Source of the DNA: Betaproteobacteria bacterium
Lineage (GTDB): Bacteria > Pseudomonadota > Gammaproteobacteria > Burkholderiales > SG8-41
DNA length: 64,000 nt
Direction: 5' to 3'
Assembly (NCBI GenBank): GCA_023266235.1
Contig: JAHFRL010000007.1
Span: 15,007 to 79,006, forward strand
In this document: positions 1 to 64,000 of the stretch, piece by piece
How the letters are laid out: every line of letters begins with the position of its first letter
Position numbering within the stretch: position 1 is the first letter of the stretch
Made by a program: the position numbers and the translations under genes
Notes under the pieces: model-generated
The model's input: the letters and a program-made list of their open reading frames with translations, nothing else
The model's database searches: none
What the model was told of the DNA's origin: nothing

Positions 1-496
1 GAGCGAGCGCGAAGTCCGGCTTGAGTTGCAGCGCCGCGTGCAAATGAGCGAGCGCGTCGCCGAATTGCTTCTGCTCTTCGCACAGCTTTGCGTAGCCGTG
101 GTGCGCCTCGGCGTAATCGGGTTGCAAGCGCAGAGCGGTCTCGAAGTTGCGACGCGCCTCGGCGTAACGCTTGCAGTCGAGGTCGACGACACCGAGATAA
201 AACCAGGCCGCGGCCAAATCCGGCTTGAAAGTTACAGCCAGCAGCAGGCAGTCGCCGGCATCCTCGAGCTGCGATTGCTTGCGCATTATGAGGCCGAGAT
301 AAAAATGCGCTTCCGCCAGATCATGTTTGAGTTCGAGCGCGTGCCTGAAAGCCCGTGCCGCCGGCTCCAGCTGGCCGCGTTGAAAATGTTCCATACCCTG
401 AATATAGGCTGCTGCGGCCTGCTCGTGCGTCGACGCCAGCGTTGCGTCCGGCACAGCCGCCCGGTTTGGCGCGGGCGCGGAGCCAAACCAGCGCAT
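1..496 (-). CDS. TPR-repeat protein, N-terminal part (gene runs off the left edge)
   Basis: My own minus-strand translation from ATG 496-494 gives MRWFGSAPAPNRAAV...AYIQGMEHFQRGQLEPAARAFRHALELKHDLAEAHFYLGLIM...AAAWFYLGVVDLDCKRYAEA...AEAHHGYAKL, i.e. consecutive TPR units. The start shares one base with the TGA of the upstream gene (TGATG). It is missing from the ORF track because it is open at the edge. The + ORF 26..637 is its antisense shadow. Confidence 0.7.
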   Translation of the reverse strand, partial: MRWFGSAPAPNRAAVPDATLASTHEQAAAAYIQGMEHFQRGQLEPAARAFRHALELKHDLAEAHFYLGLIMRKQSQLEDAGDCLLLAVTFKPDLAAAWFYLGVVDLDCKRYAEARRNFETALRLQPDYAEAHHGYAKLCEEQKQFGDALAHLHAALQLKPDFALA

Positions 497-2286
497 CAGG
501 CGGTCGAGCACGCCGCAAAATCCGTGCGCAAGCTGTGGGCAACCTGCTGCATCACTGGAATCCAGTCGCGCGGCTGCACTTGTCTGAACAGGCGCGCGGA
601 TGGATACCACGGCGTCGCATTCCCGCTGTGCGGATAACGCCACTCGGCGCTGAATGGCAGCAGCACCCATAGCGGCTGGCCGAGCGCACCGGCCAGGTGC
701 GCGACGGTGTTGTCGACGCTGATCACGAGATCGAGCGCCGAAATCACGGCCGCAAGCTCGTCGAGATTGCTTGCCGCGTCCCCCGCCTCGCGGACCGCAA
801 CGTGGTGGCGGTCGCGCAGTTCCAGCAGCTCGGCTTTGCAATCGCCGTACTGCAGGCTGACAAATTCAAATTCCCGCTGTCCAATTACCGGTATCCAGTC
901 CGCCAGCTGCGTGGAGCGTAACAATTGCCGGTTGCGCAAGGTGCCGCCGCGCCACGCGATGCCGATGCGGACCGGCTTGCCGGGCGTATCGAGTATGCGG
1001 CGCCAGCCCTCAATGCGCGCGGGATCCGCCATCAGGTAACCGCCGCGTGCGGGAAAGTCCACGCGCGCGCGCCGGAAATGCGCAGGCAGCGACCCGATGG
1101 GTGTCTGGTAATCGAGCTGCGGAAGCGCACTGACCCAGTCCCGGTCCTCGTTCTTGTCGGCGCCGCGCACCGTCGCCGGCGTGAAAGAGCGCGCGAACAG
1201 ACCAGCCAAACGCGGGTTGCACTCGATCACGCAATGCCCCGCTACTGCCAGCAGATCGGGGACGCAGGACGCGAACATGATTTCATCGCCGAGGCCCTGC
1301 TCCGCGAACACCAGCACGCATGTTTCCCGGAGCGGTTCGCCGCGCCACGCGGGAACACCAAAATCGCGCAGCGGCGTCTCGGTAGCGGCAAAGCGCTGCT
1401 CGTATGCGGCCCAGCCCGCAACGTAGTCCCCGCGCATCAGCAGTGCATAGCAGCGGTTAATCACGGCGTCGCCGAATTGTGGGCGCTGCGCGAGCACGGC
1501 GTCGTAGGCCTGAATCGCCGCATCGAGCTGCCCGAGGTCACGTAGCGCGTGGGCGATGCAGGTACGCGTTTCCAGCGTGCCCGGCTTGAGCGTGAGTGCG
1601 CGCTGAAAACTTTGCAGCGCTTCGGCAGGATAGCCGGTTTCAAGCTGCAACAATCCGAGATTGTGGTGGGCCTCGGCAAAATCCGGCTGGCCGGCAAGCA
1701 GCATGGCATAAGCCTGGTACGACTCCGCGTACTGCCCCAGCCTGAACAGCACAAAAGCGAGCTGGCAGGCGGCGTCCGCATTGGCAGCGTCGCGCTCGAG
1801 TGCGGCACGATAAGCCGCCGTCGCCGGCGCCAGTTCGCCGCGCGCCTTCAATACATTGCCGAGGTGTAACCAAGTGACGGCCGAAGCGGGTTCCAGCGCC
1901 AGCGCCTGGCGGCACGCCGCTTCCGCCGCTTCGTATCGGCGCAGCGCAAGCAACGCGGCGCCCAGGCTCGCGTAGGCCGGCGCCAGCCGCGGGGAAAAAT
2001 GAATGGCGAGGTGCAGGCAATCGACGGCATCCTCGGCATGCCCCTGATCGAGATAAACCAGGCCCAGATTATGGTGCGCCTCAGCGCAGTCGTGCTCGAG
2101 TTCGATCGCCCGCACCAGGCTGCGCTGCGCATCGGCATATTCGCCGCGCAGGCGCTGCCGCACGCCCTGCGCGCTCAACTCGGCCGCAGTTGCATCATGC
2201 CTGCCGTCGGCGGCGGCGCGCGCCGCGTTTTTCGCATCAGGCGCAGCCGCCTGCCGTCCGAACTTCGCCAGGAGTCCCCGCAACAT
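496..2286 (-). CDS. TPR-repeat protein with C-terminal GT9 (heptosyltransferase-like) glycosyltransferase domain, paralogue 1
   Basis: ORF 496..2460. TPR units include AEAHHNLGLVYLDQGHAEDA and AEAHHNLGLLQLETGYPAEA. The C-terminal ~300 aa carry VFAEQGLGDEIMFASCVPDLL and LVISVDNTVAHLAGALGQPLWVLLP, a pattern I recognise as GT9/GT-B. I moved the start to ATG 2286 (MLRGLLAKFGR) because the upstream gene ends at 2306. Confidence 0.8.
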   Translation of the reverse strand: MLRGLLAKFGRQAAAPDAKNAARAAADGRHDATAAELSAQGVRQRLRGEYADAQRSLVRAIELEHDCAEAHHNLGLVYLDQGHAEDAVDCLHLAIHFSPRLAPAYASLGAALLALRRYEAAEAACRQALALEPASAVTWLHLGNVLKARGELAPATAAYRAALERDAANADAACQLAFVLFRLGQYAESYQAYAMLLAGQPDFAEAHHNLGLLQLETGYPAEALQSFQRALTLKPGTLETRTCIAHALRDLGQLDAAIQAYDAVLAQRPQFGDAVINRCYALLMRGDYVAGWAAYEQRFAATETPLRDFGVPAWRGEPLRETCVLVFAEQGLGDEIMFASCVPDLLAVAGHCVIECNPRLAGLFARSFTPATVRGADKNEDRDWVSALPQLDYQTPIGSLPAHFRRARVDFPARGGYLMADPARIEGWRRILDTPGKPVRIGIAWRGGTLRNRQLLRSTQLADWIPVIGQREFEFVSLQYGDCKAELLELRDRHHVAVREAGDAASNLDELAAVISALDLVISVDNTVAHLAGALGQPLWVLLPFSAEWRYPHSGNATPWYPSARLFRQVQPRDWIPVMQQVAHSLRTDFAACSTA

Positions 2287-2305
2287 CGTGAGGATGATTC
2301 CGATC

Positions 2306-2956
2306 TCAGGTACCGCTGACCTGCTGCGCGCGAGCCGCGGCATTTTCGTGGTCACCGTGAGCTTCGACCAGGAGCTTCCAGGTGACGCCTGGATGATCTC
2401 TGGCGGCCACCCCGAACAGCGCTCTCCACCACTCCAGCGGGCGCACGGTACAGTGCGCATTTTCGCCGTTGGGCAAAGTAGTCAACGCGGGGTAGCACGC
2501 AACGCTGGCAAACACGAAGCGGGTCGCGTAGCCGAATATCTCGGCAACGATCCAGGGCACATCCTGCTCCGGGCAATGCTCGAGTACATCGGTTGAGATC
2601 ACACCGTCGAACGTCCCCTCTGGCAGGTTGCTGTAACGTGCATAGCACGGGTCGTAACAGCAAACCTCGTCCACATCCCAGTAATCGATCACGCCGTCCC
2701 AGGTGCCCTCGCCCGGAATGGCGATTTTTCCGGGCCCGTATTGGTAACCCTTGCCGCATCCGTAATCAAGGAGGGTGCGGGCTCCCGTGCTGTCGATCAG
2801 AGCCTTGATGCGTTTGGCGTGTGGCAACATGCTGGCGCCGGGGTAAGTTTCGTCAGCGGACAGACCGAGCCGCTGTTCGCCCTCACTGTGCAGACGGCGA
2901 TATAACACCGTCAGTTCCTGGTAACGGGGGCTGGGGTTGTGCCGGGTAAATATCAT
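2306..2956 (-). CDS. class I SAM-dependent methyltransferase (paralogue of 9550..10206)
   Basis: LLDYGCGKGYQYGPG (GxGxG motif I) and DGVISTDVLEHCPEQDVPWIV. ATG 2956 was chosen by alignment with the paralogue (MIFTRHNPSPRY vs MNYSRTNPSSRY). The track start at 3016 is a TTG. Confidence 0.8.
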   Translation of the reverse strand: MIFTRHNPSPRYQELTVLYRRLHSEGEQRLGLSADETYPGASMLPHAKRIKALIDSTGARTLLDYGCGKGYQYGPGKIAIPGEGTWDGVIDYWDVDEVCCYDPCYARYSNLPEGTFDGVISTDVLEHCPEQDVPWIVAEIFGYATRFVFASVACYPALTTLPNGENAHCTVRPLEWWRALFGVAARDHPGVTWKLLVEAHGDHENAAARAQQVSGT

Positions 2957-3086
2957 ATCGGTCCAGTCTTGTTTCTCAACAAACGGTCGCGCCGCAGCGA
3001 ATCCGGAAATTTTCAATCAGGGTTGCCGCCTCATCTTTGCACAGGGAGGTAATCACGGCAAGTAATGGCCGGAATGCCGGAGCCTG

Positions 3087-4718
3087 CTATCCGAAGTTCA
3101 GCGGCCGGCCATAAGCCTGCTTGGCCAATTGCGCGACCGCACCTGCCTCGCGCACGCTGGCAAGCCGGTTCAGGTCGCGGTTACCGCCGCCCGCGACCAG
3201 CTCAGCCGTCGCCTCGATCTCCTGCCGGGAATCGTAAACGGCGTAGAAGTGATACCCGTGCTGCCGCAGCAATGCGCTGAGCCGGGCTTGACTCTGGCCG
3301 CCCACGACCTCGATCAGCAAATCCGGACGGCACCTGGCTATGGTCTGCTGCATGCCGGTGACCGCCGCATGTTCGCTGCCTTCGATGTTCACTTTAACAA
3401 GGCTGACATGCTCGATTTGATTGTGCTCGACATAAGCATCGATGCGCATGCAGTTCACCGCTTGCCCGGCCAGCGGCTGACGCTCGCGGGACGCGCTGCT
3501 GGCGCCGGTTCCCGCGACACACTCGCCCGGGTAAATTTCGAGCGCAACGATCCCTTCGACATCCGCTGCCGCGGCACTGATCGGGTGGATGTTCTTGCAG
3601 CCGTTGAGGCTGATATTGACGCACATCCTTGCGTAATGCTCGGCCCGCGGCTCGAAGCAATGAATGTGTGCGCTGGCCGCTGCCCGCGCCGCCAGCAGAC
3701 CGAAGAAACCGTTGCCGGCGCCGGTATCCAGGATAATGTTTGCGGGCTTTGCCAGCGCCTGCCATAAAGCGGTCGACAGCGGCGCGTATTCGCCGGTCCA
3801 GGCGAGGCTCGCGCAGACCCGATCGTCATTGTTGGTATAAAGGACGAAACTCCCGCCCTCGTAGCCGGTCACGTCAAAATGACCGCGGAACGGCATTTGC
3901 CGCGACAACTCGACATAGTTGTCGCTGTTTGCCAGTTCACGCTGACGACAGAAATCCTGCAGTTCCGCAACGCGCGCGTTTTTCAGTCCGATGCTGCGAA
4001 CCGACGGCGCCAGCAGATTGTGGTGCCTGCGCTCTTCCAGCAGCCTGCTGCGCACTGCGGCCCCCCATTCTTCCGCGGTTGCGGCTTTCGGTCCGGTCGA
4101 CCGCCGGGAATGCCGGTTGATGAAAAAAACCTTCTGCACCTTCGCGCAACGATGGCTCTCCCACATGCGCAGGTAATAATCGAAGTCCTCGCCGACGTTC
4201 ATGTCTTCGTTGAACCGGACCTCGCGCGCGCTGCTCGCCCGCGCGAAGTGCCCCATCTGCAACGTCAGGAACGGATCGAACAGCAGCAGCTCGTCAAACG
4301 AGCCGAGTGTAATGACCTGCGGCACCCGCAGGTGCGGCTCGCTTGCGGTGGGCGACTGCCCGACGATCAGGCCCCACACCGCGTCGAAGTCCACAACGTA
4401 GGGGCCCATGTCTGCAAACGCGCTCTGTGCCATCAGATCATCGGCGTCGAGAAAAAACAACCAATCAGCACCGAACTCGGCGGCGCGCTGGATACCGATG
4501 TTTCTGGCGCGGCTGCGGCCAAGTTTGCCCGTGCTATCGTCGACCGCGACATGACGGAAGCCGACAAATGGCCCGCGGTTGCTGTGCCAGGCTTGGTCTA
4601 CCGAAGCTTTGCATTCCTCGTAGAGACCCGCGTGCCCAGGCCCGATGGGCGTTATCACGGCGCAGATCAACCCTTTGCCGGAGCCGCGGAACAGCTTTTT
4701 TACCGTATCAAACATCAT
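3087..4718 (-). CDS. fusion protein: N-terminal GT2-type (GT-A) glycosyltransferase, C-terminal FkbM-family methyltransferase
   Basis: The N-terminal part has ICAVITPIGPGHAGLYEECKASV and WLFFLDADDLM (DxD). The C-terminal ~250 aa have IILDTGAGNGFFGLLAARAA, CFEPRAEHYARMCVNISLNG and VSLVKVNIEGSEHAAV, the same pattern as the stand-alone FkbM gene at 12191..13036. Confidence 0.75.
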   Translation of the reverse strand: MMFDTVKKLFRGSGKGLICAVITPIGPGHAGLYEECKASVDQAWHSNRGPFVGFRHVAVDDSTGKLGRSRARNIGIQRAAEFGADWLFFLDADDLMAQSAFADMGPYVVDFDAVWGLIVGQSPTASEPHLRVPQVITLGSFDELLLFDPFLTLQMGHFARASSAREVRFNEDMNVGEDFDYYLRMWESHRCAKVQKVFFINRHSRRSTGPKAATAEEWGAAVRSRLLEERRHHNLLAPSVRSIGLKNARVAELQDFCRQRELANSDNYVELSRQMPFRGHFDVTGYEGGSFVLYTNNDDRVCASLAWTGEYAPLSTALWQALAKPANIILDTGAGNGFFGLLAARAAASAHIHCFEPRAEHYARMCVNISLNGCKNIHPISAAAADVEGIVALEIYPGECVAGTGASSASRERQPLAGQAVNCMRIDAYVEHNQIEHVSLVKVNIEGSEHAAVTGMQQTIARCRPDLLIEVVGGQSQARLSALLRQHGYHFYAVYDSRQEIEATAELVAGGGNRDLNRLASVREAGAVAQLAKQAYGRPLNFG

Positions 4719-4775
4719 GCGGATACGCGGTTGTGCACTTGGCCATCAATTTTTCGCCCGATTGACTGCGCCGCG

Positions 4776-6557
4776 TTACCGGCGCTCCAAGCGGCCGAGC
4801 CCGGCGGTGACGGATTCGATTACCGGCAGCCAATCCCCGGGACGGGTTTGGCGCAACAGCTTTACTGAGGGGTACCAGGGCATCCGCTCGCCGCGCCACC
4901 CGTAGCGCCAGTCAGGCGCGTGTGACAATAATACCCAGCAACGCTGCCCCAGCGCGCCAGCCAAATGCACGATAGTGTTGTCGACACTAATGACCAGGTC
5001 AAGCGCGGCGATCAGCGCTGCCAGCTCGTCAGTGTCCTGCAGCGCCTGCGGCCACCATGCAAGACCCGCGCCCAACCCCTGCGCCGCGGCCACGGCGTCG
5101 GCGCAATCGCCGCGCTGCATGCACACGAATTGACAGCTGCGCGACTTCAACCATGGCGAACACTGGTCAAACGTGAGCGAGCGTATCGCCTCGCGCGTCT
5201 TGAGCGTACCGCCGCGCCAACTCAACCCGACGTTGAGCTTGCCGTTGCGTTCGGACAGTCGGGACTTCCACTCAGCGACGCGGGCAGGATCGGCAACAAG
5301 ATAGCCGTGGTGCTGCGGAAAATCGGCCGCGCGCCGGCGCAGAAAGCGCGGCAAACTGCCGATCGCGCTCTGGCGGTCGAGCTGCGGATGCGCGCGCAAC
5401 CAGCCGCGCTCTGCGTCGCGCGGCGCACCCTGCACGGCCGCCGCCGGAAACGAACGTTGAAACAGTCCGGCGAGCCGCCCATCGCATTCGAGAACAACGC
5501 CGCCAGCAAGCCGCAGCAGATCCGGCACGCACGATGCGAACATGATCTCGTCACCCAACCCCTGCTCGCCGTAAACCAGAATGTGGCGTCCGCCAAGATC
5601 GCCCCCACCCCACTCCGGCAGCGGAAAACGGCGCCTGACGTCGCGGCCACCCCGGGTGTGGCGTAATTCGTAATCCGCCCAGCCGCGCTCAAAGTCGCCT
5701 TGATACAAATGTGCGATCGCGCGATTCCAGCGATATTCGATGACCTCCGGATGCGCGGCGATCAAGCGCTCGTAGTGCGCTAATGCGGCGCTGAATTGTC
5801 CTTGCTCCTGCAGGGCGATACCCAGATTGGCCTGGGCGGCAACCGAATCGGGGCACAATCTGATTGCGCGCTCGAACCACTGCTGTGCGTTCGCCGCATC
5901 GCCCAGTTGCGCCAGATGGATCAACCCCAGATTCACCATCGCGGCATGCTGCTCTGGATCAAGCTCGGCCGCGCGGCGATACGAGTCGAGCGCCGCCTGC
6001 GTGTCGCCGGCGCGATTCGTGGATAGCCCTAGCTCAAAATGAAGATCGGCGTTGTTTGGCGCCATTCGCAGCGCGCGCTGCAGGCAGGCGATCGATTTCT
6101 CGATTGCGTTGGCGGCGCGCAGCAACCTGGCCATGCCGTGCAGCGCACGCACGTCATCCGGCGCGTGCGCCAGCGCGATCTCGAAGCAGTCGCGCGCCTG
6201 TTCGTGGTCGCCGAGTTCGAGACTGGTCTCGCCCTGCCCGAGCAAGGCGTCGACATACTCCGGTTCGAGCTCGGCGGCGCGCTCGAAACTTGCGCGCGCC
6301 GTCTCGAGTTGCCCGGACGCCCGCAACGCCGCGCCTAACGCGTGGTGCGCGACCGCGAAATCCGGACGCAGATGCAATGCCGTCTGGAAGTGCTTCACCG
6401 CGAACGGAAGATCGCTGCGCGCCAGCGCCAAGCTGCCCGCGAGGTGTTCCCAGTCCGCACGGTCGCAGCGCTCCGCGGGGCCGGCGAGCCTGCGTTCAAC
6501 CGCCGCACAATCCGCAGCCGCCAGCGCGTCCAGGCCTTCATGGAGCCACTGCGACAT
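4776..6557 (-). CDS. TPR-repeat protein with C-terminal GT9-like glycosyltransferase domain, paralogue 2
   Basis: ORF 4776..6659. TPR units include DFAVAHHALGAALRASGQLETA and PEYVDALLGQGETSLELGDHEQA. It also has VYGEQGLGDEIMFASCVPDLL and LVISVDNTIVHLAGALGQRCWVLLS. The start is uncertain: TTG 6659 or ATG 6557 (MSQWLHEGL). Confidence 0.75.
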   Translation of the reverse strand: MSQWLHEGLDALAAADCAAVERRLAGPAERCDRADWEHLAGSLALARSDLPFAVKHFQTALHLRPDFAVAHHALGAALRASGQLETARASFERAAELEPEYVDALLGQGETSLELGDHEQARDCFEIALAHAPDDVRALHGMARLLRAANAIEKSIACLQRALRMAPNNADLHFELGLSTNRAGDTQAALDSYRRAAELDPEQHAAMVNLGLIHLAQLGDAANAQQWFERAIRLCPDSVAAQANLGIALQEQGQFSAALAHYERLIAAHPEVIEYRWNRAIAHLYQGDFERGWADYELRHTRGGRDVRRRFPLPEWGGGDLGGRHILVYGEQGLGDEIMFASCVPDLLRLAGGVVLECDGRLAGLFQRSFPAAAVQGAPRDAERGWLRAHPQLDRQSAIGSLPRFLRRRAADFPQHHGYLVADPARVAEWKSRLSERNGKLNVGLSWRGGTLKTREAIRSLTFDQCSPWLKSRSCQFVCMQRGDCADAVAAAQGLGAGLAWWPQALQDTDELAALIAALDLVISVDNTIVHLAGALGQRCWVLLSHAPDWRYGWRGERMPWYPSVKLLRQTRPGDWLPVIESVTAGLGRLERR

Positions 6558-6703
6558 CGGTTTGCTCAAGCGCACTTTTCTGCAACCCCGCCGCCCATCG
6601 GCATTGTGGAATTTCCGTAGCCAGGTCCGCCGCCATCTGGCCGTATTATCAGGCGGCAACTGCTGGAACCATGCGCCCGCACCTCAGGGGTCGCGGCCGT
6701 AAA

Positions 6704-7393
6704 TCAATCCTTGTTTTGCCCGCGCTGATCAACACGCAGCATCGCCTGTCGTTCGTGGCGCCATTCTTCGGCGTATTCGCAATCGCGATACTCGTCGAAA
6801 TACGGCCCCCCCAGCGTATAGTGCACCAGCGACGCGTCCCGGCGCGGCGCGTTGTAACCGACGAGATGATTCCAGCGGTCGGGTAGCTCGCCAATCAGAT
6901 CGTCGCTGGCAAGCCATTTGAACTGATGCAACTCAAGCCCCGACGCGTGGTTCACGTATTCGGGTGTCAAGGCATGGCATTGGGCGTTGTTGAACAACAT
7001 GACACTCGACCAGTTCTTTTTCTGGTAGGCGGTCTGCGGTTGGTCGAGAAACTTCCTGTTTTCTTTCGGCACGTGCACGTGCTTGATTACCATCACCGCG
7101 TAGCGATCGTCACGCGATGCATACAACTTGGCGACATCATCCAGCATCAGCATGTCGCAATCCATGAATACCGACCAGCCGCTGTAATCCGACAGGTAAG
7201 GCGTCAGAAAGCGCGAAAACGAGAAATCGGTCGACTGCAGCGGATGGCGCTCGCGCGTCATGGTCCCCTTCAAACTGGACAGCATCAGCGGAGCGATGCT
7301 GACCGGCTGCGACGAGCGCACCTGTATGCTGTAGGCGAGCACGCTGAATGCCGCGGCTTCCCGCGGATCATAACCAATAAACACTCTTATCAT
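6704..7393 (-). CDS. GT-A fold glycosyltransferase (GT8-like)
   Basis: MIRVFIGYDPREAAAFSVLAYSI, FSRFLTPYLSDY and FMDCDMLMLDD (DxD). ATG 7393-7391 overlaps the TGA 7392-7390 of the upstream gene (ATGA), which suggests translational coupling. The family assignment is from memory only. Confidence 0.6.
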   Translation of the reverse strand: MIRVFIGYDPREAAAFSVLAYSIQVRSSQPVSIAPLMLSSLKGTMTRERHPLQSTDFSFSRFLTPYLSDYSGWSVFMDCDMLMLDDVAKLYASRDDRYAVMVIKHVHVPKENRKFLDQPQTAYQKKNWSSVMLFNNAQCHALTPEYVNHASGLELHQFKWLASDDLIGELPDRWNHLVGYNAPRRDASLVHYTLGGPYFDEYRDCEYAEEWRHERQAMLRVDQRGQNKD

Positions 7394-9234
7394 GTTGCCG
7401 GTCCTTTCTCTGTTGAGGTTTTCGGACCGCACCAACTTGTCCAGATTTGCCGGAAGCGTTCCTCGAGGTGCCGGGTAAAACGTCCCGCGTCGGTGAGCGG
7501 CGAACTCAGCATGCGGTCACGCAGACCGCCGCGCAATGCCCTCAAACTCCCGAGATCGCCGGCGAGTCTCGTCGCGATATTCACGTAATCGTCCACCGAA
7601 CGCGCAATCATACCCGTCAACCCGATGTTCGTGAGCATGCTCACGCCAACCCGCGATACGTGGCTCTTCCCGGCGAGCGTCACCACGGGCAAGCCCATCC
7701 ACAGGGAATGGCAGGTGGTGGTGGTGCCGCCGAAAGGGAACGGGTCGAGCGCAATATCGGCCTGGTGGTGCAACGCCAGAAATTCGCGTAACGGCAATCT
7801 GCCGTGCAACTCGAGGCGCGAGGACTCCACGCCGTGGGCGGCAAACATCCCGCACACCCGCTCACGTGTCCGCCCGGCAGGCAGCGTGGCCAGCAGCAGC
7901 CTCGCGCCGGGTACGGCCGACAGGATCCTGGACCAGGCCTGCACGACCTGCGGCGTGAGCTTGGACAACGCGTTGAACGAGCCGAAAATCAGCCTGCCGG
8001 ATTGCGCCGCCGGCAGATCGTTGACGGCCGGGCTGTCGTCGGGCGGACGGAATACCATGTAGATGTCGGGCATTCTGATCAGCTGCTCGGTGTGCAGGTG
8101 CTCGGTCATGCCCGGCGGGTCCGCGAGCGCATCGGTGATGCGGTAGTCCATCACCGACATGCCGGTGGTGTTCGCATATCCGTTCCAGGTTACCTGGATG
8201 GGTGCCGGCTTGCGCGCGAACACCGGCAGCCGGTTTTTTTTCGTGTGCCCGGTCAGGTCCACCAGGATGTCTATCCTGTCCCTGAGTATCTGTTCTGCCA
8301 GTTCTTCGTCGGTTAAATGCGCGCACTCGCGCCATTCGCTGCTGAATTGCCTCAACCGTGCCGTGTATTCGTCCGCCTGGAGCACATCGGAGTAACAAAA
8401 AATCTGAAACTGCCGCGCATCGTGGCATGCCAGCACCGGCTCGAAAAAATAAGCGACAGCGTGATTCCTGAAGTTCGGTGATACATAGCCGATGCGCAGT
8501 CGGCGGCCGGGCACGGCCTCGTTGGCGTGGTGCGGAATGAACCTCCGCAGGGGCTCGGCGTGGCGGCGCGCCCATTGCAGATGCTCCTCAAAGACCCGTT
8601 GCGGTTCATAGCCTGGATCGAAATTGAGGGCGTAAACGTAGTTGCTGTGCGCCACGACGAACGACGGCCGCAGCGTGGACGCGCGGCGGTAGCAATCGAT
8701 GGCCTCCGCGAGCCTGCCCTCGAGATGCAGCAGATTCCCCAGATTGTAGACGGCCTCGGCGAAATCCGGCCGCAACCCGAGTGCCCTGCGATACGAGAGT
8801 TCCGCTTCATCCAGCCTGCCAGCGGCTGTCAGCGTGTTCCCCAGGCTGCTCAGGGCTTCGGCAAAATCGGGCCTCAAGTCGAGAGCTTTTTCAAAGCACT
8901 GGGTGGCGCACTCGTATTTTCCGAGGGCATTCAGCGCCCCGCCCAGGTTGTAGCACACCTCGGCGGATTGCGGCTGCAGCGAAGTCACGCGTTCGAGCAA
9001 CGCCACCGCCTCGTGATGCCTGCGTTGCAGCATCAAATTGCTCGCGAGCAGATGCATCACATCGGCATGCGGCGGACCCGCCCCGAGCAGCGCCCGGTAG
9101 ATGGTTTCAGCCTCGGCCAAGCGCCCGCTTTGTTGATGCCCGAGCGCGGCGCGCAACTGCTCCTCCATCGGACCCGCCTCGCGCGCGGTTTCGCGCTTGA
9201 GCCTGAACAGCTGTCCGAGCAGGCTTTTCAGCAC
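7390..9234 (-). CDS. TPR-repeat protein with C-terminal GT41 (SPINDLY / O-GlcNAc-transferase-like) domain
   Basis: TPR units in the first ~200 aa. These are followed by RLRIGYVSPNFRNHAVAYFFEPVLACHD, LIFGSFNALSKLTPQVVQAWSRIL and DIALDPFPFGGTTTTCHSLWMGLPVVTLAG, which are typical of bacterial SPY/OGT homologues. The start at 9234 is GTG (MLKSLLGQLFR). Confidence 0.8.
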   Translation of the reverse strand: MLKSLLGQLFRLKRETAREAGPMEEQLRAALGHQQSGRLAEAETIYRALLGAGPPHADVMHLLASNLMLQRRHHEAVALLERVTSLQPQSAEVCYNLGGALNALGKYECATQCFEKALDLRPDFAEALSSLGNTLTAAGRLDEAELSYRRALGLRPDFAEAVYNLGNLLHLEGRLAEAIDCYRRASTLRPSFVVAHSNYVYALNFDPGYEPQRVFEEHLQWARRHAEPLRRFIPHHANEAVPGRRLRIGYVSPNFRNHAVAYFFEPVLACHDARQFQIFCYSDVLQADEYTARLRQFSSEWRECAHLTDEELAEQILRDRIDILVDLTGHTKKNRLPVFARKPAPIQVTWNGYANTTGMSVMDYRITDALADPPGMTEHLHTEQLIRMPDIYMVFRPPDDSPAVNDLPAAQSGRLIFGSFNALSKLTPQVVQAWSRILSAVPGARLLLATLPAGRTRERVCGMFAAHGVESSRLELHGRLPLREFLALHHQADIALDPFPFGGTTTTCHSLWMGLPVVTLAGKSHVSRVGVSMLTNIGLTGMIARSVDDYVNIATRLAGDLGSLRALRGGLRDRMLSSPLTDAGRFTRHLEERFRQIWTSWCGPKTSTEKGPAT

Positions 9235-9325
9235 CGGCGGGCCCTGTCCGCGAAGTCAGGCCAACGGTATCCGGCGCGTTGCATCCCGCTGCGGGGTCCG
9301 GTGGAGCGTGGAGCAGGAGTCCTCA

Positions 9326-9341
9326 CTTGTGGGGATGCGAC
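9326..9341. repeat. short intergenic repeat, motif 1 (CTTGTGGGGATGCGAC)
   Basis: A 16-mer that matches 14186..14201 (CTTGTGGGGATGTGAC) at 15 of 16 positions. Both copies lie in non-coding gaps of the transferase island. Confidence 0.5.
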
Positions 9342-9458
9342 TGTGGAACCAGCCATAAGCGCGTCGCCACCGTCCCTATGCGCGTCTTCACGGTCGATCC
9401 CCAGCCGGTGCCTCTGTTCCGCGCTACGACGCGCACATTCATTGACAAGCCGACAGAA

Positions 9459-9475
9459 CCTGTTCCGCCCTCAGC
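9459..9475. repeat. short intergenic repeat, motif 2 (inverted copy)
   Basis: CCTGTTCCGCCCTCAGC. Its reverse complement GCTGAGGGCGGAACAGG matches 14161..14178 (GCTGAGAGGCGGAACAGG) apart from a 1-nt indel. Confidence 0.5.
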
Positions 9476-9549
9476 GGGCGCAGGGGTGAGAGCCGGGCGA
9501 CGTCAATCATTAACGTAAAGCCCGAAAGACCTGCACGCGCCTGCTCCGG

Positions 9550-10206
9550 TCATGCCGGGCTTCCCAGCCGTTGCTCAATCAGCTGCGCGCCATTGTCAGA
9601 CTTGATCTGGGATTGAACCCAGAACTCCCAGCTTACGCCCGGATGACGCGCGGCAATGTCCCGCACCAGGTCCTCCCACCATTCCACCGGCTTGATGGTG
9701 CAATGCGCGTTTTCGCCGCTCGGCAACCGTTTTCTTGCGGGATAGCACGCGACGTTGGCAAACACGAAACGGCGGGCATAGCCGAAGATCTCGTCCACGA
9801 TCCATCCCATGTCCTCTTCCGGGCAATGCTCGAGCACGTCGGTGCAGATCACGCCGTCGAATTTTCCTTCAGGCAGGCGGCTGAACTTCCCGTAGCACGG
9901 GTCGTAGCACTCCAGTTCATCGATATCCCAATAATCAATCACACTCGGCCACTGATTGCCGGCGGCGTCCTTGATGATGCGCGGCCCGTACTGCTGGCCT
10001 TTACCGCAGCCGTAATCGAGTATGGTTTGCGCGCCCGAGCGGGCGATCAGTTCCTTGATGCGATCCATTTGCGCATCGAGACTGAAACCGGGAAAGGTTT
10101 CCGCGGCGGGTGTGCCCAGAAACTGCTCGCCGTGCTGATGCATCTGTCGATACATGGCTTGCAGATCCAGGTAACGGCTGCTGGGGTTCGTTCTGCTGTA
10201 ATTCAT
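9550..10206 (-). CDS. class I SAM-dependent methyltransferase (paralogue of 2306..2956)
   Basis: ILDYGCGKGQQYGP and DGVICTDVLEHCPEEDMGWIV. I chose ATG 10206 (MNYSRTNPSSRYLDLQ) because the upstream gene ends at 10235. Confidence 0.8.
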   Translation of the reverse strand: MNYSRTNPSSRYLDLQAMYRQMHQHGEQFLGTPAAETFPGFSLDAQMDRIKELIARSGAQTILDYGCGKGQQYGPRIIKDAAGNQWPSVIDYWDIDELECYDPCYGKFSRLPEGKFDGVICTDVLEHCPEEDMGWIVDEIFGYARRFVFANVACYPARKRLPSGENAHCTIKPVEWWEDLVRDIAARHPGVSWEFWVQSQIKSDNGAQLIEQRLGSPA

Positions 10207-10234
10207 CACTGCGCTCACGTCCGAAATTCCTGAA

Positions 10235-12034
10235 TTAATGTGGCCGGGGAAGATCCCCCTGGACAAGATCACGCAATGATTGTGCCACATTGGCGATGAC
10301 CGGCCCCCATGCTGCATAGCCGGGCTGCCGGAAGATCCGTACCGAAGGATACCAAGGCATCTTTTCGCCGGCAATTCCATAACGCCACTCCGGACTGTAG
10401 GGTGCCATCACCCACACCGGCTTGCCGAGCGCGCCACCCAAGTGGATTACCGCGGTGCAAACGCTGATGACGAGGTCGAGCGCGCAGACCAGCGCCGCCG
10501 TTTCGTCGTATTCACGGCGCGCCTCCGGCCAATCCACGATCTTGAAACCGGTCGCCGCCTCGAGTTCCGCCAGCTCCGTGGCGCTATCCGCGTATTGCAG
10601 ATTCACGAACTGGACGCCGGGAACGTTCAGTATCGGCAGCCATTGCGCAAGCGGAATCGAGCGTGCCGTTTGACGTGACTTGGGCGTGCCGCCCTGCCAG
10701 GAAATGCCGGCCTTGAGGCCGGCTCCGCCCGCAGCCAACCGCCGGCGCCAAACATCGACCCGCGCCGGATCGGCGCGCAGGTAGCCTTGATGCTGCGGAA
10801 AATCCGCGCCGCTGCGGCGCAGATACTGCGGCAGGCTGCCCATCGCAATTTGCAACTCGATACCTTGATCGCGCACTATTGGTGGAAAATCCCGGCTCGG
10901 GGTGGTGGCATAAACCGTCGCTGACGGGAACGATCGCCGGAACAGCGTTTCGAGCTTCGGCGAACATTCCACCGCGCAATGACGGCTTGCCGCGATGACC
11001 TGCGGCAGGCAAGAGGCGAACATGATCTCGTCACCGAGGCCCTGTTCGGCATATACCAGCAGGCGGCGACCGGCAAGATCGATCCCGTCCCAGCGCGGAT
11101 AAGCGGCCGGCCGGCGCGGCTGATCGACGCTCCGCAACCGCAGGTCGTAGTCTTTCCAGCCGCGCGCAAAATCATGCTGCAATAAATAGGCAAGCGAGCG
11201 ATGCCATAACGCGAGTTCGAAGTCCGGCTTGAGCGCTAGCGCCCGATCGTAGCTGGCAATTGCCTCGTCGAGACGGCCCAGATCCTGCAATACGATACCG
11301 AGATTGTTGAAAAGCTCGGCATCGGAGTCGCGGCGCCTGCGCGCCCGCTCGTAATACTCAAGCGCTTTATCGGGGCAGTGCATTTTTTGCAGCGTGTAGC
11401 CCATGCATTTCAGGGCGTCATAAGCATCGGGACGCGCCAGCAGGACCTGGTTCAACCGCGCGAGCGCGGCGTCATACTGCTCAAGTTCGATCCATAGCAG
11501 GACGAGGTTGTTGAGTGCATCGGGCAAATCGGGTGCCAGCTCATAGGCGCGCAGGAAATGCCGCAGCGCATCCGCGCGCTTGCCGCTGCTCTGATAAATC
11601 AGGCCCAGATTGGAGTGGGTGGCCGCATTATCCGGAACGAGTTGCAGGGCGCGCTGGTAGCTCGCCACCGCCGCCTGCTTGTTTTCCTGCAGCAGGTAGA
11701 CATTGCCGAGCGCGGCGTGTGCATCGGCAAACTCGGGGTTGACACTAACCGCCTGTTGCAGATGGATAAATGCCTCCTGCAGCTGCTGCCGTTTGCCGAG
11801 CAGCGCCCCCAGCAGGTAATGCGCATCGACGCTGGCCGGGTCGATTTCAAGCGCGCGGCGGTAATGCCGCTGGGCAGCGCTGTCGTCACCGGCGCGCTGG
11901 CTGCGGTAGCCCTGCTGCAATACGGCGTCGAGCACCTGACGGTCGGCGCTGGCGGAGCGCGCTGCGCCATGGCGGAACAGGCGGGATAGCAAATTGGCGA
12001 GGATCACAAGGCGCCACAGGCATGAAGTTTGCAA
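10235..12034 (-). CDS. TPR-repeat protein with C-terminal GT9-like glycosyltransferase domain, paralogue 3
   Basis: TPR units include VDAHYLLGALLGKRQQLQEA and ADAHAALGNVYLLQENKQAA. It also has VYAEQGLGDEIMFASCLPQVI and LVISVCTAVIHLGGALGKPVWVMAP. The start is uncertain: TTG 12034 or GTG 12007 (ILANLLSRLFRHG). Confidence 0.75.
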   Translation of the reverse strand: MQTSCLWRLVILANLLSRLFRHGAARSASADRQVLDAVLQQGYRSQRAGDDSAAQRHYRRALEIDPASVDAHYLLGALLGKRQQLQEAFIHLQQAVSVNPEFADAHAALGNVYLLQENKQAAVASYQRALQLVPDNAATHSNLGLIYQSSGKRADALRHFLRAYELAPDLPDALNNLVLLWIELEQYDAALARLNQVLLARPDAYDALKCMGYTLQKMHCPDKALEYYERARRRRDSDAELFNNLGIVLQDLGRLDEAIASYDRALALKPDFELALWHRSLAYLLQHDFARGWKDYDLRLRSVDQPRRPAAYPRWDGIDLAGRRLLVYAEQGLGDEIMFASCLPQVIAASRHCAVECSPKLETLFRRSFPSATVYATTPSRDFPPIVRDQGIELQIAMGSLPQYLRRSGADFPQHQGYLRADPARVDVWRRRLAAGGAGLKAGISWQGGTPKSRQTARSIPLAQWLPILNVPGVQFVNLQYADSATELAELEAATGFKIVDWPEARREYDETAALVCALDLVISVCTAVIHLGGALGKPVWVMAPYSPEWRYGIAGEKMPWYPSVRIFRQPGYAAWGPVIANVAQSLRDLVQGDLPRPH

Positions 12035-12061
12035 CGCGGTATTATAAAAGGTTAAGCGCTA

Positions 12062-12091
12062 TTGACGCGGGAAATGCTTCAATCCGATAAT
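12062..12091 (+). promoter_or_regulatory. candidate sigma70-type promoter for the plus-strand FkbM operon
   Basis: TTGACG (12062-12067), an 18-nt spacer, then GATAAT (12086-12091), about 100 nt upstream of ATG 12191 in the divergent intergenic region. Pattern match only. Confidence 0.3.
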
Positions 12092-12190
12092 GTAACCAAT
12101 TATTTCTTAAAGAAAACCTCGGGAACTGCCGAAGCGGAGCAGCGTGCTGCTCGGGAAAATTAGGTGGGGTTGCCCGTCATCATCTGATCA

Positions 12191-13036
12191 ATGAGTGTCT
12201 TCCGCGTATTGCTGTGGCCGTTCCGCCACTACGGCCGGCCGGCCGCGTCTCCGGCTGTGCCGACGGCGTTACCGGCGCTCACGCTCGAGCAATACGAAAG
12301 GCTCGCGCCGGCCCAGAAATTGCGCGAGGGCGATATCGACGTCATCTATGCAACACCGAACACGGCCACCAAGTGGCGGGTCGACAGCCTGTTTACCAAG
12401 GAGCCCGACACCATAGAATGGATACGCGGTTTCCGGCCCGGCGAAATACTGGTCGATATCGGCGCCAATGTCGGAATGTACACGATCTGGGCCGCCAAAA
12501 CGCGTGGCGTCAAGGTATATGCCTTTGAACCTGAGTCCCAGAACTATGCGCTGCTGTATAAGAACATCGTGCGCAACGACCTCGCGCAGCAGGTCGTCGC
12601 TTATTGCGTGGCGTTGTCCGATGAGACCGGTTACTCGCTGCTGCATCTGAGCGAATTCCACCTCGGAGGCTCATGCCATACCTTCGGGGAAAAAGTCGAT
12701 TACAAGCTCGAGCGGCGCGAATCGAAAGTATCCCAGGGCTGCGTTTCGACGACACTCGATCAGCTGATCGAGTCCGGCGTGGTCGCGCCGCCGGATTACA
12801 TCAAGATCGATGTCGACGGATTTGAGCATAAGGTGCTGGCCGGCTGTCGCAATGTATTGGCCAACCCTCGACTGAAATCAATTCTGGTCGAAATCAATAC
12901 CAACCTGGAGCAGCATCGCAAGATCATCACCGACTTGAAAGAACTGGGCTTCACCTATTCAGAGCAACAAGCGGCAACAGCGTTGCGCACCGAGGGCGCC
13001 TTTAAGGGTGTCGGCAATCATGTCTTCCGCCGTTGA
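12191..13036 (+). CDS. FkbM-family methyltransferase
   Basis: ILVDIGANVGMYTIWAAKTRGVKVYAFEPESQNYALLYKNI and DYIKIDVDGFEHKVLAG. ATG start. Confidence 0.8.
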   Translation: MSVFRVLLWPFRHYGRPAASPAVPTALPALTLEQYERLAPAQKLREGDIDVIYATPNTATKWRVDSLFTKEPDTIEWIRGFRPGEILVDIGANVGMYTIWAAKTRGVKVYAFEPESQNYALLYKNIVRNDLAQQVVAYCVALSDETGYSLLHLSEFHLGGSCHTFGEKVDYKLERRESKVSQGCVSTTLDQLIESGVVAPPDYIKIDVDGFEHKVLAGCRNVLANPRLKSILVEINTNLEQHRKIITDLKELGFTYSEQQAATALRTEGAFKGVGNHVFRR

Positions 13037-13820
13037 AGAACATGTGATTTATCAGATCTCCAACGCGCCGATGCGCGAGTACCCGTACCCGCATATCTAC
13101 GTCGAAAACGTATTCCCGGCAGACTTCTATGCGCAACTGCGCGCCAACTGGCCGGATTCGTCGGCGCTGGTGAGCATTCCCGAAACCGGCCGCGTCTCCA
13201 AAGGCATGTATGCGGAACGATTCGTGCTGCCGTTCAACGCCGATGGCATCATGAAGCTGCCGGAAGCACGACGCGAATTCTGGATCGAATTTGGCAATTG
13301 GTTCATGACCAGCCATTTCCTTGGTTCCATGGTCGCCAAGTTCGACCGGTATGTCAGGGAGCGGTTCGGTGATGAAGTCTATCGCTACAGTTTCGAGGCA
13401 GACTCGCTGGTGGTGCGCGACATGACGAATTACGCAATCGGGCCGCATACTGACGCACCGCACCGACTGCTGTCGATGTTGTTTTATTGCCCGGACGACG
13501 ACAGCATGAAGCATCTGGGCACGTCCGTCTACGTGCCACTCGATCGCGAGTTCCGCTGCGAGGGCGGGCCGCACTACCCGCACAATCGATTCCAGAAAGT
13601 CATGACCATGGAGTACAAGCCGAACTCCCTGTGTGCGTTTTTCAAAAATGACCGCTCATTCCACGGTGTCGAGCCGATAAGCGATCAGGATGTGCAGCGT
13701 GATGTACTGCTTTACGATATCCGCGTTGTGCCGCCGAAAAACGGCAGGCCCGTCGTCGCGACACCGCGCAGCATGGGCCTCAAAATACTGCAGCGATTAT
13801 TCGGCAGCAGTCAGAAGTGA
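13020..13820 (+). CDS. hypothetical protein, possible 2OG-Fe(II) oxygenase fold
   Basis: ORF 13008..13820. ATG 13020 overlaps the end of the FkbM gene by 17 nt. A candidate HxD...H facial triad is present: NYAIGPHTDAPHRLLSMLFY and DRSFHGVEP. The fold assignment is tentative. Confidence 0.55.
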   Translation: MSSAVEEHVIYQISNAPMREYPYPHIYVENVFPADFYAQLRANWPDSSALVSIPETGRVSKGMYAERFVLPFNADGIMKLPEARREFWIEFGNWFMTSHFLGSMVAKFDRYVRERFGDEVYRYSFEADSLVVRDMTNYAIGPHTDAPHRLLSMLFYCPDDDSMKHLGTSVYVPLDREFRCEGGPHYPHNRFQKVMTMEYKPNSLCAFFKNDRSFHGVEPISDQDVQRDVLLYDIRVVPPKNGRPVVATPRSMGLKILQRLFGSSQK

Positions 13821-13842
13821 ATTTTTTTACTGGAGTCCAGTG

Positions 13843-14157
13843 ATGGCATTATTCGGATCGGTATCGGGTAAGGATGTTGACGCATTTGCCAAGACCCTCG
13901 CGCAGGAACTCGCCAAGCGCTATCCGCCAGCGCTCGATAAAGGCAGCGAGCGCAAGATCTCACAGAAACGGCTGACCAGCATACTTGAGGATACGTTCAC
14001 CCGCGCGCTGGAGTTCAAGAAACAGCACAAACTGGGCGTCTATAAGAAAGCCCGCCTCGGTAATACCTTCCGCTGGGAGTTGCAGGAAATGGGCTTCACC
14101 GAGAAATTCGTCGAAGTCGCGACCGAAGGCCTGATCGTTTACATCACCCGCAAGTAG
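13843..14157 (+). CDS. small hypothetical protein (104 aa)
   Basis: ATG 13843 is preceded by tggag at 13831-13835. MALFGSVSGKDVDAFAKTLAQELAKRYPPALDKG...VEVATEGLIVYITRK has a protein-like composition. I recognise no family. Confidence 0.5.
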   Translation: MALFGSVSGKDVDAFAKTLAQELAKRYPPALDKGSERKISQKRLTSILEDTFTRALEFKKQHKLGVYKKARLGNTFRWELQEMGFTEKFVEVATEGLIVYITRK

Positions 14158-14160
14158 CGG

Positions 14161-14201
14161 GCTGAGAGGCGGAACAGGGGCCCCCCTTGTGGGGATGTGA
14201 C
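14161..14201. repeat. short intergenic repeat, motif 2 followed by motif 1
   Basis: GCTGAGAGGCGGAACAGG (14161-14178), 7 nt, then CTTGTGGGGATGTGAC (14186-14201). It starts right after the stop of the 104-aa ORF. See the copies at 9326 and 9459. Confidence 0.5.
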
Positions 14202-14325
14202 CCTCGAAGCACGCAAGGCGACCGACACGACACCGCTCGCTTATCGCCCACACCGGTTCGGAGGTCGCGCGGGAGCTGTTGACCGGGGCGCCCGGTTGCG
14301 AGGATGCGGCGCGTGGCCGCACCGA

Positions 14326-15984
14326 CTAAGGCGCAGGCGGAGGAACGTAACCGGGAATCTTCGACGGATCGATTTCGTCGATCTGGTGCGCGTCCATGTA
14401 CTGCTGGGCGTATTTCAGATAGACCTTTTCCCACATGAACACGTCGAACAGATCCGGGTCGATGTGCCCGCCGAGCTTGAACTTGCCGAGTATCGAGAGC
14501 GACTCCGACAGCGTCTTGCCCTTCTTGTAGGGCCGGTCTTTCGCCGTGAGCGCCTCGAAGATGTCGGCGATGCCCATGCAGCGCGCCTGCACCGACATCT
14601 GCTCGCGCGTAAGTCCGCGCGGGTAGCCCTTGCCGTCCATGCGCTCGTGATGGCCTCCCGCATATTCAGGCACGTTCTTGAGATGCTTCGGCCACGGCAA
14701 GGCCTCGAGCATCTCGATCGTCACCTCGATGTGGTGGTTGATGATCTGGCGCTCCGCGGCGGTCAGCGTGCCGGCACGTATCGTCATGTTCTCGAGTTCG
14801 TCGTTGCTCAGAAAGTCGGCCTGGTTGCCCTCGATGTCGCGCCAGCGGTACTTGGTCGAGATCTGTTTCACCCGCTCCATGTCCTCCGGCTTCATGGCCT
14901 CGCCGCCAACGTTGCAGAAGCGCAGGAATTCCCGGTCTTGATTGATCTCGCGCATCCGCAGTTCAAAACCGCTCTCGATATCGTGCAGCGCCTGCCTGTC
15001 GCCTTTTTCCAGCGCCTCCAGCTTGGCTTTAAGCAGCGCGATTTCCGTGTCGCGCCTGACCACCTCGAAGCGCGTATCGAGGAGGCCGATGCGGTCGAAA
15101 ATCGTGTGCATCTTGGTCGCCTTGTCGACCACGTGCACCGGTGTCGTGACCTTGCCGCAATCATGCAGGAGCCCCGCAATCTTGAGCTCGTAGCGATCCT
15201 TGTCGCTCATCGTGAAACTCTTGAGCGGTCCGACCTGAACGTTGTTGACCGCCTCCGCCAGCAGCATCGTCAGCAGCGGCACGCGCTCGCAATGCCCGGC
15301 GGTATACGGCGACTTGTCGTCGATTGCCGCGTTGATCAGGTTGATGAACGACTCGAACAGGTTTTCGAGGTGATTGATCAGCAGCCGGTTGGTGAGCGCA
15401 ATCGCCGCCTGCGAGGCGAGCGATTCGGCAAGCCGCTGGTCGGCTTCCGAGAACGGGACGATCGCTCCCGAGACCGGGTCCTTGGCGTTGAGCAGTTGCA
15501 GCACGCCGATGATCTCGTTCTCGTGGTTCTTCATCGGCACCGTGAGAAACGATTGTGAACGGTAGCCGGTCTTCTTGTCGAAGCTCTTGGTGCCGGAAAA
15601 ATCGAACCCTTCCTGGGTATAGGCATCCGCGATGTTCACCGACTTGTCGTGGTGCACGGCGTACGCCGCAACCATCGAGGTCACCGGCTTGCCTTCCTGG
15701 TCGTGGAGCTGAAGCGGGTAAAACGGGATCTCTGCCCCGGTGGTGCCCCCCATCGCGATGCCTAGGGTGTCATTGCGCATGATCTCGAATTTCAGGGTGC
15801 GCTCCTCGGTCATGCGGTAGAGCGTTCCGCCGTCGGCGTGAGTGATCTTCTGCGCGGCAACCAGAATCGCTTCCAGCAGCCGGTTGATGTCGGTTTCTTT
15901 GGACAGCGCGACGCCGATCTGGTTGAGCTGCTCCAGCCGCTCGAACAGATTGGTGGGGTCCGGCAGGTGCTGCATCTGGTTCAT
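14326..15984 (-). CDS. GAF domain / HD-GYP domain phosphodiesterase
   Basis: The N-terminal ~190 aa look like a GAF domain (ITHADGGTLYRM...IGVLQLLNAKD). The HD motif is LLHDCGKV and the GYP motif is GGHHERMDGKGYPRGL. An unusually long stretch of about 180 aa separates HD from HHE-GYP. Confidence 0.85.
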   Translation of the reverse strand: MNQMQHLPDPTNLFERLEQLNQIGVALSKETDINRLLEAILVAAQKITHADGGTLYRMTEERTLKFEIMRNDTLGIAMGGTTGAEIPFYPLQLHDQEGKPVTSMVAAYAVHHDKSVNIADAYTQEGFDFSGTKSFDKKTGYRSQSFLTVPMKNHENEIIGVLQLLNAKDPVSGAIVPFSEADQRLAESLASQAAIALTNRLLINHLENLFESFINLINAAIDDKSPYTAGHCERVPLLTMLLAEAVNNVQVGPLKSFTMSDKDRYELKIAGLLHDCGKVTTPVHVVDKATKMHTIFDRIGLLDTRFEVVRRDTEIALLKAKLEALEKGDRQALHDIESGFELRMREINQDREFLRFCNVGGEAMKPEDMERVKQISTKYRWRDIEGNQADFLSNDELENMTIRAGTLTAAERQIINHHIEVTIEMLEALPWPKHLKNVPEYAGGHHERMDGKGYPRGLTREQMSVQARCMGIADIFEALTAKDRPYKKGKTLSESLSILGKFKLGGHIDPDLFDVFMWEKVYLKYAQQYMDAHQIDEIDPSKIPGYVPPPAP

Positions 15985-16000
15985 CGCGTCGCCAGCCCGG

Positions 16001-18382
16001 CTACTTGATGCAGACCGCGCGCACCTGGTGCATGTCGGCGACGCCCATCAGCACCTTCTCGATGCCATCCTGTTTCAGCGTGCGCATCCCGGTCTCGAGC
16101 GCAGTCGCGAACATTTCGGCCACCCGTGCGTGCTCCTGGATGTTTTTCTTGATCTGATCGGTGCCGATCAGCAACTCGTGCAGGCCGACCCGTCCCTTGT
16201 AGCCGGTGTCGCCGCAAACTTCGCAGCCGGCCTTTTCATACAGCGTGATCTCGCCTTTGTCGTTGCCGAACTCTTTGAGCCATTCCTTGAGTTGCTTGTC
16301 CTTGGCGGCCTTCAAGTCTTTCTTCCAGGTTTCAGTATGCACCATTTCGAGCGAATACTCATCCAGCAGCGCGCGCAATTCCTCCTGCGTCGCAACGTGC
16401 GGCTGCTTGCATTTGCCGCACAGGCGCTTGGCAAGACGCTGCGCCAGGATGCCGAGCAACGCGTCGGCGAAGTTGAACGGGTCCATGCCCATGTCGAGCA
16501 AGCGGATGATCGATTCCGGCGCCGAGTTGGTATGCAACGTGGCAAACACCAGGTGGCCGGTGAGCGACGCCTCAATGCCGGTCGACACGGTTTCCTTGTC
16601 GCGCATCTCACCGACCATGATGATGTCCGGGTCGGCGCGCAGAAAGGCCTTCATCGCGATCGCAAACGTCAGCCCGGCTTTCGGGTTCATCTGCACCTGG
16701 CGCAGCCCCCGCTGCGTGATCTCGACCGGGTCTTCCGCAGTCCAGATCTTGGTGTCCGGCGTGTTCAGATAGCCGAGTACCGAATGCAGCGTGGTCGTCT
16801 TGCCGGAGCCGGTCGGGCCGCACACGAAAAACAGTCCATACGGCTTCGAAACCGTGGCCTTGCACTGCTCCAGGTTGTACTTGGACAGGCCCAGCTTGTC
16901 GAGCGGAATCGGCTCGCCGGCGGCGAGAATACGCATCACGATGTCTTCGACCCCGCCCTGCGAAGGGATGGTTGCCACCCGCAGCTCGATGTCGAGGGGG
17001 CCGAACTTCTTGAACTTGATCTTGCCGTCCTGCGGCTTGCGCCGCTCCGAGATGTCGAGGTCGCACATGATCTTCAGGCGTGCCGCAATCGCGCTGCGAT
17101 AGGCTGCCGGCACCGAGATGTAATTCGCCAGCGAGCCGTCCTTGCGGAAGCGGATTTCAGTCTTGCCCTTGCCTGGATAAGGCTCGATGTGGATATCCGA
17201 TGCGCCCTGCTTGTAGGCGTCGATGATAACCTTGTTGACGAGCTTGACGACCTCGTTGTCCGAGGCCGCCGACGCGACGTCTTCCGCGCTTTCCTCGCCC
17301 TCGTCCGTCATGTCGGACAGCAAATCACCGATTGACGAACCGTCGTCGGCAACGCCTCCCGCCGCACCAGTACTTCCAAAGAACAGGTCGAGTGTCGCGT
17401 TGAACTCGCGGTTGCAGCACACCTTGTAGATGATCTTGCTTTTCGGATAGACGTTGTTGACGACCTTGGAACCGCGGATTTTTTCCGGATCGGTCGTCAG
17501 CACGAGAATGCCGTCCTTGGTGTCGTCGATCGGCATCCACATGCTGCTTTCGATGAATTCGCGGCTCATGTTCTTCATCAGATCGATCGGCTTCACCCGG
17601 TCCGCCTTGTGCGGCTCGTAGGGAACGCTGAAATACGCCGCGAGCGCTTCGCCGATCGCGTTCAACTTGACCTGAAACTCGTCGATCAGCACCGTTTCGA
17701 CGTCGAGGTTCTTGCGCCGCGCCGAGCGCGCCGCAAGCTCGAGTTCCTCGGCCGAGATCACGGCATTGGAAACCAGGTGGTCGTATTTGCCCTTGACCAT
17801 CATGGCCGGTTTCTGGCGCTGGCGGAACGCGATCGCCAGCGTCTCGCACATGTGCGCCGCGCCCTCCTCCATCAGCGGCGGGAACGGCTGGCCGGCCTTG
17901 GAGTTGATGATCTGCACCACGCCGATCAATTCCTTGCTCTGCGCATCGACCACCGGCGCCACCAGCATCTGCTTGGTGCGATAGCCGGTCTTGGTGTCGA
18001 CCTGCTTCAGGAAATTGAGGTGCGGACTGTAGGTCTTGAGTTCCTTCTCGTCGTAGACGTCGCGGATATTGATCATCTTCTTGTTCACCGCGACGCAGCC
18101 GGCAATGCTCTGCTCGGCGATCGGCAGCTTCAAATCCTTGAACGAATGGAGGCCGGTCTTGACTTTCGAGACAATCGAGGTCTTGTCCTCGCTGACGAGA
18201 TAGATCGTGAGCCGGTCGGCATTGAACAGGTCGCAGATTTCCTGGCCCAGCTCGAGCATGATCTCGTCGATATTGCTGGTCGCGTGGATCTTGTTGGTGA
18301 CCGACTGCAGGCCTTTCGAGAAATTCAGCTTCTCGGCGAGGTTATCCTGCGCTGCGGGTTTGGTTTCGAGTACGGTACTCAT
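16001..18382 (-). CDS. GspE/PilB-family (type II secretion / type IV pilus) ATPase with N-terminal GAF domain
   Basis: GAF-like N-terminus (ICDLFNADRLTIYLV...LIGVVQIINSK). A T2SSE_N-like segment follows (LVSNAVISAEELELAA...EALAAYFSVPYEP). The ATPase core has Walker A FFVCGPTGSGKTTTL, IIMVGEMRDKET, the His box ATLHTNSAPESIIRLLDMG and the tetracysteine CGKCKQ...CEVCGDTGYKGR. Confidence 0.9.
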   Translation of the reverse strand: MSTVLETKPAAQDNLAEKLNFSKGLQSVTNKIHATSNIDEIMLELGQEICDLFNADRLTIYLVSEDKTSIVSKVKTGLHSFKDLKLPIAEQSIAGCVAVNKKMINIRDVYDEKELKTYSPHLNFLKQVDTKTGYRTKQMLVAPVVDAQSKELIGVVQIINSKAGQPFPPLMEEGAAHMCETLAIAFRQRQKPAMMVKGKYDHLVSNAVISAEELELAARSARRKNLDVETVLIDEFQVKLNAIGEALAAYFSVPYEPHKADRVKPIDLMKNMSREFIESSMWMPIDDTKDGILVLTTDPEKIRGSKVVNNVYPKSKIIYKVCCNREFNATLDLFFGSTGAAGGVADDGSSIGDLLSDMTDEGEESAEDVASAASDNEVVKLVNKVIIDAYKQGASDIHIEPYPGKGKTEIRFRKDGSLANYISVPAAYRSAIAARLKIMCDLDISERRKPQDGKIKFKKFGPLDIELRVATIPSQGGVEDIVMRILAAGEPIPLDKLGLSKYNLEQCKATVSKPYGLFFVCGPTGSGKTTTLHSVLGYLNTPDTKIWTAEDPVEITQRGLRQVQMNPKAGLTFAIAMKAFLRADPDIIMVGEMRDKETVSTGIEASLTGHLVFATLHTNSAPESIIRLLDMGMDPFNFADALLGILAQRLAKRLCGKCKQPHVATQEELRALLDEYSLEMVHTETWKKDLKAAKDKQLKEWLKEFGNDKGEITLYEKAGCEVCGDTGYKGRVGLHELLIGTDQIKKNIQEHARVAEMFATALETGMRTLKQDGIEKVLMGVADMHQVRAVCIK

Positions 18383-18455
18383 GGCGGCTCATCCCCTCAT
18401 CTGGCGCTCATACCAAAAACTGCTGTGACAAATCCCATGTCAATCTGCCGGCTGC

Positions 18456-19220
18456 CTACAGTTCGAACACCTGGTTGTTTTCCAGCATGCGCGGCTGGTA
18501 GGCGCCCGCGCACTCCTGGATCTCCTGCATCGTCAGTTCGACCTCACCCGGCTTGAGGTGCGTAATATAGATCTCGGCCTTGCGTTTGAATTTGGCGAGC
18601 TCTTCAGCCAGCATGCTCGGACACAGATGCTTCGACGCGACCGCCAGATTCTTCTCGCGATTGCAGAATGCGGTCTCAATGATCAGAAAGCGCAGGTTGT
18701 CGATCCGGTTGACTTCCTGCCATAACGGATCATTGGTGGTGGTGTCGCCGGTGAATACGAGGCTGGCGCGGCCCGAATCGATGCGATAGCCGACCGCCGG
18801 CACCACATGGTTGGCGGGCAACGGCGTCAATTTGCGGCCGTTGACATCGACGGTCTTGCCGAGCGCAACCGCCGCGTAGCGCAAATACGGCTTCTGCGCG
18901 TCCGGTATCTGCGTGAAATCCGGCCACAGCTTCCAGTTGAACAGGTGCTGGCGCAGGATTTCGAGCGTCGGCTCGATTGCATGCACCGTTATCGGCTGGT
19001 TGCGCATCCAGCCCACGGTATCGACGAGGAATGGAATCGAGGTCACGTGATCGAGGTGCGAGTGCGTGACAAACACATGATCGATGCGGGAAAGCGCATC
19101 GATGCTCAAGTCCCCGACCCCGGTACCGGCGTCGATCAGGACGTCGTGGTCGAGCAGCATCGAGGTGGTGCGCAAATCGCCGCTGATGCCGCCGCTGCAA
19201 CCGAGTATCCTGAGTTTCAT
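18456..19220 (-). CDS. class II 3',5'-cyclic-nucleotide phosphodiesterase (metallo-beta-lactamase fold)
   Basis: MKLRILGCSGGISGDLRTTSMLL and VFVTHSHLDHV (the HxHLDH signature of class II cAMP phosphodiesterases). It starts 11 nt after the cyclase gene. Confidence 0.8.
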   Translation of the reverse strand: MKLRILGCSGGISGDLRTTSMLLDHDVLIDAGTGVGDLSIDALSRIDHVFVTHSHLDHVTSIPFLVDTVGWMRNQPITVHAIEPTLEILRQHLFNWKLWPDFTQIPDAQKPYLRYAAVALGKTVDVNGRKLTPLPANHVVPAVGYRIDSGRASLVFTGDTTTNDPLWQEVNRIDNLRFLIIETAFCNREKNLAVASKHLCPSMLAEELAKFKRKAEIYITHLKPGEVELTMQEIQECAGAYQPRMLENNQVFEL

Positions 19221-19231
19221 CGTCTTGGTCG

Positions 19232-21490
19232 TTATTTCGTCTTGAACGTAAACGCGCCATCCCAGTCCTTGCCGGGCGGATTGGCGCGCAGGTAAGCGAT
19301 CCGCTCCACAAACGTATGGCTGTAGAGCAGGTGGCCGGCCACCTGCTTTTGCAAATTAAACAGCTGCAACTCCGCCTGGTCCCAGTCCTGCGCGCGATAC
19401 AACCGCAAAAACTGCGCATACAGCTTGATTTCGTCGAGTTTCGCCTTCTCGACCTGCCCCTGCAGCCCGAAGGGCTCGTAAATCGCCACCGCCTCGTCCT
19501 TGCCCTTGACCCGCACCCGGTCGAGCTCGCGGAACACGACTTCAGGCACCGCGTTCCTGGTGCCCTCGCCGGCTATGATATCAGCGCCGTACTCCTTTGT
19601 GATGCCCTCCAGCCGCGATCCGAGGTTTACGGCGTCTCCCATTACCGTATAAGCCCGGCGGATCTGCGAACCCATGTCGCCGACGCGCATCACGCCGGAG
19701 TTAACGCCGACGCCGATTTTGAACGTCGGCCAGCCCTTGGCCTTGAATTTCTCGTTGAGTATCTTGGCCGTTTTCTGCATGTCCATGGCTGCCAGCATGG
19801 CGTTTCTGGCGTGCGCGGGATCGCGCACCGGCGCCCCCCAGAACGCCATGATCGCGTCACCGATGTACTTGTCCAGCGTCCCGCGGTGCCCTTCGCGGAT
19901 CACCAGGCTCATGGTCGTCAGGTAATCGTTGATGTAGACGGAGAGATCCTCCGGCGACAGGCTTTCGGATATGGTGGTGAACCCGCGCACGTCCGAGAAC
20001 AACACCGAAAGTTCCTCGGCGCGTGGCGCCATATTGAACTCGGCCGGGTTCCTCGCCATCTCATCGACCAGTTCGGGCGGTACGTACTGGCCGAACAGGC
20101 CGGTGATCTGGTTCTTGCCGCGTGCTTCGACGAAATACCCATATGACATGTTGAGCGCGAACAACAGCGCAATCATTACCAGCCCAGACGCAAGCGGCAG
20201 CACCATATTGCCGAGATGGAACACGATCAGATTGCCGAACACCACCATAAATAACACCGCCACCGTGACCAGCAAAGATTTGAGTGGATTCAATAGCGGG
20301 AGCAACAGGGCCATCGCCGCTCCGGCCAGCAACAGCAACACGAATTCCGCGCCGACGACATACGGCGGTTTCTGCTTGATATTGCGGTCGAGCATGCCGG
20401 CGATCATATTGGCGTGGATTTCCACCCCCGGATAGACCTCTTCGACCGGTGTCGCGCGCAAGTCGAGCAGGCCCGGCGCCGTGGTGCCGACCAGCACGAT
20501 CTTGCCTTTCAAGTCCGCAACATCGGCGCGTTCGCTCATGACGTCGCTCACTGAAATGTAACTGAAACTTTTCTGTTTGCCGCGATAGGGGATCAGCGCG
20601 GTCACCCTTTCATCGACCGGGATGCGCAGCGGCCCGACTTCGAGCCACTCGAGACCCGAGTAGCTCCGCGACCAGATCTTGTCCGACGGGTAGCCCGGCA
20701 CGATATTCGGCCCGCCGATTATCATGCGCACGATCGCGAGCGACAGCGGTTCGTAATAAGTACCGCCAAACTCCGCCAGCATCGGCACGCGCCGCAGGAT
20801 GCCGTCAGGGTCGGGATCCAGGCTGAAATGCCCGGCACTCGCTGCGCTTTTCTGCAGTTCGGGCAGGTTCGCGGTATAGCCGGGGAATGACGCAAAGTCG
20901 ATGTTCTTGGCGCCGAATGTCCCGGCCGGCAGTACTGGCGCCGGCAACACCCCTTTCTTGCTGCCTTCGCCCTCGAAGCGCGTGAACGTGTAACCGAGTA
21001 CCACCGCCCGGTTACGCATGTGTTCGGCGAAAATCTGGTCGTACTCGAGCTGCGGCTGCAACTGTTTGAGTGTCGCCTGAAAACCCGCCACGTCCTTCAG
21101 CTCTTTTTGTGCGAGCTGCTGCAGCACGCGCAGTCCCGAACTCTCGTCGCGCTCGGCGAACACAATGTCGAAACCGACGATCGCGATCTGGTAGCGGTCG
21201 AACAGCTTGTCGAGCAACAGCGCCAGACGGTCGCGCGGCCACGGCCAGCGGCCCTCGCCGCCTTTCTCTTTCTCGGCGAGGCTTTTTTCGTCGATATCGA
21301 GGATGACGATACGCGGGTCGACGGTGCGCGGCATCGTCATCGCGAGCCGCGTATCGTAGACGACGGCCTCGAGCCGGTTTACCAGCGGGATCTGGAATGT
21401 CCAGCCGCCAATTCCCCACTTTGCGGCGTGCGCGAGAAACGCCAGCACCAGGGCAAGGCCCAAGCCGATGCGAACGATGTTTTTATTCAA
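19232..21490 (-). CDS. CHASE2 sensor domain / class III adenylate-guanylate cyclase
   Basis: N-terminal TM helix, a periplasmic CHASE2-like ~330 aa, then three TM helices. The cyclase core has LSVLFSDVRGFTTISE and KYIGDAIMAFWGAP. I chose TTG 21490 as the start because AGGAGG lies 4 nt upstream. The track start is TTG 21529. Confidence 0.85.
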   Translation of the reverse strand: MNKNIVRIGLGLALVLAFLAHAAKWGIGGWTFQIPLVNRLEAVVYDTRLAMTMPRTVDPRIVILDIDEKSLAEKEKGGEGRWPWPRDRLALLLDKLFDRYQIAIVGFDIVFAERDESSGLRVLQQLAQKELKDVAGFQATLKQLQPQLEYDQIFAEHMRNRAVVLGYTFTRFEGEGSKKGVLPAPVLPAGTFGAKNIDFASFPGYTANLPELQKSAASAGHFSLDPDPDGILRRVPMLAEFGGTYYEPLSLAIVRMIIGGPNIVPGYPSDKIWSRSYSGLEWLEVGPLRIPVDERVTALIPYRGKQKSFSYISVSDVMSERADVADLKGKIVLVGTTAPGLLDLRATPVEEVYPGVEIHANMIAGMLDRNIKQKPPYVVGAEFVLLLLAGAAMALLLPLLNPLKSLLVTVAVLFMVVFGNLIVFHLGNMVLPLASGLVMIALLFALNMSYGYFVEARGKNQITGLFGQYVPPELVDEMARNPAEFNMAPRAEELSVLFSDVRGFTTISESLSPEDLSVYINDYLTTMSLVIREGHRGTLDKYIGDAIMAFWGAPVRDPAHARNAMLAAMDMQKTAKILNEKFKAKGWPTFKIGVGVNSGVMRVGDMGSQIRRAYTVMGDAVNLGSRLEGITKEYGADIIAGEGTRNAVPEVVFRELDRVRVKGKDEAVAIYEPFGLQGQVEKAKLDEIKLYAQFLRLYRAQDWDQAELQLFNLQKQVAGHLLYSHTFVERIAYLRANPPGKDWDGAFTFKTK

Positions 21491-21737
21491 CCCGCCTCCT
21501 GTAGTGCTGCCGGCTACCCGGCGCGACAAGAGCCGGTTCGGGCCGATAATGGGGCAAGTCCTGTGCCAGACACGGGGCAGCCCGCGTCAGGCATAACCGC
21601 ACCGTGGACGCCTGGCGCTGCACGGCAGGCTTGACCGGCGCTGGGGACGCGCTGTGACGCCGGCCATGAAATCATTTTGATCGATGATTGAACAGGAATT
21701 GTGGCCGGCAGGCTCTGCCCGGACGGAGCGCTACGCC

Positions 21738-22475
21738 CTAGCCGTTCTTGAGGAAGAACTCCATTTTCACGCCCGCCAGTTCGATCACATCATGATCGTT
21801 GAGCTGGTGCGCCTGGGCATCGAGCGCCTTGCCGTTGACGATCGGGAAATTGGCGCCTTCGACATGGGTGATGAAATGGCCGTGCGGCCGGCGTGTAATC
21901 ACCGCCACCTGCACGCCGGGCTTGCCGAGCGTGGTGAGGTTCTTGGTGAGCGCGAGTTCCCTGCCCGCCGACGGCCCGGTCAAAATCTGGACCGCCGCCA
22001 ATTTTTCCGCTTGCTTGGCGGCTGCCGCGACTGCGTGCGGCGGCGGGCCTTGCGTCGTCGTCGTCGCCGCCGGACTGACCTGGGTATCGCCGAAGCCGCC
22101 TGGAGTTGCCTCCATTGCCGCCTTTGCCATCGGCGCGCGTAATACCATGGTTTTCTCGAAATCGGCCACCGAGGCCTGGCCGGCCGCCTGCTCGCTGACG
22201 TATTTCAACTTGTACTTGCCGATCTCGATCACGTCGTTGCTCTGCAGGATGTGCTTCTTGACCGGATTGCCGTTGACGAGCGTGCCGTTGGTGCTGCCGA
22301 GGTCCTCCAGGAACGAATCGTTGAGTATCGTCACGATCAATGCGTGCTCGCCGCTGACCGCCAGATTGTCGATCTGGATGTCGTTGTGCGCTTTGCGTCC
22401 GATGGTGAACCGCTCCTTGTCGAGCGGAACCTCCCTGATAACCGCGTTATCCAGACTCATGATCAACTTCGCCAT
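21738..22475 (-). CDS. protein with two FHA domains
   Basis: The N-terminal FHA has FTIGRKAHNDIQIDNLAVSGEHALI and STNGTLVNG. The C-terminal FHA-like half has LTTLGKPGVQVAVITRRPHGHFITHVEG and NDHDVIELAGVKMEF. A Pro/Ala/Thr linker joins the two halves. Confidence 0.85.
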   Translation of the reverse strand: MAKLIMSLDNAVIREVPLDKERFTIGRKAHNDIQIDNLAVSGEHALIVTILNDSFLEDLGSTNGTLVNGNPVKKHILQSNDVIEIGKYKLKYVSEQAAGQASVADFEKTMVLRAPMAKAAMEATPGGFGDTQVSPAATTTTQGPPPHAVAAAAKQAEKLAAVQILTGPSAGRELALTKNLTTLGKPGVQVAVITRRPHGHFITHVEGANFPIVNGKALDAQAHQLNDHDVIELAGVKMEFFLKNG

Positions 22476-22496
22476 GGCAGTATCCCTGTAACCGTA

Positions 22497-23327
22497 TTAT
22501 CTGAACCAAGCCTTGAATTTGGCAAACCAGCCCGTCGGCGCCCCGAAGTCTTCAAGCACCCGCACCAGGATCACTGAAATGTTGTCGCGCCCGCCGCTGT
22601 CGTTGGCCTGCTGCACCAGCTGCTTTGCCGCCAGCGGCAGGTTCGCCTGCAGCGTGGCCAAGGTGGCGTGGATCTCATCATCCACGACCATATCGCTCAA
22701 CCCGTCCGAGCATAGCAGGTATATATCCCCCGGCTCCACATCATAGGTGTGAACTTCGGTCTCGACCTCGGGATCGATGCCGACCGCGCGCGTCACCAGA
22801 TTCTTGTTCTGCGAGTGGCGCGCCTGCTCTTTGCTTATCATGCCGCTGTCGATTTGTTCCTGCAACAGCGAGTGGTCGCGCGTGATCTGCTCGAACTCAT
22901 CCTGGCGCAGCCGATACAGGCGCGAGTCGCCAATGTGGCCGGTCGTCATGCGGTTGTCGTAAAACAACGCCACTACCAGGGTGGTGCCCATGCCCGCGTA
23001 TTGCGGCTGGCTTTGGGCGGCCTGATAAATCGCGGCATTGGCTTTGGCCGAATTCTCCTTGATCAGCTTGACTGCCAGCGGCTCGCCCGCAGAGCCGTTG
23101 ATTTCGTGCGGCTCGTGTGCTTCGAGCGCCCGCCTCATTTCGGCAGTCAGCATGGCCACCGCGATGCCGCTCGCGACTTCACCCGCATTGTAGCCGCCCA
23201 TGCCGTCGGCAAGCACCGCCAGGCCGATTTCGGCATCAGTTGCAATGCTGTCCTCGTTATGCGAGCGCACCATTCCGGGATCAGTGGCGGTTACAACTTC
23301 AAGCACGGTGCCGAGATTAGCCATCAT
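22497..23327 (-). CDS. PP2C-family Ser/Thr protein phosphatase
   Basis: MVRSHNEDS, LADGMGGYNAGEVAS and GGRDNISVILV. It starts 5 nt after the kinase stop. Confidence 0.9.
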   Translation of the reverse strand: MMANLGTVLEVVTATDPGMVRSHNEDSIATDAEIGLAVLADGMGGYNAGEVASGIAVAMLTAEMRRALEAHEPHEINGSAGEPLAVKLIKENSAKANAAIYQAAQSQPQYAGMGTTLVVALFYDNRMTTGHIGDSRLYRLRQDEFEQITRDHSLLQEQIDSGMISKEQARHSQNKNLVTRAVGIDPEVETEVHTYDVEPGDIYLLCSDGLSDMVVDDEIHATLATLQANLPLAAKQLVQQANDSGGRDNISVILVRVLEDFGAPTGWFAKFKAWFR

Positions 23328-23332
23328 GGTGA

Positions 23333-25912
23333 TTACAGCCCGATGTCGACCACGTCTTGCTTCGCCCCGGCGCCGCCCCCGCCCACGCCCGCTGCGCAGG
23401 CCTTGATCGCCTGCGCCATTTCCTCGCCGGTCTGGTAGCGCGCCTCGGGCTGCTTGGCCAGCGCCTTGTTGATGATATCAACCAGGCACGGCGGCAATTT
23501 GGCGTTGTAAGTCAGGATATCGACGTGCGGCTCGTTGGCGATCTTGAACATCAGCTGCGCCATCGAATCGCCCTGAAATGGCAGTTTTCCGCACGCGAGT
23601 TGATACAGCGTCACGCCGAGCGAAAAAAGGTCGGAGCGACCTTCGATTTTCTTGCCGGCGAGCTGCTCGGGCGACATGTAGCTCGGCGTACCGAGCACCA
23701 TGCCGGTCTTGGTCTTGGACGAATCGGTGATGCGCGCGATGCCGAAGTCAGTGACCTTGACGGTGTCGCTCTCGAGCTCGTACATGATGTTGGCGGGCTT
23801 GATGTCGCGGTGCACGACGCTGTTCGTGTGGGCGTAGGTCAACGCTTCGGCGACGCGCGCGATGATGCTCATCACTTTCGGCAGCGGCAGCAGGTTGTCC
23901 GGCTTGATGAACGGCGTGAGGTCCTTGCCTTTCAGGAACTCCATCGCGATGAACGCAAGATCGTGCTCTTCGCCGGCGTCGAAAATCGTAACAATATGGG
24001 GGTGGTTCAGGCGGCCGGCGGTTTCGGCCTCGCGGAAGAAGCGGTCCTTGACATCCTGCAGCTCGTCGGCCTCGAACTCCTGCGACAGCGCCATGGTCTT
24101 GATCGCCACCACGCGGCCGATTTTCGGGTCCTTGCCCAGATACACGACGCCCATCGCGCCCTTGCCGAGTTCTTTTTCGACCTGGTAGCGGCCGAGCATC
24201 GGTTTTTCGACGCCGCCACCGGGCATGATCACGGTGCCGCCGGGATGGCTGCCACCGCCGCCGAGTATGACGGTTTCCGACATCGCCTTGGCGCGTCCGA
24301 CCCGCTCCGCGATGTCCCTGAACTTCGGATTATTCTCGGCGATGTAGCGGAACGCATTTTCCGCTTTGTTGAACTGGCGCTTGCGCTCGAAATCGAGCGC
24401 CAGGTTATAAACCAGATCGAGCACCGAATCGTCGGGCGGCAGCTTGCGGAAATAGTCGAACGCCGTGTCGAGCTGACCCTGGCCCTGGTAGCCGAGGCCG
24501 AGCATGCGGTGGCTTTGCGCAAGGTCGACGTCCGAACGGGCCTTGCTTTTTTCGGTGACAATAAAATGCTTGGAGACGAGCGCTAAATGCCCGATCAGCA
24601 ACAACGTCGCCGGCAGCATGAGCTGTACCCAGATCGCGCTGGTCGTCATCAACACGAAATGCACGACTAGCAGAAGCACGAAAACTCCAGCCGAAATCAC
24701 CAGTGCCTGGGTTGCCTTAAGGCGCGGCAGCAGCGCAATCAGGTAGGCGGCGATCAATAAAAAAACTAGCAATTCGACCCAGTAAGCCCACGCTGGCGTG
24801 ACGAAAAAATGCTCGGAGAGGATAGAAGACACCGAGTGTGCAAGCACCAGCACGGGCGGCATCGCCGCAGAGACGGGGGTAACCGTCGCGCTGCCGAGAC
24901 CCGCGGCTGTGGGGCCGATCAGTACGATTTTGTTTTCGTACTTGCTGACCGGGATCTTGCCGTTGATCACATCATAGAAAGAGTCAATGGTAAATGCAGC
25001 GCGACCCTCGCGATCCTTGTAGAAATAGGTGTACATCCGGGTCAACGGGTCCGTCGTAATGTTCAGTTTTCCCAGCGTCACTTTTTCACCGGGCTGGATC
25101 TTGATGTCTTCCAGGGTCAGGTTGAGGCTTTTCGCCGCGATCATCATCGACAGAGACGGAAAAGTCTTGTCGAAATTGAGCAGCACCAAGGGTTCGGTGC
25201 GGGTGCCGCCATCAACGTCGGGCGTCGCATTGAGGTGGCCAAGAGCGGCGGCGGACTTGCCGATAATCTCGATAGGATAATCTACCCTTTTCGTGAGCAG
25301 CACGAATTCCTCCGCGCCTTTCGCGACTTTCGGCAGAGCGTTCTTGGCGACATACTCTGGCAATGGCTTGTCTGGATTGCCGCGCGGCTCGCCGAGTTCG
25401 AACAACATCATCGGCACGACGTTGCCGGCCCGCGTGAAACTGTCGGCAAGTTTGCGGTCGACGTTTAGTGTTTCCTCGGCCTCTTTAAGCACCGTGACAA
25501 ATGGCCCCATCGGACTGCTGGCCGCTACTCCGGCCTGATCGGCGGGCGCGCTGTTTATCGCGGCGAGATCGAGAAGCTTGGTGATATAAACGTAACCGGG
25601 GTCGACTTGAGGTTCGGAGAATAGAACGGTGTATGCGATAACCTTGGCTTTGGCAGCGGCCAGCGTGTCGGTCATCTTAGCAAGCACTTCGCGCGACCAC
25701 GGCCACCGACCGATCTTGTCGAGACTGTCGGCATCGATCGCAATGATCGCAACCTTGTCGGACGGTGTGCGTGACGTAGCGACGACGCCAAGGTCGTACG
25801 CCTTGCGCTCCAGACTCGGGATGAGGTCGCTCGCGCGGTTGAACAGCGCGACCACAAGGACAACGACGACCCCGAGAAACCAGTCGGATTTCCAAAAAGT
25901 CAAATTTTTCAT
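23333..25912 (-). CDS. CHASE2 sensor domain / Hanks-type Ser/Thr protein kinase
   Basis: N-terminal TM helix, CHASE2-like ~340 aa, TM helices, then a short TPR-like linker. The kinase core has LGKGAMGVVYLGKD, VVHRDIKPANIM, VTDFGIARI and GTPSYMSPEQ. Confidence 0.9.
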   Translation of the reverse strand: MKNLTFWKSDWFLGVVVVLVVALFNRASDLIPSLERKAYDLGVVATSRTPSDKVAIIAIDADSLDKIGRWPWSREVLAKMTDTLAAAKAKVIAYTVLFSEPQVDPGYVYITKLLDLAAINSAPADQAGVAASSPMGPFVTVLKEAEETLNVDRKLADSFTRAGNVVPMMLFELGEPRGNPDKPLPEYVAKNALPKVAKGAEEFVLLTKRVDYPIEIIGKSAAALGHLNATPDVDGGTRTEPLVLLNFDKTFPSLSMMIAAKSLNLTLEDIKIQPGEKVTLGKLNITTDPLTRMYTYFYKDREGRAAFTIDSFYDVINGKIPVSKYENKIVLIGPTAAGLGSATVTPVSAAMPPVLVLAHSVSSILSEHFFVTPAWAYWVELLVFLLIAAYLIALLPRLKATQALVISAGVFVLLLVVHFVLMTTSAIWVQLMLPATLLLIGHLALVSKHFIVTEKSKARSDVDLAQSHRMLGLGYQGQGQLDTAFDYFRKLPPDDSVLDLVYNLALDFERKRQFNKAENAFRYIAENNPKFRDIAERVGRAKAMSETVILGGGGSHPGGTVIMPGGGVEKPMLGRYQVEKELGKGAMGVVYLGKDPKIGRVVAIKTMALSQEFEADELQDVKDRFFREAETAGRLNHPHIVTIFDAGEEHDLAFIAMEFLKGKDLTPFIKPDNLLPLPKVMSIIARVAEALTYAHTNSVVHRDIKPANIMYELESDTVKVTDFGIARITDSSKTKTGMVLGTPSYMSPEQLAGKKIEGRSDLFSLGVTLYQLACGKLPFQGDSMAQLMFKIANEPHVDILTYNAKLPPCLVDIINKALAKQPEARYQTGEEMAQAIKACAAGVGGGGAGAKQDVVDIGL

Positions 25913-26183
25913 CCCGTTATCTGTTTTGTATTTTTTTCTAATGGGTTAACGCCGAAGACTGAATTATTTTACGATATTTGCCGACAAGTATATGATTTTT
26001 TTCATAACTGCACCAGAAATCATAGCTAATACAATAGCTTAAAATCCGCGTTTTGTGGTGCGCCTGCGCACTTTTTCCATGCTCGAACTAGGGTTCCGCA
26101 AGCAATGCCTGTGCCGAAGCAATAAATTGCCGCAACAACCTCGATAATAAGCGCTTGCAGCATACGTTACCGCAGGCCCGACC

Positions 26184-26210
26184 CAAAAAAAAGCCACGCA
26201 TAACGTGGCT
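26184..26210 (-). terminator. Rho-independent terminator of the oxc-frc-formyltransferase operon
   Basis: On the minus strand, the stem AGCCACG / CGTGGCT with a 5-nt loop is followed by T8 (plus-strand A-run 26184-26192). It lies 29 nt after the stop at 26239. Confidence 0.75.
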
Positions 26211-26238
26211 TTTCTGCCGAGGAGCCAGGTGCCAGAAA

Positions 26239-27171
26239 TCAGCCGCCGAGCACGCTGCCAGCCTTGATGCCGCCTGCCTGCGCCAGCTCCCCGCCGCTCA
26301 CCTTTTTGCCATCCCCGAACCTGGCCTTCAGCACTTCGATCAAGCCGCCTTGGGCCGTGATCTTGAAGCTTTGCGCCGTGACGTCAGTGACCTCGCCGAT
26401 CTTCCCGGGCACGTCCGCAAAACGCCGGAAAACGGCCTTGCGCGCGTCAAAAAGCTGTAACTTTTTGCCGCTGAGCGTCGTCCATGCGCCCGGCGCCGGG
26501 TTGCACCCCCGGATCAGGTTGTAGACATGGTCGATGGGCTTGGCCCAGTCTATCCGCGCCTCCCCGGCGCGGCACCAGCCCTCGTAACTCGCCTGCGACT
26601 CATCCTGCACCGTCTCCCGGTGTTTTCCCTTTAACACGAGATCGGCGGCCTCAAGCATGGCCTGTACGCCCAGCGGGAACAGGCGCTCGAAATAGACGGT
26701 GCCCAGCGTGTCGTCGGGGCTGATGGGCGTCTTCTTCTGCAGGATCACTGCGCCTTCATCCAGCCCGTCCGAGGGACGGAAAATGGTCAGGCCCGTCTCC
26801 GTGTCGCCTTTGATGATCGGCCAGTTGATCGAACTCGGGCCGCGATACTTCGGCAGCAGTGACGGGTGATACTGGATGGTGCCGTGTTTGGGTATGTTGA
26901 CGAATTCCTGCGGTGCGAACTGCAGCACGAAAGCCATGATGCCGATGTCGGCGTTAGCGTCCTGCATGGCCTGCGCCGCTTCCCGCGCCCGTAGCGACTT
27001 GAACTGGTGAACCTGCAGCCCCGTTTCCTGCGCCGCGAGACGCAACGCATCCGGCCGCGCGCCTTCCTTCTCGGGCGCGCAGAACACGGCTGCAACCTCG
27101 TCGCCGCGCGCGAGGAAGGCCTCGAACACGGCCTTGCCGTAGTCCTGCTGGCCGATGATTGCGATTTTCAT
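26239..27171 (-). CDS. stand-alone formyltransferase resembling the N-terminal (hydrolase/formyl-transfer) domain of 10-formyltetrahydrofolate dehydrogenase
   Basis: At 310 aa it matches the length I remember for that domain. MKIAIIGQQDYGKAVFEAFLARGDEVAAVFCAPEK, IQYHPSLLPKYRGPSSINW and SDGLDEGAVILQK align by eye to the ALDH1L1 N-terminal domain as I remember it (MKIAVIGQS..G..V.....GHEVVGVFT.PDK; YHPSLLPRHRGASAINW; DDGLDTGDLLLQK). A C-terminal Fmt-like subdomain is present. Confidence 0.75.
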   Translation of the reverse strand: MKIAIIGQQDYGKAVFEAFLARGDEVAAVFCAPEKEGARPDALRLAAQETGLQVHQFKSLRAREAAQAMQDANADIGIMAFVLQFAPQEFVNIPKHGTIQYHPSLLPKYRGPSSINWPIIKGDTETGLTIFRPSDGLDEGAVILQKKTPISPDDTLGTVYFERLFPLGVQAMLEAADLVLKGKHRETVQDESQASYEGWCRAGEARIDWAKPIDHVYNLIRGCNPAPGAWTTLSGKKLQLFDARKAVFRRFADVPGKIGEVTDVTAQSFKITAQGGLIEVLKARFGDGKKVSGGELAQAGGIKAGSVLGG

Positions 27172-27257
27172 GATTGTTACTTTCTTCGAAACAGGTGAGG
27201 CGGTAGTCGAAAGAGCAAATCAGCGCGTGAGTTCTGCGCCTCTCGCCTTACGGGCCG

Positions 27258-28529
27258 CTACGCGGCCTTCTTCGGCGGCGCGGAAAACGCGCCCGCGTTC
27301 CTCAACTTGACGATCTGCTCGTCGGCGTAGCCAAGCACCTCCCTGAGGATCTCGTCAGTGTGCTCGCCGAGGAGCGGGGAGCGCTCGATCCTGGCCGGCG
27401 AATCCGAAAGCTTGATCGGCATACCCACGTTCCACCATTTGCCGCGCTGCGGGTGGTCGAGTTCGACATACATCTCGCGCAGCCTGACGTGCTCGTCGTT
27501 GGCGAGGTCTTCCGTGGACATGATGGGGCCGCAAGGCACGTTGATCTCATTGAGAATGCCCATCAACTCGCGCTTGCCATGCTTCAGCGCAAACTCGCCG
27601 ATAATCTCCCACATGTCATTCTGGTATCTGCGACGGTTATCGATGGTGGCGAACTTCGGATCGGTCGCCAGATCGGGCAGGCCGAGCTCGGGCCCGATGC
27701 GCCTGGCAAGCGCGTCCCACACGGCTTCCTGGACAACGACGTAGATAAAATCGTTGGTCCCCCCCGGATTGCAGCGGATGGCATTGCCCAACTGGCCGCC
27801 ACCGGAGTCATTGCCGGCGCGCGGCACCGCCCCCATGCCCTGATGCGTGGCCACTGAGTATTCCGCCAGCGACTCGCGGATAAGACGCTGGTGATCGCGC
27901 CACTTGACCCGGCACAGGTTCATGATGCCGTCCATCATGGCGACCTCGACGTATTGCCCCTCGCCGGTGCGGTCGCGCTGGCGCAGCGCGGCGAGTAGCC
28001 CGATCGCCAGGTGAAGACCCGTTCCGGTATCTCCGATCTGCGCGCCAGCCACGAAAGGCGGACCGTCGGGAACACCAGTGGTGCTCATCGCGCCGCCCAT
28101 CGCCTGGGCCACGTTTTCATAGGCCTTGAAGTTGGCATAAGGTCCCGAAGACCCGAAGCCCTTGATGGAACCCATCACGATGCGCGGGTTGATTTCGTGC
28201 ACTTTCTCCCAGGCAAATCCGAAACGGTCGAGCACCCCGGGACCGAAGTTTTCCATGACGATGTCGCATTTCTTCAGCAGCTCGACGAACACGGCCTTGC
28301 CATCGGGCGACTTCATGTTGACCGTGATCGAGCGCTTGTTGCAATTGAGCATCGTAAAATAAAGGCTGTCCGCATTCGGCACGTCGCGCAGCTGGCCGCG
28401 CGTCGCATCGCCGACGGGCGGCTCCAGCTTGATCACGTCCGCCCCCATCCACGCGAGCAGTTGCGAGCAGGTTGGCCCCGCCTGCACGTGCGTCATGTCG
28501 AGTATTCGAATTCCTTTGAGTGCTTCCAT
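27258..28529 (-). CDS. frc: formyl-CoA:oxalate CoA-transferase (type III CoA-transferase)
   Basis: MEALKGIRILDMTHVQAGPTCSQLLAWMGADVIKLEPP, LYFTMLNCNKRSI and KAYENVAQAMGGAMSTTG align closely to E. coli YfdW / O. formigenes Frc as I remember them. ATG 28529 has GGAGA 5 nt upstream. Confidence 0.9.
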   Translation of the reverse strand: MEALKGIRILDMTHVQAGPTCSQLLAWMGADVIKLEPPVGDATRGQLRDVPNADSLYFTMLNCNKRSITVNMKSPDGKAVFVELLKKCDIVMENFGPGVLDRFGFAWEKVHEINPRIVMGSIKGFGSSGPYANFKAYENVAQAMGGAMSTTGVPDGPPFVAGAQIGDTGTGLHLAIGLLAALRQRDRTGEGQYVEVAMMDGIMNLCRVKWRDHQRLIRESLAEYSVATHQGMGAVPRAGNDSGGGQLGNAIRCNPGGTNDFIYVVVQEAVWDALARRIGPELGLPDLATDPKFATIDNRRRYQNDMWEIIGEFALKHGKRELMGILNEINVPCGPIMSTEDLANDEHVRLREMYVELDHPQRGKWWNVGMPIKLSDSPARIERSPLLGEHTDEILREVLGYADEQIVKLRNAGAFSAPPKKAA

Positions 28530-28590
28530 TCTGATCTCCAAAAATGCTTCGGCAGATAGATGGCTACCTGCTCTCGCTCAACTGTTTGAC

Positions 28591-30318
28591 TTATTTCTTT
28601 TTTGCGCTTTGCGGATTCAGGCTCGTGATGCGACCGCTTTCGGTGCCGGCGCTTTCATCGATCACGGCATTGATGAGCGTGGGCTTGCGCGAGCGGATGG
28701 CTTCTTCCATGGCCTTGCGCAGCTCCGCCGGGGTCGTGGCGTGCACGCCCACGCCACCGAAGGCTTCCATGAGCTTTTCATAGCGTGCATCCTTGACGAA
28801 CACCAAGGGTGCCGGATCGCGGCCACCGGTCGGATTGACTTCGTCGCCGCGGTAGACGCCGTTGTTGTTCAAGATCACCACGCAGACCGGCAGGTTGTAG
28901 CGGCAGATGGTCTCGACTTCCATGCCGGAGAAGCCGAAGGCGCTGTCGCCCTCGATCGCGATCACCGGCAGGCGGCTGACCACGGCGGCCGCGACGGCAA
29001 AGCCCATGCCGATGCCCATCACGCCCCAGGTGCCGACGTCCAGGCGCTTGCGCGGCTTGTACATGTCGACGATGCTGCGGGTGAAGTCGAGCGCGTTGGC
29101 GCCTTCGTTGACCAGGATGGCGTCCGGGTTGGCCTTGACGATGTCGCGCACCACGTTCAGCGCGCTGTGAAAATTCATCGGCGTCGGATTCTTGGCCAGG
29201 GTCTCGGCCATCTTGGCAACGTTCTTGTTCTTGCGCTCGGCGATGGCGTTCAGCCAGTCCGCCGGCGGCTTGGCCCAGTTGGAGCCGATGCCGGCAAGCA
29301 GCGCGGACACGCAGGAACAGATGTCGCCGACCACCGGGGCGTCGATGCGGACGTTGCTGTCCGCCTCCTGCGGCGAGATGTCGATCTGGATGAACTTCTG
29401 GCCGCCCCACGCCTTGGCGTCCTTGCCGCCCCAAGTCTTGCCCTTGCCATGCGAGAGCAGCCAGTTCAGGCGGGCGCCGACCAGCATCACCACGTCAGCC
29501 TCGGGCAGCACATAGGAGCGCGCGGCGGCAGCGGACTGCTCGTGCGTGTCCGGCAGCAGGCCCTTGGCCATGGCCATGGGCAGGTAGGGGATGCCGGTCT
29601 TCTCGACCAGGGCGCGAATGTCCGCGTCCGCCTGGGCGTAAGCGGCACCCTTGCCCAGCACGATGAGCGGACGCTTGGCGCTCTTGAGCAGCTCGAGCGC
29701 GCGCTGCACCGCATCTTGGGCCGGGATCTGGCGCGGCGCCGGATCGACCACCTTGATCAGCGACTTCTTGCCCGCTTCTGCATCCATGGTCTGCGGGAAG
29801 AGCTTGGCCGGCAGGTCGAGGTAGACGCCGCCCGGGCGGCCGGAGACGGCGGCACGGATGGCGCGCGCGATGCCCACGCCGATGTCCTCGGCGTGCAGCA
29901 CGCGGAAGCCGGCCTTGCACAGCGGCTTGGCGATGGCCAACTGGTCCATCTCCTCGTAGTCACCCTGCTGCAGGTCGACGATCTCGCGCTCGCTGGAGCC
30001 GCTGATGAGGATCATCGGGAAGCAGTTGGTGGTGGCGTTGGCCAGTGCGGTCAGGCCGTTGAGGAAGCCGGGCGCGGACACCGTCAGGCAGATGCCCGGC
30101 TTTTGCGTCATGAAGCCGGCGATGGCGGCGGCATTGCCGGCGTTCTGCTCATGGCGGAACGAAATCACGCGCATGCCTGCGGCCTGTGCCTTGCGGGCAA
30201 AGTCGGTGATCGGGATACCGGGCAGACCGAAGATCGTGTCGATGCCGTTGAGTTTGAGGGCATCGATGACCAGGTGAAAGCCGTCGGTCACTTCTTGTGA
30301 TTGTGCATCGGTTGTCAT
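28591..30318 (-). CDS. oxc: oxalyl-CoA decarboxylase (ThDP-dependent)
   Basis: [52 protein letters not shown] and the ThDP motif region [22 protein letters not shown]...NNNG. It sits directly upstream of frc. Confidence 0.9.
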
Positions 30319-30417
30319 GCTGAGATGCCTCGCGTTCTCGCCGTCGTATCCATCGAAATCTCCTAGTGAGAGAAGTTTTTCGTTCCGCCCGGAATGACGC
30401 TTTTTTGAAGGGTTTCA

Positions 30418-30459
30418 AATATATACAGCCGGCTGCGACCCGGCCTTGACCACGGTCAA
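30418..30459 (-). promoter_or_regulatory. FNR/FixK-type box plus -10 element, candidate class II promoter of oxc
   Basis: Read on the minus strand: TTGACcgtgGTCAA (30459-30446), 22 nt, then TATATT (30423-30418). The box centre falls about 41.5 nt before the implied TSS near 30411. The same box sits over the -35 region of the divergent regulator gene (TATACT at 30475-30480). Confidence 0.6.
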
Positions 30460-30465
30460 TTTTTC

Positions 30466-31155
30466 ATGTTTTGGTATACTGGTGTTTGCATGCCCTGCCT
30501 TGCCGCAGTGCCTGAAACAGCGCTGTTTCACAAACCGATGACATCCCTCGCCCGCCACGCGGAGGCCAAGATCGTGCGGCTGCAACTGCGCCAGAACCTG
30601 GTGCTGCGGCACATGACGCGCGAGCAATGGGACGAGCTCGAGCCGCAGCTCGACATCACCGATTACGCGAAGGGAGCGCTGCTCGAAAACCAGGGCGATT
30701 CGTCGATGCGGCAGTATTTCATCCTCGACGGCATACTCAAGCGCGTGGTATCGAACCGGGAGGGCCGCGAAATGATCCTGCGCTTCGCCGCCGAAACCGA
30801 GATCGACACCAGTTACGCCGCGTGGCGCCTCAAAACCACCATCCCATACTCGATCCGCGCGGTAACGCGCGTGCGCACCGCGCAGTTGTCGATGGAAGAG
30901 TGGGTCGCGTTCGTGGAACGCCATCCAGCGGTCAAGAGCCAGTTCGAGTTCGGGGTAATGAAACTGATGAGCGAGGTGATGGCGCATACCATCACGCTGC
31001 ACCTGCTCGATGCGCCCGGCCGCATCGCGCGCTTCATGCGCAAGCACTCAGCGCTGGTCGAGCGCCTGCCGAAAAAAGAGCTTGCCTCCTACCTCAACCT
31101 GTCGCCGGAAACCCTGTCGCGCCTCAAGCGCCGCGGCAAAATCGACCTGCAATAA
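30466..31155 (+). CDS. Crp/Fnr-family transcriptional regulator (FNR-like DNA-recognition helix, no FNR cysteine cluster evident)
   Basis: The cNMP-binding-like fold has ALLENQGDSSMRQYFILDGILKRVVSNREGREMIL. The C-terminal HTH is LASYLNLSPETLSRLKRRG, which contains the E--SR motif that FNR uses to read TTGAT half-sites. The start is uncertain: ATG 30466, 30490 or 30538, none with a good SD. Confidence 0.8.
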   Translation: MFWYTGVCMPCLAAVPETALFHKPMTSLARHAEAKIVRLQLRQNLVLRHMTREQWDELEPQLDITDYAKGALLENQGDSSMRQYFILDGILKRVVSNREGREMILRFAAETEIDTSYAAWRLKTTIPYSIRAVTRVRTAQLSMEEWVAFVERHPAVKSQFEFGVMKLMSEVMAHTITLHLLDAPGRIARFMRKHSALVERLPKKELASYLNLSPETLSRLKRRGKIDLQ

Positions 31156-31245
31156 AGCGTTCACGCGCCGCGCATTCCGCCTCTGCGGGGGGCGGCGGCT
31201 GGGCTGCCGCCGCGTGAATGCAAAATCCGGCCACGCGCAGCGGGG

Positions 31246-32256
31246 CTATCCTTGGGCGAACGGAATCACGCCTGGGACAAGCCATTTCTCCCACATCTCG
31301 TCAATCTTCGCCTGGAAGTACGCGATATCTTCCTCGGTAAAGTGCGCAAAACGCCCCTGCCTCATCAAATACTCGCCAACGGGCTTGCGCTTGACCGCTC
31401 CACTCGCGATATGCTTGCTCTTGCCGTACATCTTCACCTTGCGGTCTTCGACCTCGTAGAGGGGCCAGATGCCGGTCTCGATCGCAAGCTCACCCAGCTC
31501 ATGGGAGAATTTCGGATCGTAGTCCCAGCCCTTGGGGCAAGGATCGAGCGAGTGAATGAACGTCGGCCCGCCGATGGTCAACGCCCGGCGCACCTTGTTC
31601 ATCGTGTCGATGGCGTTCCCGGCGCAAACGGTCGCGACATACCTGCAGTCGGGATGGCCCGCAGCCAACATCGCCGCGGTGTTCTTTTTCCAGCGTTTGT
31701 GCATGATGCGGTGCTTCTTGCCCGGCGGACTAAAAGTGGAGTTCGCACCGTACGGAGACGAACCCGACACCTGGATGTCGGTGTTGGCATACGACTCGTT
31801 GTCGTACATGAAGATCAACATGTTGTACTCGGTGTGCTGCAGGGCCGCCGAAATGGCCGACAGCCCCATGTCGGCGCCGCCGCCATCACCGCAAAAGGCG
31901 ATGACGTTGATCGGCTCCTCCTCCATCTTGCCCTTGCGCATCATCGCCTTCAGAGCGGCGGCGGTACCAGTGGCAGCGGAGCCTGCGGATCCGAGCTGCG
32001 TGTGCATCCATGGCACCACCCACGGGGTGGAGTAATAGGTGGTGTTGGCCACATACATGCAGCCGGTGGCGCCAAGGACGATCGTGCGCGGCCCGGCCGC
32101 CTTGATCATGAGCTTCATGACCAGCGCCGACTCACACCCCTGGCAGGTGCGGTGACCCGAGGTGAAATACTCCTCGCGAGCGACCTTCTTGATGCCCTTC
32201 CAGGGTTCGAGAACCTGGGTTGAGAAATCCTTCAAAGCTATGCTTGATGTTTCCAT
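31246..32256 (-). CDS. 2-oxoacid:ferredoxin oxidoreductase beta subunit (ThDP-binding), OOR-like complex
   Basis: GHRTCQGCESALVMKL (proximal cluster cysteines) and FCGDGGGADMGLSAI...NESYANT (ThDP GDG...N motif). It starts 5 nt after the alpha stop. Confidence 0.85.
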   Translation of the reverse strand: METSSIALKDFSTQVLEPWKGIKKVAREEYFTSGHRTCQGCESALVMKLMIKAAGPRTIVLGATGCMYVANTTYYSTPWVVPWMHTQLGSAGSAATGTAAALKAMMRKGKMEEEPINVIAFCGDGGGADMGLSAISAALQHTEYNMLIFMYDNESYANTDIQVSGSSPYGANSTFSPPGKKHRIMHKRWKKNTAAMLAAGHPDCRYVATVCAGNAIDTMNKVRRALTIGGPTFIHSLDPCPKGWDYDPKFSHELGELAIETGIWPLYEVEDRKVKMYGKSKHIASGAVKRKPVGEYLMRQGRFAHFTEEDIAYFQAKIDEMWEKWLVPGVIPFAQG

Positions 32257-32261
32257 GATGG

Positions 32262-33518
32262 TTACTCCCGCACGCCGATCCAGTGGGTATCTCGATAGTC
32301 GATGTCGCCGCCGCTTGCGGCGGCAAACACCTTGCCGGTTATTTCAATGACGTTATTGGTGCTCAACTCGCGTCCACCCAAACCGGCGATGAATGAAACG
32401 ATCGTGGGCCGGTGCACCGCTGGGTAGAGGGCGGAGCGCAGCTCGTTGGCTAGCACGCCGCTGAAGAAGGTGGAGCCGAAACTGTAATCGCGATCGATCA
32501 CGCCTACCGCCTTTACCCCGGATAGCGCGTCCTGCAGCTCGATGGTGGGGAACGGGCGGAACCACCTGACACGGACGAAGCCGACCTTCTTGCCCTGCTC
32601 CCGCATCTTGCGGACGGCGACTTTCACCGGCATTGCGAGCGTGCCCATTCCCACCAGGGCAACCTCGGCGTCCTCCATCATGTAGCGCTCGATGAAGGGC
32701 TCGCCGCCGCGTCCGAACTTGGCGTTGAAATCACCGTAAGCTTCGATGAGGACATCACGGGCACGGCGCGCCGCCATGTCATTTTGTTTGCGTATCTCCA
32801 TCACCCAATCCTCGTTCGCCTGGGGGGCGATGGTGATCGGGTTGTTTGGATGCAACTGCTTATCTCCCCGGTCATAGCGCGGCAGGAAGCTGTTGACCAG
32901 CTCCTGGCTGGGAACGTCGACGATCGACTGTGAGTGGGTGAGGAACGCACCGTCGCAGCTGATCGCACAGGGAAGAGAGACGCGCTTGTCTTCGGCCACG
33001 CGGTAGGCGATCAGCGCCGTGTCGAACGCCTCTTGCGCGGTCGACACCCAGGTTAGCAACCAGCCGAGATCCCGCACCGCGAGCGCATCGTTGTGCTCGA
33101 CCCCGAAGGCGCCGGGATCGTCGAGTGCCCTGTTGCCGACCATGGCAACCATCGGCAGACGCAGCCCGGCGGTGACCGCCAGCGCCTCAAAGGCGTAGAA
33201 CCAACCGACGCCACTGGAGCCACAGAAAACCCGTGCCCCTACGGCCGACGCGTGCTTCACAATCTCGAACTGCGAGTGCTCGCTCTCGGCTACCATGTAT
33301 TCGCAGTCGAAGTCGCCGTCGGCGATCATCTTCGATACGTACTGCATAACGGTGTCGTAGGGCCGGATCGGGTACGCCGTGATCACGTCGACGTCGGCGA
33401 GTCGAACTGCATGCGCGACCGCTTCACTGCCGCTGATCAGCTCCTGCGACCCACGCCCCGGTGCGCGGGCGGTCGTGACATCAACTTTTTTGGCAACAAC
33501 TCCTTCAGGAGGATTCAT
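32262..33518 (-). CDS. 2-oxoacid:ferredoxin oxidoreductase alpha subunit, OOR-like
   Basis: ELISGSEAVAHAVRLADVDVITAYPIRPYD, where Arg replaces the usual Thr of YPITP, and VGNRALDDPGAFGVEHND. ATG 33518 overlaps the upstream gene by 14 nt. Confidence 0.85.
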   Translation of the reverse strand: MNPPEGVVAKKVDVTTARAPGRGSQELISGSEAVAHAVRLADVDVITAYPIRPYDTVMQYVSKMIADGDFDCEYMVAESEHSQFEIVKHASAVGARVFCGSSGVGWFYAFEALAVTAGLRLPMVAMVGNRALDDPGAFGVEHNDALAVRDLGWLLTWVSTAQEAFDTALIAYRVAEDKRVSLPCAISCDGAFLTHSQSIVDVPSQELVNSFLPRYDRGDKQLHPNNPITIAPQANEDWVMEIRKQNDMAARRARDVLIEAYGDFNAKFGRGGEPFIERYMMEDAEVALVGMGTLAMPVKVAVRKMREQGKKVGFVRVRWFRPFPTIELQDALSGVKAVGVIDRDYSFGSTFFSGVLANELRSALYPAVHRPTIVSFIAGLGGRELSTNNVIEITGKVFAAASGGDIDYRDTHWIGVRE

Positions 33519-34647
33519 TGGCTATCTCCCCGGCATATTGGCCCACGTGGTGAAATCCATGGCTACGGGGGGGCGGTTCCGAAATCTTTTCCGACAACCA
33601 CGCAGCGTAGCTTTTCTTGTCCTTGGTCCACATCTCCCATTGGCTCCCGTTATCCTTGAAGGCTTCCTCGTTAACCATGGTGATGCACTTGTCTACCGGG
33701 CAGACGGCCTCGCACACGCCACAGCCACAGCAGGCTTCCATGTTGGCGTCGTAGTGGCCGTCGGGCGTGATGTCGAAGCAGGTATCCGGGCACTGTAGCC
33801 AACAGATTTTGCACTCGGTGCAGGTGTCGAAGTTGACCACCGGCCGCATGGTGCGCGTTGAGAATTTCTTGAAAGTGGGGTTGCGTGCGGGGACATAGCC
33901 GCCATCCCGGCCGGGAACCTTTTGCTCCCCGGTCATGCCGCGAATCACCAGGCCCTCTTCCATCGTCTTCCAGCCTGGCAAGTCAAACTTGTAGGGGACC
34001 GTAGCGTTGCCATTATCAGCGCCAATCGCGGTCGACGCGACCAGAGCGTAGGCCTTCCTCGCCGAAGCTTCCTTTGCGGCGTTCTTCTTCGGCTCGTTAA
34101 TCGCCGCCACGACGGATTCCAGGCTGACGATGTGCGGGGCGACCTTGGCCAGCGCCCCCAGCAGGCGCACATCGGTGTGATCGTCCTTGTAGACCCACAA
34201 CCCCGAGAAGCTGGCGGCGGCCTTGACGATGGCGAGATTGTAGGGCTTGCCCTTGCGATGGATGTCGCCGATCAGGCTCTCCGACGAACGCGTCGATGGA
34301 ACCAACAGCGTGCCGCCCTCTTTGAGCAGCTTGTTGATAGGCTGCAAGCCATACCAAGCCCAGGACTCGACACCTTTGCAGAGGGTGTCGTCAGCGGCAA
34401 TGGTCACGTCGTTGTTGTCGGGCTCGTACCTCGACAGGTTCTCCTCCATCTCTTCTTCGCTATCGGCAACGACGGCGAACTGCTTGGCCGGGATGCCGTT
34501 GCGTTCAGGAGAATCGCTGTAGCGGCCGAAGGCGATACCGATCTTCCCTTCCTTTTTTGCAGCAAAGACAATCCCGCGGCAGATGTTCTTGGCCAAACTC
34601 TTCTGAAAAATGCCGCGGTAGACGACCTCCACGGAACCGGTGCTCAT
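33505..34647 (-). CDS. 2-oxoacid:ferredoxin oxidoreductase gamma subunit fused to a 2x[4Fe-4S] ferredoxin (delta) domain
   Basis: ATG 34647 (MSTGSVEVVYRGIFQKSLAKNI) is preceded by AGGAGG. The C-terminus has CTECKICWLQCPDTC and CCGCGVCEAVCPVDKC. The longer track ORF (to 34836) would overlap the FprA-like gene. Confidence 0.8.
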   Translation of the reverse strand: MSTGSVEVVYRGIFQKSLAKNICRGIVFAAKKEGKIGIAFGRYSDSPERNGIPAKQFAVVADSEEEMEENLSRYEPDNNDVTIAADDTLCKGVESWAWYGLQPINKLLKEGGTLLVPSTRSSESLIGDIHRKGKPYNLAIVKAAASFSGLWVYKDDHTDVRLLGALAKVAPHIVSLESVVAAINEPKKNAAKEASARKAYALVASTAIGADNGNATVPYKFDLPGWKTMEEGLVIRGMTGEQKVPGRDGGYVPARNPTFKKFSTRTMRPVVNFDTCTECKICWLQCPDTCFDITPDGHYDANMEACCGCGVCEAVCPVDKCITMVNEEAFKDNGSQWEMWTKDKKSYAAWLSEKISEPPPRSHGFHHVGQYAGEIANESS

Positions 34648-34822
34648 TGCACATACCTCCTGGTGGCCTTGCGATGGGAAATAACAGCATATCATGTCGG
34701 AATTCTTCCGGGCAAATGCCAGCTGTCCGCCGCAACCGTATTTATACCCGGGACTTTTCGACACTGCGGCGGGGGCATCTGCAGCCACCGGGGACGGTGC
34801 AATACCCATCACGTTCGCGTGT

Positions 34823-36205
34823 CTATTCAGAGTCAACGATTACCTTCAGCATCCCTTCCACCGAGGTGAACTTCTCCCTCGGTTTGCCGGCGGCTGCGCC
34901 GCGCCGCACCTCCGCCGCATCGATCTTCTGCCAGTCCGCGTAGCTCACCACGCGGACCGTGCGGTTTTGCAACAAAGCCGTCAGTCCGCCAGCACCGCTT
35001 TTCGCGCCGGCGGGAAGATGCGGCAAGTCGGCCAGCAGTGACGCCACCGTGGCTACGCTATCGGCGCGATTGGTGCCGATGATTCCCGTCGGACCACGCT
35101 TGATCCAGCCCGTCACATATAGACCCGGAACGACGTTCTGCCCATCGATTATGCGACCGTCCTGGTTGGGAATGACACCGCGACGATCATCGAAAGGAAC
35201 GCCTGGAATGGCAGCACCCCGATAGCCGATGCTGCGAAACAGCACGCCGCATGCAAGCTCCTCTACCTCGCCAGTCTCGCGTGCGACCTGCTGCGAAGGC
35301 TCCCCCTCCAGACAATTTCGCACCAGCACCACTCGTTCAAGCCTTCCTTCGCCTTTGAGTGCCTTCGGGCTCTTGAGGAACTGGATGTGGCAGCGCCGGT
35401 GCCGCGTGGGCGCCGGCCGGGCGGCGAACGCCTGCAGTACTTCATAGCTCTTGCTACTGGCCCTGTTGTGTCTGTCCGCGAGCTCTTCACGGCTCGCCGG
35501 ATTCAGCTCGAGATCGTCCGCCACCAAGATTGGGTCGCAGTCCGCCAATTCCCCCAGCTCCCTGAGTTCCTGATGAGTGAACTTCGCTTGCGCCGGACCG
35601 CGGCGTCCAATCATATAAACATCGCGAATCCTGCTCTGCGCCAAGACCTCGAGCGCGTGGCCGGCGATGTCCGTGTGCCTGAGCTCGTCCACCGTCTTGC
35701 AGAGAATCCGGCAGACATCGACAGCCACATTCCCTTGTCCGATGACCACGGCGGTCTCATGCGACAGGTCGAACACCAGATCGCGATAGTCAGGGTGGCC
35801 GTTGTACCACCCGACAAACTCCGTAGCCGCATGGCTGCCTGCCAGATGCTCCCCCGGGATGCCGAGCTTCCGGTCGGTCTCCGCGCCACAAGCAAATATG
35901 ACGGCGTGGTAGCAACCCTTCAGTTCCTCCACGCTGATATCGCGCCCCACCGTGACGTTGCCCAAGAATCGAAATTGCGGGGACTCGGCAATCTGCTGAT
36001 AGACACGTATGGGTTCCTTGAGCTTCGGGTGATCCGGAGCTACGCCGCTGCGCACCAGCCCAAAGGGCGAGGCAAGGCGTTCAAACATGTCGACAAGGAC
36101 CGTTTGTTTCGATTCGAGCAACGCCTCGGCGGCGTAAAAGCCGCTCGGTCCACTGCCGACAATTGCCGCGCGCAGCGGGTTCTGCGCCGTGCCGAGGTTA
36201 CTCAT
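34823..36205 (-). CDS. FprA / adrenodoxin-reductase-type NADPH:ferredoxin oxidoreductase
   Basis: AIVGSGPSGFYAAEALL, GLVRSGVAPDHPKLK, VIGQGNVAVDVCRIL and GWIKRGPTGIIGTN align along their length to M. tuberculosis FprA as I remember it. Confidence 0.85.
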   Translation of the reverse strand: MSNLGTAQNPLRAAIVGSGPSGFYAAEALLESKQTVLVDMFERLASPFGLVRSGVAPDHPKLKEPIRVYQQIAESPQFRFLGNVTVGRDISVEELKGCYHAVIFACGAETDRKLGIPGEHLAGSHAATEFVGWYNGHPDYRDLVFDLSHETAVVIGQGNVAVDVCRILCKTVDELRHTDIAGHALEVLAQSRIRDVYMIGRRGPAQAKFTHQELRELGELADCDPILVADDLELNPASREELADRHNRASSKSYEVLQAFAARPAPTRHRRCHIQFLKSPKALKGEGRLERVVLVRNCLEGEPSQQVARETGEVEELACGVLFRSIGYRGAAIPGVPFDDRRGVIPNQDGRIIDGQNVVPGLYVTGWIKRGPTGIIGTNRADSVATVASLLADLPHLPAGAKSGAGGLTALLQNRTVRVVSYADWQKIDAAEVRRGAAAGKPREKFTSVEGMLKVIVDSE

Positions 36206-36264
36206 GCTGGGCGGTTTCCCGTACCGGGAAGGCCATGGAACCGCAAAGCCCGAGGCGAGTTGCC

Positions 36265-36570
36265 CTACTCAAACCCTAATTGCTTTTTCCGCTCTTCTGC
36301 GCCTGGAAGCGGATCTTGTTTCTTGCGTATCACCGGCAGTCGGGGTGCGCGTTCGGCATTGATTTCAATCCAGCGCTGCTTTTCCTCCGGGATCGGGTCC
36401 TCGCAAATCGCTTCGACCGGACACAGGGGTATGCAGGCACCGCAATCGATGCATACTTCCGGGTCGATATAAAGCATCTCGTCGTCGCCATGAAAACAGG
36501 CAACCGGACATACCGTGACACAGTCGGTGAAACGGCAGCGTTTACAATTATCGGTTACGACGGTCGTCAT
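36265..36570 (-). CDS. fdxA: 7Fe-type ferredoxin (FdxA/Azotobacter FdI-like)
   Basis: MTTVVTDNCKRCRFTDCVTVCPVACFHGDDEMLYIDPEVCIDCGACIPLCPVEAI. ATG 36570 is preceded by GGGAGG. Confidence 0.85.
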   Translation of the reverse strand: MTTVVTDNCKRCRFTDCVTVCPVACFHGDDEMLYIDPEVCIDCGACIPLCPVEAICEDPIPEEKQRWIEINAERAPRLPVIRKKQDPLPGAEERKKQLGFE

Positions 36571-36610
36571 TTTATCCTCCCGCTTGGATGAAAGGCTGAA
36601 TAAACGGTAG

Positions 36611-38104
36611 CTATACTCCGCGCAGCTTGGCAATTGCCATCGAGATCAGCGGCCAGAACAACAGCACCAGCGCCAGCGCGGTGATGCTGCCGACCAGCCG
36701 GTTCGAAAAGAAAATCGCCATGTCGCCCTGCGCCATCAGCATCGACTGGCGGAACGAATCCTCGGCGCGGTCGCCGAGCACCAAGGCCAGCACCAGCGGC
36801 GCCAGCGGGTAATCGAGCTTCTTGAACACGTAACCGACCACGCCGAACATCAGCATGTACCAGATGTCGAGCATCGCACTGTGCACGGTGTAAGCGCCGA
36901 TCGCGCAAATCACGATGATGATCGGCGCGATGATCGAGAACGGCACGCGCAGGATCGCGGCGAACAGCGGCACGCAGGTGAGCACGATGATGAGGCCGGC
37001 GATGTTGCCGAGGTACATGCTCGCGATCAGGCCCCACACGAAATCCTTCTGCTCAACGAACAGCAGCGGACCCGGCTGCAGGCCCCAGATCAAAAGCCCC
37101 CCGAGCAGCACCGCCGCGGTCGGCGAACCGGGGATGCCGAGCGCGAGCATCGGCAACAAGGCGGAAGTGCCGGCGGCGTGCGCGGCGGTTTCCGGCGCCA
37201 CCACGCCTTCGAGCTGACCGCTGCCGAACTTGTCGCCGTCGCGTGACATGCGCTTGGCGATGCCGTAGCTCATGAACGACGCCGGCGTCGCGCCACCCGG
37301 CGTGATCCCCATCCAGCAGCCGATCAGGCAGCTGCGCAACGAAGTCAGCCAGTACTGCGGCAGCTTTTTCCACGTTTCCAGTACGACCTTGGGATTGATG
37401 GTGGCGGTCTTGCCGGTGAACGACAACCCTTCTTCCATCGTCAGCAGGATCTCGCCGATGCCGAACAGACCGATCACCGCGATCAGGAAATCGAAGCCGC
37501 GCATCAGGTCGGTGAAACCGAAAATCAGCCGCAACTGGCCGGTGACGGTGTCCATGCCGACCGCGGCGAGCGCAAAACCGAGCATCATCGCCGCGAGCGT
37601 CTTGAACGGAGAGCCCTTGCCCATGCCGATGAAGCTGCAGAACGTGAGCAAGTAGACCGAGAAGAATTCGGGCGGCCCGAACTGCAGCGCGAATTTGGCG
37701 ACCAGCGGTGCGAGAAAGGTGATCATCACCACCGCGACTAACGCACCGATGAATGAAGAGGTGAACGCGCCGGTCAGCGCTTCGCCGGCGCGCCCCTGCT
37801 GCGCCATCGGATAGCCGTCGAAGGTGGTCGCGACAGACCACGGCTCGCCCGGAATGTTGAACAGCACCGAGGTGATCGCGCCGCCGAACAGCGCGCCCCA
37901 GTAGATGCACGACAGCATGATAATCGCCGAAGTCGGCGGCATCGTGAACGTGAGCGGCAGCAGGATCGCGACGCCGTTGGCGCCGCCGAGACCGGGCAGC
38001 ACGCCGATGATCACGCCGAGCACGATGCCGATCATCATCAACATCAGGTTGAACGGCGTCAGCACCACCGCAAACCCGTGAAATAATGCGTTGACTTCTT
38101 CCAA
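36611..38104 (-). CDS. tctA: tripartite tricarboxylate transporter, large permease TctA
   Basis: 497 aa and polytopic. FHGFAVVLTPFNLMLMMIGIVLGVIIGVLPGLGG is typical of a TctA N-terminus. TTG start at 38104. Confidence 0.85.
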   Translation of the reverse strand: MEEVNALFHGFAVVLTPFNLMLMMIGIVLGVIIGVLPGLGGANGVAILLPLTFTMPPTSAIIMLSCIYWGALFGGAITSVLFNIPGEPWSVATTFDGYPMAQQGRAGEALTGAFTSSFIGALVAVVMITFLAPLVAKFALQFGPPEFFSVYLLTFCSFIGMGKGSPFKTLAAMMLGFALAAVGMDTVTGQLRLIFGFTDLMRGFDFLIAVIGLFGIGEILLTMEEGLSFTGKTATINPKVVLETWKKLPQYWLTSLRSCLIGCWMGITPGGATPASFMSYGIAKRMSRDGDKFGSGQLEGVVAPETAAHAAGTSALLPMLALGIPGSPTAAVLLGGLLIWGLQPGPLLFVEQKDFVWGLIASMYLGNIAGLIIVLTCVPLFAAILRVPFSIIAPIIIVICAIGAYTVHSAMLDIWYMLMFGVVGYVFKKLDYPLAPLVLALVLGDRAEDSFRQSMLMAQGDMAIFFSNRLVGSITALALVLLFWPLISMAIAKLRGV

Positions 38105-38146
38105 TTCCCCCCCTGCCTGACGGATCGCGCCGCGCCTGTCCTGCGA

Positions 38147-38668
38147 TCAATAACCGAGGAAGCGCAGCGGCTCGAGGGAGCCTTTGAACAGCGGCACCTT
38201 GAACCACACTTCGAACATCAGGAACAAACTGACATTGACGGACAAACCGACGGCAACGCTTTTGAACCACGTGTACTTGCCGAGCCATACCATGAACACG
38301 GTGATATAGATCGCGGAGGCGACGTACAGGCCCACATACTGCACGCCGATCACGTAGACCGCCGCCGGGATCAGCACCGTCAGCACCAGCTTGAACGGCC
38401 CCCAAGTGACGAACAATTCGCCATCCTCGGGTTTGGTCAATATCGCCTGCGCCAGGGTCACCAGGCTTGCAATGCAGATCAGAACACCGATGTAGAACGG
38501 AAAGTACCCCGACTGCGGGCCGTCGCTGCCCCATTTCGAGCCCAGCCGGTAGCTGTCGAACGCCACGATCGCGCCCAAGGCAAATACCAGCAATGCAACG
38601 ATGATATCCGCCGTGCGCATCGAGATTCCGGCGCGATCACCGGCGCCGGATTGCTGATTTTCATCCAT
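38147..38668 (-). CDS. tctB: tripartite tricarboxylate transporter, small permease TctB
   Basis: 173 aa with four predicted TM segments, located between tctC and tctA. Confidence 0.75.
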   Translation of the reverse strand: MDENQQSGAGDRAGISMRTADIIVALLVFALGAIVAFDSYRLGSKWGSDGPQSGYFPFYIGVLICIASLVTLAQAILTKPEDGELFVTWGPFKLVLTVLIPAAVYVIGVQYVGLYVASAIYITVFMVWLGKYTWFKSVAVGLSVNVSLFLMFEVWFKVPLFKGSLEPLRFLGY

Positions 38669-38767
38669 CGCAATGATTGAGCTTGGCTGTCACGGCGGCG
38701 CGCGTTACGTCGCGCACGCCAAAGCGAAGACCGCGCGGATCACAACGCACGGCCTTCGCCGGGATCA

Positions 38768-39790
38768 TTATGGTTTGGCCAGGAACCCCGCTTCACGCAT
38801 CAATTCGCGGTGGGTGTTTTCGGCTTTCTCGACCCACTTCGCATATTCGGCGCCGCTCATGAAGGTGGTGTTGAACGCGCCGTCTTCCATGAACTTCTTC
38901 CATTCCGGGGTCTCGCGCACTTTCTTGAACAGGCCCACGTAATAATCGACCTGTTCCTTGGTCACGCCGCCGGACATGAAAATGCCGCGCAGCATCACAT
39001 AATCCATCGGCACCCCGGATTCTTTGCAGGTCGGAATGTCGTACCACGACATGGTGTCGGTGACCTTGTTCTTGTACGGCATGCGCGTGTCGTCAAACAC
39101 GCACAGCGGCCGCAGCTTGCCGGCACGCCACTGCGCCACCGCCTCGATCGGATTGTTGACAGTCGAGTCGACATGCTTGCCGACGAGCTGCACCGCGACG
39201 TCGCCGCCGCCCTTGAACGGCACATAGATAAACTTCACGCCGACGGCTTTCTCGATCGCGACGGTTATGATCTGGTCTTCCTGCTTCGAGCCGGTGCCGG
39301 CCATCTTGAACTTGTTGGGTCCGCCCGCCTTCACCGCGTCGAGATACTCCTTCGCGCTCTTGTACGGCGTTTCGGCATTGACCCACAACACGAACTGGTC
39401 GAGCGCCAGCATCGCCACCGGCGTCAGGTCCTTCCAGTTGAACGGCACGCCGGTTGCCAGCGGCGTGGTGAACAGGTTGGAAAGCGTGATGATGATTTTA
39501 TGCGGTTCGCCTTTCGATTCCTTGACGGCGAGAAAGCCTTCCGCGCCCGCGCCGCCTGATTTGTTGACCACGATCAGGGGCTGTTTCATCAGGTTGTTCT
39601 TGGAAATCACGCCCTGCAGCAAACGCGCCATCTGGTCGGCGCCGCCGCCGGTGCCGGCAGGGACCACGAACTCGACCGGCTTGGTCGGTTCCCAGTCGGC
39701 GGCGGACGCCGCTGGAACCGCCACGGCAAAAGCTCCCGCGCTCAGCGCGCATAGCGTGCGACGCAGCATCAATGCTGAATAATTATACAT
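38768..39790 (-). CDS. tctC: tripartite tricarboxylate transporter substrate-binding protein (TctC/Bug family)
   Basis: Signal peptide, then KPVEFVVPAGTGGGADQMAR. ATG 39790 has AGGAGG upstream. Confidence 0.85.
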   Translation of the reverse strand: MYNYSALMLRRTLCALSAGAFAVAVPAASAADWEPTKPVEFVVPAGTGGGADQMARLLQGVISKNNLMKQPLIVVNKSGGAGAEGFLAVKESKGEPHKIIITLSNLFTTPLATGVPFNWKDLTPVAMLALDQFVLWVNAETPYKSAKEYLDAVKAGGPNKFKMAGTGSKQEDQIITVAIEKAVGVKFIYVPFKGGGDVAVQLVGKHVDSTVNNPIEAVAQWRAGKLRPLCVFDDTRMPYKNKVTDTMSWYDIPTCKESGVPMDYVMLRGIFMSGGVTKEQVDYYVGLFKKVRETPEWKKFMEDGAFNTTFMSGAEYAKWVEKAENTHRELMREAGFLAKP

Positions 39791-39827
39791 ATCACCCTCC
39801 TGAGGTGGTTGTGATGCATTAGCACAT

Positions 39828-39841
39828 TTGACCGCAATCAG
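39828..39841 (-). promoter_or_regulatory. FNR/FixK-type box (one mismatch), promoter-proximal site before tctC
   Basis: The minus strand reads CTGATtgcgGTCAA. It lies 38 nt upstream of the tctC ATG, downstream of the TSS implied by the distal box. Confidence 0.4.
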
Positions 39842-39867
39842 CGGTTCTTGTTGTCAGAACCCGCGTT

Positions 39868-39909
39868 ATCATCCGAAAATCAGCGGCAAAAAACATTGAC
39901 CACAATCAA
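39868..39909 (-). promoter_or_regulatory. FNR/FixK-type box plus weak -10, candidate promoter of the tctCBA-fdxA-fpr-OFOR gene string
   Basis: The minus strand reads TTGATtgtgGTCAA (39909-39896), 22 nt, then GATGAT (39873-39868). TGATAA or GATAAC are alternatives 2-3 nt further on. The spacing is the same as at oxc, fhs and sucC. Confidence 0.45.
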
Positions 39910-39946
39910 TTAATCCGAAATTCGGATACCTGGCACACCTTCCCGG

Positions 39947-40366
39947 TTACTTCACCAGCAGCACCGGCACATCCACCAGATGCAGCACCTTGGTCGCCAC
40001 CGAGCCGAGCAGCATGTTAGCCACCGAGCCCGCGCCGCGGGTGCCCATCACGACCTGCTCGATCTTCAGATCCTTGGCGTATCGCGCGATGGTTTCGCCG
40101 AAATCACCGACGCCGATGTGGTACTCGTACTTGAGACCCGCGGCATCGAGCAGCTTGCGCGCGGGTGCTAGCGCCCTGATGCCTTCGTCGTGATGAAAGC
40201 GCTTTGCCTCTTCTGCCACGCCCTGGATCGTGCCCGGAAACGGATGCTGCACGTTGAGCAGATGGATTTCCAGCGGCTCCTTGTAGTGTGGCGCCTTGCC
40301 GATCACGAATCCAACCGTACGCAGGGAATTCTCGGAACCGTCAATGGGTATCAAAACACGCAGCAT
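39947..40366 (-). CDS. universal stress protein (UspA family)
   Basis: MLRVLIPIDGSENSLR and VVMGTRGAGSVANMLLGSVATKVL. ATG 40366 has GGAGA 7 nt upstream. Confidence 0.85.
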   Translation of the reverse strand: MLRVLIPIDGSENSLRTVGFVIGKAPHYKEPLEIHLLNVQHPFPGTIQGVAEEAKRFHHDEGIRALAPARKLLDAAGLKYEYHIGVGDFGETIARYAKDLKIEQVVMGTRGAGSVANMLLGSVATKVLHLVDVPVLLVK

Positions 40367-40392
40367 AAATGGATCTCCAATTTCGATCGTAT

Positions 40393-41151
40393 TTATTTGT
40401 TCTGCTGTTCTTCGGCGGCGAGATCGACTACTTTCACTTCCGCCTTTTCGGCGCGCGCCGCAAGCCATTTGCCTACTATGACCACGATCACGGCCCCCGC
40501 GATTTGCGCCCAGCTCACTTCGCCGATCAGCGGCACGTGTATCTCCAGCCACGGCATGTTGGCACCGACCCAGTCCACCACTACCGGATCGGTGACCAGC
40601 AGTTCGCCCGCCACTGCGCCGATAAGGGCGGCGCCGATCACGACAATGATCGGATACCGTTCCATCAACTTCATCAGAATCGTCGCGCCGAAAATCACGA
40701 GCGGAATGCTGATCGCGAGTCCCAGCACGAGCAACAGGATGCTGCCTTTCGCCGCAGCGGCCACCGCGACCACGTTGTCGAGGCTCATCACCAGGTCAGC
40801 GACGAGAATGATCTTGATCGCCTTGATCAGGTTATCCGAGCTTTCGATGTCGGCGTCGCCATCTTCGGGCATCAGCAGCTTGACCGCGATCCAGAACAAC
40901 AGCAGCCCACCGATGATCTTGAGGAAGGACAACTTCAGCATTTCGACGGCGATGATGGTGAGGACGATCCGCAACACCACCGCCGCGCCCGCCCCCCAGA
41001 ATATGGCCTTGCCCTGCTGGTGCTTGGGCAGCGAAAGCGCCGCGAGAGCGATGACCACCGCGTTGTCCCCGGACAGGATGATGTTGACCCAGATGATTAC
41101 CCCTAATCCGGTCCAGAAATGCGCTGTCTGTATCTCTGCTATCAAATCCAT
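40393..41151 (-). CDS. TerC-family integral membrane protein
   Basis: MDLIAEIQTAHFWTGLGVIIWVNIILSGDNAVVIALA and LVMSLDNVVAVAAAA. Only the last 252 codons of the 540-aa track ORF are credible, because the rest overlaps fhs. Confidence 0.8.
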   Translation of the reverse strand: MDLIAEIQTAHFWTGLGVIIWVNIILSGDNAVVIALAALSLPKHQQGKAIFWGAGAAVVLRIVLTIIAVEMLKLSFLKIIGGLLLFWIAVKLLMPEDGDADIESSDNLIKAIKIILVADLVMSLDNVVAVAAAAKGSILLLVLGLAISIPLVIFGATILMKLMERYPIIVVIGAALIGAVAGELLVTDPVVVDWVGANMPWLEIHVPLIGEVSWAQIAGAVIVVIVGKWLAARAEKAEVKVVDLAAEEQQNK

Positions 41152-41243
41152 GAAACTTTTCCTCCCCGCCCGACCGCGGTCGGGCCTCCTCGCGCCGTAA
41201 ATGGGGGCCTTATGATACCCGAGCGTCCCGGCGCGCACCATCC

Positions 41244-41275
41244 AAAATAAAACCAGGCCGGCGCTGGCGCCGGCC
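41244..41275 (-). terminator. Rho-independent terminator after fhs
   Basis: Stem GGCCGGCGC / GCGCCGGCC (41256-41275), followed on the minus strand by TGGTTTTATTTT. It lies 8 nt after the fhs stop. Confidence 0.7.
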
Positions 41276-41282
41276 CGGGGGC

Positions 41283-42959
41283 TTAAAACAGCCCGACCAC
41301 CCTGCCCTCGTCGTCGAGGTCGATTTTCTCCGCCGACGGCACCTTGGGGAGTCCCGGCATGGTCATGATGTCGCCGCACACCATGACGACGAATTCCGCG
41401 CCGGCGGCGAGCCGCACTTCGCGCACGTTGATCACGTGGCCGGACGGCGCGGCGCGCAGCTGCGGGTCGGTCGAGAACGAGTACTGTGTCTTGGCGACGC
41501 ACACCGGGTAGTGCCCGTAGCCGTCGTCCTGCAGCTTCCTGATCTGCGCGCGCACCTTGGCGTCGGCGGTCACGTCGGACGCACCGTAGATCTTGGTCGC
41601 GATGGTCTTGATCTTGTCCCACAGCGGCAGCGCGTCTTCGTAGACATACTTGAAATTGGACGGCACCTTCTCGACCAGATCGACCACGGTGCGCGCCACT
41701 TCCTCCGCACCCTTGCCACCGTCGGCCCAGTGCGTCGCCAGAATCACTGGCGCTTCGTGGTGCGCCATTTTTCTCTTGAGCAGCTCGATCTCGGCGGGGG
41801 TGTCGAAGTTGAAACGGTTGATCGAAACCACGCACGGCAGTCCATAGTGGTTGCGTATGTTGTTGACGTGGCGCTCGAGATTGGTAATGCCCTTTTCCAG
41901 CGCCGCGAGGTTCTCCTTGTTGACCTCCTTGAGGTCGACCCCGCCGTGGTATTTGAGCGCGCGCCCCGTCGCCACGATCACCACCGCCGACGGCCGCAGT
42001 CCCGACTTGCGGCATTTGATGTCGATGAACTTCTCGGCGCCGAGATCGGCGCCAAAGCCGGCCTCGGTCACCACGTAATCGGCGAGTTTCAACGCGGTCC
42101 TGGTCGCGATCACCGAATTGCAGCCGTGCGCGATATTGGCGAACGGGCCGCCGTGGATGAACGCCGGATTGTTCTCGAGCGTCTGCACCAGGTTCGGCTG
42201 CAGCGCGTCCTTCAGCAGCACCGTCATCGCGCCATGCACTTTGAGGTCTTTTGCCAGCACCGGTTTCTGGTCGCGCGTGTAGCCGACGACGATGTTGCCG
42301 AGGCGATTCTTCAGATCCTTGAGCGAAGTCGCGAGGCAGAAAATCGCCATCACTTCGGAGGCGACCACGATGTCAAAACCGTCCTGGCGCGGGTAGCCGT
42401 TGCCGGGGCCGCCGAGCGCCACCGTGATATCGCGCAGCGCGCGGTCGTTCATGTCCATCACGCGCTTCCAGGCGATGCGCCGCACGTCGACGCCGAGCGC
42501 GTTGCCGTGGTGGATGTGATTGTCGATTGCCGCCGCGAGCAGATTGTTGGCGAGGCCGATCGCGCTGAAGTCGCCGGTGAAATGCAGGTTGATGTCTTCC
42601 ATCGGCACCACCTGCGCATAGCCGCCGCCGGCGGCGCCGCCCTTCATGCCGAACACCGGCCCGAGGCTCGGCTCGCGCAGGCAGATGATCGCTTTCTTGC
42701 CGATCCTGTTGAGCGCGTCCCCCAGGCCGACCGTGGTCGTGGTCTTGCCTTCGCCTGCCGGCGTCGGTGTGATCGCCGTCACCAGGATCAGCTTGCCGTC
42801 GGGCTTGTCCCCGAGGCTGTCAACGTAGTCGAGCGCCACTTTGGCTTTGTAACGGCCGTAGGGTATGAGGTGCTCTTCGGGAATGCCGAGCTTTTCGGCG
42901 ATCTGGGTGATGCGCTGCATTTTCGCAGCTTGCGCGATTTCAATATCCGATAACGCCAT
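41283..42959 (-). CDS. fhs: formate--tetrahydrofolate ligase
   Basis: [26 protein letters not shown] and [15 protein letters not shown], with full-length similarity to Fhs/FtfL. Confidence 0.95.
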
Positions 42960-43037
42960 GGCGTCCGTCCTTAATCTGGTTTATGGAACCACGAGATTTA
43001 TTTTTGTGATGCCGCGCGGCCCGCACGCGGAGTCGGG

Positions 43038-43079
43038 AATATAGGCCGCGGCCGGGGCCGCGGCCTTGACCGCAGTCAA
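43038..43079 (-). promoter_or_regulatory. FNR/FixK-type box plus -10 element, candidate class II promoter of fhs
   Basis: The minus strand reads TTGACtgcgGTCAA (43079-43066), a 22-nt spacer (the GC palindrome GGCCGCGGCCCCGGCCGCGGCC), then TATATT (43043-43038). The box centre is about 41.5 nt from the implied TSS. Confidence 0.6.
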
Positions 43080-43146
43080 TTTTACGGGATTCTGCTGGAG
43101 CGTGTCGGCGGCTTGCGCGCGGTACCGGTACCCGGCAGAACCGCAA

Positions 43147-43947
43147 CTACGCGGCGGCGACGCTCTTGGCGGCGAGGTGACTGGTGATGCGCTGCGTGAC
43201 GTCACGCCGCACCTGGTTGAAATCGATCGCCGATACCTCGCGCGGTCGCGCGAGTTCAATGCGGCTATCGTGTTCGATGCGCCCCGGTCCGGCGGTCATC
43301 ACCACGACGCGGTCGGCAAGCACCACCGCTTCCTCGACCGAGTGCGTGACGAAAACGACTGTGGTCTTGGTGCGCCGCCAGATCTCGAGGAGCTCCTGCT
43401 GCATTTGCTCACGAGTGAGCGCGTCAAGCGCGCCGAACGGCTCGTCCATAAGCAGGATGTCGGCGTCGTTCGCCAGCACACGCGCGATCGCGACGCGCTG
43501 TTTCATGCCGCCCGACAGCTGGCTCGGATAGTAATCGGCGAATTTGGTCAGCCCCACCATGTCGGTGTAGCGCACCGCGATTTCATCGAGTTTTTCCTTC
43601 GGCAGGCTGCGCTGCCGGGGGCCGAATCCAATATTTTGCTTGACCGTGAGCCACGGAAACAGCGCGAAATCCTGGAACACCATGCCGCGCTCGGGCCCGG
43701 GTCCGGTTATCGGCGTACCGTACATATTGACTGTACCGGCGGATGCCGTTTCGAATCCGGCAATGATCCTCAGCAGCGTCGACTTGCCGCAGCCGGAGGC
43801 GCCGATCAGACATACGAATTCGCCTTTGTTGATCGTCAGGTTGATATCGCGCAGGGCTTCCACGCTGCCGCTTTTAACGTCAAAGCGCTTGGACACGCGG
43901 TTGACGGTGAGGGTAGGACGCGCCGCTTTCGTCCCCGCATCACTCAT
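43147..43947 (-). CDS. ABC transporter ATP-binding protein (NitT/TauT family)
   Basis: LIGASGCGKSTLLR, LSGGMKQRVAIARVL and ILLMDEPFGALD. ATG 43947 overlaps the permease stop by 8 nt. Confidence 0.85.
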   Translation of the reverse strand: MSDAGTKAARPTLTVNRVSKRFDVKSGSVEALRDINLTINKGEFVCLIGASGCGKSTLLRIIAGFETASAGTVNMYGTPITGPGPERGMVFQDFALFPWLTVKQNIGFGPRQRSLPKEKLDEIAVRYTDMVGLTKFADYYPSQLSGGMKQRVAIARVLANDADILLMDEPFGALDALTREQMQQELLEIWRRTKTTVVFVTHSVEEAVVLADRVVVMTAGPGRIEHDSRIELARPREVSAIDFNQVRRDVTQRITSHLAAKSVAAA

Positions 43948-44812
43948 GGTGCTGGGGACTCCAGGCCAGGACACGGTTATTCAGCATGACGATCAGCCGG
44001 TCGGTCAGGAAACCCAGGACGCCGATCACAATCATGCCCACGATCGCGAGGTCGGTCCGCGACAGCGTGCGCCCATCCATGATCACCGAGCCCAGGCCGG
44101 TCGGCACTCCCGTCATCTCGCCGACCACGATCAAGATCCACGCGAAGCCGTGGCCGAGGCGCAGGCCGTTGAAGATCGCCGGCAGTGACGCGGGCAGCAC
44201 GATCTGGCGGAACATCGCCGACCCGGAGCAGCCGAGCATCGAGGCGGCTTCGAACAGCCGCAGGTCCACCGAGCGCACGCCGAAGATGGTGTTGAGCAGG
44301 ATCGGGTAAAACGCGCCGAGAAACACCAGGAAAATCGCCGCGTTCGGACCCAGCCCGAAGAAAATCATCGAAAGCGGCAGCCAGGCGGTCACGGGGATCG
44401 GCCGCAGCAGCGAAATCGTCGGGTCGAGCAGCTGGCGCACGAGCTTCACCCGCCCGATCATCAGCCCCAAGGGGATGCCCAGCGCCGCGGCGGCGAAGAA
44501 GCCGCCGTACACCCGCTCCATCGACATCAGTATGTGAGTGACGATCGTGCCGCTGAACGCATCGTCGTAAACGCCGCCGAAGCTGAAGTCGTACATCATC
44601 ACGGCGACGTCGCGCGGACTTGGAATCAGCCGCGTGCCCGTGTAGCGCACGGCAAGATCCCATGCGATCACCAGCAAGACCGGAAAGCCGGCGCCCAGCA
44701 CGATGCCGCGGATGCGATCAAGCACGCGCCGCCGCCGCAGCGCGGCGGATGTTTCGTTATGTACCGCCTGGGGAATGCTCTCGGCCAGCGCTTTGTCGGC
44801 CACCTCGTTCAT
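43940..44812 (-). CDS. ABC transporter permease (NitT/TauT family)
   Basis: About 290 aa and polytopic, located between the binding-protein and ATPase genes. The start is ATG 44812. Confidence 0.8.
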   Translation of the reverse strand: MNEVADKALAESIPQAVHNETSAALRRRRVLDRIRGIVLGAGFPVLLVIAWDLAVRYTGTRLIPSPRDVAVMMYDFSFGGVYDDAFSGTIVTHILMSMERVYGGFFAAAALGIPLGLMIGRVKLVRQLLDPTISLLRPIPVTAWLPLSMIFFGLGPNAAIFLVFLGAFYPILLNTIFGVRSVDLRLFEAASMLGCSGSAMFRQIVLPASLPAIFNGLRLGHGFAWILIVVGEMTGVPTGLGSVIMDGRTLSRTDLAIVGMIVIGVLGFLTDRLIVMLNNRVLAWSPQHHE

Positions 44813-44836
44813 CAAGACGTCTCCACCCGCGCGCCC

Positions 44837-45766
44837 CTACTGCACGAACCGGGTGGTGATGTGACGTTTGAGGTCGGGTGACTGGCGGATCTGCTTGTTC
44901 TCGAACATCAGCCTGGTGTAAGCCTGGGCGCGCTGCATGAACACGTCGTCAAGCTTCCAGGCGAGTTCCACGTTCGGAATCGCGAGCTCGATGGACTTGC
45001 GCTGCTGGCCGAGCTTCTGCATCGCGACCTCGATCATCTGCGGCCGGTTCGCCATCGCGTAGTCGACGGCCTTCCGGTGCATATCGACGATCAGCTTGAT
45101 GCGCTCGGGATTCTCTTTGATCGCCTTCTCGCTCGCCGAGAGAATCATGTTGAGCGAGCCGATCGGCGTGGAGTACGGATACTCGACCAGCCGCCCCGTG
45201 CCGTTGGCGAGGCTGATGCCGGGCGCCGGTTCCGCGCCGACGTACGCGTCGATATCGCCGCGCGCGAGCGCCGCGGGGTGGTCGCTGAACATCAGGCGGA
45301 TCGGCTGGATGTCCTTGATCGACATGCCCTCCATCCTGAGCCGCTCGAGGATCACGGCTTCCTGGGTCGAGCCCGGATGGATCGCGACTTTCTTGCCCCT
45401 CAGGTCCTTGATCGTCTTGATGTTGGTATTCACGCCTGCCATCACCGCCATGCCGCCGTTGTTCGCGTTGGCGACGATCACCACCGGCTCGCCCGCTGCC
45501 GCGCCCAGCAGGAATGCGGCGATGCCGTGGATGCAGGTGTCCACGGTGCCGGTGAGAACAGCGTTCTTGCCGTCGGTCGGGCTCTCGAACGGGATCACCT
45601 CGACCGTGTAGCCGGCTGGAACAAACCTCTCGTAGAAGTAGGCCGAGATGCCGTGGATGAGTTTCAGCGTGCCGCATCTAAGGACCTTCTTGTCCTGCGC
45701 GAAAACCATCGGCGCGGCAAATGCAGCCGCCAGGGCCAGCAGCGTGGTTCTGCGTGTCTTGTTCAT
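44837..45766 (-). CDS. ABC transporter substrate-binding protein (NMT1/SsuA/TauA-like)
   Basis: Signal peptide MNKTRRTTLLALAAAFAAPMVFAQ. It is 309 aa and is the first gene of the ABC operon. Confidence 0.75.
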   Translation of the reverse strand: MNKTRRTTLLALAAAFAAPMVFAQDKKVLRCGTLKLIHGISAYFYERFVPAGYTVEVIPFESPTDGKNAVLTGTVDTCIHGIAAFLLGAAAGEPVVIVANANNGGMAVMAGVNTNIKTIKDLRGKKVAIHPGSTQEAVILERLRMEGMSIKDIQPIRLMFSDHPAALARGDIDAYVGAEPAPGISLANGTGRLVEYPYSTPIGSLNMILSASEKAIKENPERIKLIVDMHRKAVDYAMANRPQMIEVAMQKLGQQRKSIELAIPNVELAWKLDDVFMQRAQAYTRLMFENKQIRQSPDLKRHITTRFVQ

Positions 45767-46048
45767 TGCGGTCTCCTCTGGCTAATGATGCGTCAAAACG
45801 TTGCTGTGCGGAATCGCCAGGGCCGGCAACACAACGGGCAAACAATGAGTATTCAGATCGAATAAGGCCCGCGACATGGACACCATCCGCAGCCATCAAT
45901 CAGACCCAAAAGCAACGAGTGTGCCAGTCCCGGCCAACGGCGAAAGAATATACCTTTCCACCTTATTTTGCACCAAGGCAGTGCAACCAAAGCCGTTGCT
46001 GCGCCAGATCGAGGCGTCGCGCACGGCAAGGCCCGGCTTGCGCGCAGG

Positions 46049-46873
46049 CTAAACGCCAACGAGCTCGCGCACCAGTGCTGTGAGCGTGCCGTCAGCGCGT
46101 GCCAGTTCCTCGAGGATGGTGAAGTGATTGTGTCCGGCGAGCCGCACCAGCCGGCCGGGCAGACCGGCGTTCATGCGCGCCGCTGCAAATGTTTCGGATT
46201 GGCGCTGCAGCTCGGGCAACTCGTCATCGCCGCAAGCGACGATGAGTGGCGGCGAGCTTCGCGGCAGGTGCAGCAGCGGGCTCAAGCGGCGCGCCTCGTC
46301 TGCGTCAAGCTTGAGCGTGTCGTTGACATAGCACAGGCGGATGGGTTCCAGGTCGTAAATACCGCTGATCGCAAGCCCGCCCTTTACCGCGGGCTCATTA
46401 AGTGTCATCACCGTCAGATGGCCGCCTGCCGACCAGCCGGATACGTATATCCGTGCCGGGTCGCCGCCGAACTTCGCAACCTGTTCGGCGAGCCACGCGA
46501 CCGCCGCCCGCACCTCGGTGACGATGCCGCCGAGCGTTGCTTCAGGCGCGAGAGTGTAGCCGATGCACGCCACATGGATGCCGTGTGCGAGCGGTCCGGC
46601 GGCGAGAAAGCTGAAAGTCTCTTTCGCGCGCATCTGCCAATAGCCGCCGTGAATGAATACGAGCACCGGCCCGCGCGCGTCCGCCGCGAAATAGTCGATG
46701 CGGTTGCGCTCGGCCGGGCCGTAGCGCAAGTCGAGGTGGCGGCCCCGCGCCGCGCGCAGGCCGTCGCTGCGCGCCTGGAAATCGGCGAGCAGCTTGGTGC
46801 TGTCTTTCACTGCGGCCGAGTTGTTGTAAGCGGCATCGAGGGCCGCCCGGTCCATTCCGCAGTATACACTCAT
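46049..46873 (-). CDS. alpha/beta hydrolase, arylformamidase/esterase-like
   Basis: VLVFIHGGYWQ (HGG oxyanion motif) and YVSGWSAGGHL (GxSxG). GAGGAG lies upstream of ATG 46873. Confidence 0.7.
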   Translation of the reverse strand: MSVYCGMDRAALDAAYNNSAAVKDSTKLLADFQARSDGLRAARGRHLDLRYGPAERNRIDYFAADARGPVLVFIHGGYWQMRAKETFSFLAAGPLAHGIHVACIGYTLAPEATLGGIVTEVRAAVAWLAEQVAKFGGDPARIYVSGWSAGGHLTVMTLNEPAVKGGLAISGIYDLEPIRLCYVNDTLKLDADEARRLSPLLHLPRSSPPLIVACGDDELPELQRQSETFAAARMNAGLPGRLVRLAGHNHFTILEELARADGTLTALVRELVGV

Positions 46874-47085
46874 TGCGTCTCCTCTCGCTTGCGCTGCCGA
46901 TGATATCGTGAAAGGCAGCGAGGATCGCGCCCGTTGCGGCGATCAACCGCGATAAACCGGCTCGGGCTGGGTGAAGAATGAATACAGAATGTGGTACGCA
47001 ATTTTGTAGTTGAGCTGCTTGGTGCTGTTGTGCGCGATCCCGGGCATCACCGCGAACCGCTTGGCGTCCTTGGCAGTTCAAGGTC

Positions 47086-49908
47086 TTAAGCGGTTTCGAG
47101 CGCCCTTAGAGCCTGGCCGCCGCCGTAGCTCGAGCGCGGCGTGAGCTCGCCGCCGCGCATGAGCTTCACCGCGCAGTACTTGAACTCGGGGATCTTGCCG
47201 AACGGGTCGAGCGCCGGGTTGGTCAACAGGTTGGCCGCCGCCTCGTAATAGCAGAACGGAATGAACACTGCGCCGCGCGGCGTGCCGTCATCCGCCCGCG
47301 CATAAAGCGAAATGATGCCGCGCCGCGATTCGACCGTGATCACGTCGCCGGGCCTGGCGCCGATCGCGTCAAGGTCGAGCGGGTGCAGCGATGCGATCGG
47401 CTCGGGCTCGAGCGCGTCGAGTACCGAAGCGCGGCGCGTGATCGCGCCGGTGTGCCAGTGCTCGAGCTGGCGCCCGGTAATCAGCACGAACGGAAACTCC
47501 TTGTCCGGGCGCTCGGCGGCATGAATGATGTCGGCCGGCACCAGCTTGGCACGCCCGGTCGGCGTCGGGAACTTGTCGATGAACACCACCGGTTCGCCGG
47601 GATCGCCTTCGTTCTCGCACGGGTACGTGACGCAGCTTTCCTGCTCGAGTCGCTCCCAGGTGATGCCGGCAATGCTGTGCATCGCCTTGCGCATTTCATT
47701 GAACACGTCGCGCGGCCCGTCGTAATTCCAGTCAAGACCGATGCGGCGCGCGATTTCCTGGATGATCCACAGGTCAGGCTTCGCTTCGCCGGGCGGGGTC
47801 AAGGCCTGGCGCCCGAGTTGCACCATGCGGTCGGTATTGGTCACGGTACCGGTCTTTTCCGGCCACGCGGTCGCCGGCAGGATCACATCGGCGTGGTAGC
47901 AGGTCTCGGTGAGGAAAATCTCCTGTACCACCAGCATATCAAGCTTGGCGAGCGCCTCGCGCGCGTGGTGCGCGTCGGGATCCGACATCGCCGGATTCTC
48001 GCCCATGATGTACATGCCGCGGATCTTGCCCTCGTGCACCGCGTCCATGATTTCGACCACGGTCAGGCCCGGTTTCGGATCGAGCGTGGCGCCCCAGAGT
48101 TTCTCGAAGCGCGCGCGCGCCTCGGCGTTGTCCACGCGCTGGTAATCGGGGAACACCATTGGGATCAGCCCCGAGTCGGAAGCGCCCTGCACGTTGTTCT
48201 GGCCGCGCAGCGGATGCAGGCCGGTGCCGGGACGGCCGATCTGACCGGTCATCATGCACAGCGCAATCAGGCAGCGCGCGTTGTCGGTGCCGTGGATGTG
48301 CTGCGAAATGCCCATGCCCCAAAAGATGATCGAGCCTTTCGATGTGGCATACAGGCGCGCGACTTCCCTGATGGTTTCAGCCGGGATCCCGCACACCGGC
48401 GCCATCGCTTCGGGACTGTAGCCTCCGACGTTGCGCTTCAGCTCGTCGTAGCCGATGGTGCGGCTGCGGATGAATTCCTCGTTAACGAGGCCCTCGTGCA
48501 CGATCGTGTGCATCATCGCGTTCAGCAGCGCGACGTCGGTGTCGGGTTTGAACTGCAGGAAATGCGTCGCGTGACGCGCGAGATCGGAACCACGCGGATC
48601 GGCGACGATCAGCTTGGTGCCGTTCCTGACGGCGTTCTTGATCCAGGTTGCCGCCACCGGATGGTTGGAAGCCGGATTGGCGCCGATCAGCAGCACCACC
48701 TCCGCGTTCATCACGTCGTTGACCTGGTTGGATACCGCGCCCGAGTTCACGCCCTCCATCAGCGCCGCCACGCTCGATGCGTGGCACAGCCGCGTGCAGT
48801 GGTCGACGTTGTTGCTGCCGAAGCCGGTGCGCACCAGCTTCTGAAACAGGTAGGCCTCTTCATTGCTGCCCTTGGCCGAGCCGAAGCCGCACAACGCAAG
48901 TCTCCCTGCTTTTTCGCCATCCCTGTCGCGTATCTCTTTGAGCTTGCCCGCGGCAAGATCGAGCGCTTCTTCCCACGTCGCCTCGCGGAAGTATTCGAGC
49001 GGATTCGCGGGATCCATCGCAAACTCCGCCGCTTTCGGCACGCCTGCCTTGCGCACCAGCGGCCGGGTCAGGCGCTGCCCGTGATTCACGTAGTCGAAAC
49101 CGTAGCGGCCTTTGACGCACAGCCGGTTGTGGTTCGACGGGCCGTCGCGGCCGTCGACGTAGAGGATCTTGTTGTTCTTGATGTTGTAGGTGAGCTGGCA
49201 GCCCACGCCGCAATACGGGCACACCGAGTGCACCTGCTTGTCGGGCTTCACCATGCCGACGTTGCGCGCCGGCATCAACGCGCCGGTCGGGCACGCCTGC
49301 ACGCATTCGCCGCATGCGACACACGTCGAATCGCCCATCGGGTCGTCGAGGTCGAACACGATCTTCGCGTGCTCGCCGCGGAACGCATAGCCGATCACGT
49401 CGTTGACCTGCTCCTCGCGGCAGGCGCGCACGCAGCGCGTGCACTGGATGCACGAATCGAGATTGACCGCGATGCCGTAATGCGACAGATCGGCTTTGAC
49501 CTGATGGCGCGGCGCGAAACGAGGCTTGCCGACTTTCAATTTCCGCGCCCACTGATCGAGCTCGGAGTTGAGCGTGTGGCGCTCCTTCGGCATGTCGGAG
49601 AGCAGCAGCTCGAGCACCATTTTCTGCGATGCGACCGCGCGTGCGTTGTCGGTCGTCACTTCCATGCCGGGCGTGGGCTTGCGGCAGCACGACGGCGCGA
49701 GCACGCGCTCGCCCTTGATCTCGACCATGCACGCGCGGCAGTTGCCGTCGGGACGCAGGCCGTCCTTGTAGCACAGGTGCGGGATCGCGATGCCGAGGCG
49801 CCCGGCGGTCTGGATGATGGTCTCATTGGAAAAGCCGCGGACGGTTTTTCCATTGAGCTTGAATTCGATTGCTTCTGCCTGCACTTCGAGCTTGCTCATC
49901 ATATTCAT
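47086..49908 (-). CDS. fdsA: NAD-dependent formate dehydrogenase alpha subunit (Mo/W-bis-MGD, Cys type)
   Basis: The N-terminal 2Fe-2S region has CYKDGLRPDGNCRACMVEI. The Fe-S clusters are marked by CIQCTRCVRAC, CVACGECVQACPTGAL and CPYCGVGCQ, followed by the molybdopterin oxidoreductase body. The ORF is uninterrupted, so there is no Sec TGA. Confidence 0.9.
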   Translation of the reverse strand: MNMMSKLEVQAEAIEFKLNGKTVRGFSNETIIQTAGRLGIAIPHLCYKDGLRPDGNCRACMVEIKGERVLAPSCCRKPTPGMEVTTDNARAVASQKMVLELLLSDMPKERHTLNSELDQWARKLKVGKPRFAPRHQVKADLSHYGIAVNLDSCIQCTRCVRACREEQVNDVIGYAFRGEHAKIVFDLDDPMGDSTCVACGECVQACPTGALMPARNVGMVKPDKQVHSVCPYCGVGCQLTYNIKNNKILYVDGRDGPSNHNRLCVKGRYGFDYVNHGQRLTRPLVRKAGVPKAAEFAMDPANPLEYFREATWEEALDLAAGKLKEIRDRDGEKAGRLALCGFGSAKGSNEEAYLFQKLVRTGFGSNNVDHCTRLCHASSVAALMEGVNSGAVSNQVNDVMNAEVVLLIGANPASNHPVAATWIKNAVRNGTKLIVADPRGSDLARHATHFLQFKPDTDVALLNAMMHTIVHEGLVNEEFIRSRTIGYDELKRNVGGYSPEAMAPVCGIPAETIREVARLYATSKGSIIFWGMGISQHIHGTDNARCLIALCMMTGQIGRPGTGLHPLRGQNNVQGASDSGLIPMVFPDYQRVDNAEARARFEKLWGATLDPKPGLTVVEIMDAVHEGKIRGMYIMGENPAMSDPDAHHAREALAKLDMLVVQEIFLTETCYHADVILPATAWPEKTGTVTNTDRMVQLGRQALTPPGEAKPDLWIIQEIARRIGLDWNYDGPRDVFNEMRKAMHSIAGITWERLEQESCVTYPCENEGDPGEPVVFIDKFPTPTGRAKLVPADIIHAAERPDKEFPFVLITGRQLEHWHTGAITRRASVLDALEPEPIASLHPLDLDAIGARPGDVITVESRRGIISLYARADDGTPRGAVFIPFCYYEAAANLLTNPALDPFGKIPEFKYCAVKLMRGGELTPRSSYGGGQALRALETA

Positions 49909-50012
49909 GACTTGACCCCTAAAGCTTCACCGCAAAGGACGCAAAGTGCGCGAAGGTTCGCAAAGGAATCCCATTTCAAGAATTTCTTGGGCGTCTTGGC
50001 GGCTCAAGCTTT

Positions 50013-51686
<1,674 letters not shown>

Positions 51687-51788
51687 GCTCCTCTGGGCTT
51701 CGATTGCGGGTGTTGCGAAACAACGTGCGTGATCGAAACCAATTGCGCCTATCGTACGGGCGCAAATCAAATTGCCCGGTGCTGCCGG

Positions 51789-51866
51789 CTACTTCAACAC
51801 GGATTTGAGCAGCTTGCCCATCTCCGCCGGATTGCGCGTCACCTTGATGCCGCATTCCTCCATCAC
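51789..51866. repeat. 78-bp perfect direct repeat, copy A (duplicate of the sucD 3' end)
   Basis: I checked base by base that it is identical to 51944..52021 (offset 155 bp): ctacttcaacacggatttgagcagcttgcccatctccgccggattgcgcgtcaccttgatgccgcattcctccatcac. Confidence 0.95.
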
Positions 51867-51920
51867 CCGGCGGCTTTTGGTTCCGGCCGCGCTGATGCGC
51901 TTAACGTTTGCCTTGCTCAC
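51789..51920 (-). CDS. 43-codon chimeric ORF: 18 unique codons fused to the duplicated last 25 codons of sucD
   Basis: GTG 51920 is preceded by GGAGG with a 5-nt spacer. It translates to (M)[42 protein letters not shown]. Whether it is expressed is unknown. Confidence 0.35.
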   Translation of the reverse strand: MSKANVKRISAAGTKSRRVMEECGIKVTRNPAEMGKLLKSVLK

Positions 51921-51943
51921 GTTAGCCTCCACCGAAAACCCGC

Positions 51944-52021
51944 CTACTTCAACACGGATTTGAGCAGCTTGCCCATCTCCGCCGGATTGCGCGTCACCTT
52001 GATGCCGCATTCCTCCATCAC
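51944..52021. repeat. 78-bp perfect direct repeat, copy B (authentic sucD 3' end)
   Basis: See copy A. It covers the sucD stop codon and the last 25 codons. Confidence 0.95.
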
Positions 52022-52822
52022 GGCGAGTTTTTCCGCGGCCGTTCCCTTGCCGCCCGAGATGATCGCGCCGGCATGCCCCATGCGTTTCCCCGGCGGCGCG
52101 GTGACCCCAGCAATGAAGCCGACGACCGGTTTCGTCATATTGGTCTTGATCCAGCGCGCGCACTCTTCCTCGTCCGCGCCGCCGATTTCGCCGACCATGA
52201 TCACCGCTTCGGTCTGGGGGTCGTCGTTGAACATCTGCATGATGTCGAGGTGCTTCAAACCGTTGACCGGGTCGCCGCCGATGCCGACGCAGGTCGACTG
52301 GCCGAGCCCCTGCTCCATCAACTGCCCGACCGCCTCATAAGTGAGCGTGCCGGAACGCGACACCACGCCGACCGGGCCCCGCTTGTGGATATGCCCCGGC
52401 ATGATGCCGATCTTGATTTCGTCGGGCGTAATCACGCCCGGGCAGTTCGGCCCGATCAGCCGGGTGCGCCTGCCCTGCATTTTGTACTTGGTGCGGATCA
52501 TGTCGCGCACCGGGATGCCTTCAGTGATGCAGATCACGAGATCGAGGTCGGCATCGACCGCCTCGTCGATCGCGGCCGCGGCGAACGGCGGCGGCACGTA
52601 AATTACCGACACGTTGGCGCCGGTTTTTCCCTTCGCTTCCCTCACCGTCGCGAAAATCGGGATGCCTTCGTACGCTTCGCCCGGCTTTTTCGGGTTGACG
52701 CCGGCAACGTAGCAATTCCTGCCGTTCGCGTATTCCTTGCCCATCTTGGTGTGGAACTGGCCGGTCTTGCCGGTGATGCCTTGCGTCATCACCCTGGTGT
52801 TCTTGTTGATCAGTATCGACAT
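51944..52822 (-). CDS. sucD: succinyl-CoA synthetase alpha subunit
   Basis: [35 protein letters not shown] and [14 protein letters not shown] (the phosphohistidine loop) are colinear with E. coli SucD. ATG 52822 lies 2 nt after the sucC stop. Confidence 0.9.
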
Positions 52823-52824
52823 CG

Positions 52825-53997
52825 TTACACGCCAGCTCCCTGCACCGCTTTCACCACCTTGGCGGCGGCGTCGGCCATGTTGCTGCCGGAAATGATCGGC
52901 AGTCCCGACTCCGCGAGGATTTTCTTGCCGAGCTCGACGTTGGTGCCTTCGAGCCGCACCACCAGCGGCACGTTGAGATGCACCTCTTTCGCCGCAGCGA
53001 CGACACCTTCGGCGATCACGTCGCATTTCATGATGCCGCCGAAGATGTTGACGAGGATGGCCTTGACCTCCGGGTTCCTCAACATGATCTTGAACGCCTC
53101 GGTCACTTTTTCGGCCGAAGCGCCACCGCCGACGTCGAGGAAATTCGCGGGGCTGCCGCCGTAGAGCTTGGTGATGTCCATCGTCGCCATCGCGAGACCC
53201 GCGCCGTTGACGAGGCAGCCGATGTTGCCGTCGAGCGAAATGTACGAAAGATCGAATTTCGACGCTTCGATTTCGGCCGGGTCTTCCTCGTCGAGATCGC
53301 GCATGGCGACGATATCGGGATGGCGAAACAGCGCGTTATCGTCGAAATTCATCTTGGCGTCGAGCGCGATCACCTCGCCGCTGTTGGTCAGTATCAGCGG
53401 GTTGATCTCGGCGAGCGATGCATCGGTCGCGTCGAACGCCTTGTACAACCCCTGCAGCGCGGGGCGCGCTTTTGCGAGAGAGGCTGCGGGGATGCCGATC
53501 TTGCGCGCGACATCATCGGCTTCGGCGTCCTTCAAACCGGTGATCGGGTCGATGAACACCTTGTGGATTTTCTCCGGGGTCCTGGCGGCGACTTCCTCGA
53601 TGTCCATGCCGCCCTCCGAGCTCGCCATCAGGCACACGCGCTGCGTGCCGCGGTCGACCACCATGCCGAGGTAGAGCTCTTGCTTGATGTCGGCGCCCTC
53701 CTCGATCAGCAGTCGCCGCACTTTCTGCCCCTGCGGGCCGGTCTGATGCGTCTTCAGCAGCATGCCGAGAATCCGGCTCGCGTGCTGCTTCACTTCGTCG
53801 AGCGATTTCGCGAGCTTGACGCCGCCGCCTTTGCCGCGGCCGCCGGCGTGGATCTGGGCTTTGACCACCCATACCTTGCCGCCGAGCCTGGTCGCGGCCC
53901 CGACCGCCTCGTCGACGCTGAAGCACGGGATGCCGCGCGGTGTCGCCACGCCGTAATTGCGCAGTATTTCTTTCGCCTGGTATTCGTGAATCTTCAT
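52825..53997 (-). CDS. sucC: succinyl-CoA synthetase beta subunit (ADP-forming)
   Basis: [35 protein letters not shown] and [11 protein letters not shown] are colinear with betaproteobacterial SucC. A malate-thiokinase role cannot be excluded from the sequence alone. Confidence 0.85.
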
Positions 53998-54058
53998 CAA
54001 CAGCCTTCTCGGTTGCACGCGATCAGCCGCCACACGCCGACCCGCGTGGATGGTCGCT

Positions 54059-54100
54059 AACTTAACGGGGCATGCGCGATATCGCCTTGACCGCAGTCAA
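54059..54100 (-). promoter_or_regulatory. FNR/FixK-type box plus -10 element, candidate class II promoter of sucCD
   Basis: The minus strand reads TTGACtgcgGTCAA (54100-54087), 22 nt, then TAAGTT (54064-54059). The box sequence is identical to the fhs box. Confidence 0.55.
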
Positions 54101-54354
54101 CAATAGCGCAGGATGAGAGGTGTGAGGCACGTAGCTGAGAACGAACGCGAAATGCGCCGCCGCGTGCTCGCGACGCTGTGCGCGGCACGCGCAGGCCCGA
54201 CACCCCAACCACCCTAAAGCCGTAACCAGGCCTTGTCACCGGGTCAGCGGTGCGGTCAAAACGCGGATTTTGCGCTGCAACAACAAGATCCCATCAATTG
54301 CCTAGATTGAGTAAAAACCCGGGAACCGGTTGCAATGCTGCGTGAATTACGGGC

Positions 54355-54384
54355 AAAAAAAAGCGCAACCCCGAGGGGTTGCGC
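54355..54384 (-). terminator. strong Rho-independent terminator (minus strand)
   Basis: A 10-bp stem GCGCAACCCC / GGGGTTGCGC with a 2-nt loop, followed on the minus strand by T8. It lies about 240 nt downstream of the usp stop at 54624. Confidence 0.75.
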
Positions 54385-54416
54385 TAAGTGTCCACCAAAG
54401 GAGGAGGTTTTGGAGG

Positions 54417-54548
54417 ATGTGCGCCGACACCTGTAAAGATGCCCAACGCGACCTCATTATCGCCAAATCCGAAACCAATTGCAAGCGATTTCTGCTGCTA
54501 TGCAATATATTTCTCTGCCTAACTGGCAGCATAGAAATATACGTATAA
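54417..54548 (+). other. 43-codon Cys-rich/hydrophobic ORF with a strong SD in an AT-rich islet (coding status doubtful)
   Basis: AAGGAGGAGG lies 9 nt before ATG 54417. It translates to MCADTCKDAQRDLIIAKSETNCKRFLLLCNIFLCLTGSIEIYV*. Codon usage (ATA, CTA, GTA, AAT) is atypical for this genome. Confidence 0.2.
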
Positions 54549-54623
54549 AAATCAATATCTTAATAAAATATTCACGCGGGTGCCAGACATCCGCCACCCG
54601 GACAATCCGTGGGCGGGCGAGTG

Positions 54624-55064
54624 CTAGCGCACTACCATGACCGGAATTTTCGAGTAGGTCAGGACCTTGCGCGTTTCGCTGCCGAGCAGCACTGCCGCCA
54701 GCCCCTTGCGCCCATGCGAGTGCAGCAGGATCAGGTCGCAGCCCTTGGCAGCGGCGGTCTTGATTATCGCGTCATACGGATGATCACTGGTTTCACATAC
54801 GGTGTCGCACGGCACGCCGGCCTCGGCGCAGGTTTTCTTGATGAAATCGAGATAGCTGTCGGCGCGCACGCGCGCCTCCTTCTCGATGCGCTCTTCGGTG
54901 ACCGGGTCGAACGCGCCTTCGTACGCGATCATCAGATGGTAATCAGGAATCGAGTGCACGCCGGTGACGCGCGCACCGTGAAACTTGGCGAGCTCGGCAC
55001 CGATGCGTATGGCTTTCTGCGACAGCTCGGAGCCATCGGTCGGGATCAGGATATGCTTGAACAT
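54624..55064 (-). CDS. universal stress protein (UspA family)
   Basis: MFKHILIPTDGSELSQKAI and LILLHSHGRKGLAAVLLGSETRKVL. AGGAGG lies upstream of ATG 55064. Confidence 0.85.
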   Translation of the reverse strand: MFKHILIPTDGSELSQKAIRIGAELAKFHGARVTGVHSIPDYHLMIAYEGAFDPVTEERIEKEARVRADSYLDFIKKTCAEAGVPCDTVCETSDHPYDAIIKTAAAKGCDLILLHSHGRKGLAAVLLGSETRKVLTYSKIPVMVVR

Positions 55065-55191
55065 ACGACCCTCCTGCGCGGGAGCCTCGGTAGCGCCCTT
55101 ATAGCAAACCGCCGCGCCGATATCAAATCAATCGCGCGAGGCCGCCAAGAAGCCTGATTATCAACAAGTTGCACGCTATTCGGAAACCGGA

Positions 55192-56166
55192 TTAATCGGG
55201 CGTAATGCCGGCTTCCGCCACCACCTTGATCCATTTCGCGATCTCGGTGCGGTTGAACTGATCGTGCTCTTCCGGCGTGCTGGCCACGACCTCCGCGCCC
55301 TGCGCCGCGAGGTTCTCCTTCACTTTCGGGTCGTTAAGGGCCTTCACCAGCGCGGAGTGGATGCGGTCGATGATCGGTCGCGGCGTGCCGGCGGGCGCGA
55401 ACATGCCGAAGCCGCTCGAAACCACGAAGCCGGGAAGACCTGCTTCCGCCATCGTCGGGATGTCGGGGGCCGCGCCTGAACGCTGCTTGCCGGTCTGGGC
55501 GATCATGCGCAGCTTGCCCGTGCGCACGTGCTGGATCGCCGCCGGCATGCTCGGGAACTGCATCTGCACGTGTCCGCCGACGAGGTCGACCATCGCCTGT
55601 CCCGTGCCCTTGTAGGCCACGTGGACGAGCTTGATTTTGGCCATGGAGCTGAGCAATTCGGCCGCCAGATGCCCCACGGTGCCACGGCCAGCGGTCGAAT
55701 AATTGATCTCGCCAGGCCGGGCCCGCGCGATGGCGATGAACTCCTTGACGTTCTTCGCTGGCAGCGACGGATGCACGACAAACGCGGTCGGGACGTCGGC
55801 GATGATCGAGACCGGCGCGAAGTCCTTGACGGAGTCGTACGGAATCTTCTTGATCATCGCCGGGTTGATGGTGTGTCCGGCGGACACCATCAGGATGGTG
55901 TAGCCGTCAGGTGCCGCCTTGGCGACCACTTCGCTGCCGATCGTACCGCCGGCGCCGCCGCGGTTCTCGACCACGATCTGCTGGCCGATCAGCTCCGCCA
56001 TCTTCGGCGCAAAGACACGCCCGATGATGTCGGTGTTGCCACCGGGCACGAACGGCACGATCATCCGGATCGGCTTGGCCGGGTAGCTTTGTGCCCCGAC
56101 GGCACAGGCAAAGCATGCGCCGGCCAATATGGGAAAAACGGAACGCAAGCTGCTGATGGCTGCCAC
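55192..56166 (-). CDS. Bug-family (TctC-like) tripartite tricarboxylate transporter substrate-binding protein, orphan
   Basis: Signal peptide, then YPAKPIRMIVPFVPGGNTDI. GTG 56166 has GGAGG upstream. Confidence 0.85.
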   Translation of the reverse strand: MAAISSLRSVFPILAGACFACAVGAQSYPAKPIRMIVPFVPGGNTDIIGRVFAPKMAELIGQQIVVENRGGAGGTIGSEVVAKAAPDGYTILMVSAGHTINPAMIKKIPYDSVKDFAPVSIIADVPTAFVVHPSLPAKNVKEFIAIARARPGEINYSTAGRGTVGHLAAELLSSMAKIKLVHVAYKGTGQAMVDLVGGHVQMQFPSMPAAIQHVRTGKLRMIAQTGKQRSGAAPDIPTMAEAGLPGFVVSSGFGMFAPAGTPRPIIDRIHSALVKALNDPKVKENLAAQGAEVVASTPEEHDQFNRTEIAKWIKVVAEAGITPD

Positions 56167-56254
56167 GTTGCCTCCAATGGTTTACCGCACCGGCCGCGTC
56201 GCCGGCAACATCGATCGTCATTGTTCCAGGCGGCAAATTATATACCGCAGCTGA

Positions 56255-57406
56255 TTACGGCCCTTCGTCCGCGGGATGCCGCAGCTTGCGCAGCGCATAG
56301 GGTTTGCCCGGGTGTTTCCTGAGCGCGTCCTCGTTGACGTCGATACCGAGGCCGGGCGCGGCAGGCAGCTCGATGTAACCGTTCTTCGGCCTGAGCTGAT
56401 TCGGCGAGATCAGGTCGCCGAACTCGACGAACGGCAGGAAATACTCGGTGATGATGAAATTCGGCATCACCGCCGACGCATGCACGGTCGAAGCGAGCGC
56501 GACCACTGTCGAGTTGTAATTGTGCGGCGACAGCGCGACCAGAAACGGCTCGGCCATCGCGGCGATCTCTTTCAACTCGAGGATGCCGCCGCAGCACGCA
56601 ACGTCGGGGTTGAGAATGTCCGCCGCGCGCGCTTCCAGCAGCGGCCGGAAGCCGGTTTTCGTATACGTCGCTTCGCCGATCACGATCGGCAACCCGGTCG
56701 CACGCCGCACCTCCGCGAGCGCTTCCGGATTTTCGGCGACGTTCGGCTCCTCGAGCCAGTACAACCCGAATTCCGCCAACCGCTTGTCGAGCCGGATCGC
56801 GTGCATGAGCGCCAACCGCCGGTGCTGGTCGATCAGGATGTCGACGTCGGGGCCGACCGCGTCGCGCACGGCTTTCACCACCGCGACCGCGCGCGCCTCG
56901 TGCTCCTTCGGAATCCAGCTGCGCCACGGCGCGGGCAGCGGATCGAACTTGAGCGCGGTGAACCCCTGCTTGAGCACCTTCTCCGCGGCGCGCGCGTAAT
57001 CGGCGGGTTCCTTGAGTTGATAACTCCAGCCATTGGCGTAGACGCGGATTTTCTCGCGGCAGCGGCCGCCCAGCAGATTGTAAACCGGCTGCCCGCACGC
57101 CTTGCCGGCGATATCCCACATGGCCTGCTCGATGCCGCTTACCGCGCAGAATAATTCGAGCGATCCACGCCGCGCCGCGTAATCGTCGAACGCGATCTGG
57201 GTGAAATGCCTGATGTTGAACGGGTCGCGGCCGAGCGCGTATTGGCCGAGCGCTTCGAGCTGCGCCATCACCGCGGTGTCGCGGTCATACTGCGAGTACG
57301 CCTCGCCCCAGCCGTAAATGCCCGAGTCGGTCTCGACCTTGACGAAAATCAGGTTCTTGCGCCAGCCGGGGTGCACGGTATAGGACTTTACCGCGGTGAT
57401 TTTCAT
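56255..57406 (-). CDS. enolase-superfamily enzyme (mandelate racemase / acid-sugar dehydratase-like)
   Basis: MKITAVKSYTVHPGWRKNLIFVKVETDSGIYGWGEAYS. At 383 aa its length and layout are typical of D-galactonate/altronate-type dehydratases. The substrate is unknown. Confidence 0.8.
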   Translation of the reverse strand: MKITAVKSYTVHPGWRKNLIFVKVETDSGIYGWGEAYSQYDRDTAVMAQLEALGQYALGRDPFNIRHFTQIAFDDYAARRGSLELFCAVSGIEQAMWDIAGKACGQPVYNLLGGRCREKIRVYANGWSYQLKEPADYARAAEKVLKQGFTALKFDPLPAPWRSWIPKEHEARAVAVVKAVRDAVGPDVDILIDQHRRLALMHAIRLDKRLAEFGLYWLEEPNVAENPEALAEVRRATGLPIVIGEATYTKTGFRPLLEARAADILNPDVACCGGILELKEIAAMAEPFLVALSPHNYNSTVVALASTVHASAVMPNFIITEYFLPFVEFGDLISPNQLRPKNGYIELPAAPGLGIDVNEDALRKHPGKPYALRKLRHPADEGP

Positions 57407-57543
57407 GCTGCGATTCTCCGGATTTGTTTGTCGCGTGCGGGACGTCGAATTTATGCCGCGGCGATTCCGCGTGTCAAGCTGCTATAATCCGCGCTCGCCG
57501 GAATAACCATAAAATTCCGTACTACGTTTGCCAGGAGGGGACC

Positions 57544-58416
57544 ATGACCGACTCAGTATTGACCGGCTACGCGCCGCCATCCGATACCCGTTTGCGTGAC
57601 CTGTTGACTGCATGGCTGCCGCAGGGATACGCGCGCATGGTACAGCCGGTTGCCGCGAGCACCATCACCACCGATACCCAGGGCCTTGTCGCCGGCGAAG
57701 TCAAGATCGACACGCGCGACGGCCCGGTGCCCGCTTACCGCGCGCTGCCCGAAAAAAGCGGCAGATATCCGCTGGTGCTGGTGGTGCAGGAAATCTTCGG
57801 CGTGCACGAGCACATCAAGGACGTCTGCCGCCGGCTCGCCAAGCTCGGCTACTTCGCGATCGCGCCCGAGCTTTATTTCCGCCAGGGCGACGTCACCAAG
57901 CTGACGGACAACCAGGAGATCTTCGCCAAGGTCGTCAATTTCGTTCCCGACAGCCAGGTGATGTCGGATCTCGACGCCGCGGCGGTATGGGCGCAGGCTA
58001 CCGGCAAGGCCGACATATCGAAGCTCGGCATCACCGGCTTCTGCTGGGGCGGCCGCATCACCTGGACTTACTGCGTGCACAATCCCAAGGTGCGCGCGGC
58101 CGTCGCGTGGTACGGACGGCTGGTTGCGCCGGCGAAAGCGCCGCTGCAGCCCGCGTACCCGGTCGAGCTCGCGCCGCACCTCAAAGTGCCGGTGCGCGGA
58201 CTCTACGGCGGTCAGGACGCGAGCATCCCGGTCGCGGACGTCGAGCAGATGCGCGCGGCGTTGAAAGCCGCGGGCAACACGACGAGCGAAATCATCGTCT
58301 ATCCCGACGCGCCGCACGCGTTCTTCGCCGACTACCGGCCGAACTACCGCAAGGAAGCTGCCGAGGACGGCTGGAAACAGATGCAGGCGTGGTTCAAGCA
58401 ATATGGCGTAGCGTAA
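57544..58416 (+). CDS. dienelactone hydrolase family protein
   Basis: ATG 57544 follows AGGAGG. PLVLVVQEIFGVHEHIKDVCRRLA and GITGFCWGG (nucleophile Cys motif). Confidence 0.8.
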   Translation: MTDSVLTGYAPPSDTRLRDLLTAWLPQGYARMVQPVAASTITTDTQGLVAGEVKIDTRDGPVPAYRALPEKSGRYPLVLVVQEIFGVHEHIKDVCRRLAKLGYFAIAPELYFRQGDVTKLTDNQEIFAKVVNFVPDSQVMSDLDAAAVWAQATGKADISKLGITGFCWGGRITWTYCVHNPKVRAAVAWYGRLVAPAKAPLQPAYPVELAPHLKVPVRGLYGGQDASIPVADVEQMRAALKAAGNTTSEIIVYPDAPHAFFADYRPNYRKEAAEDGWKQMQAWFKQYGVA

Positions 58417-58475
58417 TTCGCAATCGAATCGCCCGCCGCCGCGAGCAGCCCACTCCATACCAAGGAGAAACCGCC

Positions 58476-59444
58476 ATGGAAAAATTGATCATCGCTGTGG
58501 CAGGTGCCGCCTGCGCGTTCCTCGCAGCAGGCCACGCGCCGGCGCAAAACTACCCGTCGAAAACGGTACGCATCATCGTGCCGTATCCGCCGGGAGGCAC
58601 CTCCGACATCCTGTCGCGGCTGTTGAGCCCGAAACTCAATGAAGTCTTCGGCCAACCGGTCGTCCTCGACAACCGGCCTGGCGCCAACGGCAACATCGGC
58701 GCCGACCTGGTCGCGAAATCCGCGCCGGACGGCCACACCATGTTGCTCGCCGACCTCGGCGCGCTCACGATCAGCCCCAGCATCTACAAGCTGCCGTTCG
58801 ACCCCGTCAAGGATTTCGCGCCGGTGACCATGGTGACCTATTCGCCGCATCTGCTGGCAGTGCATCCGTCGGTGCCGGTGAAGACCGTGAAGGAGCTGAT
58901 CGCGCTCGCCAAGTCGAAACCGGGCCTACTCAACTTCGCCGTCTCGGGAATAGGCGGCGCGCCGCATCTGGCCGGCGTCGCTTTCGAAGCGCAGACCGGC
59001 GTCAAATGGACCTACATCCCGTACAAAGGCGGCTCGGATGCGATCATCGGCCTTGCTTCCGGCCAGGCGGACGCCATCTTCAACGGCATGCTGGCGACCT
59101 ATCCGCACGTGAAGTCCGGCAAGCTGAAACTGCTCGCGGTATCGAGCGCGAAGCGCGTCGCCTCCATACCGGATGTGCCGACGGTCGCCGAAGCGGGGCT
59201 CAAGGGCTTCGAAACCGGCAGCTGGCAGGGCGTGGTCGCGGCGGCCGGCACGCCGAAAGAAGCCGTCGCCCGGCTCAACAGTGAAATTTCGCGCATTCTC
59301 AACACGCCGGAAATGAAGGAGAACCTCGCCAAGCAGGGCGCCGAGGTTTACACCATGACACCGGAGCAACTCGGCAGCTGGCTGAAGAGCGAAATCGACA
59401 AGTGGGCAAAGGTGGTGAAGGCCGCCAACCTGAAGCTCGAATAA
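58476..59444 (+). CDS. Bug-family (TctC-like) substrate-binding protein, orphan
   Basis: ATG 58476 follows AAGGAG. Signal peptide MEKLIIAVAGAACAFLAAGHAPA, then YPSKTVRIIVPYPPGGTSDIL. Confidence 0.85.
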   Translation: MEKLIIAVAGAACAFLAAGHAPAQNYPSKTVRIIVPYPPGGTSDILSRLLSPKLNEVFGQPVVLDNRPGANGNIGADLVAKSAPDGHTMLLADLGALTISPSIYKLPFDPVKDFAPVTMVTYSPHLLAVHPSVPVKTVKELIALAKSKPGLLNFAVSGIGGAPHLAGVAFEAQTGVKWTYIPYKGGSDAIIGLASGQADAIFNGMLATYPHVKSGKLKLLAVSSAKRVASIPDVPTVAEAGLKGFETGSWQGVVAAAGTPKEAVARLNSEISRILNTPEMKENLAKQGAEVYTMTPEQLGSWLKSEIDKWAKVVKAANLKLE

Positions 59445-59462
59445 CACGGCATCGCCACCAAC

Positions 59463-59490
59463 AAAAAGCCCGCATGCGCGGGCTTTTTTT
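59463..59490. terminator. bidirectional Rho-independent terminator
   Basis: AAAAAGCCCGCatgcGCGGGCTTTTTTT lies between the convergent genes ending at 59444 (+) and 59503 (-). Confidence 0.8.
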
Positions 59491-59502
59491 ACGGCACAGG
59501 CC

Positions 59503-60639
59503 TCATTCGTTGCGCGCGCTTAGATTCAGCAACTGGCCGATTTTCTCCGAAGCTTTCAAGCCCGAGCCGGTCAGTATCAGCACCGTGGTCTGCTGCGGCG
59601 TGATTGCGCCGCTTTTCAGCAGTTGCCGCAATCCCGCCGCGGCCGCTGCGCTGGTCGGCTCGACGTAAAGGCCCTGCCGCGCGAGCGCGCCGAGCGCGGA
59701 TACGATTTCATCTTCGCCGACGGCGATGATGCTGCCGCCGGAATTTTTTACTCCACGCAATACCTCACGCACGCGCGTCGGCTTCGACGACGCGATTCCC
59801 TCCGCTACCGTCGCTGTGATCTCGGTCGGCACCAACTGCTCGACGCCGGCCTTGAATGCCGCATACAAAGGCGCGCAGTTCGCGGCCTGCACGCCGAACA
59901 AGCGCGGCCGCGTGGTGATTTCGCCGCGGCGCATGAGTTCCGCGAAACCGCGCTCGCAGCCGCACACGTTGCTGCCGTAGCCGAGCGGGATCACGATGTT
60001 GTCGGGCACCTTGAAGCCCAGCTGTTCCCACAACTCGTACGCGAGCGTCTTGGTGCCTTCGATGAAAAACGGCTGCCAGTTGTGGCTCGCGTAGAAGATT
60101 TCGTTGGCGTAGCGCAGCGCCGCATTGGCGACGTCCTGGCGCGAGCCCTTGATGGTCACCACGTCGGCGCCGGTTGCCGCCATCTGCGCGATCTTCGGGT
60201 ACGACGCGGTCGCGGGCACCAGGATGCGGCAGCGCATGCCGGCGGCGGCGCCATAGGCCGCGAGCGACGCGCCCGCGTTGCCTGACGAATCCTCGAGCAC
60301 GTGAGCGATGCCGCAACGCTTCAGGTAGCTGATCATCACCGTCATGCCGCGGTCCTTGAACGAGCCGGTCGGCATCATGAACTCGAGTTTCATGATTACC
60401 GGCACGCCGTCGAGCGTGCCGCAGACGAGCGGCGTCCAGCCCTCGCCCAGCGTCACCGCATCCCCGGCATCGACGAGCAGCGCTTTTGCGTAGCGCCACA
60501 CCGAGCGTTTGGAGGTATCGATCTCGTCGCGCGTGAGGCCCGGCGCAGCGCCGAGATTGAGATAACCGCCGCCGTCAGCGCACCAGCGCGGCCGGTCGAG
60601 CGGATAAGTCGCGCCCGTTGCCGAATCGATGTAATTCAT
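59503..60639 (-). CDS. threonine-synthase-like PLP-dependent enzyme (fold type II)
   Basis: PTGSFKDRG (PLP lysine) and SSGNAGASLAAY. ATG 60639 overlaps the upstream TGA (ATGA). Confidence 0.75.
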   Translation of the reverse strand: MNYIDSATGATYPLDRPRWCADGGGYLNLGAAPGLTRDEIDTSKRSVWRYAKALLVDAGDAVTLGEGWTPLVCGTLDGVPVIMKLEFMMPTGSFKDRGMTVMISYLKRCGIAHVLEDSSGNAGASLAAYGAAAGMRCRILVPATASYPKIAQMAATGADVVTIKGSRQDVANAALRYANEIFYASHNWQPFFIEGTKTLAYELWEQLGFKVPDNIVIPLGYGSNVCGCERGFAELMRRGEITTRPRLFGVQAANCAPLYAAFKAGVEQLVPTEITATVAEGIASSKPTRVREVLRGVKNSGGSIIAVGEDEIVSALGALARQGLYVEPTSAAAAAGLRQLLKSGAITPQQTTVLILTGSGLKASEKIGQLLNLSARNE

Positions 60640-61832
60640 TTCTTGAGGAACGTTTTCGTCAGCTCGAGCACGCGCTCGACATCGTCCATGTTGTTGTAGA
60701 GGTGCAGCGAAAAACGCAGCACGCCGCGCCGGATCGACAGTTTCACGCGGTTCTCGGTGAGATGCGCATAGAGGCCGTTGATGCGCTCGTCGCTGGCGCC
60801 GTAGTGATCGGCGCTCATCCTGCCGACCGTCACGATAGTGCCGACCGCCGGGCCCGGCTTGCCGCCCGTTACCGGCAGGCCGAGATCGAGCAGGCCCTGC
60901 GCGAGCGCGTGGCCGAGCCCGGTCACGTAGCGCTCGATCCGCGGCGTGCCGTACGCGAGCAGCTCGGTCAGCGAGGCGTCGACCGCCGCCGTGCCGACAT
61001 AATTGTAATTGCCGAGGTCGAAACGCCGCGCCGCCGGCATCAGCTTGAAATTATCATCGCCCATCGTCGCTTCATGCGCGCCTTCGCCGAGATCGACGCC
61101 GAAGCGCGCGAGATACGCGGGCTGGAGCTTCTCCGCCCACTCGCGCCGGCAGTAGAGAAACCCCATGCCGTAGAGACCGAGCAGCCCCTTCTGCGTGGAG
61201 ACCGCGAGCGCATCGATGTTCGATTTCCTGACATCGGTATGCAGCACGCCGCACGATTGCGCGGCGTCGACCAGCAGCAGCACGCCGCGCTCGCGGCACG
61301 CGCGACCGAGCGTATCGACGTCGGTGCGGAATCCCGGCGCGAACGTGACGGTCGAGACGGTGACGACGCGCGTGCCGCGGCCGATCAGCTTCACCATTTC
61401 GTCGACCGGAATGTGACCGTCGCGCGGCTTGACGCTTTTCACCTCGAGCCCGTAGCGCCGCATGTTGAGCCAGGGGTAGACGTTGTTCGGATGCTCGAGG
61501 TCGCCGCACAGGATCACGTTGTCGCCGCGCTTCCAGTCGAACGCGGTCGCGATCATGTTGAGGCCGTCGGAAATGTTCTTGGCGTACGCGATTTCGTCGG
61601 GCCCGGCGTTGATCAGTTGCGCGAATTTGCCGCGCGCGCGCTCGATCAGCGCGAAAAACTTTTCCTTGTCGCCGCCGTTCATCATGCGCTCGTCGAGGTG
61701 CGCGTCGATCGCCGCGCGGGTGGCGCGCGACAGGATGCAGCGCCCGGCGACGTCCATGTAGGTCCAGCGCTCGAGCGCGGGGTAGTTCCGGCGCGCCGCT
61801 TCGATGGCTTCCCACTCAACAGGCTTGTTCAT
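60636..61832 (-). CDS. class V aminotransferase / cysteine-desulfurase-like PLP enzyme
   Basis: ATG 61832 (MNKPVEWEAIEAARRNYPALE). DALAVSTQKGLLG (PLP lysine) and CGDLEHPNNVYPW. It starts 1 nt after the hyuB stop. Confidence 0.75.
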   Translation of the reverse strand: MNKPVEWEAIEAARRNYPALERWTYMDVAGRCILSRATRAAIDAHLDERMMNGGDKEKFFALIERARGKFAQLINAGPDEIAYAKNISDGLNMIATAFDWKRGDNVILCGDLEHPNNVYPWLNMRRYGLEVKSVKPRDGHIPVDEMVKLIGRGTRVVTVSTVTFAPGFRTDVDTLGRACRERGVLLLVDAAQSCGVLHTDVRKSNIDALAVSTQKGLLGLYGMGFLYCRREWAEKLQPAYLARFGVDLGEGAHEATMGDDNFKLMPAARRFDLGNYNYVGTAAVDASLTELLAYGTPRIERYVTGLGHALAQGLLDLGLPVTGGKPGPAVGTIVTVGRMSADHYGASDERINGLYAHLTENRVKLSIRRGVLRFSLHLYNNMDDVERVLELTKTFLKK

Positions 61833-61833
61833 C

Positions 61834-63513
61834 TCATGCTCCTTTGTTCGCGACGCGCTCTTCGCGCCCATCGCGTTCGACTGCCGCGGCGGCGCGCCCG
61901 GCCGGATCGCCGTAGCCGCCGCCACCGGGCGTGCAGATCCGCAACACGCTGCCGCGCGGCAGCGCGACTTCACCCGCCGCCGATGGCAACCTCTGTTCCT
62001 GCGGCGTGTCCGGATTCAGGATGAATACGCCGCGCGCACCCGCGCCGCCGCCCTGCATGCCGCCCGCGGCAACGTGCTGGCGCTCGGAGGACAGGCTGAC
62101 CACGATGCCGTCGGTGAGCACGCGGTAGTCGCGCAACACGCCCATGCCGCCGTGGTATTTGCCGTCACCGGCCGAGCCGTCCCACAAGCTGTAGCGCTCG
62201 GTGCGGAACGGGTAAGCGTGCTCGAGCGCCTCGACCGGCAGGTTCGACGACCCCGACGCATGCACGCGCACGCCGTCCACGCCGTCGCGGTTCGCGCGCG
62301 CGCCCATGCCGCCCGCGAGGGTCTCGTAGTTCACGAAATAGGCGCCGGTCGCCGGATCGGTGCCGGCCATCACATACAGATGGTGCGGGCCGCTGGCGGC
62401 GAGCGCCTTGTCGGGCATCGCCTGTGACAGCGCGTTGGCGATCACATCGCCCAAGACGGTCGCGGAGATCGAGCGGCAGCCCACGGCCGCCGGTGGCGTG
62501 GGACCGACGACACAACCGGGCGGCGCGGTGATGTGCAGCGTGCGGTAATAGCCGGCATTGGCGGGAACCTCGGGGTCGAGCAGGCTTTTCGCGACGGTGT
62601 AGACGGTCGCGAGCAGCGCGCGATACGGAATGTTGCGCGCGCTTTCGAGTTGCGGACCCGATCCGGCGAAATCGAAATCGAGGCGGCCGCGGCCCACGGT
62701 CAGCGCAAGCCGTATGCGGCACGTCTCGCTTGCCGTATTACCATCGAGAAAGTCTTCCGCCACATAGCTCCCGGGCGGCAGCCGGTTGATCGCCGCGCGG
62801 AAGCGGCGTTCGGTAAAATCGAGATAGGCGGCAACCGTCTTCCCGGTATCCCTGATGCCGTAGCGCTCGAACAGGCGCAGCACGCTGCGCATCCCCACGG
62901 TATTGGCCGCGAACTGCGCTTTCAGGTCGCCGCTGCGCTCGTCCGGCGTGCGCGAATTGAGCAGAATGAGGTCGACCACGTCCCGGTTGAGCTTGCCCGC
63001 GCGCATGATGCGCACCGGCGGAATGCGGATGCCTTCCTGGAATATCGATTTGCACACCGCGGCTTCCGAGCCCGGCACCATGCCGCCGACGTCGGCGTGA
63101 TGCGCGATATTGGCGACGAACGCGACGATCTTCCTGCCGACGAAAACCGGCGCGATGACGTTGATGTCGGGCAGGTGCGTGCCGCCGCCGTTGTACGGAT
63201 CGTTGGCGACGAACATGTCGCCCGGCACGATTTCGCGCAGCGGATAGCGCTTGAGGATCTCGTCGACCGCGCCGACCATCGAGCCGAGGTGGATCGGCAC
63301 GCGCTGCGCGAGCGCGACCACCTGCCCCCGCGCGTCGAAAATCGCGGTCGAGCAGTCGGCGCGCTCCTTGATGTTGGGCGAGAACGCGGTGCGCATCAGG
63401 GTTGCGCCCATTTCCTCGGCGGTCGCCAGCAGGTAGCGCGCCATGACTTCGGCCTTGATCGGATCGATGCCCTGGGTTGCCCCGTGTTTCGCGGCCATCC
63501 GCTTGACAGCCAT
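61834..63513 (-). CDS. hydantoinase B / oxoprolinase family protein
   Basis: DPIKAEVMARYLLATAEEMGATLMRTAFSPNIKERADCSTAIFD. ATG 63513 has AGGAGG 9 nt upstream. The alternative GTG 63519 would overlap the hyuA stop. Confidence 0.85.
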   Translation of the reverse strand: MAVKRMAAKHGATQGIDPIKAEVMARYLLATAEEMGATLMRTAFSPNIKERADCSTAIFDARGQVVALAQRVPIHLGSMVGAVDEILKRYPLREIVPGDMFVANDPYNGGGTHLPDINVIAPVFVGRKIVAFVANIAHHADVGGMVPGSEAAVCKSIFQEGIRIPPVRIMRAGKLNRDVVDLILLNSRTPDERSGDLKAQFAANTVGMRSVLRLFERYGIRDTGKTVAAYLDFTERRFRAAINRLPPGSYVAEDFLDGNTASETCRIRLALTVGRGRLDFDFAGSGPQLESARNIPYRALLATVYTVAKSLLDPEVPANAGYYRTLHITAPPGCVVGPTPPAAVGCRSISATVLGDVIANALSQAMPDKALAASGPHHLYVMAGTDPATGAYFVNYETLAGGMGARANRDGVDGVRVHASGSSNLPVEALEHAYPFRTERYSLWDGSAGDGKYHGGMGVLRDYRVLTDGIVVSLSSERQHVAAGGMQGGGAGARGVFILNPDTPQEQRLPSAAGEVALPRGSVLRICTPGGGGYGDPAGRAAAAVERDGREERVANKGA

Positions 63514-63515
63514 GA

Positions 63516-64000
63516 TCACGTCCCTCCTTTCACGCGCAGCGGCTCGACTTCGAGATGCAGGTAACCCAGCCGGTCGCCGCGCAGTTTCGCGCGCGGCGGC
63601 ACCACCGTCGTCGTGTCCATCTGCTCGACGATCGCAGGTCCCGTGATGCGGCAGTCAGCCGGCAGCCGGTCGCGGTCGTAAACCGGTGTCGTGACGAATC
63701 CGGTCTCCGGAAACCACACTTTGCGCCTTTCGATCACCGCATCCTTCATTGTCCCATGCACGGGATGGTGCTTCTCGTGCGTCGGCGCGGGCCGCTCGAC
63801 TGCGACCACCAGCCGCAAACTGACGGTCTCGACCGGCTGGCCGGGCATGTCATAGCCGTAGGATTCCCGATGGCGCGCATGATAACGCCGGATCAGACGC
63901 GCGAGCGACTTCGCATCGAGCCTGCCGTCTTTTACTGCGAGCGAAAGTTCGTAATTCTGGCCGAGGTAGCGCAGGTCGATCAGCCAGCTGTATTCGGCGC
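63516..64000 (-). CDS. hydantoinase A / oxoprolinase family protein, C-terminal part (gene runs off the right edge)
   Basis: The frame stays open to the window end: ...AEYSWLIDLRYLGQNYELSLAVKDGRLDAKSLARLIRRYHARHRESYGYDMPGQPVETVSLRLV... The track lists only the last 110 codons. Confidence 0.8.
   Translation of the reverse strand, partial: AEYSWLIDLRYLGQNYELSLAVKDGRLDAKSLARLIRRYHARHRESYGYDMPGQPVETVSLRLVVAVERPAPTHEKHHPVHGTMKDAVIERRKVWFPETGFVTTPVYDRDRLPADCRITGPAIVEQMDTTTVVPPRAKLRGDRLGYLHLEVEPLRVKGGT

Follow-up and report, generated by a model that had tools for sequence, protein, structure and literature searches.

A Crp/Fnr-family protein encoded in the window (the whole 64,000-nucleotide stretch of DNA analyzed here) is probably a class II activator dedicated to an oxalate and formate regulon, with a metabolite of that pathway as its likely effector. 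All good copies of its putative operator within the 64 kb stand ahead of oxalate or formate genes, and taken together 4 candidate operators support the definition of a single oxalate/formate regulon. The regulator is the sole Crp-like protein found among the open reading frames of the 64-kb window, and its gene was annotated as follows.

30538 to 31155, plus strand: Crp/Fnr-family regulator, 205 aa, 0 Cys (Pfam cNMP_binding, orthologue starts, AF2, and Foldseek)

We scanned one genome per GTDB species and obtained 80 loci with regulators 72–91% identical to that of the window, nearly all from uncultured Betaproteobacteria/Burkholderiales MAGs, plus Pelomicrobium. The comparison covers the regulator neighborhoods as 20-kb pieces (1.11 Mb in total) and, with further loci included, about 90 related loci. 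The listed open reading frame spans 30466–31155 and ends in NLSPETLSRLKRRGKIDLQ. Because the equivalent of ATG 30538 is the start in all 80 orthologues and most database homologues are 202–205 aa long, the predicted true start is ATG 30538, giving the protein of 205 aa. The N-terminal extension carrying GVCMPC was rejected as part of the protein, with a conserved start codon downstream of it, a candidate -10 element within it, and no conservation of its coding. The earlier note had offered the 2 cysteines of this extension as possible FNR-type ligands, an idea that falls away with the extension, since they lie outside a protein that has no cysteine of its own. The window regulator shares this lack of cysteines with 29 of 37 close homologues. 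With the cysteine-bearing extension predicted to be untranslated, an FNR-type Fe-S sensor, which uses 3 N-terminal cysteines and 1 central cysteine, is excluded at the level of the protein sequence.

The regulator scored above the cut-off of the Pfam model cNMP_binding (PF00027; 31.3 bits, cut-off 27.5) and below that of HTH_Crp_2 (19.6 bits, cut-off 27). An AF2 model computed from a diverse 67-sequence alignment (pLDDT 93.3, pTM 0.88) consists of a beta-roll at residues 39–118, a long dimerization helix at 130–156, and a helix-turn-helix (HTH) at 179–198 (helices 179–185 and 190–198). This model lacks the terminal wing strands that are usual in such proteins and otherwise shows the full Crp/Fnr fold. 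A first model, from 37 near-identical sequences, reached a pLDDT of 66, placed spurious helices within the beta-roll, and was discarded. Whole-chain Foldseek searches returned GlxR, M. tuberculosis CRP, E. coli CRP, and A. fischeri FNR at TM-scores of 0.7–0.8 and 16–22% identity, with the best structural matches to GlxR and M. tuberculosis CRP (TM 0.80–0.82 by Foldseek) and A. fischeri FNR at about 0.79. The modeled beta-roll, dimerization helix, and C-terminal HTH place the protein in the Crp/Fnr superfamily.

The recognition helix reads PETLSRLKRR, and the chain stops 7 residues past it. Across the family sequences, residues E191, T192, L193, and R195 never vary, and at least 90% of the sequences carry S194. 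The earlier note had described this as an FNR-type recognition helix. That description was borne out in so far as an E-x-x-S-R helix faces a TTGA-N6-TCAA palindrome, but not as a mark of kinship, since the same helix is generic in a broad group and occurs in many very distant short Crp-like proteins. The predicted ETLSR helix supports recognition of TTGA half-sites; it is no clade signature and would not by itself make the protein FNR-type. A PDB search with the HTH segment alone gave nothing useful for an FNR/FixK alignment, and the recognition helix of FNR was compared on the basis of textbook knowledge. In the sensor domain, the residues aligned to G71, E72, R82, and S83 of CRP are T, S, I/Y, and P/S (the second option applying if the alignment is shifted by one), and a nearly invariant family motif, ETSYAAWR...PYS, stands where cAMP-contact residues would be. 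Since cAMP-contact residues and cysteines are both absent, the signal should be neither canonically bound cAMP nor oxygen sensed through an Fe-S cluster.

Sequence inspection located TTGACCACGGTCAA, a 14-bp box at 30446–30459, within the 219-nt gap between oxc and the regulator gene, with the same letters and coordinates that the earlier note had given. The elements annotated in this gap are listed below.

30446 to 30459, no strand: candidate operator box 1, TTGACCACGGTCAA, common to the divergent oxc and regulator promoters
30418 to 30423, minus strand: -10-like hexamer of the oxc promoter, TATATT, separated from box 1 by 22 nt
30472 to 30480, plus strand: candidate extended -10 element TGgTATACT of the regulator gene, beginning 13 nt past box 1
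30405 to 30418, no strand: second TTGA-N6-TCAA palindrome, TTGAAGGGTTTCAA, overlapping the end of the oxc -10 element and the implied start

On the oxc (minus) strand, box 1 is followed by 22 nt (30424–30445) and then by TATATT (30423 to 30418). We infer an oxc transcription start at about 30411, some 7 nt past the hexamer, which would center box 1 at about -41.5. The spacing from box to hexamer noted for oxc was thereby confirmed at the sequence level and matches class II geometry, and box and spacing are kept in all 80 orthologous loci. No sigma-70 -35/-10 pair was detected in the oxc-regulator gap, which agrees with an activator-dependent oxc promoter. No RNA family of Rfam was found anywhere in the window, so the oxc leader holds no known riboswitch. 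The palindrome TTGAAGGGTTTCAA is retained, exactly or loosely, in loci sharing the same promoter type.

On the plus strand, TATACT at 30475–30480 lies 15 nt past box 1 and, with TG at 30472–30473, forms an extended -10 element, relative to which box 1 would be centered at about -34.5. The sequence ttttggtatact at this regulator-side -10 is kept in the closest loci, whereas the spacing varies across the family, the nearest regulator-side -10-like element lying from 11 to more than 100 nt from the box. The earlier proposal that the box overlaps the promoter of the regulator and allows autoregulation therefore holds for the window and its closest relatives and not across the family, where autoregulation is not a conserved feature because this distance is so variable. 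Judged from these spacings, the conserved relation is that of the box to the catabolic promoters and not to the regulator's own promoter. In this sub-lineage, self-repression is probable.

Exact copies of TTGAC-N4-GTCAA were identified 3 times in the 64 kb (30446, 43066, and 54087), against 0.01 expected, together with a fourth, near-perfect copy; the looser TTGA-N6-TCAA occurs 6 times, against 0.56 expected. Besides box 1, the operators and the operons that they precede were annotated as follows.

26239 to 30318, minus strand: target operon 1, comprising oxc (28591–30318), frc (27258–28541), and an Fmt-like formyltransferase gene (26239–27171), from NCBIfam, Pfam, and related-locus synteny
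39896 to 39909, no strand: candidate operator box 2, TTGATTGTGGTCAA in promoter orientation, then 22 nt and GATGAT (39868–39873)
31246 to 39790, minus strand: target operon 2, comprising tctC (38768–39790), tctB (38147–38668), tctA (36611–38104), a ferredoxin gene (36265–36570), a GltD-like flavoprotein gene (34823–36205), and genes for the delta/gamma, alpha, and beta subunits of a 2-oxoacid:ferredoxin oxidoreductase (31246–34836)
43066 to 43079, no strand: candidate operator box 3, TTGACCGCAGTCAA, then 22 nt and TATATT (43038–43043) on the fhs strand
41283 to 42959, minus strand: target 3, formate--tetrahydrofolate ligase gene (fhs; NCBIfam, 927 bits)
54087 to 54100, no strand: candidate operator box 4, TTGACCGCAGTCAA, then 22 nt and TAAGTT (54059–54064) on the sucC strand
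47086 to 53997, minus strand: target operon 4, comprising sucC-like (52825–53997), sucD-like (51944–52822), fdsGB (50013–51770), and fdsA (47086–49908) genes

The identities of oxc and frc are firm on the scores of their products against the NCBIfam models for oxalyl-CoA decarboxylase (1023 bits) and formyl-CoA transferase (579 bits). The oxidoreductase of operon 2 is oxalate-oxidoreductase-like, with scores below the equivalog cut-offs, and the common strand and short gaps from tctC to the oxidoreductase genes suggest that they form one operon. The fdsGB and fdsA genes encode an NAD-dependent formate dehydrogenase, and the gene order of operon 4 is the same in loci L086–L090. Two further matches were set aside. 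The near-box TTGACCGCAATCAG at 39828–39841, in the tctC leader, is kept in no related locus and has no properly spaced -10 element, and we treat it as a probable local duplication or chance occurrence; TTGATTTCAATCCA at 36359 lies inside the ferredoxin gene and was rejected as an operator.

All 4 boxes precede a minus-strand operon and stand exactly 22 nt from a -10-like hexamer (TATATT, GATGAT, TATATT, and TAAGTT, respectively), and a recognizable -35 hexamer 16–18 nt from the -10 element was found in none of the target promoters. Across the related loci, a TTGA-N6-TCAA box was identified 66–178 nt upstream of the regulator ATG in 80 of 80. In 47 of these loci oxc is divergent from the regulator, as in the window; in 22, frc is divergent, the regulator is followed by oxc, and a second box lies between these two genes. 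The other 11 yielded no oxc in the first analysis; the contig ends inside several of these loci, and in a few, of the Pelomicrobium type, an Oxc/HACL-like ThDP enzyme replaces oxc. A spacer of 22–23 nt to a TAnnnT hexamer was present at 70/70 oxc, 24/24 frc, 17/17 fhs, 6/6 sucC, and 34/43 tctC sites, so that for oxc, frc, fhs, and sucC the distance from box to -10-like hexamer was 22–23 nt at 117 of 117 sites, with the transcription starts themselves inferred. The fhs box is conserved in 16 related loci, all with this spacer. The sucC boxes were checked through SucC homologues on regulator-bearing contigs, and all 5 of the 5 further loci harbor TTGACTGCGGTCAA, a 22-nt spacer, and TAAGTT or TAACTT, although the spacer sequences have diverged. 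At oxc promoters, information content peaks at the box and the -10 element, with 0.1–0.5 bit per column in the spacer. For tctC, a box lies upstream in 42 of the 58 loci holding a tctC start, 16 of 58 have none within one mismatch, and the -10 elements are weak.

This geometry bears on whether the regulator could mainly be a repressor that covers the -35 region until oxalate or one of its derivatives releases it. Such a role is compatible with a box that spans -48 to -35, where some Crp/Fnr proteins act as repressors, and the box center at about -34.5 of the regulator's own promoter is a typical repressing position. Simple occlusion, however, needs no phasing, whereas strict 22–23 nt phasing is a class II requirement, and target promoters with no -35 element 16–18 nt from the -10 should be weak without an activator. 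We consider repression as the main function unlikely and favor activation of the catabolic promoters.

The related loci, 1.11 Mb in all, contain 116 perfect boxes where base composition would predict about 0.5, and 113 of these boxes are followed within 400 nt by a regulator, oxc, frc, tctC, or fhs start. A matrix built from 155 promoter-oriented sites is asymmetric, TTGA(C/T)-N3-GGTCAA, with G at box position 9 in 152 of the 155 sites, a position that had not been used in site selection.

More than 8000 database relatives of the regulator were scored. An exhaustive HMMER search of 1.84 billion cluster representatives brought up just 47 clusters at a threshold of E<=1e-30 and 169 clusters at E<=1e-10, which marks the clade as compact and set apart in sequence. 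Homologues from Ferrovum and from an alphaproteobacterial MAG are about 40–57% identical to the window regulator. In Ferrovum, the regulator adjoins genes for a ThDP enzyme and an MFS transporter, an fmt-like gene, and fds genes, and the boxes stand 22 nt from -10-like hexamers. In the alphaproteobacterial MAG, the genes oxc-frc-frc-fdsB-fdsA lie divergent to the regulator, and TTGATCAAAGTCAA lies 23 nt from TACGAT. A further homologue, P0271 (L083), with about 52% identity, is located beside nitrate-assimilation genes and lacks a box, so the wider clade is not uniformly tied to oxalate.

These data also weigh on the idea that the boxes serve a global oxygen- or NO-responsive regulator of the FNR/ANR, FixK, or Dnr type encoded elsewhere, with the local regulator having another or a minor role. 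TTGA-N6-TCAA is the generic half-site pair of FNR, FixK, and Dnr, and operon 2 encodes an oxygen-sensitive enzyme type, a 2-oxoacid:ferredoxin oxidoreductase, together with a ferredoxin. On the evidence of the window and the sampled regulator neighborhoods, we nevertheless regard this idea as improbable. Box and local regulator occur together in all 80 loci and through three gene arrangements, and in Ferrovum and the alphaproteobacterium they are again associated. The sites follow the consensus TTGAC..GGTCAA, whose proximal half is extended, and not TTGAT-N4-ATCAA, of which the window holds no perfect copy, and all good boxes of the window precede oxalate or formate genes, as described above.

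A different source of the signal was considered in view of the genes beyond operon 1.

14326 to 25912: signaling cluster encoding a CHASE2 cyclase, a class II phosphodiesterase-like protein, a CHASE2 Ser/Thr kinase, a PP2C protein, and an FHA protein

This cluster lies directly downstream of the oxc-frc-fmt-like genes, with synteny kept in over 40 of the 80 loci, and the sensor domain of the regulator has a cNMP-type fold, so the signal might be a cyclic nucleotide held in the non-canonical pocket (ETSYAAWR...PYS) or phosphorylation from the neighboring cluster. If so, an extracellular cue received by the CHASE2 sensors would switch oxalate and formate catabolism in abundant uncultured Burkholderiales. 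We judge this very unlikely: the equivalents of the 4 CRP residues are replaced in the regulator, no box lies ahead of the kinase gene, and in Ferrovum and the alphaproteobacterium regulator, box, and oxalate genes are found together although the cluster is missing there. For want of a box upstream of the kinase gene, the kinase/cyclase cluster was also rejected as a member of the regulon. A pathway metabolite thus stays our preferred signal.

In the mechanism that we propose, a dimeric Crp/Fnr protein would bind TTGA(C/T)-N3-GGTCAA through its ETLSR recognition helices. The operator would stand in for the -35 element at 4 promoters, with its center about 41.5–42.5 bp upstream of the inferred start, and the bound dimer would recruit RNA polymerase in the manner of class II activation. 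In the lineage of the window, the box over the regulator's own extended -10 promoter (about -34.5) might at the same time dampen synthesis of the regulator. Oxalate, oxalyl-CoA, formyl-CoA, or formate could serve as the effector, a pathway metabolite being the most likely kind.

In soils, oxalate from plants and fungi makes up a major flux of carbon. Our full-text literature searches returned no description of a dedicated bacterial oxalate regulator or of an oxalate-specific Crp/Fnr regulator. The mechanism is a textbook one; the member, the regulon, and the likely effector class are new. The regulator and its 14-bp operator are candidates for the switch that turns on oxalate use in environmental bacteria, and the predicted regulon spans uptake, the decarboxylation of oxalyl-CoA, an oxalate-oxidoreductase-like enzyme, and both the oxidation and the assimilation of formate. 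Metagenomes are very rich in the lineage that conserves the regulator, which is also present in Ferrovum and an alphaproteobacterium. If confirmed, this regulation would explain the induction of oxalotrophy and extend the Crp/Fnr family by a new class of effector, and the regulator, with promoters lacking a -35 element, would provide parts for an oxalate or formate biosensor. A 2024 review (PMC13409138) describes oxc and frc as marker genes whose regulation is understudied.

Several known systems were compared with the window regulator, beginning with FNR of E. coli and A. fischeri. Fold, E-T-x-S-R recognition helix, and a TTGA-N6-TCAA palindrome are common to both, and for the window regulator this palindrome would likewise be centered near -41.5 at promoters with no -35 element. 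FNR is a class II activator at TTGAT-N4-ATCAA, with recognition-helix contacts by E209/S212/R213. Unlike FNR, the window regulator has no cysteine and hence no [4Fe-4S] oxygen sensor, its C-terminus is shorter, and its predicted regulon is local and metabolic; its box favors C/G at positions 5/10 and has the extended GGTCAA proximal half. A phmmer search with the regulator did not detect FNR at E<=1. Proteins of the FixK2, Dnr, and NnrR types are likewise Crp/Fnr proteins free of a cysteine cluster that activate from FNR-like boxes. They govern denitrification and respiration under microoxic conditions and take their signals from FixLJ, haem-NO, or redox state, whereas the window regulator is tied to oxalate and formate genes and has only remote sequence kinship with them; P. 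aeruginosa DNR (3dkw) was a weak sequence match (E 1.4e-4), and CRP was also marginal.

The closest solved sequence relative is PDB 3DN7, a structural genomics entry of 194 aa (E 1.4e-9, about 25% identity), which has the same short architecture and ends directly after its recognition helix (LASYLGFTPEYLSEIRKK). The record is titled "cyclic nucleotide binding regulatory protein" and concerns an uncharacterized protein. With CRP, GlxR, and M. tuberculosis CRP, the window regulator shares the fold and the cNMP_binding domain, and class II activation is a CRP paradigm. It differs from CRP in lacking the cAMP phosphate-binding-cassette residues, in its 16–22% identity, and in a half-site of TTGAC and not TGTGA. 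The operators of NtcA (GTA-N8-TAC), CooA (TGTCA-N6-CGACA), and CprK (TTAAT-N4-ACTAA) differ from TTGA(C/T)-N3-GGTCAA, and the window regulator does not fall in these subfamilies by its operator; no close sequence relationship to NtcA, HbaR, or CprK was detectable. As systems, NtcA (2-oxoglutarate), HbaR (4-hydroxybenzoate), and CprK (chlorophenols) are the precedents for Crp/Fnr proteins whose beta-roll takes an organic acid or aromatic effector and that activate dedicated catabolic or assimilatory regulons.

Between the regulator and tctA, we identified an insertion encoding a 2-oxoacid:ferredoxin oxidoreductase of three subunits, a GltD-like flavoprotein, and a ferredoxin that the simple ORF map lacks, as follows:

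31246-36570, minus strand: the whole insertion
36265-36570, minus strand: ferredoxin

The top NCBIfam matches of the oxidoreductase were to subunits of oxalate oxidoreductase, with scores under the cut-offs, and the insertion was found in just 1 of the 80 related loci (L026). It may represent an optional second, CoA-independent route of oxalate oxidation under the tctC operator. Further, a SucCD-type ADP-forming CoA ligase (51944-53997), scored as succinate-CoA ligase, was co-operonic with NAD-formate dehydrogenase (47086-51770) under an oxalate-type operator, an arrangement kept in related loci L086-L090. This gene placement suggests that the ligase helps to supply a CoA donor for activating oxalate.

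In the oxc-frc operon, the gene in third position encodes the following enzyme:

26239-27171, minus strand: Fmt/ArnA-like formyltransferase (Formyl_trans_N and C domains)

It scored under the Fmt equivalog cut-off, and the fmt-like gene was retained in 57 related loci and also in Ferrovum, where it adjoins the gene for a thiamine diphosphate (ThDP) enzyme. We speculate that its product transfers the formyl group of formyl-CoA. Immediately downstream of the oxc-frc-fmt-like genes lies a signalling cluster (14326-25912, minus strand):

23333-25912, minus strand: CHASE2-Ser/Thr kinase
22497-23327, minus strand: PP2C
21738-22475, minus strand: FHA protein
19232-21529, minus strand: CHASE2-adenylate/guanylate cyclase
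18456-19220, minus strand: class II cAMP-phosphodiesterase-like MBL protein
16001-18382, minus strand: GAF-MshEN-T2SSE ATPase
14326-15984, minus strand: GAF-HD protein

Over 40 of the 80 related loci showed synteny for the genes of the kinase, PP2C, the FHA protein, and the cyclase, and no operator box was identified upstream of the cluster.

We also identified a second palindrome at the oxc promoter, a near-copy of the operator in the tctC leader, and a membrane protein gene between fhs and the tctC promoter:

30405-30418: second palindrome, TTGAAGGGTTTCAA, overlapping the oxc -10 at its final base as well as the implied start
39828-39841: operator near-copy, TTGACCGCAATCAG, within the predicted tctC leader, 37 nt 5' of the ATG
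40393-41100, minus strand: TerC/YjbE-family membrane protein

The palindrome near oxc was exact, as TTGAGGGGTTTCAA, in L004, L007, L009, and L013, recognisable in further loci having a TATATT-type promoter, and missing in those with a TATGAT-type promoter. This palindrome may serve as a second operator with a repressing role, or may only be a conserved initial transcribed sequence. The near-copy, being present in none of the related loci, looks like a local duplication. The TerC/YjbE-family gene was syntenic in 40 loci, and despite the riboswitch-associated NCBIfam label of its family, an Rfam search of the window returned no riboswitch.

In the Pelomicrobium-type loci (L019, L028, L032, and L058), the gene divergent from the regulator encodes a ThDP enzyme of 564-573 aa with merely ~26% identity to Oxc, whose top matches were models for 2-hydroxyacyl-CoA lyase and PRK05858. 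These loci kept the box together with frc, tctC, and fhs, and a different enzyme may be under control in this branch. The distant homologue P0271 (locus L083), with ~52% identity to the window regulator, adjoins nitrate/nitrite assimilation genes. A TTGA-N6-TCAA box was not found within 8 kb of this homologue, and its pocket motif reads ETCYAAWS, compared with ETSYAAWR in the family.

Follow-up and report, generated by a model that had tools for sequence, protein, structure and literature searches.

Organization of the locus

We analyzed a 64,000-nt stretch of DNA from a Betaproteobacteria bacterium (GTDB Gammaproteobacteria; Burkholderiales; SG8-41), positions 15,007 to 79,006 of the forward strand of contig JAHFRL010000007.1 in assembly GCA_023266235.1; this whole stretch is referred to below as the window. 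The original prediction described five minus-strand open reading frames, all of which were reproduced. Three encode a 2-oxoacid:ferredoxin oxidoreductase (OFOR), in the order gamma/delta fusion (33505..34647), alpha (32262..33518), and beta (31246..32256), with lengths of 380 (counted from ATG), 418, and 336 aa, which agree with those in public gene predictions for identical metagenome contigs. The gamma/delta protein joins domain III to domain V, which has two [4Fe-4S] clusters, and two CxxCxxCxxxCP motifs are legible in its translation; alpha comprises domains I and II, and beta (domain VI) is the subunit for TPP and the proximal [4Fe-4S] cluster. This gene order had been likened to that of the oxalate oxidoreductase (OOR) locus of Moorella thermoacetica, and comparison of the two loci showed that they match. 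The other two frames encode an FprA (adrenodoxin-reductase)-type NADPH:ferredoxin reductase (34823..36205; 460 aa) and an FdxA-type 7Fe ([3Fe-4S][4Fe-4S]) ferredoxin (36265..36570; 101 aa).

Relationship to oxalate oxidoreductase

The reference for OOR is the M. thermoacetica enzyme, MtOOR, the only one known (EC 1.2.7.10; PDB 5c4i, 5exd, and 5exe; NCBIfam NF045790 to NF045792). The best NCBIfam matches of the window subunits were OOR alpha (384.8 bits), OOR beta (349.9 bits), and OOR delta (93.6 bits), the last model aligning over its full length with gamma/delta, and the second-best matches were PorA (346.2 bits) for alpha and PorB (297.2 bits) for beta. In the PDB, alpha matched 5c4i_A at 1.3e-97 versus 2.3e-67 for PFOR alpha, beta matched 5c4i_C at 1.7e-89 versus 7.8e-61 for PFOR beta, and 5c4i_B was the sole match of gamma/delta domain III. 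In a neighbor-joining tree of alpha, the core clade carrying the motif YPIRP had a bootstrap value of 92/100 and each of its subclades 100/100. Together with the best matches, this tree places alpha with OOR and away from PFOR, VOR, and KOR, as had been predicted. The claim that the enzyme is OOR proper did not survive: all three subunits score under the NCBIfam curated OOR cut-offs (for example, 590 bits for beta and 230 bits for delta), and the whole clade has Ala in place of Asp116 of OOR (see below). We rejected OOR equivalog status on these sub-cut-off scores and on the identity of alpha to Moorella OOR, which is only 44%.

In PFOR, CoA is bound by a GGQG loop of domain III (PMC8091585). 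This loop was looked for in the window enzyme and in MtOOR and is absent from both. Domain III of the window gamma/delta subunit has diverged to the point that a Pfam POR search gave no match, whereas MtOOR still scores 53.6 bits. The structure prediction did not succeed (pLDDT 47). Clade members are labeled "pyruvate ferredoxin oxidoreductase" by NCBI and JGI, and this naming, like the second place of PorA and PorB in NCBIfam, would fit an ordinary pyruvate or 2-oxoisovalerate:ferredoxin oxidoreductase. We consider such an enzyme very improbable, because the motif is YPIRP instead of YPITP, alpha is split from the PFOR and VOR representatives at the bootstrap value given above, domain III has neither the CoA loop nor a POR match, and the scores lie far under the PorA (550 bits) and PorB (405 bits) cut-offs.

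No fewer than 80 species-level genomes carry the clade, from Proteobacteria, Acidobacteriota, Methylomirabilota, Armatimonadota, and Dehalococcoidia, so that the original description of a proteobacterial version of the enzyme was too narrow. On balance, and with some reserve, we favor the view that the product of the three genes is an OFOR that depends on TPP and [4Fe-4S] clusters, belongs to a separate, widely distributed clade that is sister to Moorella OOR, and has oxalate as its putative substrate.

Active-site residues and the switch loop

YPIRP has been described as unique to MtOOR (PMC5020499). Among 50%-identity representatives drawn from 1.84 billion proteins, we found it only in the window clade, the Moorella clade, and the representative P0127; a further one, P0246, has the variant LPIRP, and all others have YPITP or similar. 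In the window alpha subunit, the motif lies in AYPIRPYD (Arg52), and a second arginine lies in VGNRALDDPGAF (Arg130, Phe138). Because query residue 26 stands opposite chain residue 5 in the HMMER alignment with 5c4i_A, the offset is 21, and the OOR counterparts of Arg52, Arg130, and Phe138 are Arg31, Arg109, and Phe117; the equivalences given in the original prediction thus hold. Both arginines that hold the distal oxalate carboxylate are invariant in the clade. Fifteen alpha positions, among them R31, Y33, D112, G115, F117, and G118, are common to the window and Moorella subclades and rare elsewhere.

The counterpart of OOR Asp116 is Ala137, a difference that had been overlooked. This position is Ala, and the loop NRALDDPGAF is invariant, in 80/80 related loci. 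Asp116 is a key residue of the published OOR mechanism (PMC5020499, PMC12654022). Since the corresponding Moorella loop is DRTLDPPGDF, the "bait-and-switch" step cannot run in the clade exactly as it does in Moorella. A further 20 alpha positions are fixed differently in the two subclades, and a counterpart of Glu154, sought in the gamma/delta alignment, could not be placed with confidence.

The altered loop may signify a change of substrate, the enzyme being a CoA-independent or -dependent member of the OOR superclade that acts on another small 2-oxoacid (glyoxylate, oxamate, mesoxalate, or oxaloacetate). The 21 alpha positions fixed unlike those of the Moorella clade and the sub-equivalog scores are in keeping with such a change, and MtOOR itself also turns over some other 2-oxoacids; the invariant carboxylate-binding arginines argue against it. 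The gene neighborhoods bear on both sides of this question.

Oxalate and formate genes around the enzyme

On the minus strand beyond beta lie oxc (28591-30318; NF006721, 1023 bits, cut-off 557), frc (27258-28541; TIGR03253, 563.6 bits, cut-off 504), and a gene for an Fmt-like formyltransferase (26239-27171; Pfam Formyl_trans_N and Formyl_trans_C). The distance between the start of oxc and the end of beta is 928 bp, in agreement with the roughly 0.9 kb first reported, and the intervening DNA contains a plus-strand gene for a Crp/Fnr-family regulator. On the other side, immediately upstream of the ferredoxin gene and on the same strand, 36611..39790 encodes a tripartite tricarboxylate-type transporter: tctC (38768-39790), tctB (38147-38668), and tctA (36611-38104), each recognized by its Pfam family (TctC, TctB, and TctA). 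Farther upstream, also on the minus strand, are the gene for formate--tetrahydrofolate ligase (FTHFS; 41283..42959; NF010030, 927 bits, cut-off 652), followed by a strong terminator (41278-41253), and a group at 47086..54100 encoding a sucC/sucD-like CoA ligase (51944-54033), a fused NuoE/F-like subunit (50013-51770), and the alpha subunit of an NAD-type formate dehydrogenase (FDH; 47086-49908).

Of the 80 related loci, 19 have a TctCBA set beside the OFOR. A GntR/FCD regulator is encoded upstream of the operon in 44 loci, an arrangement shared with the OOR loci of Moorella and Clostridium. In 17 loci, the gene immediately 3' of beta encodes an MFS carrier for which the oxalate/formate antiporter is the best-scoring family; it passes the equivalog (526 bits, cut-off 335) and shows 38% identity (7e-88) with the MFS carrier downstream of a Clostridium OOR operon. 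These observations support a setting in oxalate and formate metabolism. This transporter, and the bona fide oxc and frc that flank the window locus, speak against a substrate other than oxalate. Several loci, on the other hand, have an ALS/HACL-like TPP enzyme and an Frc-like CoA transferase with no true Oxc, and a true oxc lies beside the enzyme in only one related locus (L023). An oxalate/formate antiporter also implies that formate is exported, and the OOR reaction yields none, which counts against oxalate. Weighing both sides, we regard another 2-oxoacid as unlikely but as deserving serious consideration, and we retain oxalate as the putative substrate.

Ferredoxin, FprA, and the direction of electron flow

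The identities originally assigned to the two redox proteins stand. The FprA-type protein matches M. tuberculosis FprA (PDB 1lqt) at 2.9e-116 and 1cjc at 2.5e-115, and the ferredoxin matches 1frk and 1axq at about 1e-27 (5e-28 for the match to Azotobacter 7Fe FdI), with the cysteine pattern and spacing of Azotobacter vinelandii 7Fe FdI; on NCBIfam FdxA_Protbact it scores 114 bits, under the cut-off of 135. The pair adjoins the OFOR in 12 proteobacterial loci, upstream in some and downstream in others, and this variation suggests that the linkage outlived rearrangement. It could also be a mere neighbor, for example a general NADPH/ferredoxin module that does not serve the OFOR: it is missing from roughly half the proteobacterial loci that have sufficient flanking DNA and from all loci outside the Proteobacteria, and fprA and the gamma/delta gene lie 175 bp apart. 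We think this improbable, given that the two genes are adjacent and on the same strand in all 12 loci despite the switching and that no other ferredoxin client (e.g., a P450) is encoded nearby.

The reaction for which FprA enzymes are chiefly known is the reduction of ferredoxin by NADPH, and the chain might therefore run reductively, from NADPH via FprA and ferredoxin to an OFOR that carboxylates a C1 unit (e.g., formyl-CoA + CO2 to glyoxylate) for assimilation. The formyl-handling frc, FTHFS, and formyltransferase genes of the locus would suit this direction. NADPH is, however, far too weak a reductant for 2-oxoacid synthesis, loss of the CoA P-loop is at odds with CoA-dependent carboxylation, and the acidobacterial loci consist of regulator, enzyme, and importer only; we give such a chain very little credence and infer that electrons flow from the OFOR toward NADP+.

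Regulator and candidate operators

The Crp/Fnr-family regulator gene (30466..31155, plus strand; 221 aa in the public call) is divergent from oxc and convergent with beta. Its product matches Pfam cNMP_binding (31.3 bits, cut-off 27.5) and, weakly, HTH_Crp_2. The window contains six exact TTGA-N6-TCAA sites versus 0.56 expected, four of them of the type TTGACC-N4-TCAA: TTGACCACGGTCAA (30446..30459), between oxc and the regulator gene; TTGACCACAATCAA (39896..39909), 106 bp upstream of tctC and a candidate operator for a tct-fdx-fprA-OFOR unit; and TTGACCGCAGTCAA, upstream of both the FTHFS gene (43066-43079) and the sucC/sucD-NuoE/F-FDH group (54087-54100). Perfect FNR boxes also lie 79 to 115 bp upstream of gamma/delta in four related loci (L015, L018, L019, and L025). 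Of the FNR-type switch initially proposed, the family of the regulator and the FNR-like boxes thus stand; oxygen sensing is only a conjecture, as the four-cysteine cluster of FNR was sought in the regulator sequence and is absent.

A putative CoA-free oxalate route

In the pathway that we propose, oxalate would be taken up, likely via TctABC in this organism and via the oxalate/formate-type MFS carrier encoded after beta in other lineages. Held between Arg52 and Arg130, it would be oxidized on TPP to two CO2 without CoA, and the two low-potential electrons would travel along the three [4Fe-4S] clusters to the 7Fe ferredoxin encoded alongside and from there via the FprA-type flavoprotein to NADP+. 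The enzyme may work alongside the CoA-dependent frc/oxc route, whose formate would feed FDH and FTHFS, with the OFOR, frc/oxc, FDH, and FTHFS operons all bearing the same candidate Crp/Fnr-type operator. Given its pyruvate-enzyme label and its oxalate/formate gene surroundings, this large, uncharacterized clade may represent an overlooked route of CoA-free oxalate breakdown outside strict anaerobes.

Comparison with known systems

The window enzyme shares with Moorella OOR the gamma/delta-alpha-beta gene order with fused domains III and V, TPP together with three [4Fe-4S] clusters, Arg31 (YPIRP), Arg109, Phe117, and 12 more clade-specific alpha residues, and a domain III lacking the GGQG loop; in many clade members, as in Moorella, the locus also encodes a regulator of the GntR/FCD type along with a permease for organic acids. 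It differs in the changes Asp116 to Ala, Pro113 to Asp, Asp108 to Asn, and Thr34 to Asp, in a domain III that escapes Pfam POR, in a 21-residue N-terminal extension of alpha, and in a gamma/delta subunit that carries ESWAWYGLQ as an extra conserved insertion, a linker of 26 residues, and roughly 48 added residues, also conserved, at its C terminus. The clade locus lacks the gene for a CDC48-like AAA ATPase that the Moorella and Caldinitratiruptor loci contain, and the clade hosts, unlike Moorella, are not acetogens.

The four-subunit PorABCD-type PFOR (PDB 9bt4) has the same fold family, cofactors, and beta TPP and cluster motifs, with an alpha subunit about 35% identical to that of the window; unlike the window enzyme, it has YPITP, binds CoA through a GGQG loop, keeps gamma and delta as separate subunits, and depends on CoA for its reaction. 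In the phenylglyoxylate:NAD+ oxidoreductase (PadEFGHI) and 2-oxoglutarate:NADP+ oxidoreductase of Azoarcus, an OFOR core is joined to a flavoprotein that reduces NAD(P)+, and PadG, PadI, and PadF were among the NCBIfam matches here. In the window system, which differs in clade and putative substrate, the coupling would rely on a 7Fe ferredoxin as a free protein and on FprA as an enzyme of its own. The FprA and 7Fe ferredoxin of M. tuberculosis are known to carry electrons from NADPH to ferredoxin, whereas the pair in the window would carry them from ferredoxin to NADP+.

Subunits and gene order

The five open reading frames of the original prediction are all present on the minus strand of the window. 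They encode a ferredoxin (36265-36570, 101 aa), an FprA-like flavoprotein (34823-36205, 460 aa), and the gamma/delta fusion (33505-34647, 380 aa), alpha (32262-33518, 418 aa), and beta (31246-32256, 336 aa) subunits of a 2-oxoacid:ferredoxin oxidoreductase (OFOR), and the same gene calls were found on identical public metagenome contigs. Pfam places POR_N and PFOR_II domains in alpha, a TPP_enzyme_C domain in beta, and a 4Fe-4S dicluster domain in gamma/delta. Like oxalate oxidoreductase (OOR), the enzyme is built of three subunits, one of which unites domains III and V. Its genes run gamma/delta, alpha, beta, an order that had been predicted to be that of OOR, and the Moorella OOR locus indeed has an identical layout. 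In tblastn searches with the window proteins, this order was found in all 80 related loci wherever the contig spans the three genes.

The best NCBIfam model for each subunit is the corresponding OOR equivalog, and none of the three reaches the cut-off. Alpha scores 384.8 bits against NF045791 (cut-off, 500; 346.2 against PorA), beta scores 349.9 bits against NF045792 (cut-off, 590; 297.2 against PorB), and delta scores 93.6 bits over its full length against NF045790 (cut-off, 230). Searches of the PDB likewise returned OOR first, at 1.3e-97 for alpha (versus 2.3e-67 for Methanosarcina pyruvate:ferredoxin oxidoreductase [PFOR]) and at 1.7e-89 for beta (versus 7.8e-61 for PFOR). With domain III alone, OOR was the sole match (4.7e-8), and no PFOR gamma subunit was matched even at E = 10. 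An AlphaFold model of gamma/delta built from a 29-sequence alignment was unusable (pLDDT, 47.3).

A sister clade of oxalate oxidoreductase

To place the alpha subunit, we took about 15 billion proteins clustered at 50% identity, searched a single representative of each cluster, aligned the full-length matches with Moorella thermoacetica OOR (MtOOR) and Methanosarcina PFOR (MaPFOR), and constructed a neighbor-joining tree with 100 bootstraps. The Arg form (YPIRP) of the alpha motif that reads YPITP or similar in every other representative occurs only in the window clade (P0121, P0133, and P0136, with switch loop NRALDDPGAF), in P0127, an intermediate type (NRALDDPGNF), in the Moorella clade (P0175, P0192, P0235, and P0129, whose 2-kb contig is too short for gene context; DRTLDPPGDF), and, as the variant LPIRP, in P0246. 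The alpha subunit groups with OOR, as originally proposed: the YPIRP core clade, monophyletic with the characterized enzyme, was recovered in 92 of 100 bootstraps. Within it, support was 100 for the window clade as a separate sister branch, 99 for the window clade plus P0127, and 100 for the Moorella clade. The window alpha subunit is 44% identical to that of MtOOR and 35% identical to that of MaPFOR. The window enzyme therefore belongs to a separate and very widespread sister clade of OOR.

A scan of species genomes detected relatives in 518 of them. In the best 80 loci, nearly all from metagenome-assembled genomes, alpha identities range from 67 to 88%, and the hosts include Gamma-, Beta-, and Alphaproteobacteria, Acidobacteriota, Dehalococcoidia, Methylomirabilota, Armatimonadota, Nitrospinota, and others. 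Databases name the proteins of the window clade "pyruvate ferredoxin oxidoreductase" or "(4Fe-4S)-binding protein," and those of the Moorella-type clade "oxalate oxidoreductase" in Moorella, Thermovenabulum, Clostridium, Acetomicrobium, Caldinitratiruptor, and others. The window itself comes from a metagenome, and one protein in the 90% cluster of its gamma/delta subunit carries the label Betaproteobacteria. A search of a plasmid collection yielded no close relative, only PFOR-type matches of about 35% identity. One Terriglobia genome (L075) carries a second OFOR alpha/beta pair, 43 to 44% identical to that of the window, on its minus strand (2813-5025), a few kilobases from the new-clade copy. 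In the long contigs of the P0094 loci (L082 to L084), a module of GntR regulator, gamma/delta, alpha, and beta adjoins a ribosomal protein/rpoB cluster; L082 and L083 also have a catalase gene and several transposases near the module.

Active-site residues and the switch loop

The alpha subunit contains the motifs AYPIRPYD and VGNRALDDPGAF. In a HMMER alignment to MtOOR alpha (PDB 5c4i, chain A), query residue 26 corresponds to chain residue 5, and Arg52, Arg130, and Phe138 are therefore OOR Arg31, Arg109, and Phe117, equivalences that had been proposed in the original prediction and that hold in this alignment. YPIRP, in which Arg31 replaces the Thr of YPITP, occurs in 80 of 80 related loci, as does an identical VGNRALDDPGAFG. 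Both Arg109 and Phe117 are present in the window enzyme, and Phe117 is specific to the OOR superclade. The observation behind the original prediction is correct, and its central interpretation has stood up to both the grouping of alpha and the residue equivalences.

The roles of these residues are drawn here from secondary sources, in which YPIRP is called unique to MtOOR and a "bait-and-switch" mechanism is described as driven by Arg31 and Asp116 (PMC5020499), and in which the curated catalytic residues are Arg31 and Asp116 of alpha, Glu154 of gamma, and Asn143 of beta (PMC12654022). Asn143 is kept as Asn158 in the window enzyme, and it is kept in PFOR too. The counterpart of Glu154, the residue that partners Arg31, is His157 by HMMER or Asp155 by MAFFT in a weakly aligned region, both residues lying in a conserved KDDHTD. 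The switch-loop residue Asp116, which the original prediction did not mention, is absent from the window enzyme: the loop reads NRALDDPGAF (versus DRTLDPPGDF in OOR), with Ala137 at this position. Ala occupies position 116 in 80 of 80 window-clade loci, and Asp does so in at least 90% of 119 Moorella-type sequences.

A three-way comparison of 75 window-type, 119 Moorella-type, and 83 other alpha sequences showed that 15 positions are common to both YPIRP clades and rare elsewhere (R31, Y33, M37, Q62, G79, V83, A88, D112, G115, F117, G118, E120, W136, Q211, and P252). At another 21 positions, the two clades have each fixed a different residue, and these include D116 to A, P113 to D, D108 to N, and T34 to D.

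Because the equivalog thresholds were missed and Asp116 is missing, the label "an OOR" would be premature. We lean slightly toward the window enzyme working like an OOR; the main rival explanation is that its substrate is a different small 2-oxoacid. The missing catalytic Asp116 also makes the clade a natural experiment on the OOR bait-and-switch mechanism.

The coenzyme A site and additions to gamma/delta

In canonical gamma subunits, Pfam POR begins with the phosphate-binding loop for coenzyme A (CoA), a GGQG motif. A summary of the M. thermoacetica PFOR-CoA structure describes CoA as bound by the phosphate-binding loop of domain III (PMC8091585). The stretch that matches GGQG of the PFOR gamma subunit reads TVWARGVVMNKDA in MtOOR and VVYRGIFQKSLA in the window enzyme, the latter being conserved across the window clade; as in OOR, the CoA-binding P-loop of domain III was not found in the window enzyme. 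Against Pfam POR, MtOOR delta scores 53.6 bits, from profile position 11, and domain III of the window enzyme gives no match at all. Loss of the CoA loop in both OOR and the window clade supports a CoA-independent reaction, and the window enzyme probably works without CoA. We rejected an ordinary PFOR or 2-oxoisovalerate:ferredoxin oxidoreductase, since the YPITP motif and the gamma GGQG loop are both absent.

The gamma/delta subunit of the window clade also has three conserved additions, namely, an ESWAWYGLQ insertion in domain III (residues ~94-102), a linker of 26 residues joining domain III to domain V (~237-262), and a C-terminal tail of ~48 residues (SQWEMW...RSHGF..GQYA; ~333-380). Moorella OOR, in contrast, is without all three. 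As a speculative possibility, these additions might shield the clusters from oxygen.

Electron carriers

The FprA-like protein shows full-length similarity (residues 10-455) to Mycobacterium tuberculosis FprA (PDB 1lqt; E = 2.9e-116), with E values of about 1e-116 to both this protein and bovine adrenodoxin reductase. Alignment of the ferredoxin with the Azotobacter vinelandii 7Fe ferredoxin FdI (PDB 1frk) showed that all seven cluster cysteines are present, in the pattern CxxCxxxxCxxxCP...CxxCxxCxxxCP, and a DUF3470 match corresponds to the FdI-like C-terminal domain; against NCBIfam FdxA_Protbact, it scores 114 bits, under the cut-off of 135. Among the 80 loci searched by tblastn, 12, all proteobacterial, have the ferredoxin and FprA-like genes next to the OFOR genes and in the same orientation. 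The pair lies upstream in L002, L004, L006, L007, L009, L010, and L017, and also in L008, where FprA alone is visible before the contig ends; it lies downstream in L015, L018, and L019, and also in L025, where the ferredoxin alone is visible at the contig end. Oxalate oxidation releases low-potential electrons (PMC11045627), and flow from ferredoxin to NADP+ would therefore be thermodynamically favorable and is the probable direction here. The link between the ferredoxin and FprA suggests a direct route from oxalate to NADPH.

An oxalate/formate island and its regulation

The surrounding genes, all on the minus strand, include those of the CoA-dependent oxalate route, oxc (28591-30318; 1,023 bits, cut-off 557) and frc (27258-28541; 563.6 bits, cut-off 504), as well as tctCBA (36611-39790), FTHFS (41283-42959), the formate dehydrogenase alpha subunit with a NuoE/F-like subunit (47086-51770), and a sucCD-like CoA ligase (51944-54033). 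The formate dehydrogenase is of the soluble NAD type, with an alpha subunit and a fused NuoE/NuoF-like subunit, and is apparently co-operonic with the ligase (47086-54033); the sucC-like beta subunit scores 594 bits as a succinate-CoA ligase and 536 bits as a malate-CoA ligase (cut-off, 604). Directly 3' of frc lies a gene for an Fmt-like formyltransferase (26239-27171, minus strand), which has Formyl_trans_N and Formyl_trans_C domains and scores under the fmt cut-off. Similar genes lie beside, or no more than a few kilobases from, frc-like and FTHFS genes in L014 (12349-13260), L017 (15879-16790), and L022 (18303-19211). A possible role of the Fmt-like enzyme is formyl transfer between formyl-CoA and folate.

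The 928-bp gap between the beta gene and oxc contains, on the plus strand, a gene for a Crp/Fnr-family regulator (30466-31155; 221/229 residues) with a cNMP_binding domain; an open reading frame called on the minus strand here ("orf210," 30415-31047) was rejected as a gene, being the antisense shadow of the regulator gene. FNR senses oxygen through a [4Fe-4S] cluster ligated by an N-terminal cysteine cluster and Cys122. In the window regulator, cysteines are limited to one or two at the very N terminus, and the protein resembles FixK. Of the FNR-type switch that had been proposed, a Crp/Fnr-family regulator and operator-like boxes exist, but the regulator is without the FNR cysteine cluster.

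The window contains 6 exact TTGA-N6-TCAA sites, versus 0.56 expected, and 4 of the 6 are near-identical intergenic TTGACC-N4-TCAA boxes. These lie between oxc and the regulator gene (30446-30459), 106 bp upstream of tctC (39896-39909), 107 bp upstream of FTHFS (43066-43079), and 54 bp upstream of the sucC-like gene (54087-54100). In the related loci L015, L018, L019, and L025, perfect TTGAT-N4-ATCAA boxes (background, 21 sites in 1.2 Mb) are found 79 to 115 bp 5' of gamma/delta. Given the boxes in the window and its relatives, the OFOR genes appear to share a Crp/Fnr-type regulon with the genes for CoA-dependent oxalate breakdown and for the oxidation and assimilation of formate; the four boxes of the window suggest one such regulon for the entire oxalate/formate island. 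A promoter and terminator scan detected a strong terminator 3' of FTHFS and nothing over background around the OFOR genes. From their shared strand, short gaps, and lack of predicted terminators, we infer that tctCBA, the ferredoxin and FprA-like genes, and the OFOR genes are cotranscribed.

Farther along the minus strand, a dense run of signaling genes (14326-25912) encodes a GAF-HD protein, a GAF-MshEN-T2SSE ATPase, a metallo-beta-lactamase/class II phosphodiesterase-like protein, a CHASE2 adenylate/guanylate cyclase, an FHA protein, a PP2C phosphatase, and a CHASE2 Ser/Thr kinase. The ligand of the cNMP-domain regulator encoded at 30466-31155 could come from this cyclase. Several long TPR-repeat proteins are encoded at 496-12034 (minus strand), one fused to a GT41 (O-GlcNAc-transferase-like) domain (7390-9234) and another adjoining a protein with an FkbM methyltransferase domain (3087-4718). 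A tRNA scan of the window found none.

Implications for oxalate turnover

A broader reading, which we advance tentatively and hold with slightly less than even confidence, is that the clade represents a true CoA-independent oxalate:ferredoxin oxidoreductase that serves bacteria from many phyla living aerobically or microaerobically in soils, fresh water, and the sea. Its switch loop would have been reengineered, with the Asp now at position 113 or 34 instead of 116, and in Proteobacteria it would yield NADPH via a dedicated 7Fe ferredoxin and FprA. The sister clade is found in at least 80 species-level genomes, is labeled PFOR, and is repeatedly joined to oxalate transport genes. If the broader reading is true, the clade would add a CoA- and ATP-free oxalate oxidation that is invisible to frc/oxc surveys of soils and of the oxalate-carbonate pathway, and such marker surveys would substantially undercount environmental oxalate turnover. 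The clade also offers candidate OFORs from nonanaerobic hosts for CO2 and oxalate chemistry. Our literature search found OOR characterized only in the strict anaerobe Moorella, with no other named in reviews to 2024-2026, and a 2023 survey of oxalotrophy nowhere mentions OOR. The search returned no description of the window clade; primary OOR papers lay outside it and may already note such homologues.

Conserved neighborhood and comparison with characterized OOR loci

tctCBA adjoins the OFOR genes in 19 of the 80 loci, and Frc-like genes lie nearby in about 13. In L011 (10959-12653), L014 (5581-7218), L017 (2722-4362), L052, and L059, a different TPP enzyme replaces true oxc beside an Frc-like CoA transferase; it is about 25% identical to Oxc, and its best matches are acetolactate-synthase-like and 2-hydroxyacyl-CoA-lyase-like models. 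De novo clustering of the flanking open reading frames of the related loci revealed a GntR/FCD regulator immediately 5' of gamma/delta in 44 loci and an MFS carrier immediately 3' of beta in 17, mostly in Acidobacteriota. This carrier scores above the cut-off of the NCBIfam oxalate/formate antiporter equivalog (526 bits; cut-off, 335).

The Moorella OOR locus is arranged similarly, as GntR/FCD, AAA ATPase, gamma/delta, alpha, beta, and then a carrier of the lactate permease family. The ATPase, a CDC48-like double-AAA protein encoded directly 5' of the OOR operon in both Moorella (L088, 3670-5871) and Caldinitratiruptor (L090, 3810-6002), occurs neither in the window nor among the clustered flanking genes of the new clade. 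The Clostridium OOR locus consists of GntR/FCD, separate gamma and delta genes, alpha, beta, and then an MFS carrier that is 38% identical to the acidobacterial one (E = 7e-88). A minimal module of regulator, enzyme, and oxalate-type importer is common to the characterized and new clades, and it provides the strongest indirect evidence that the substrate is oxalate.
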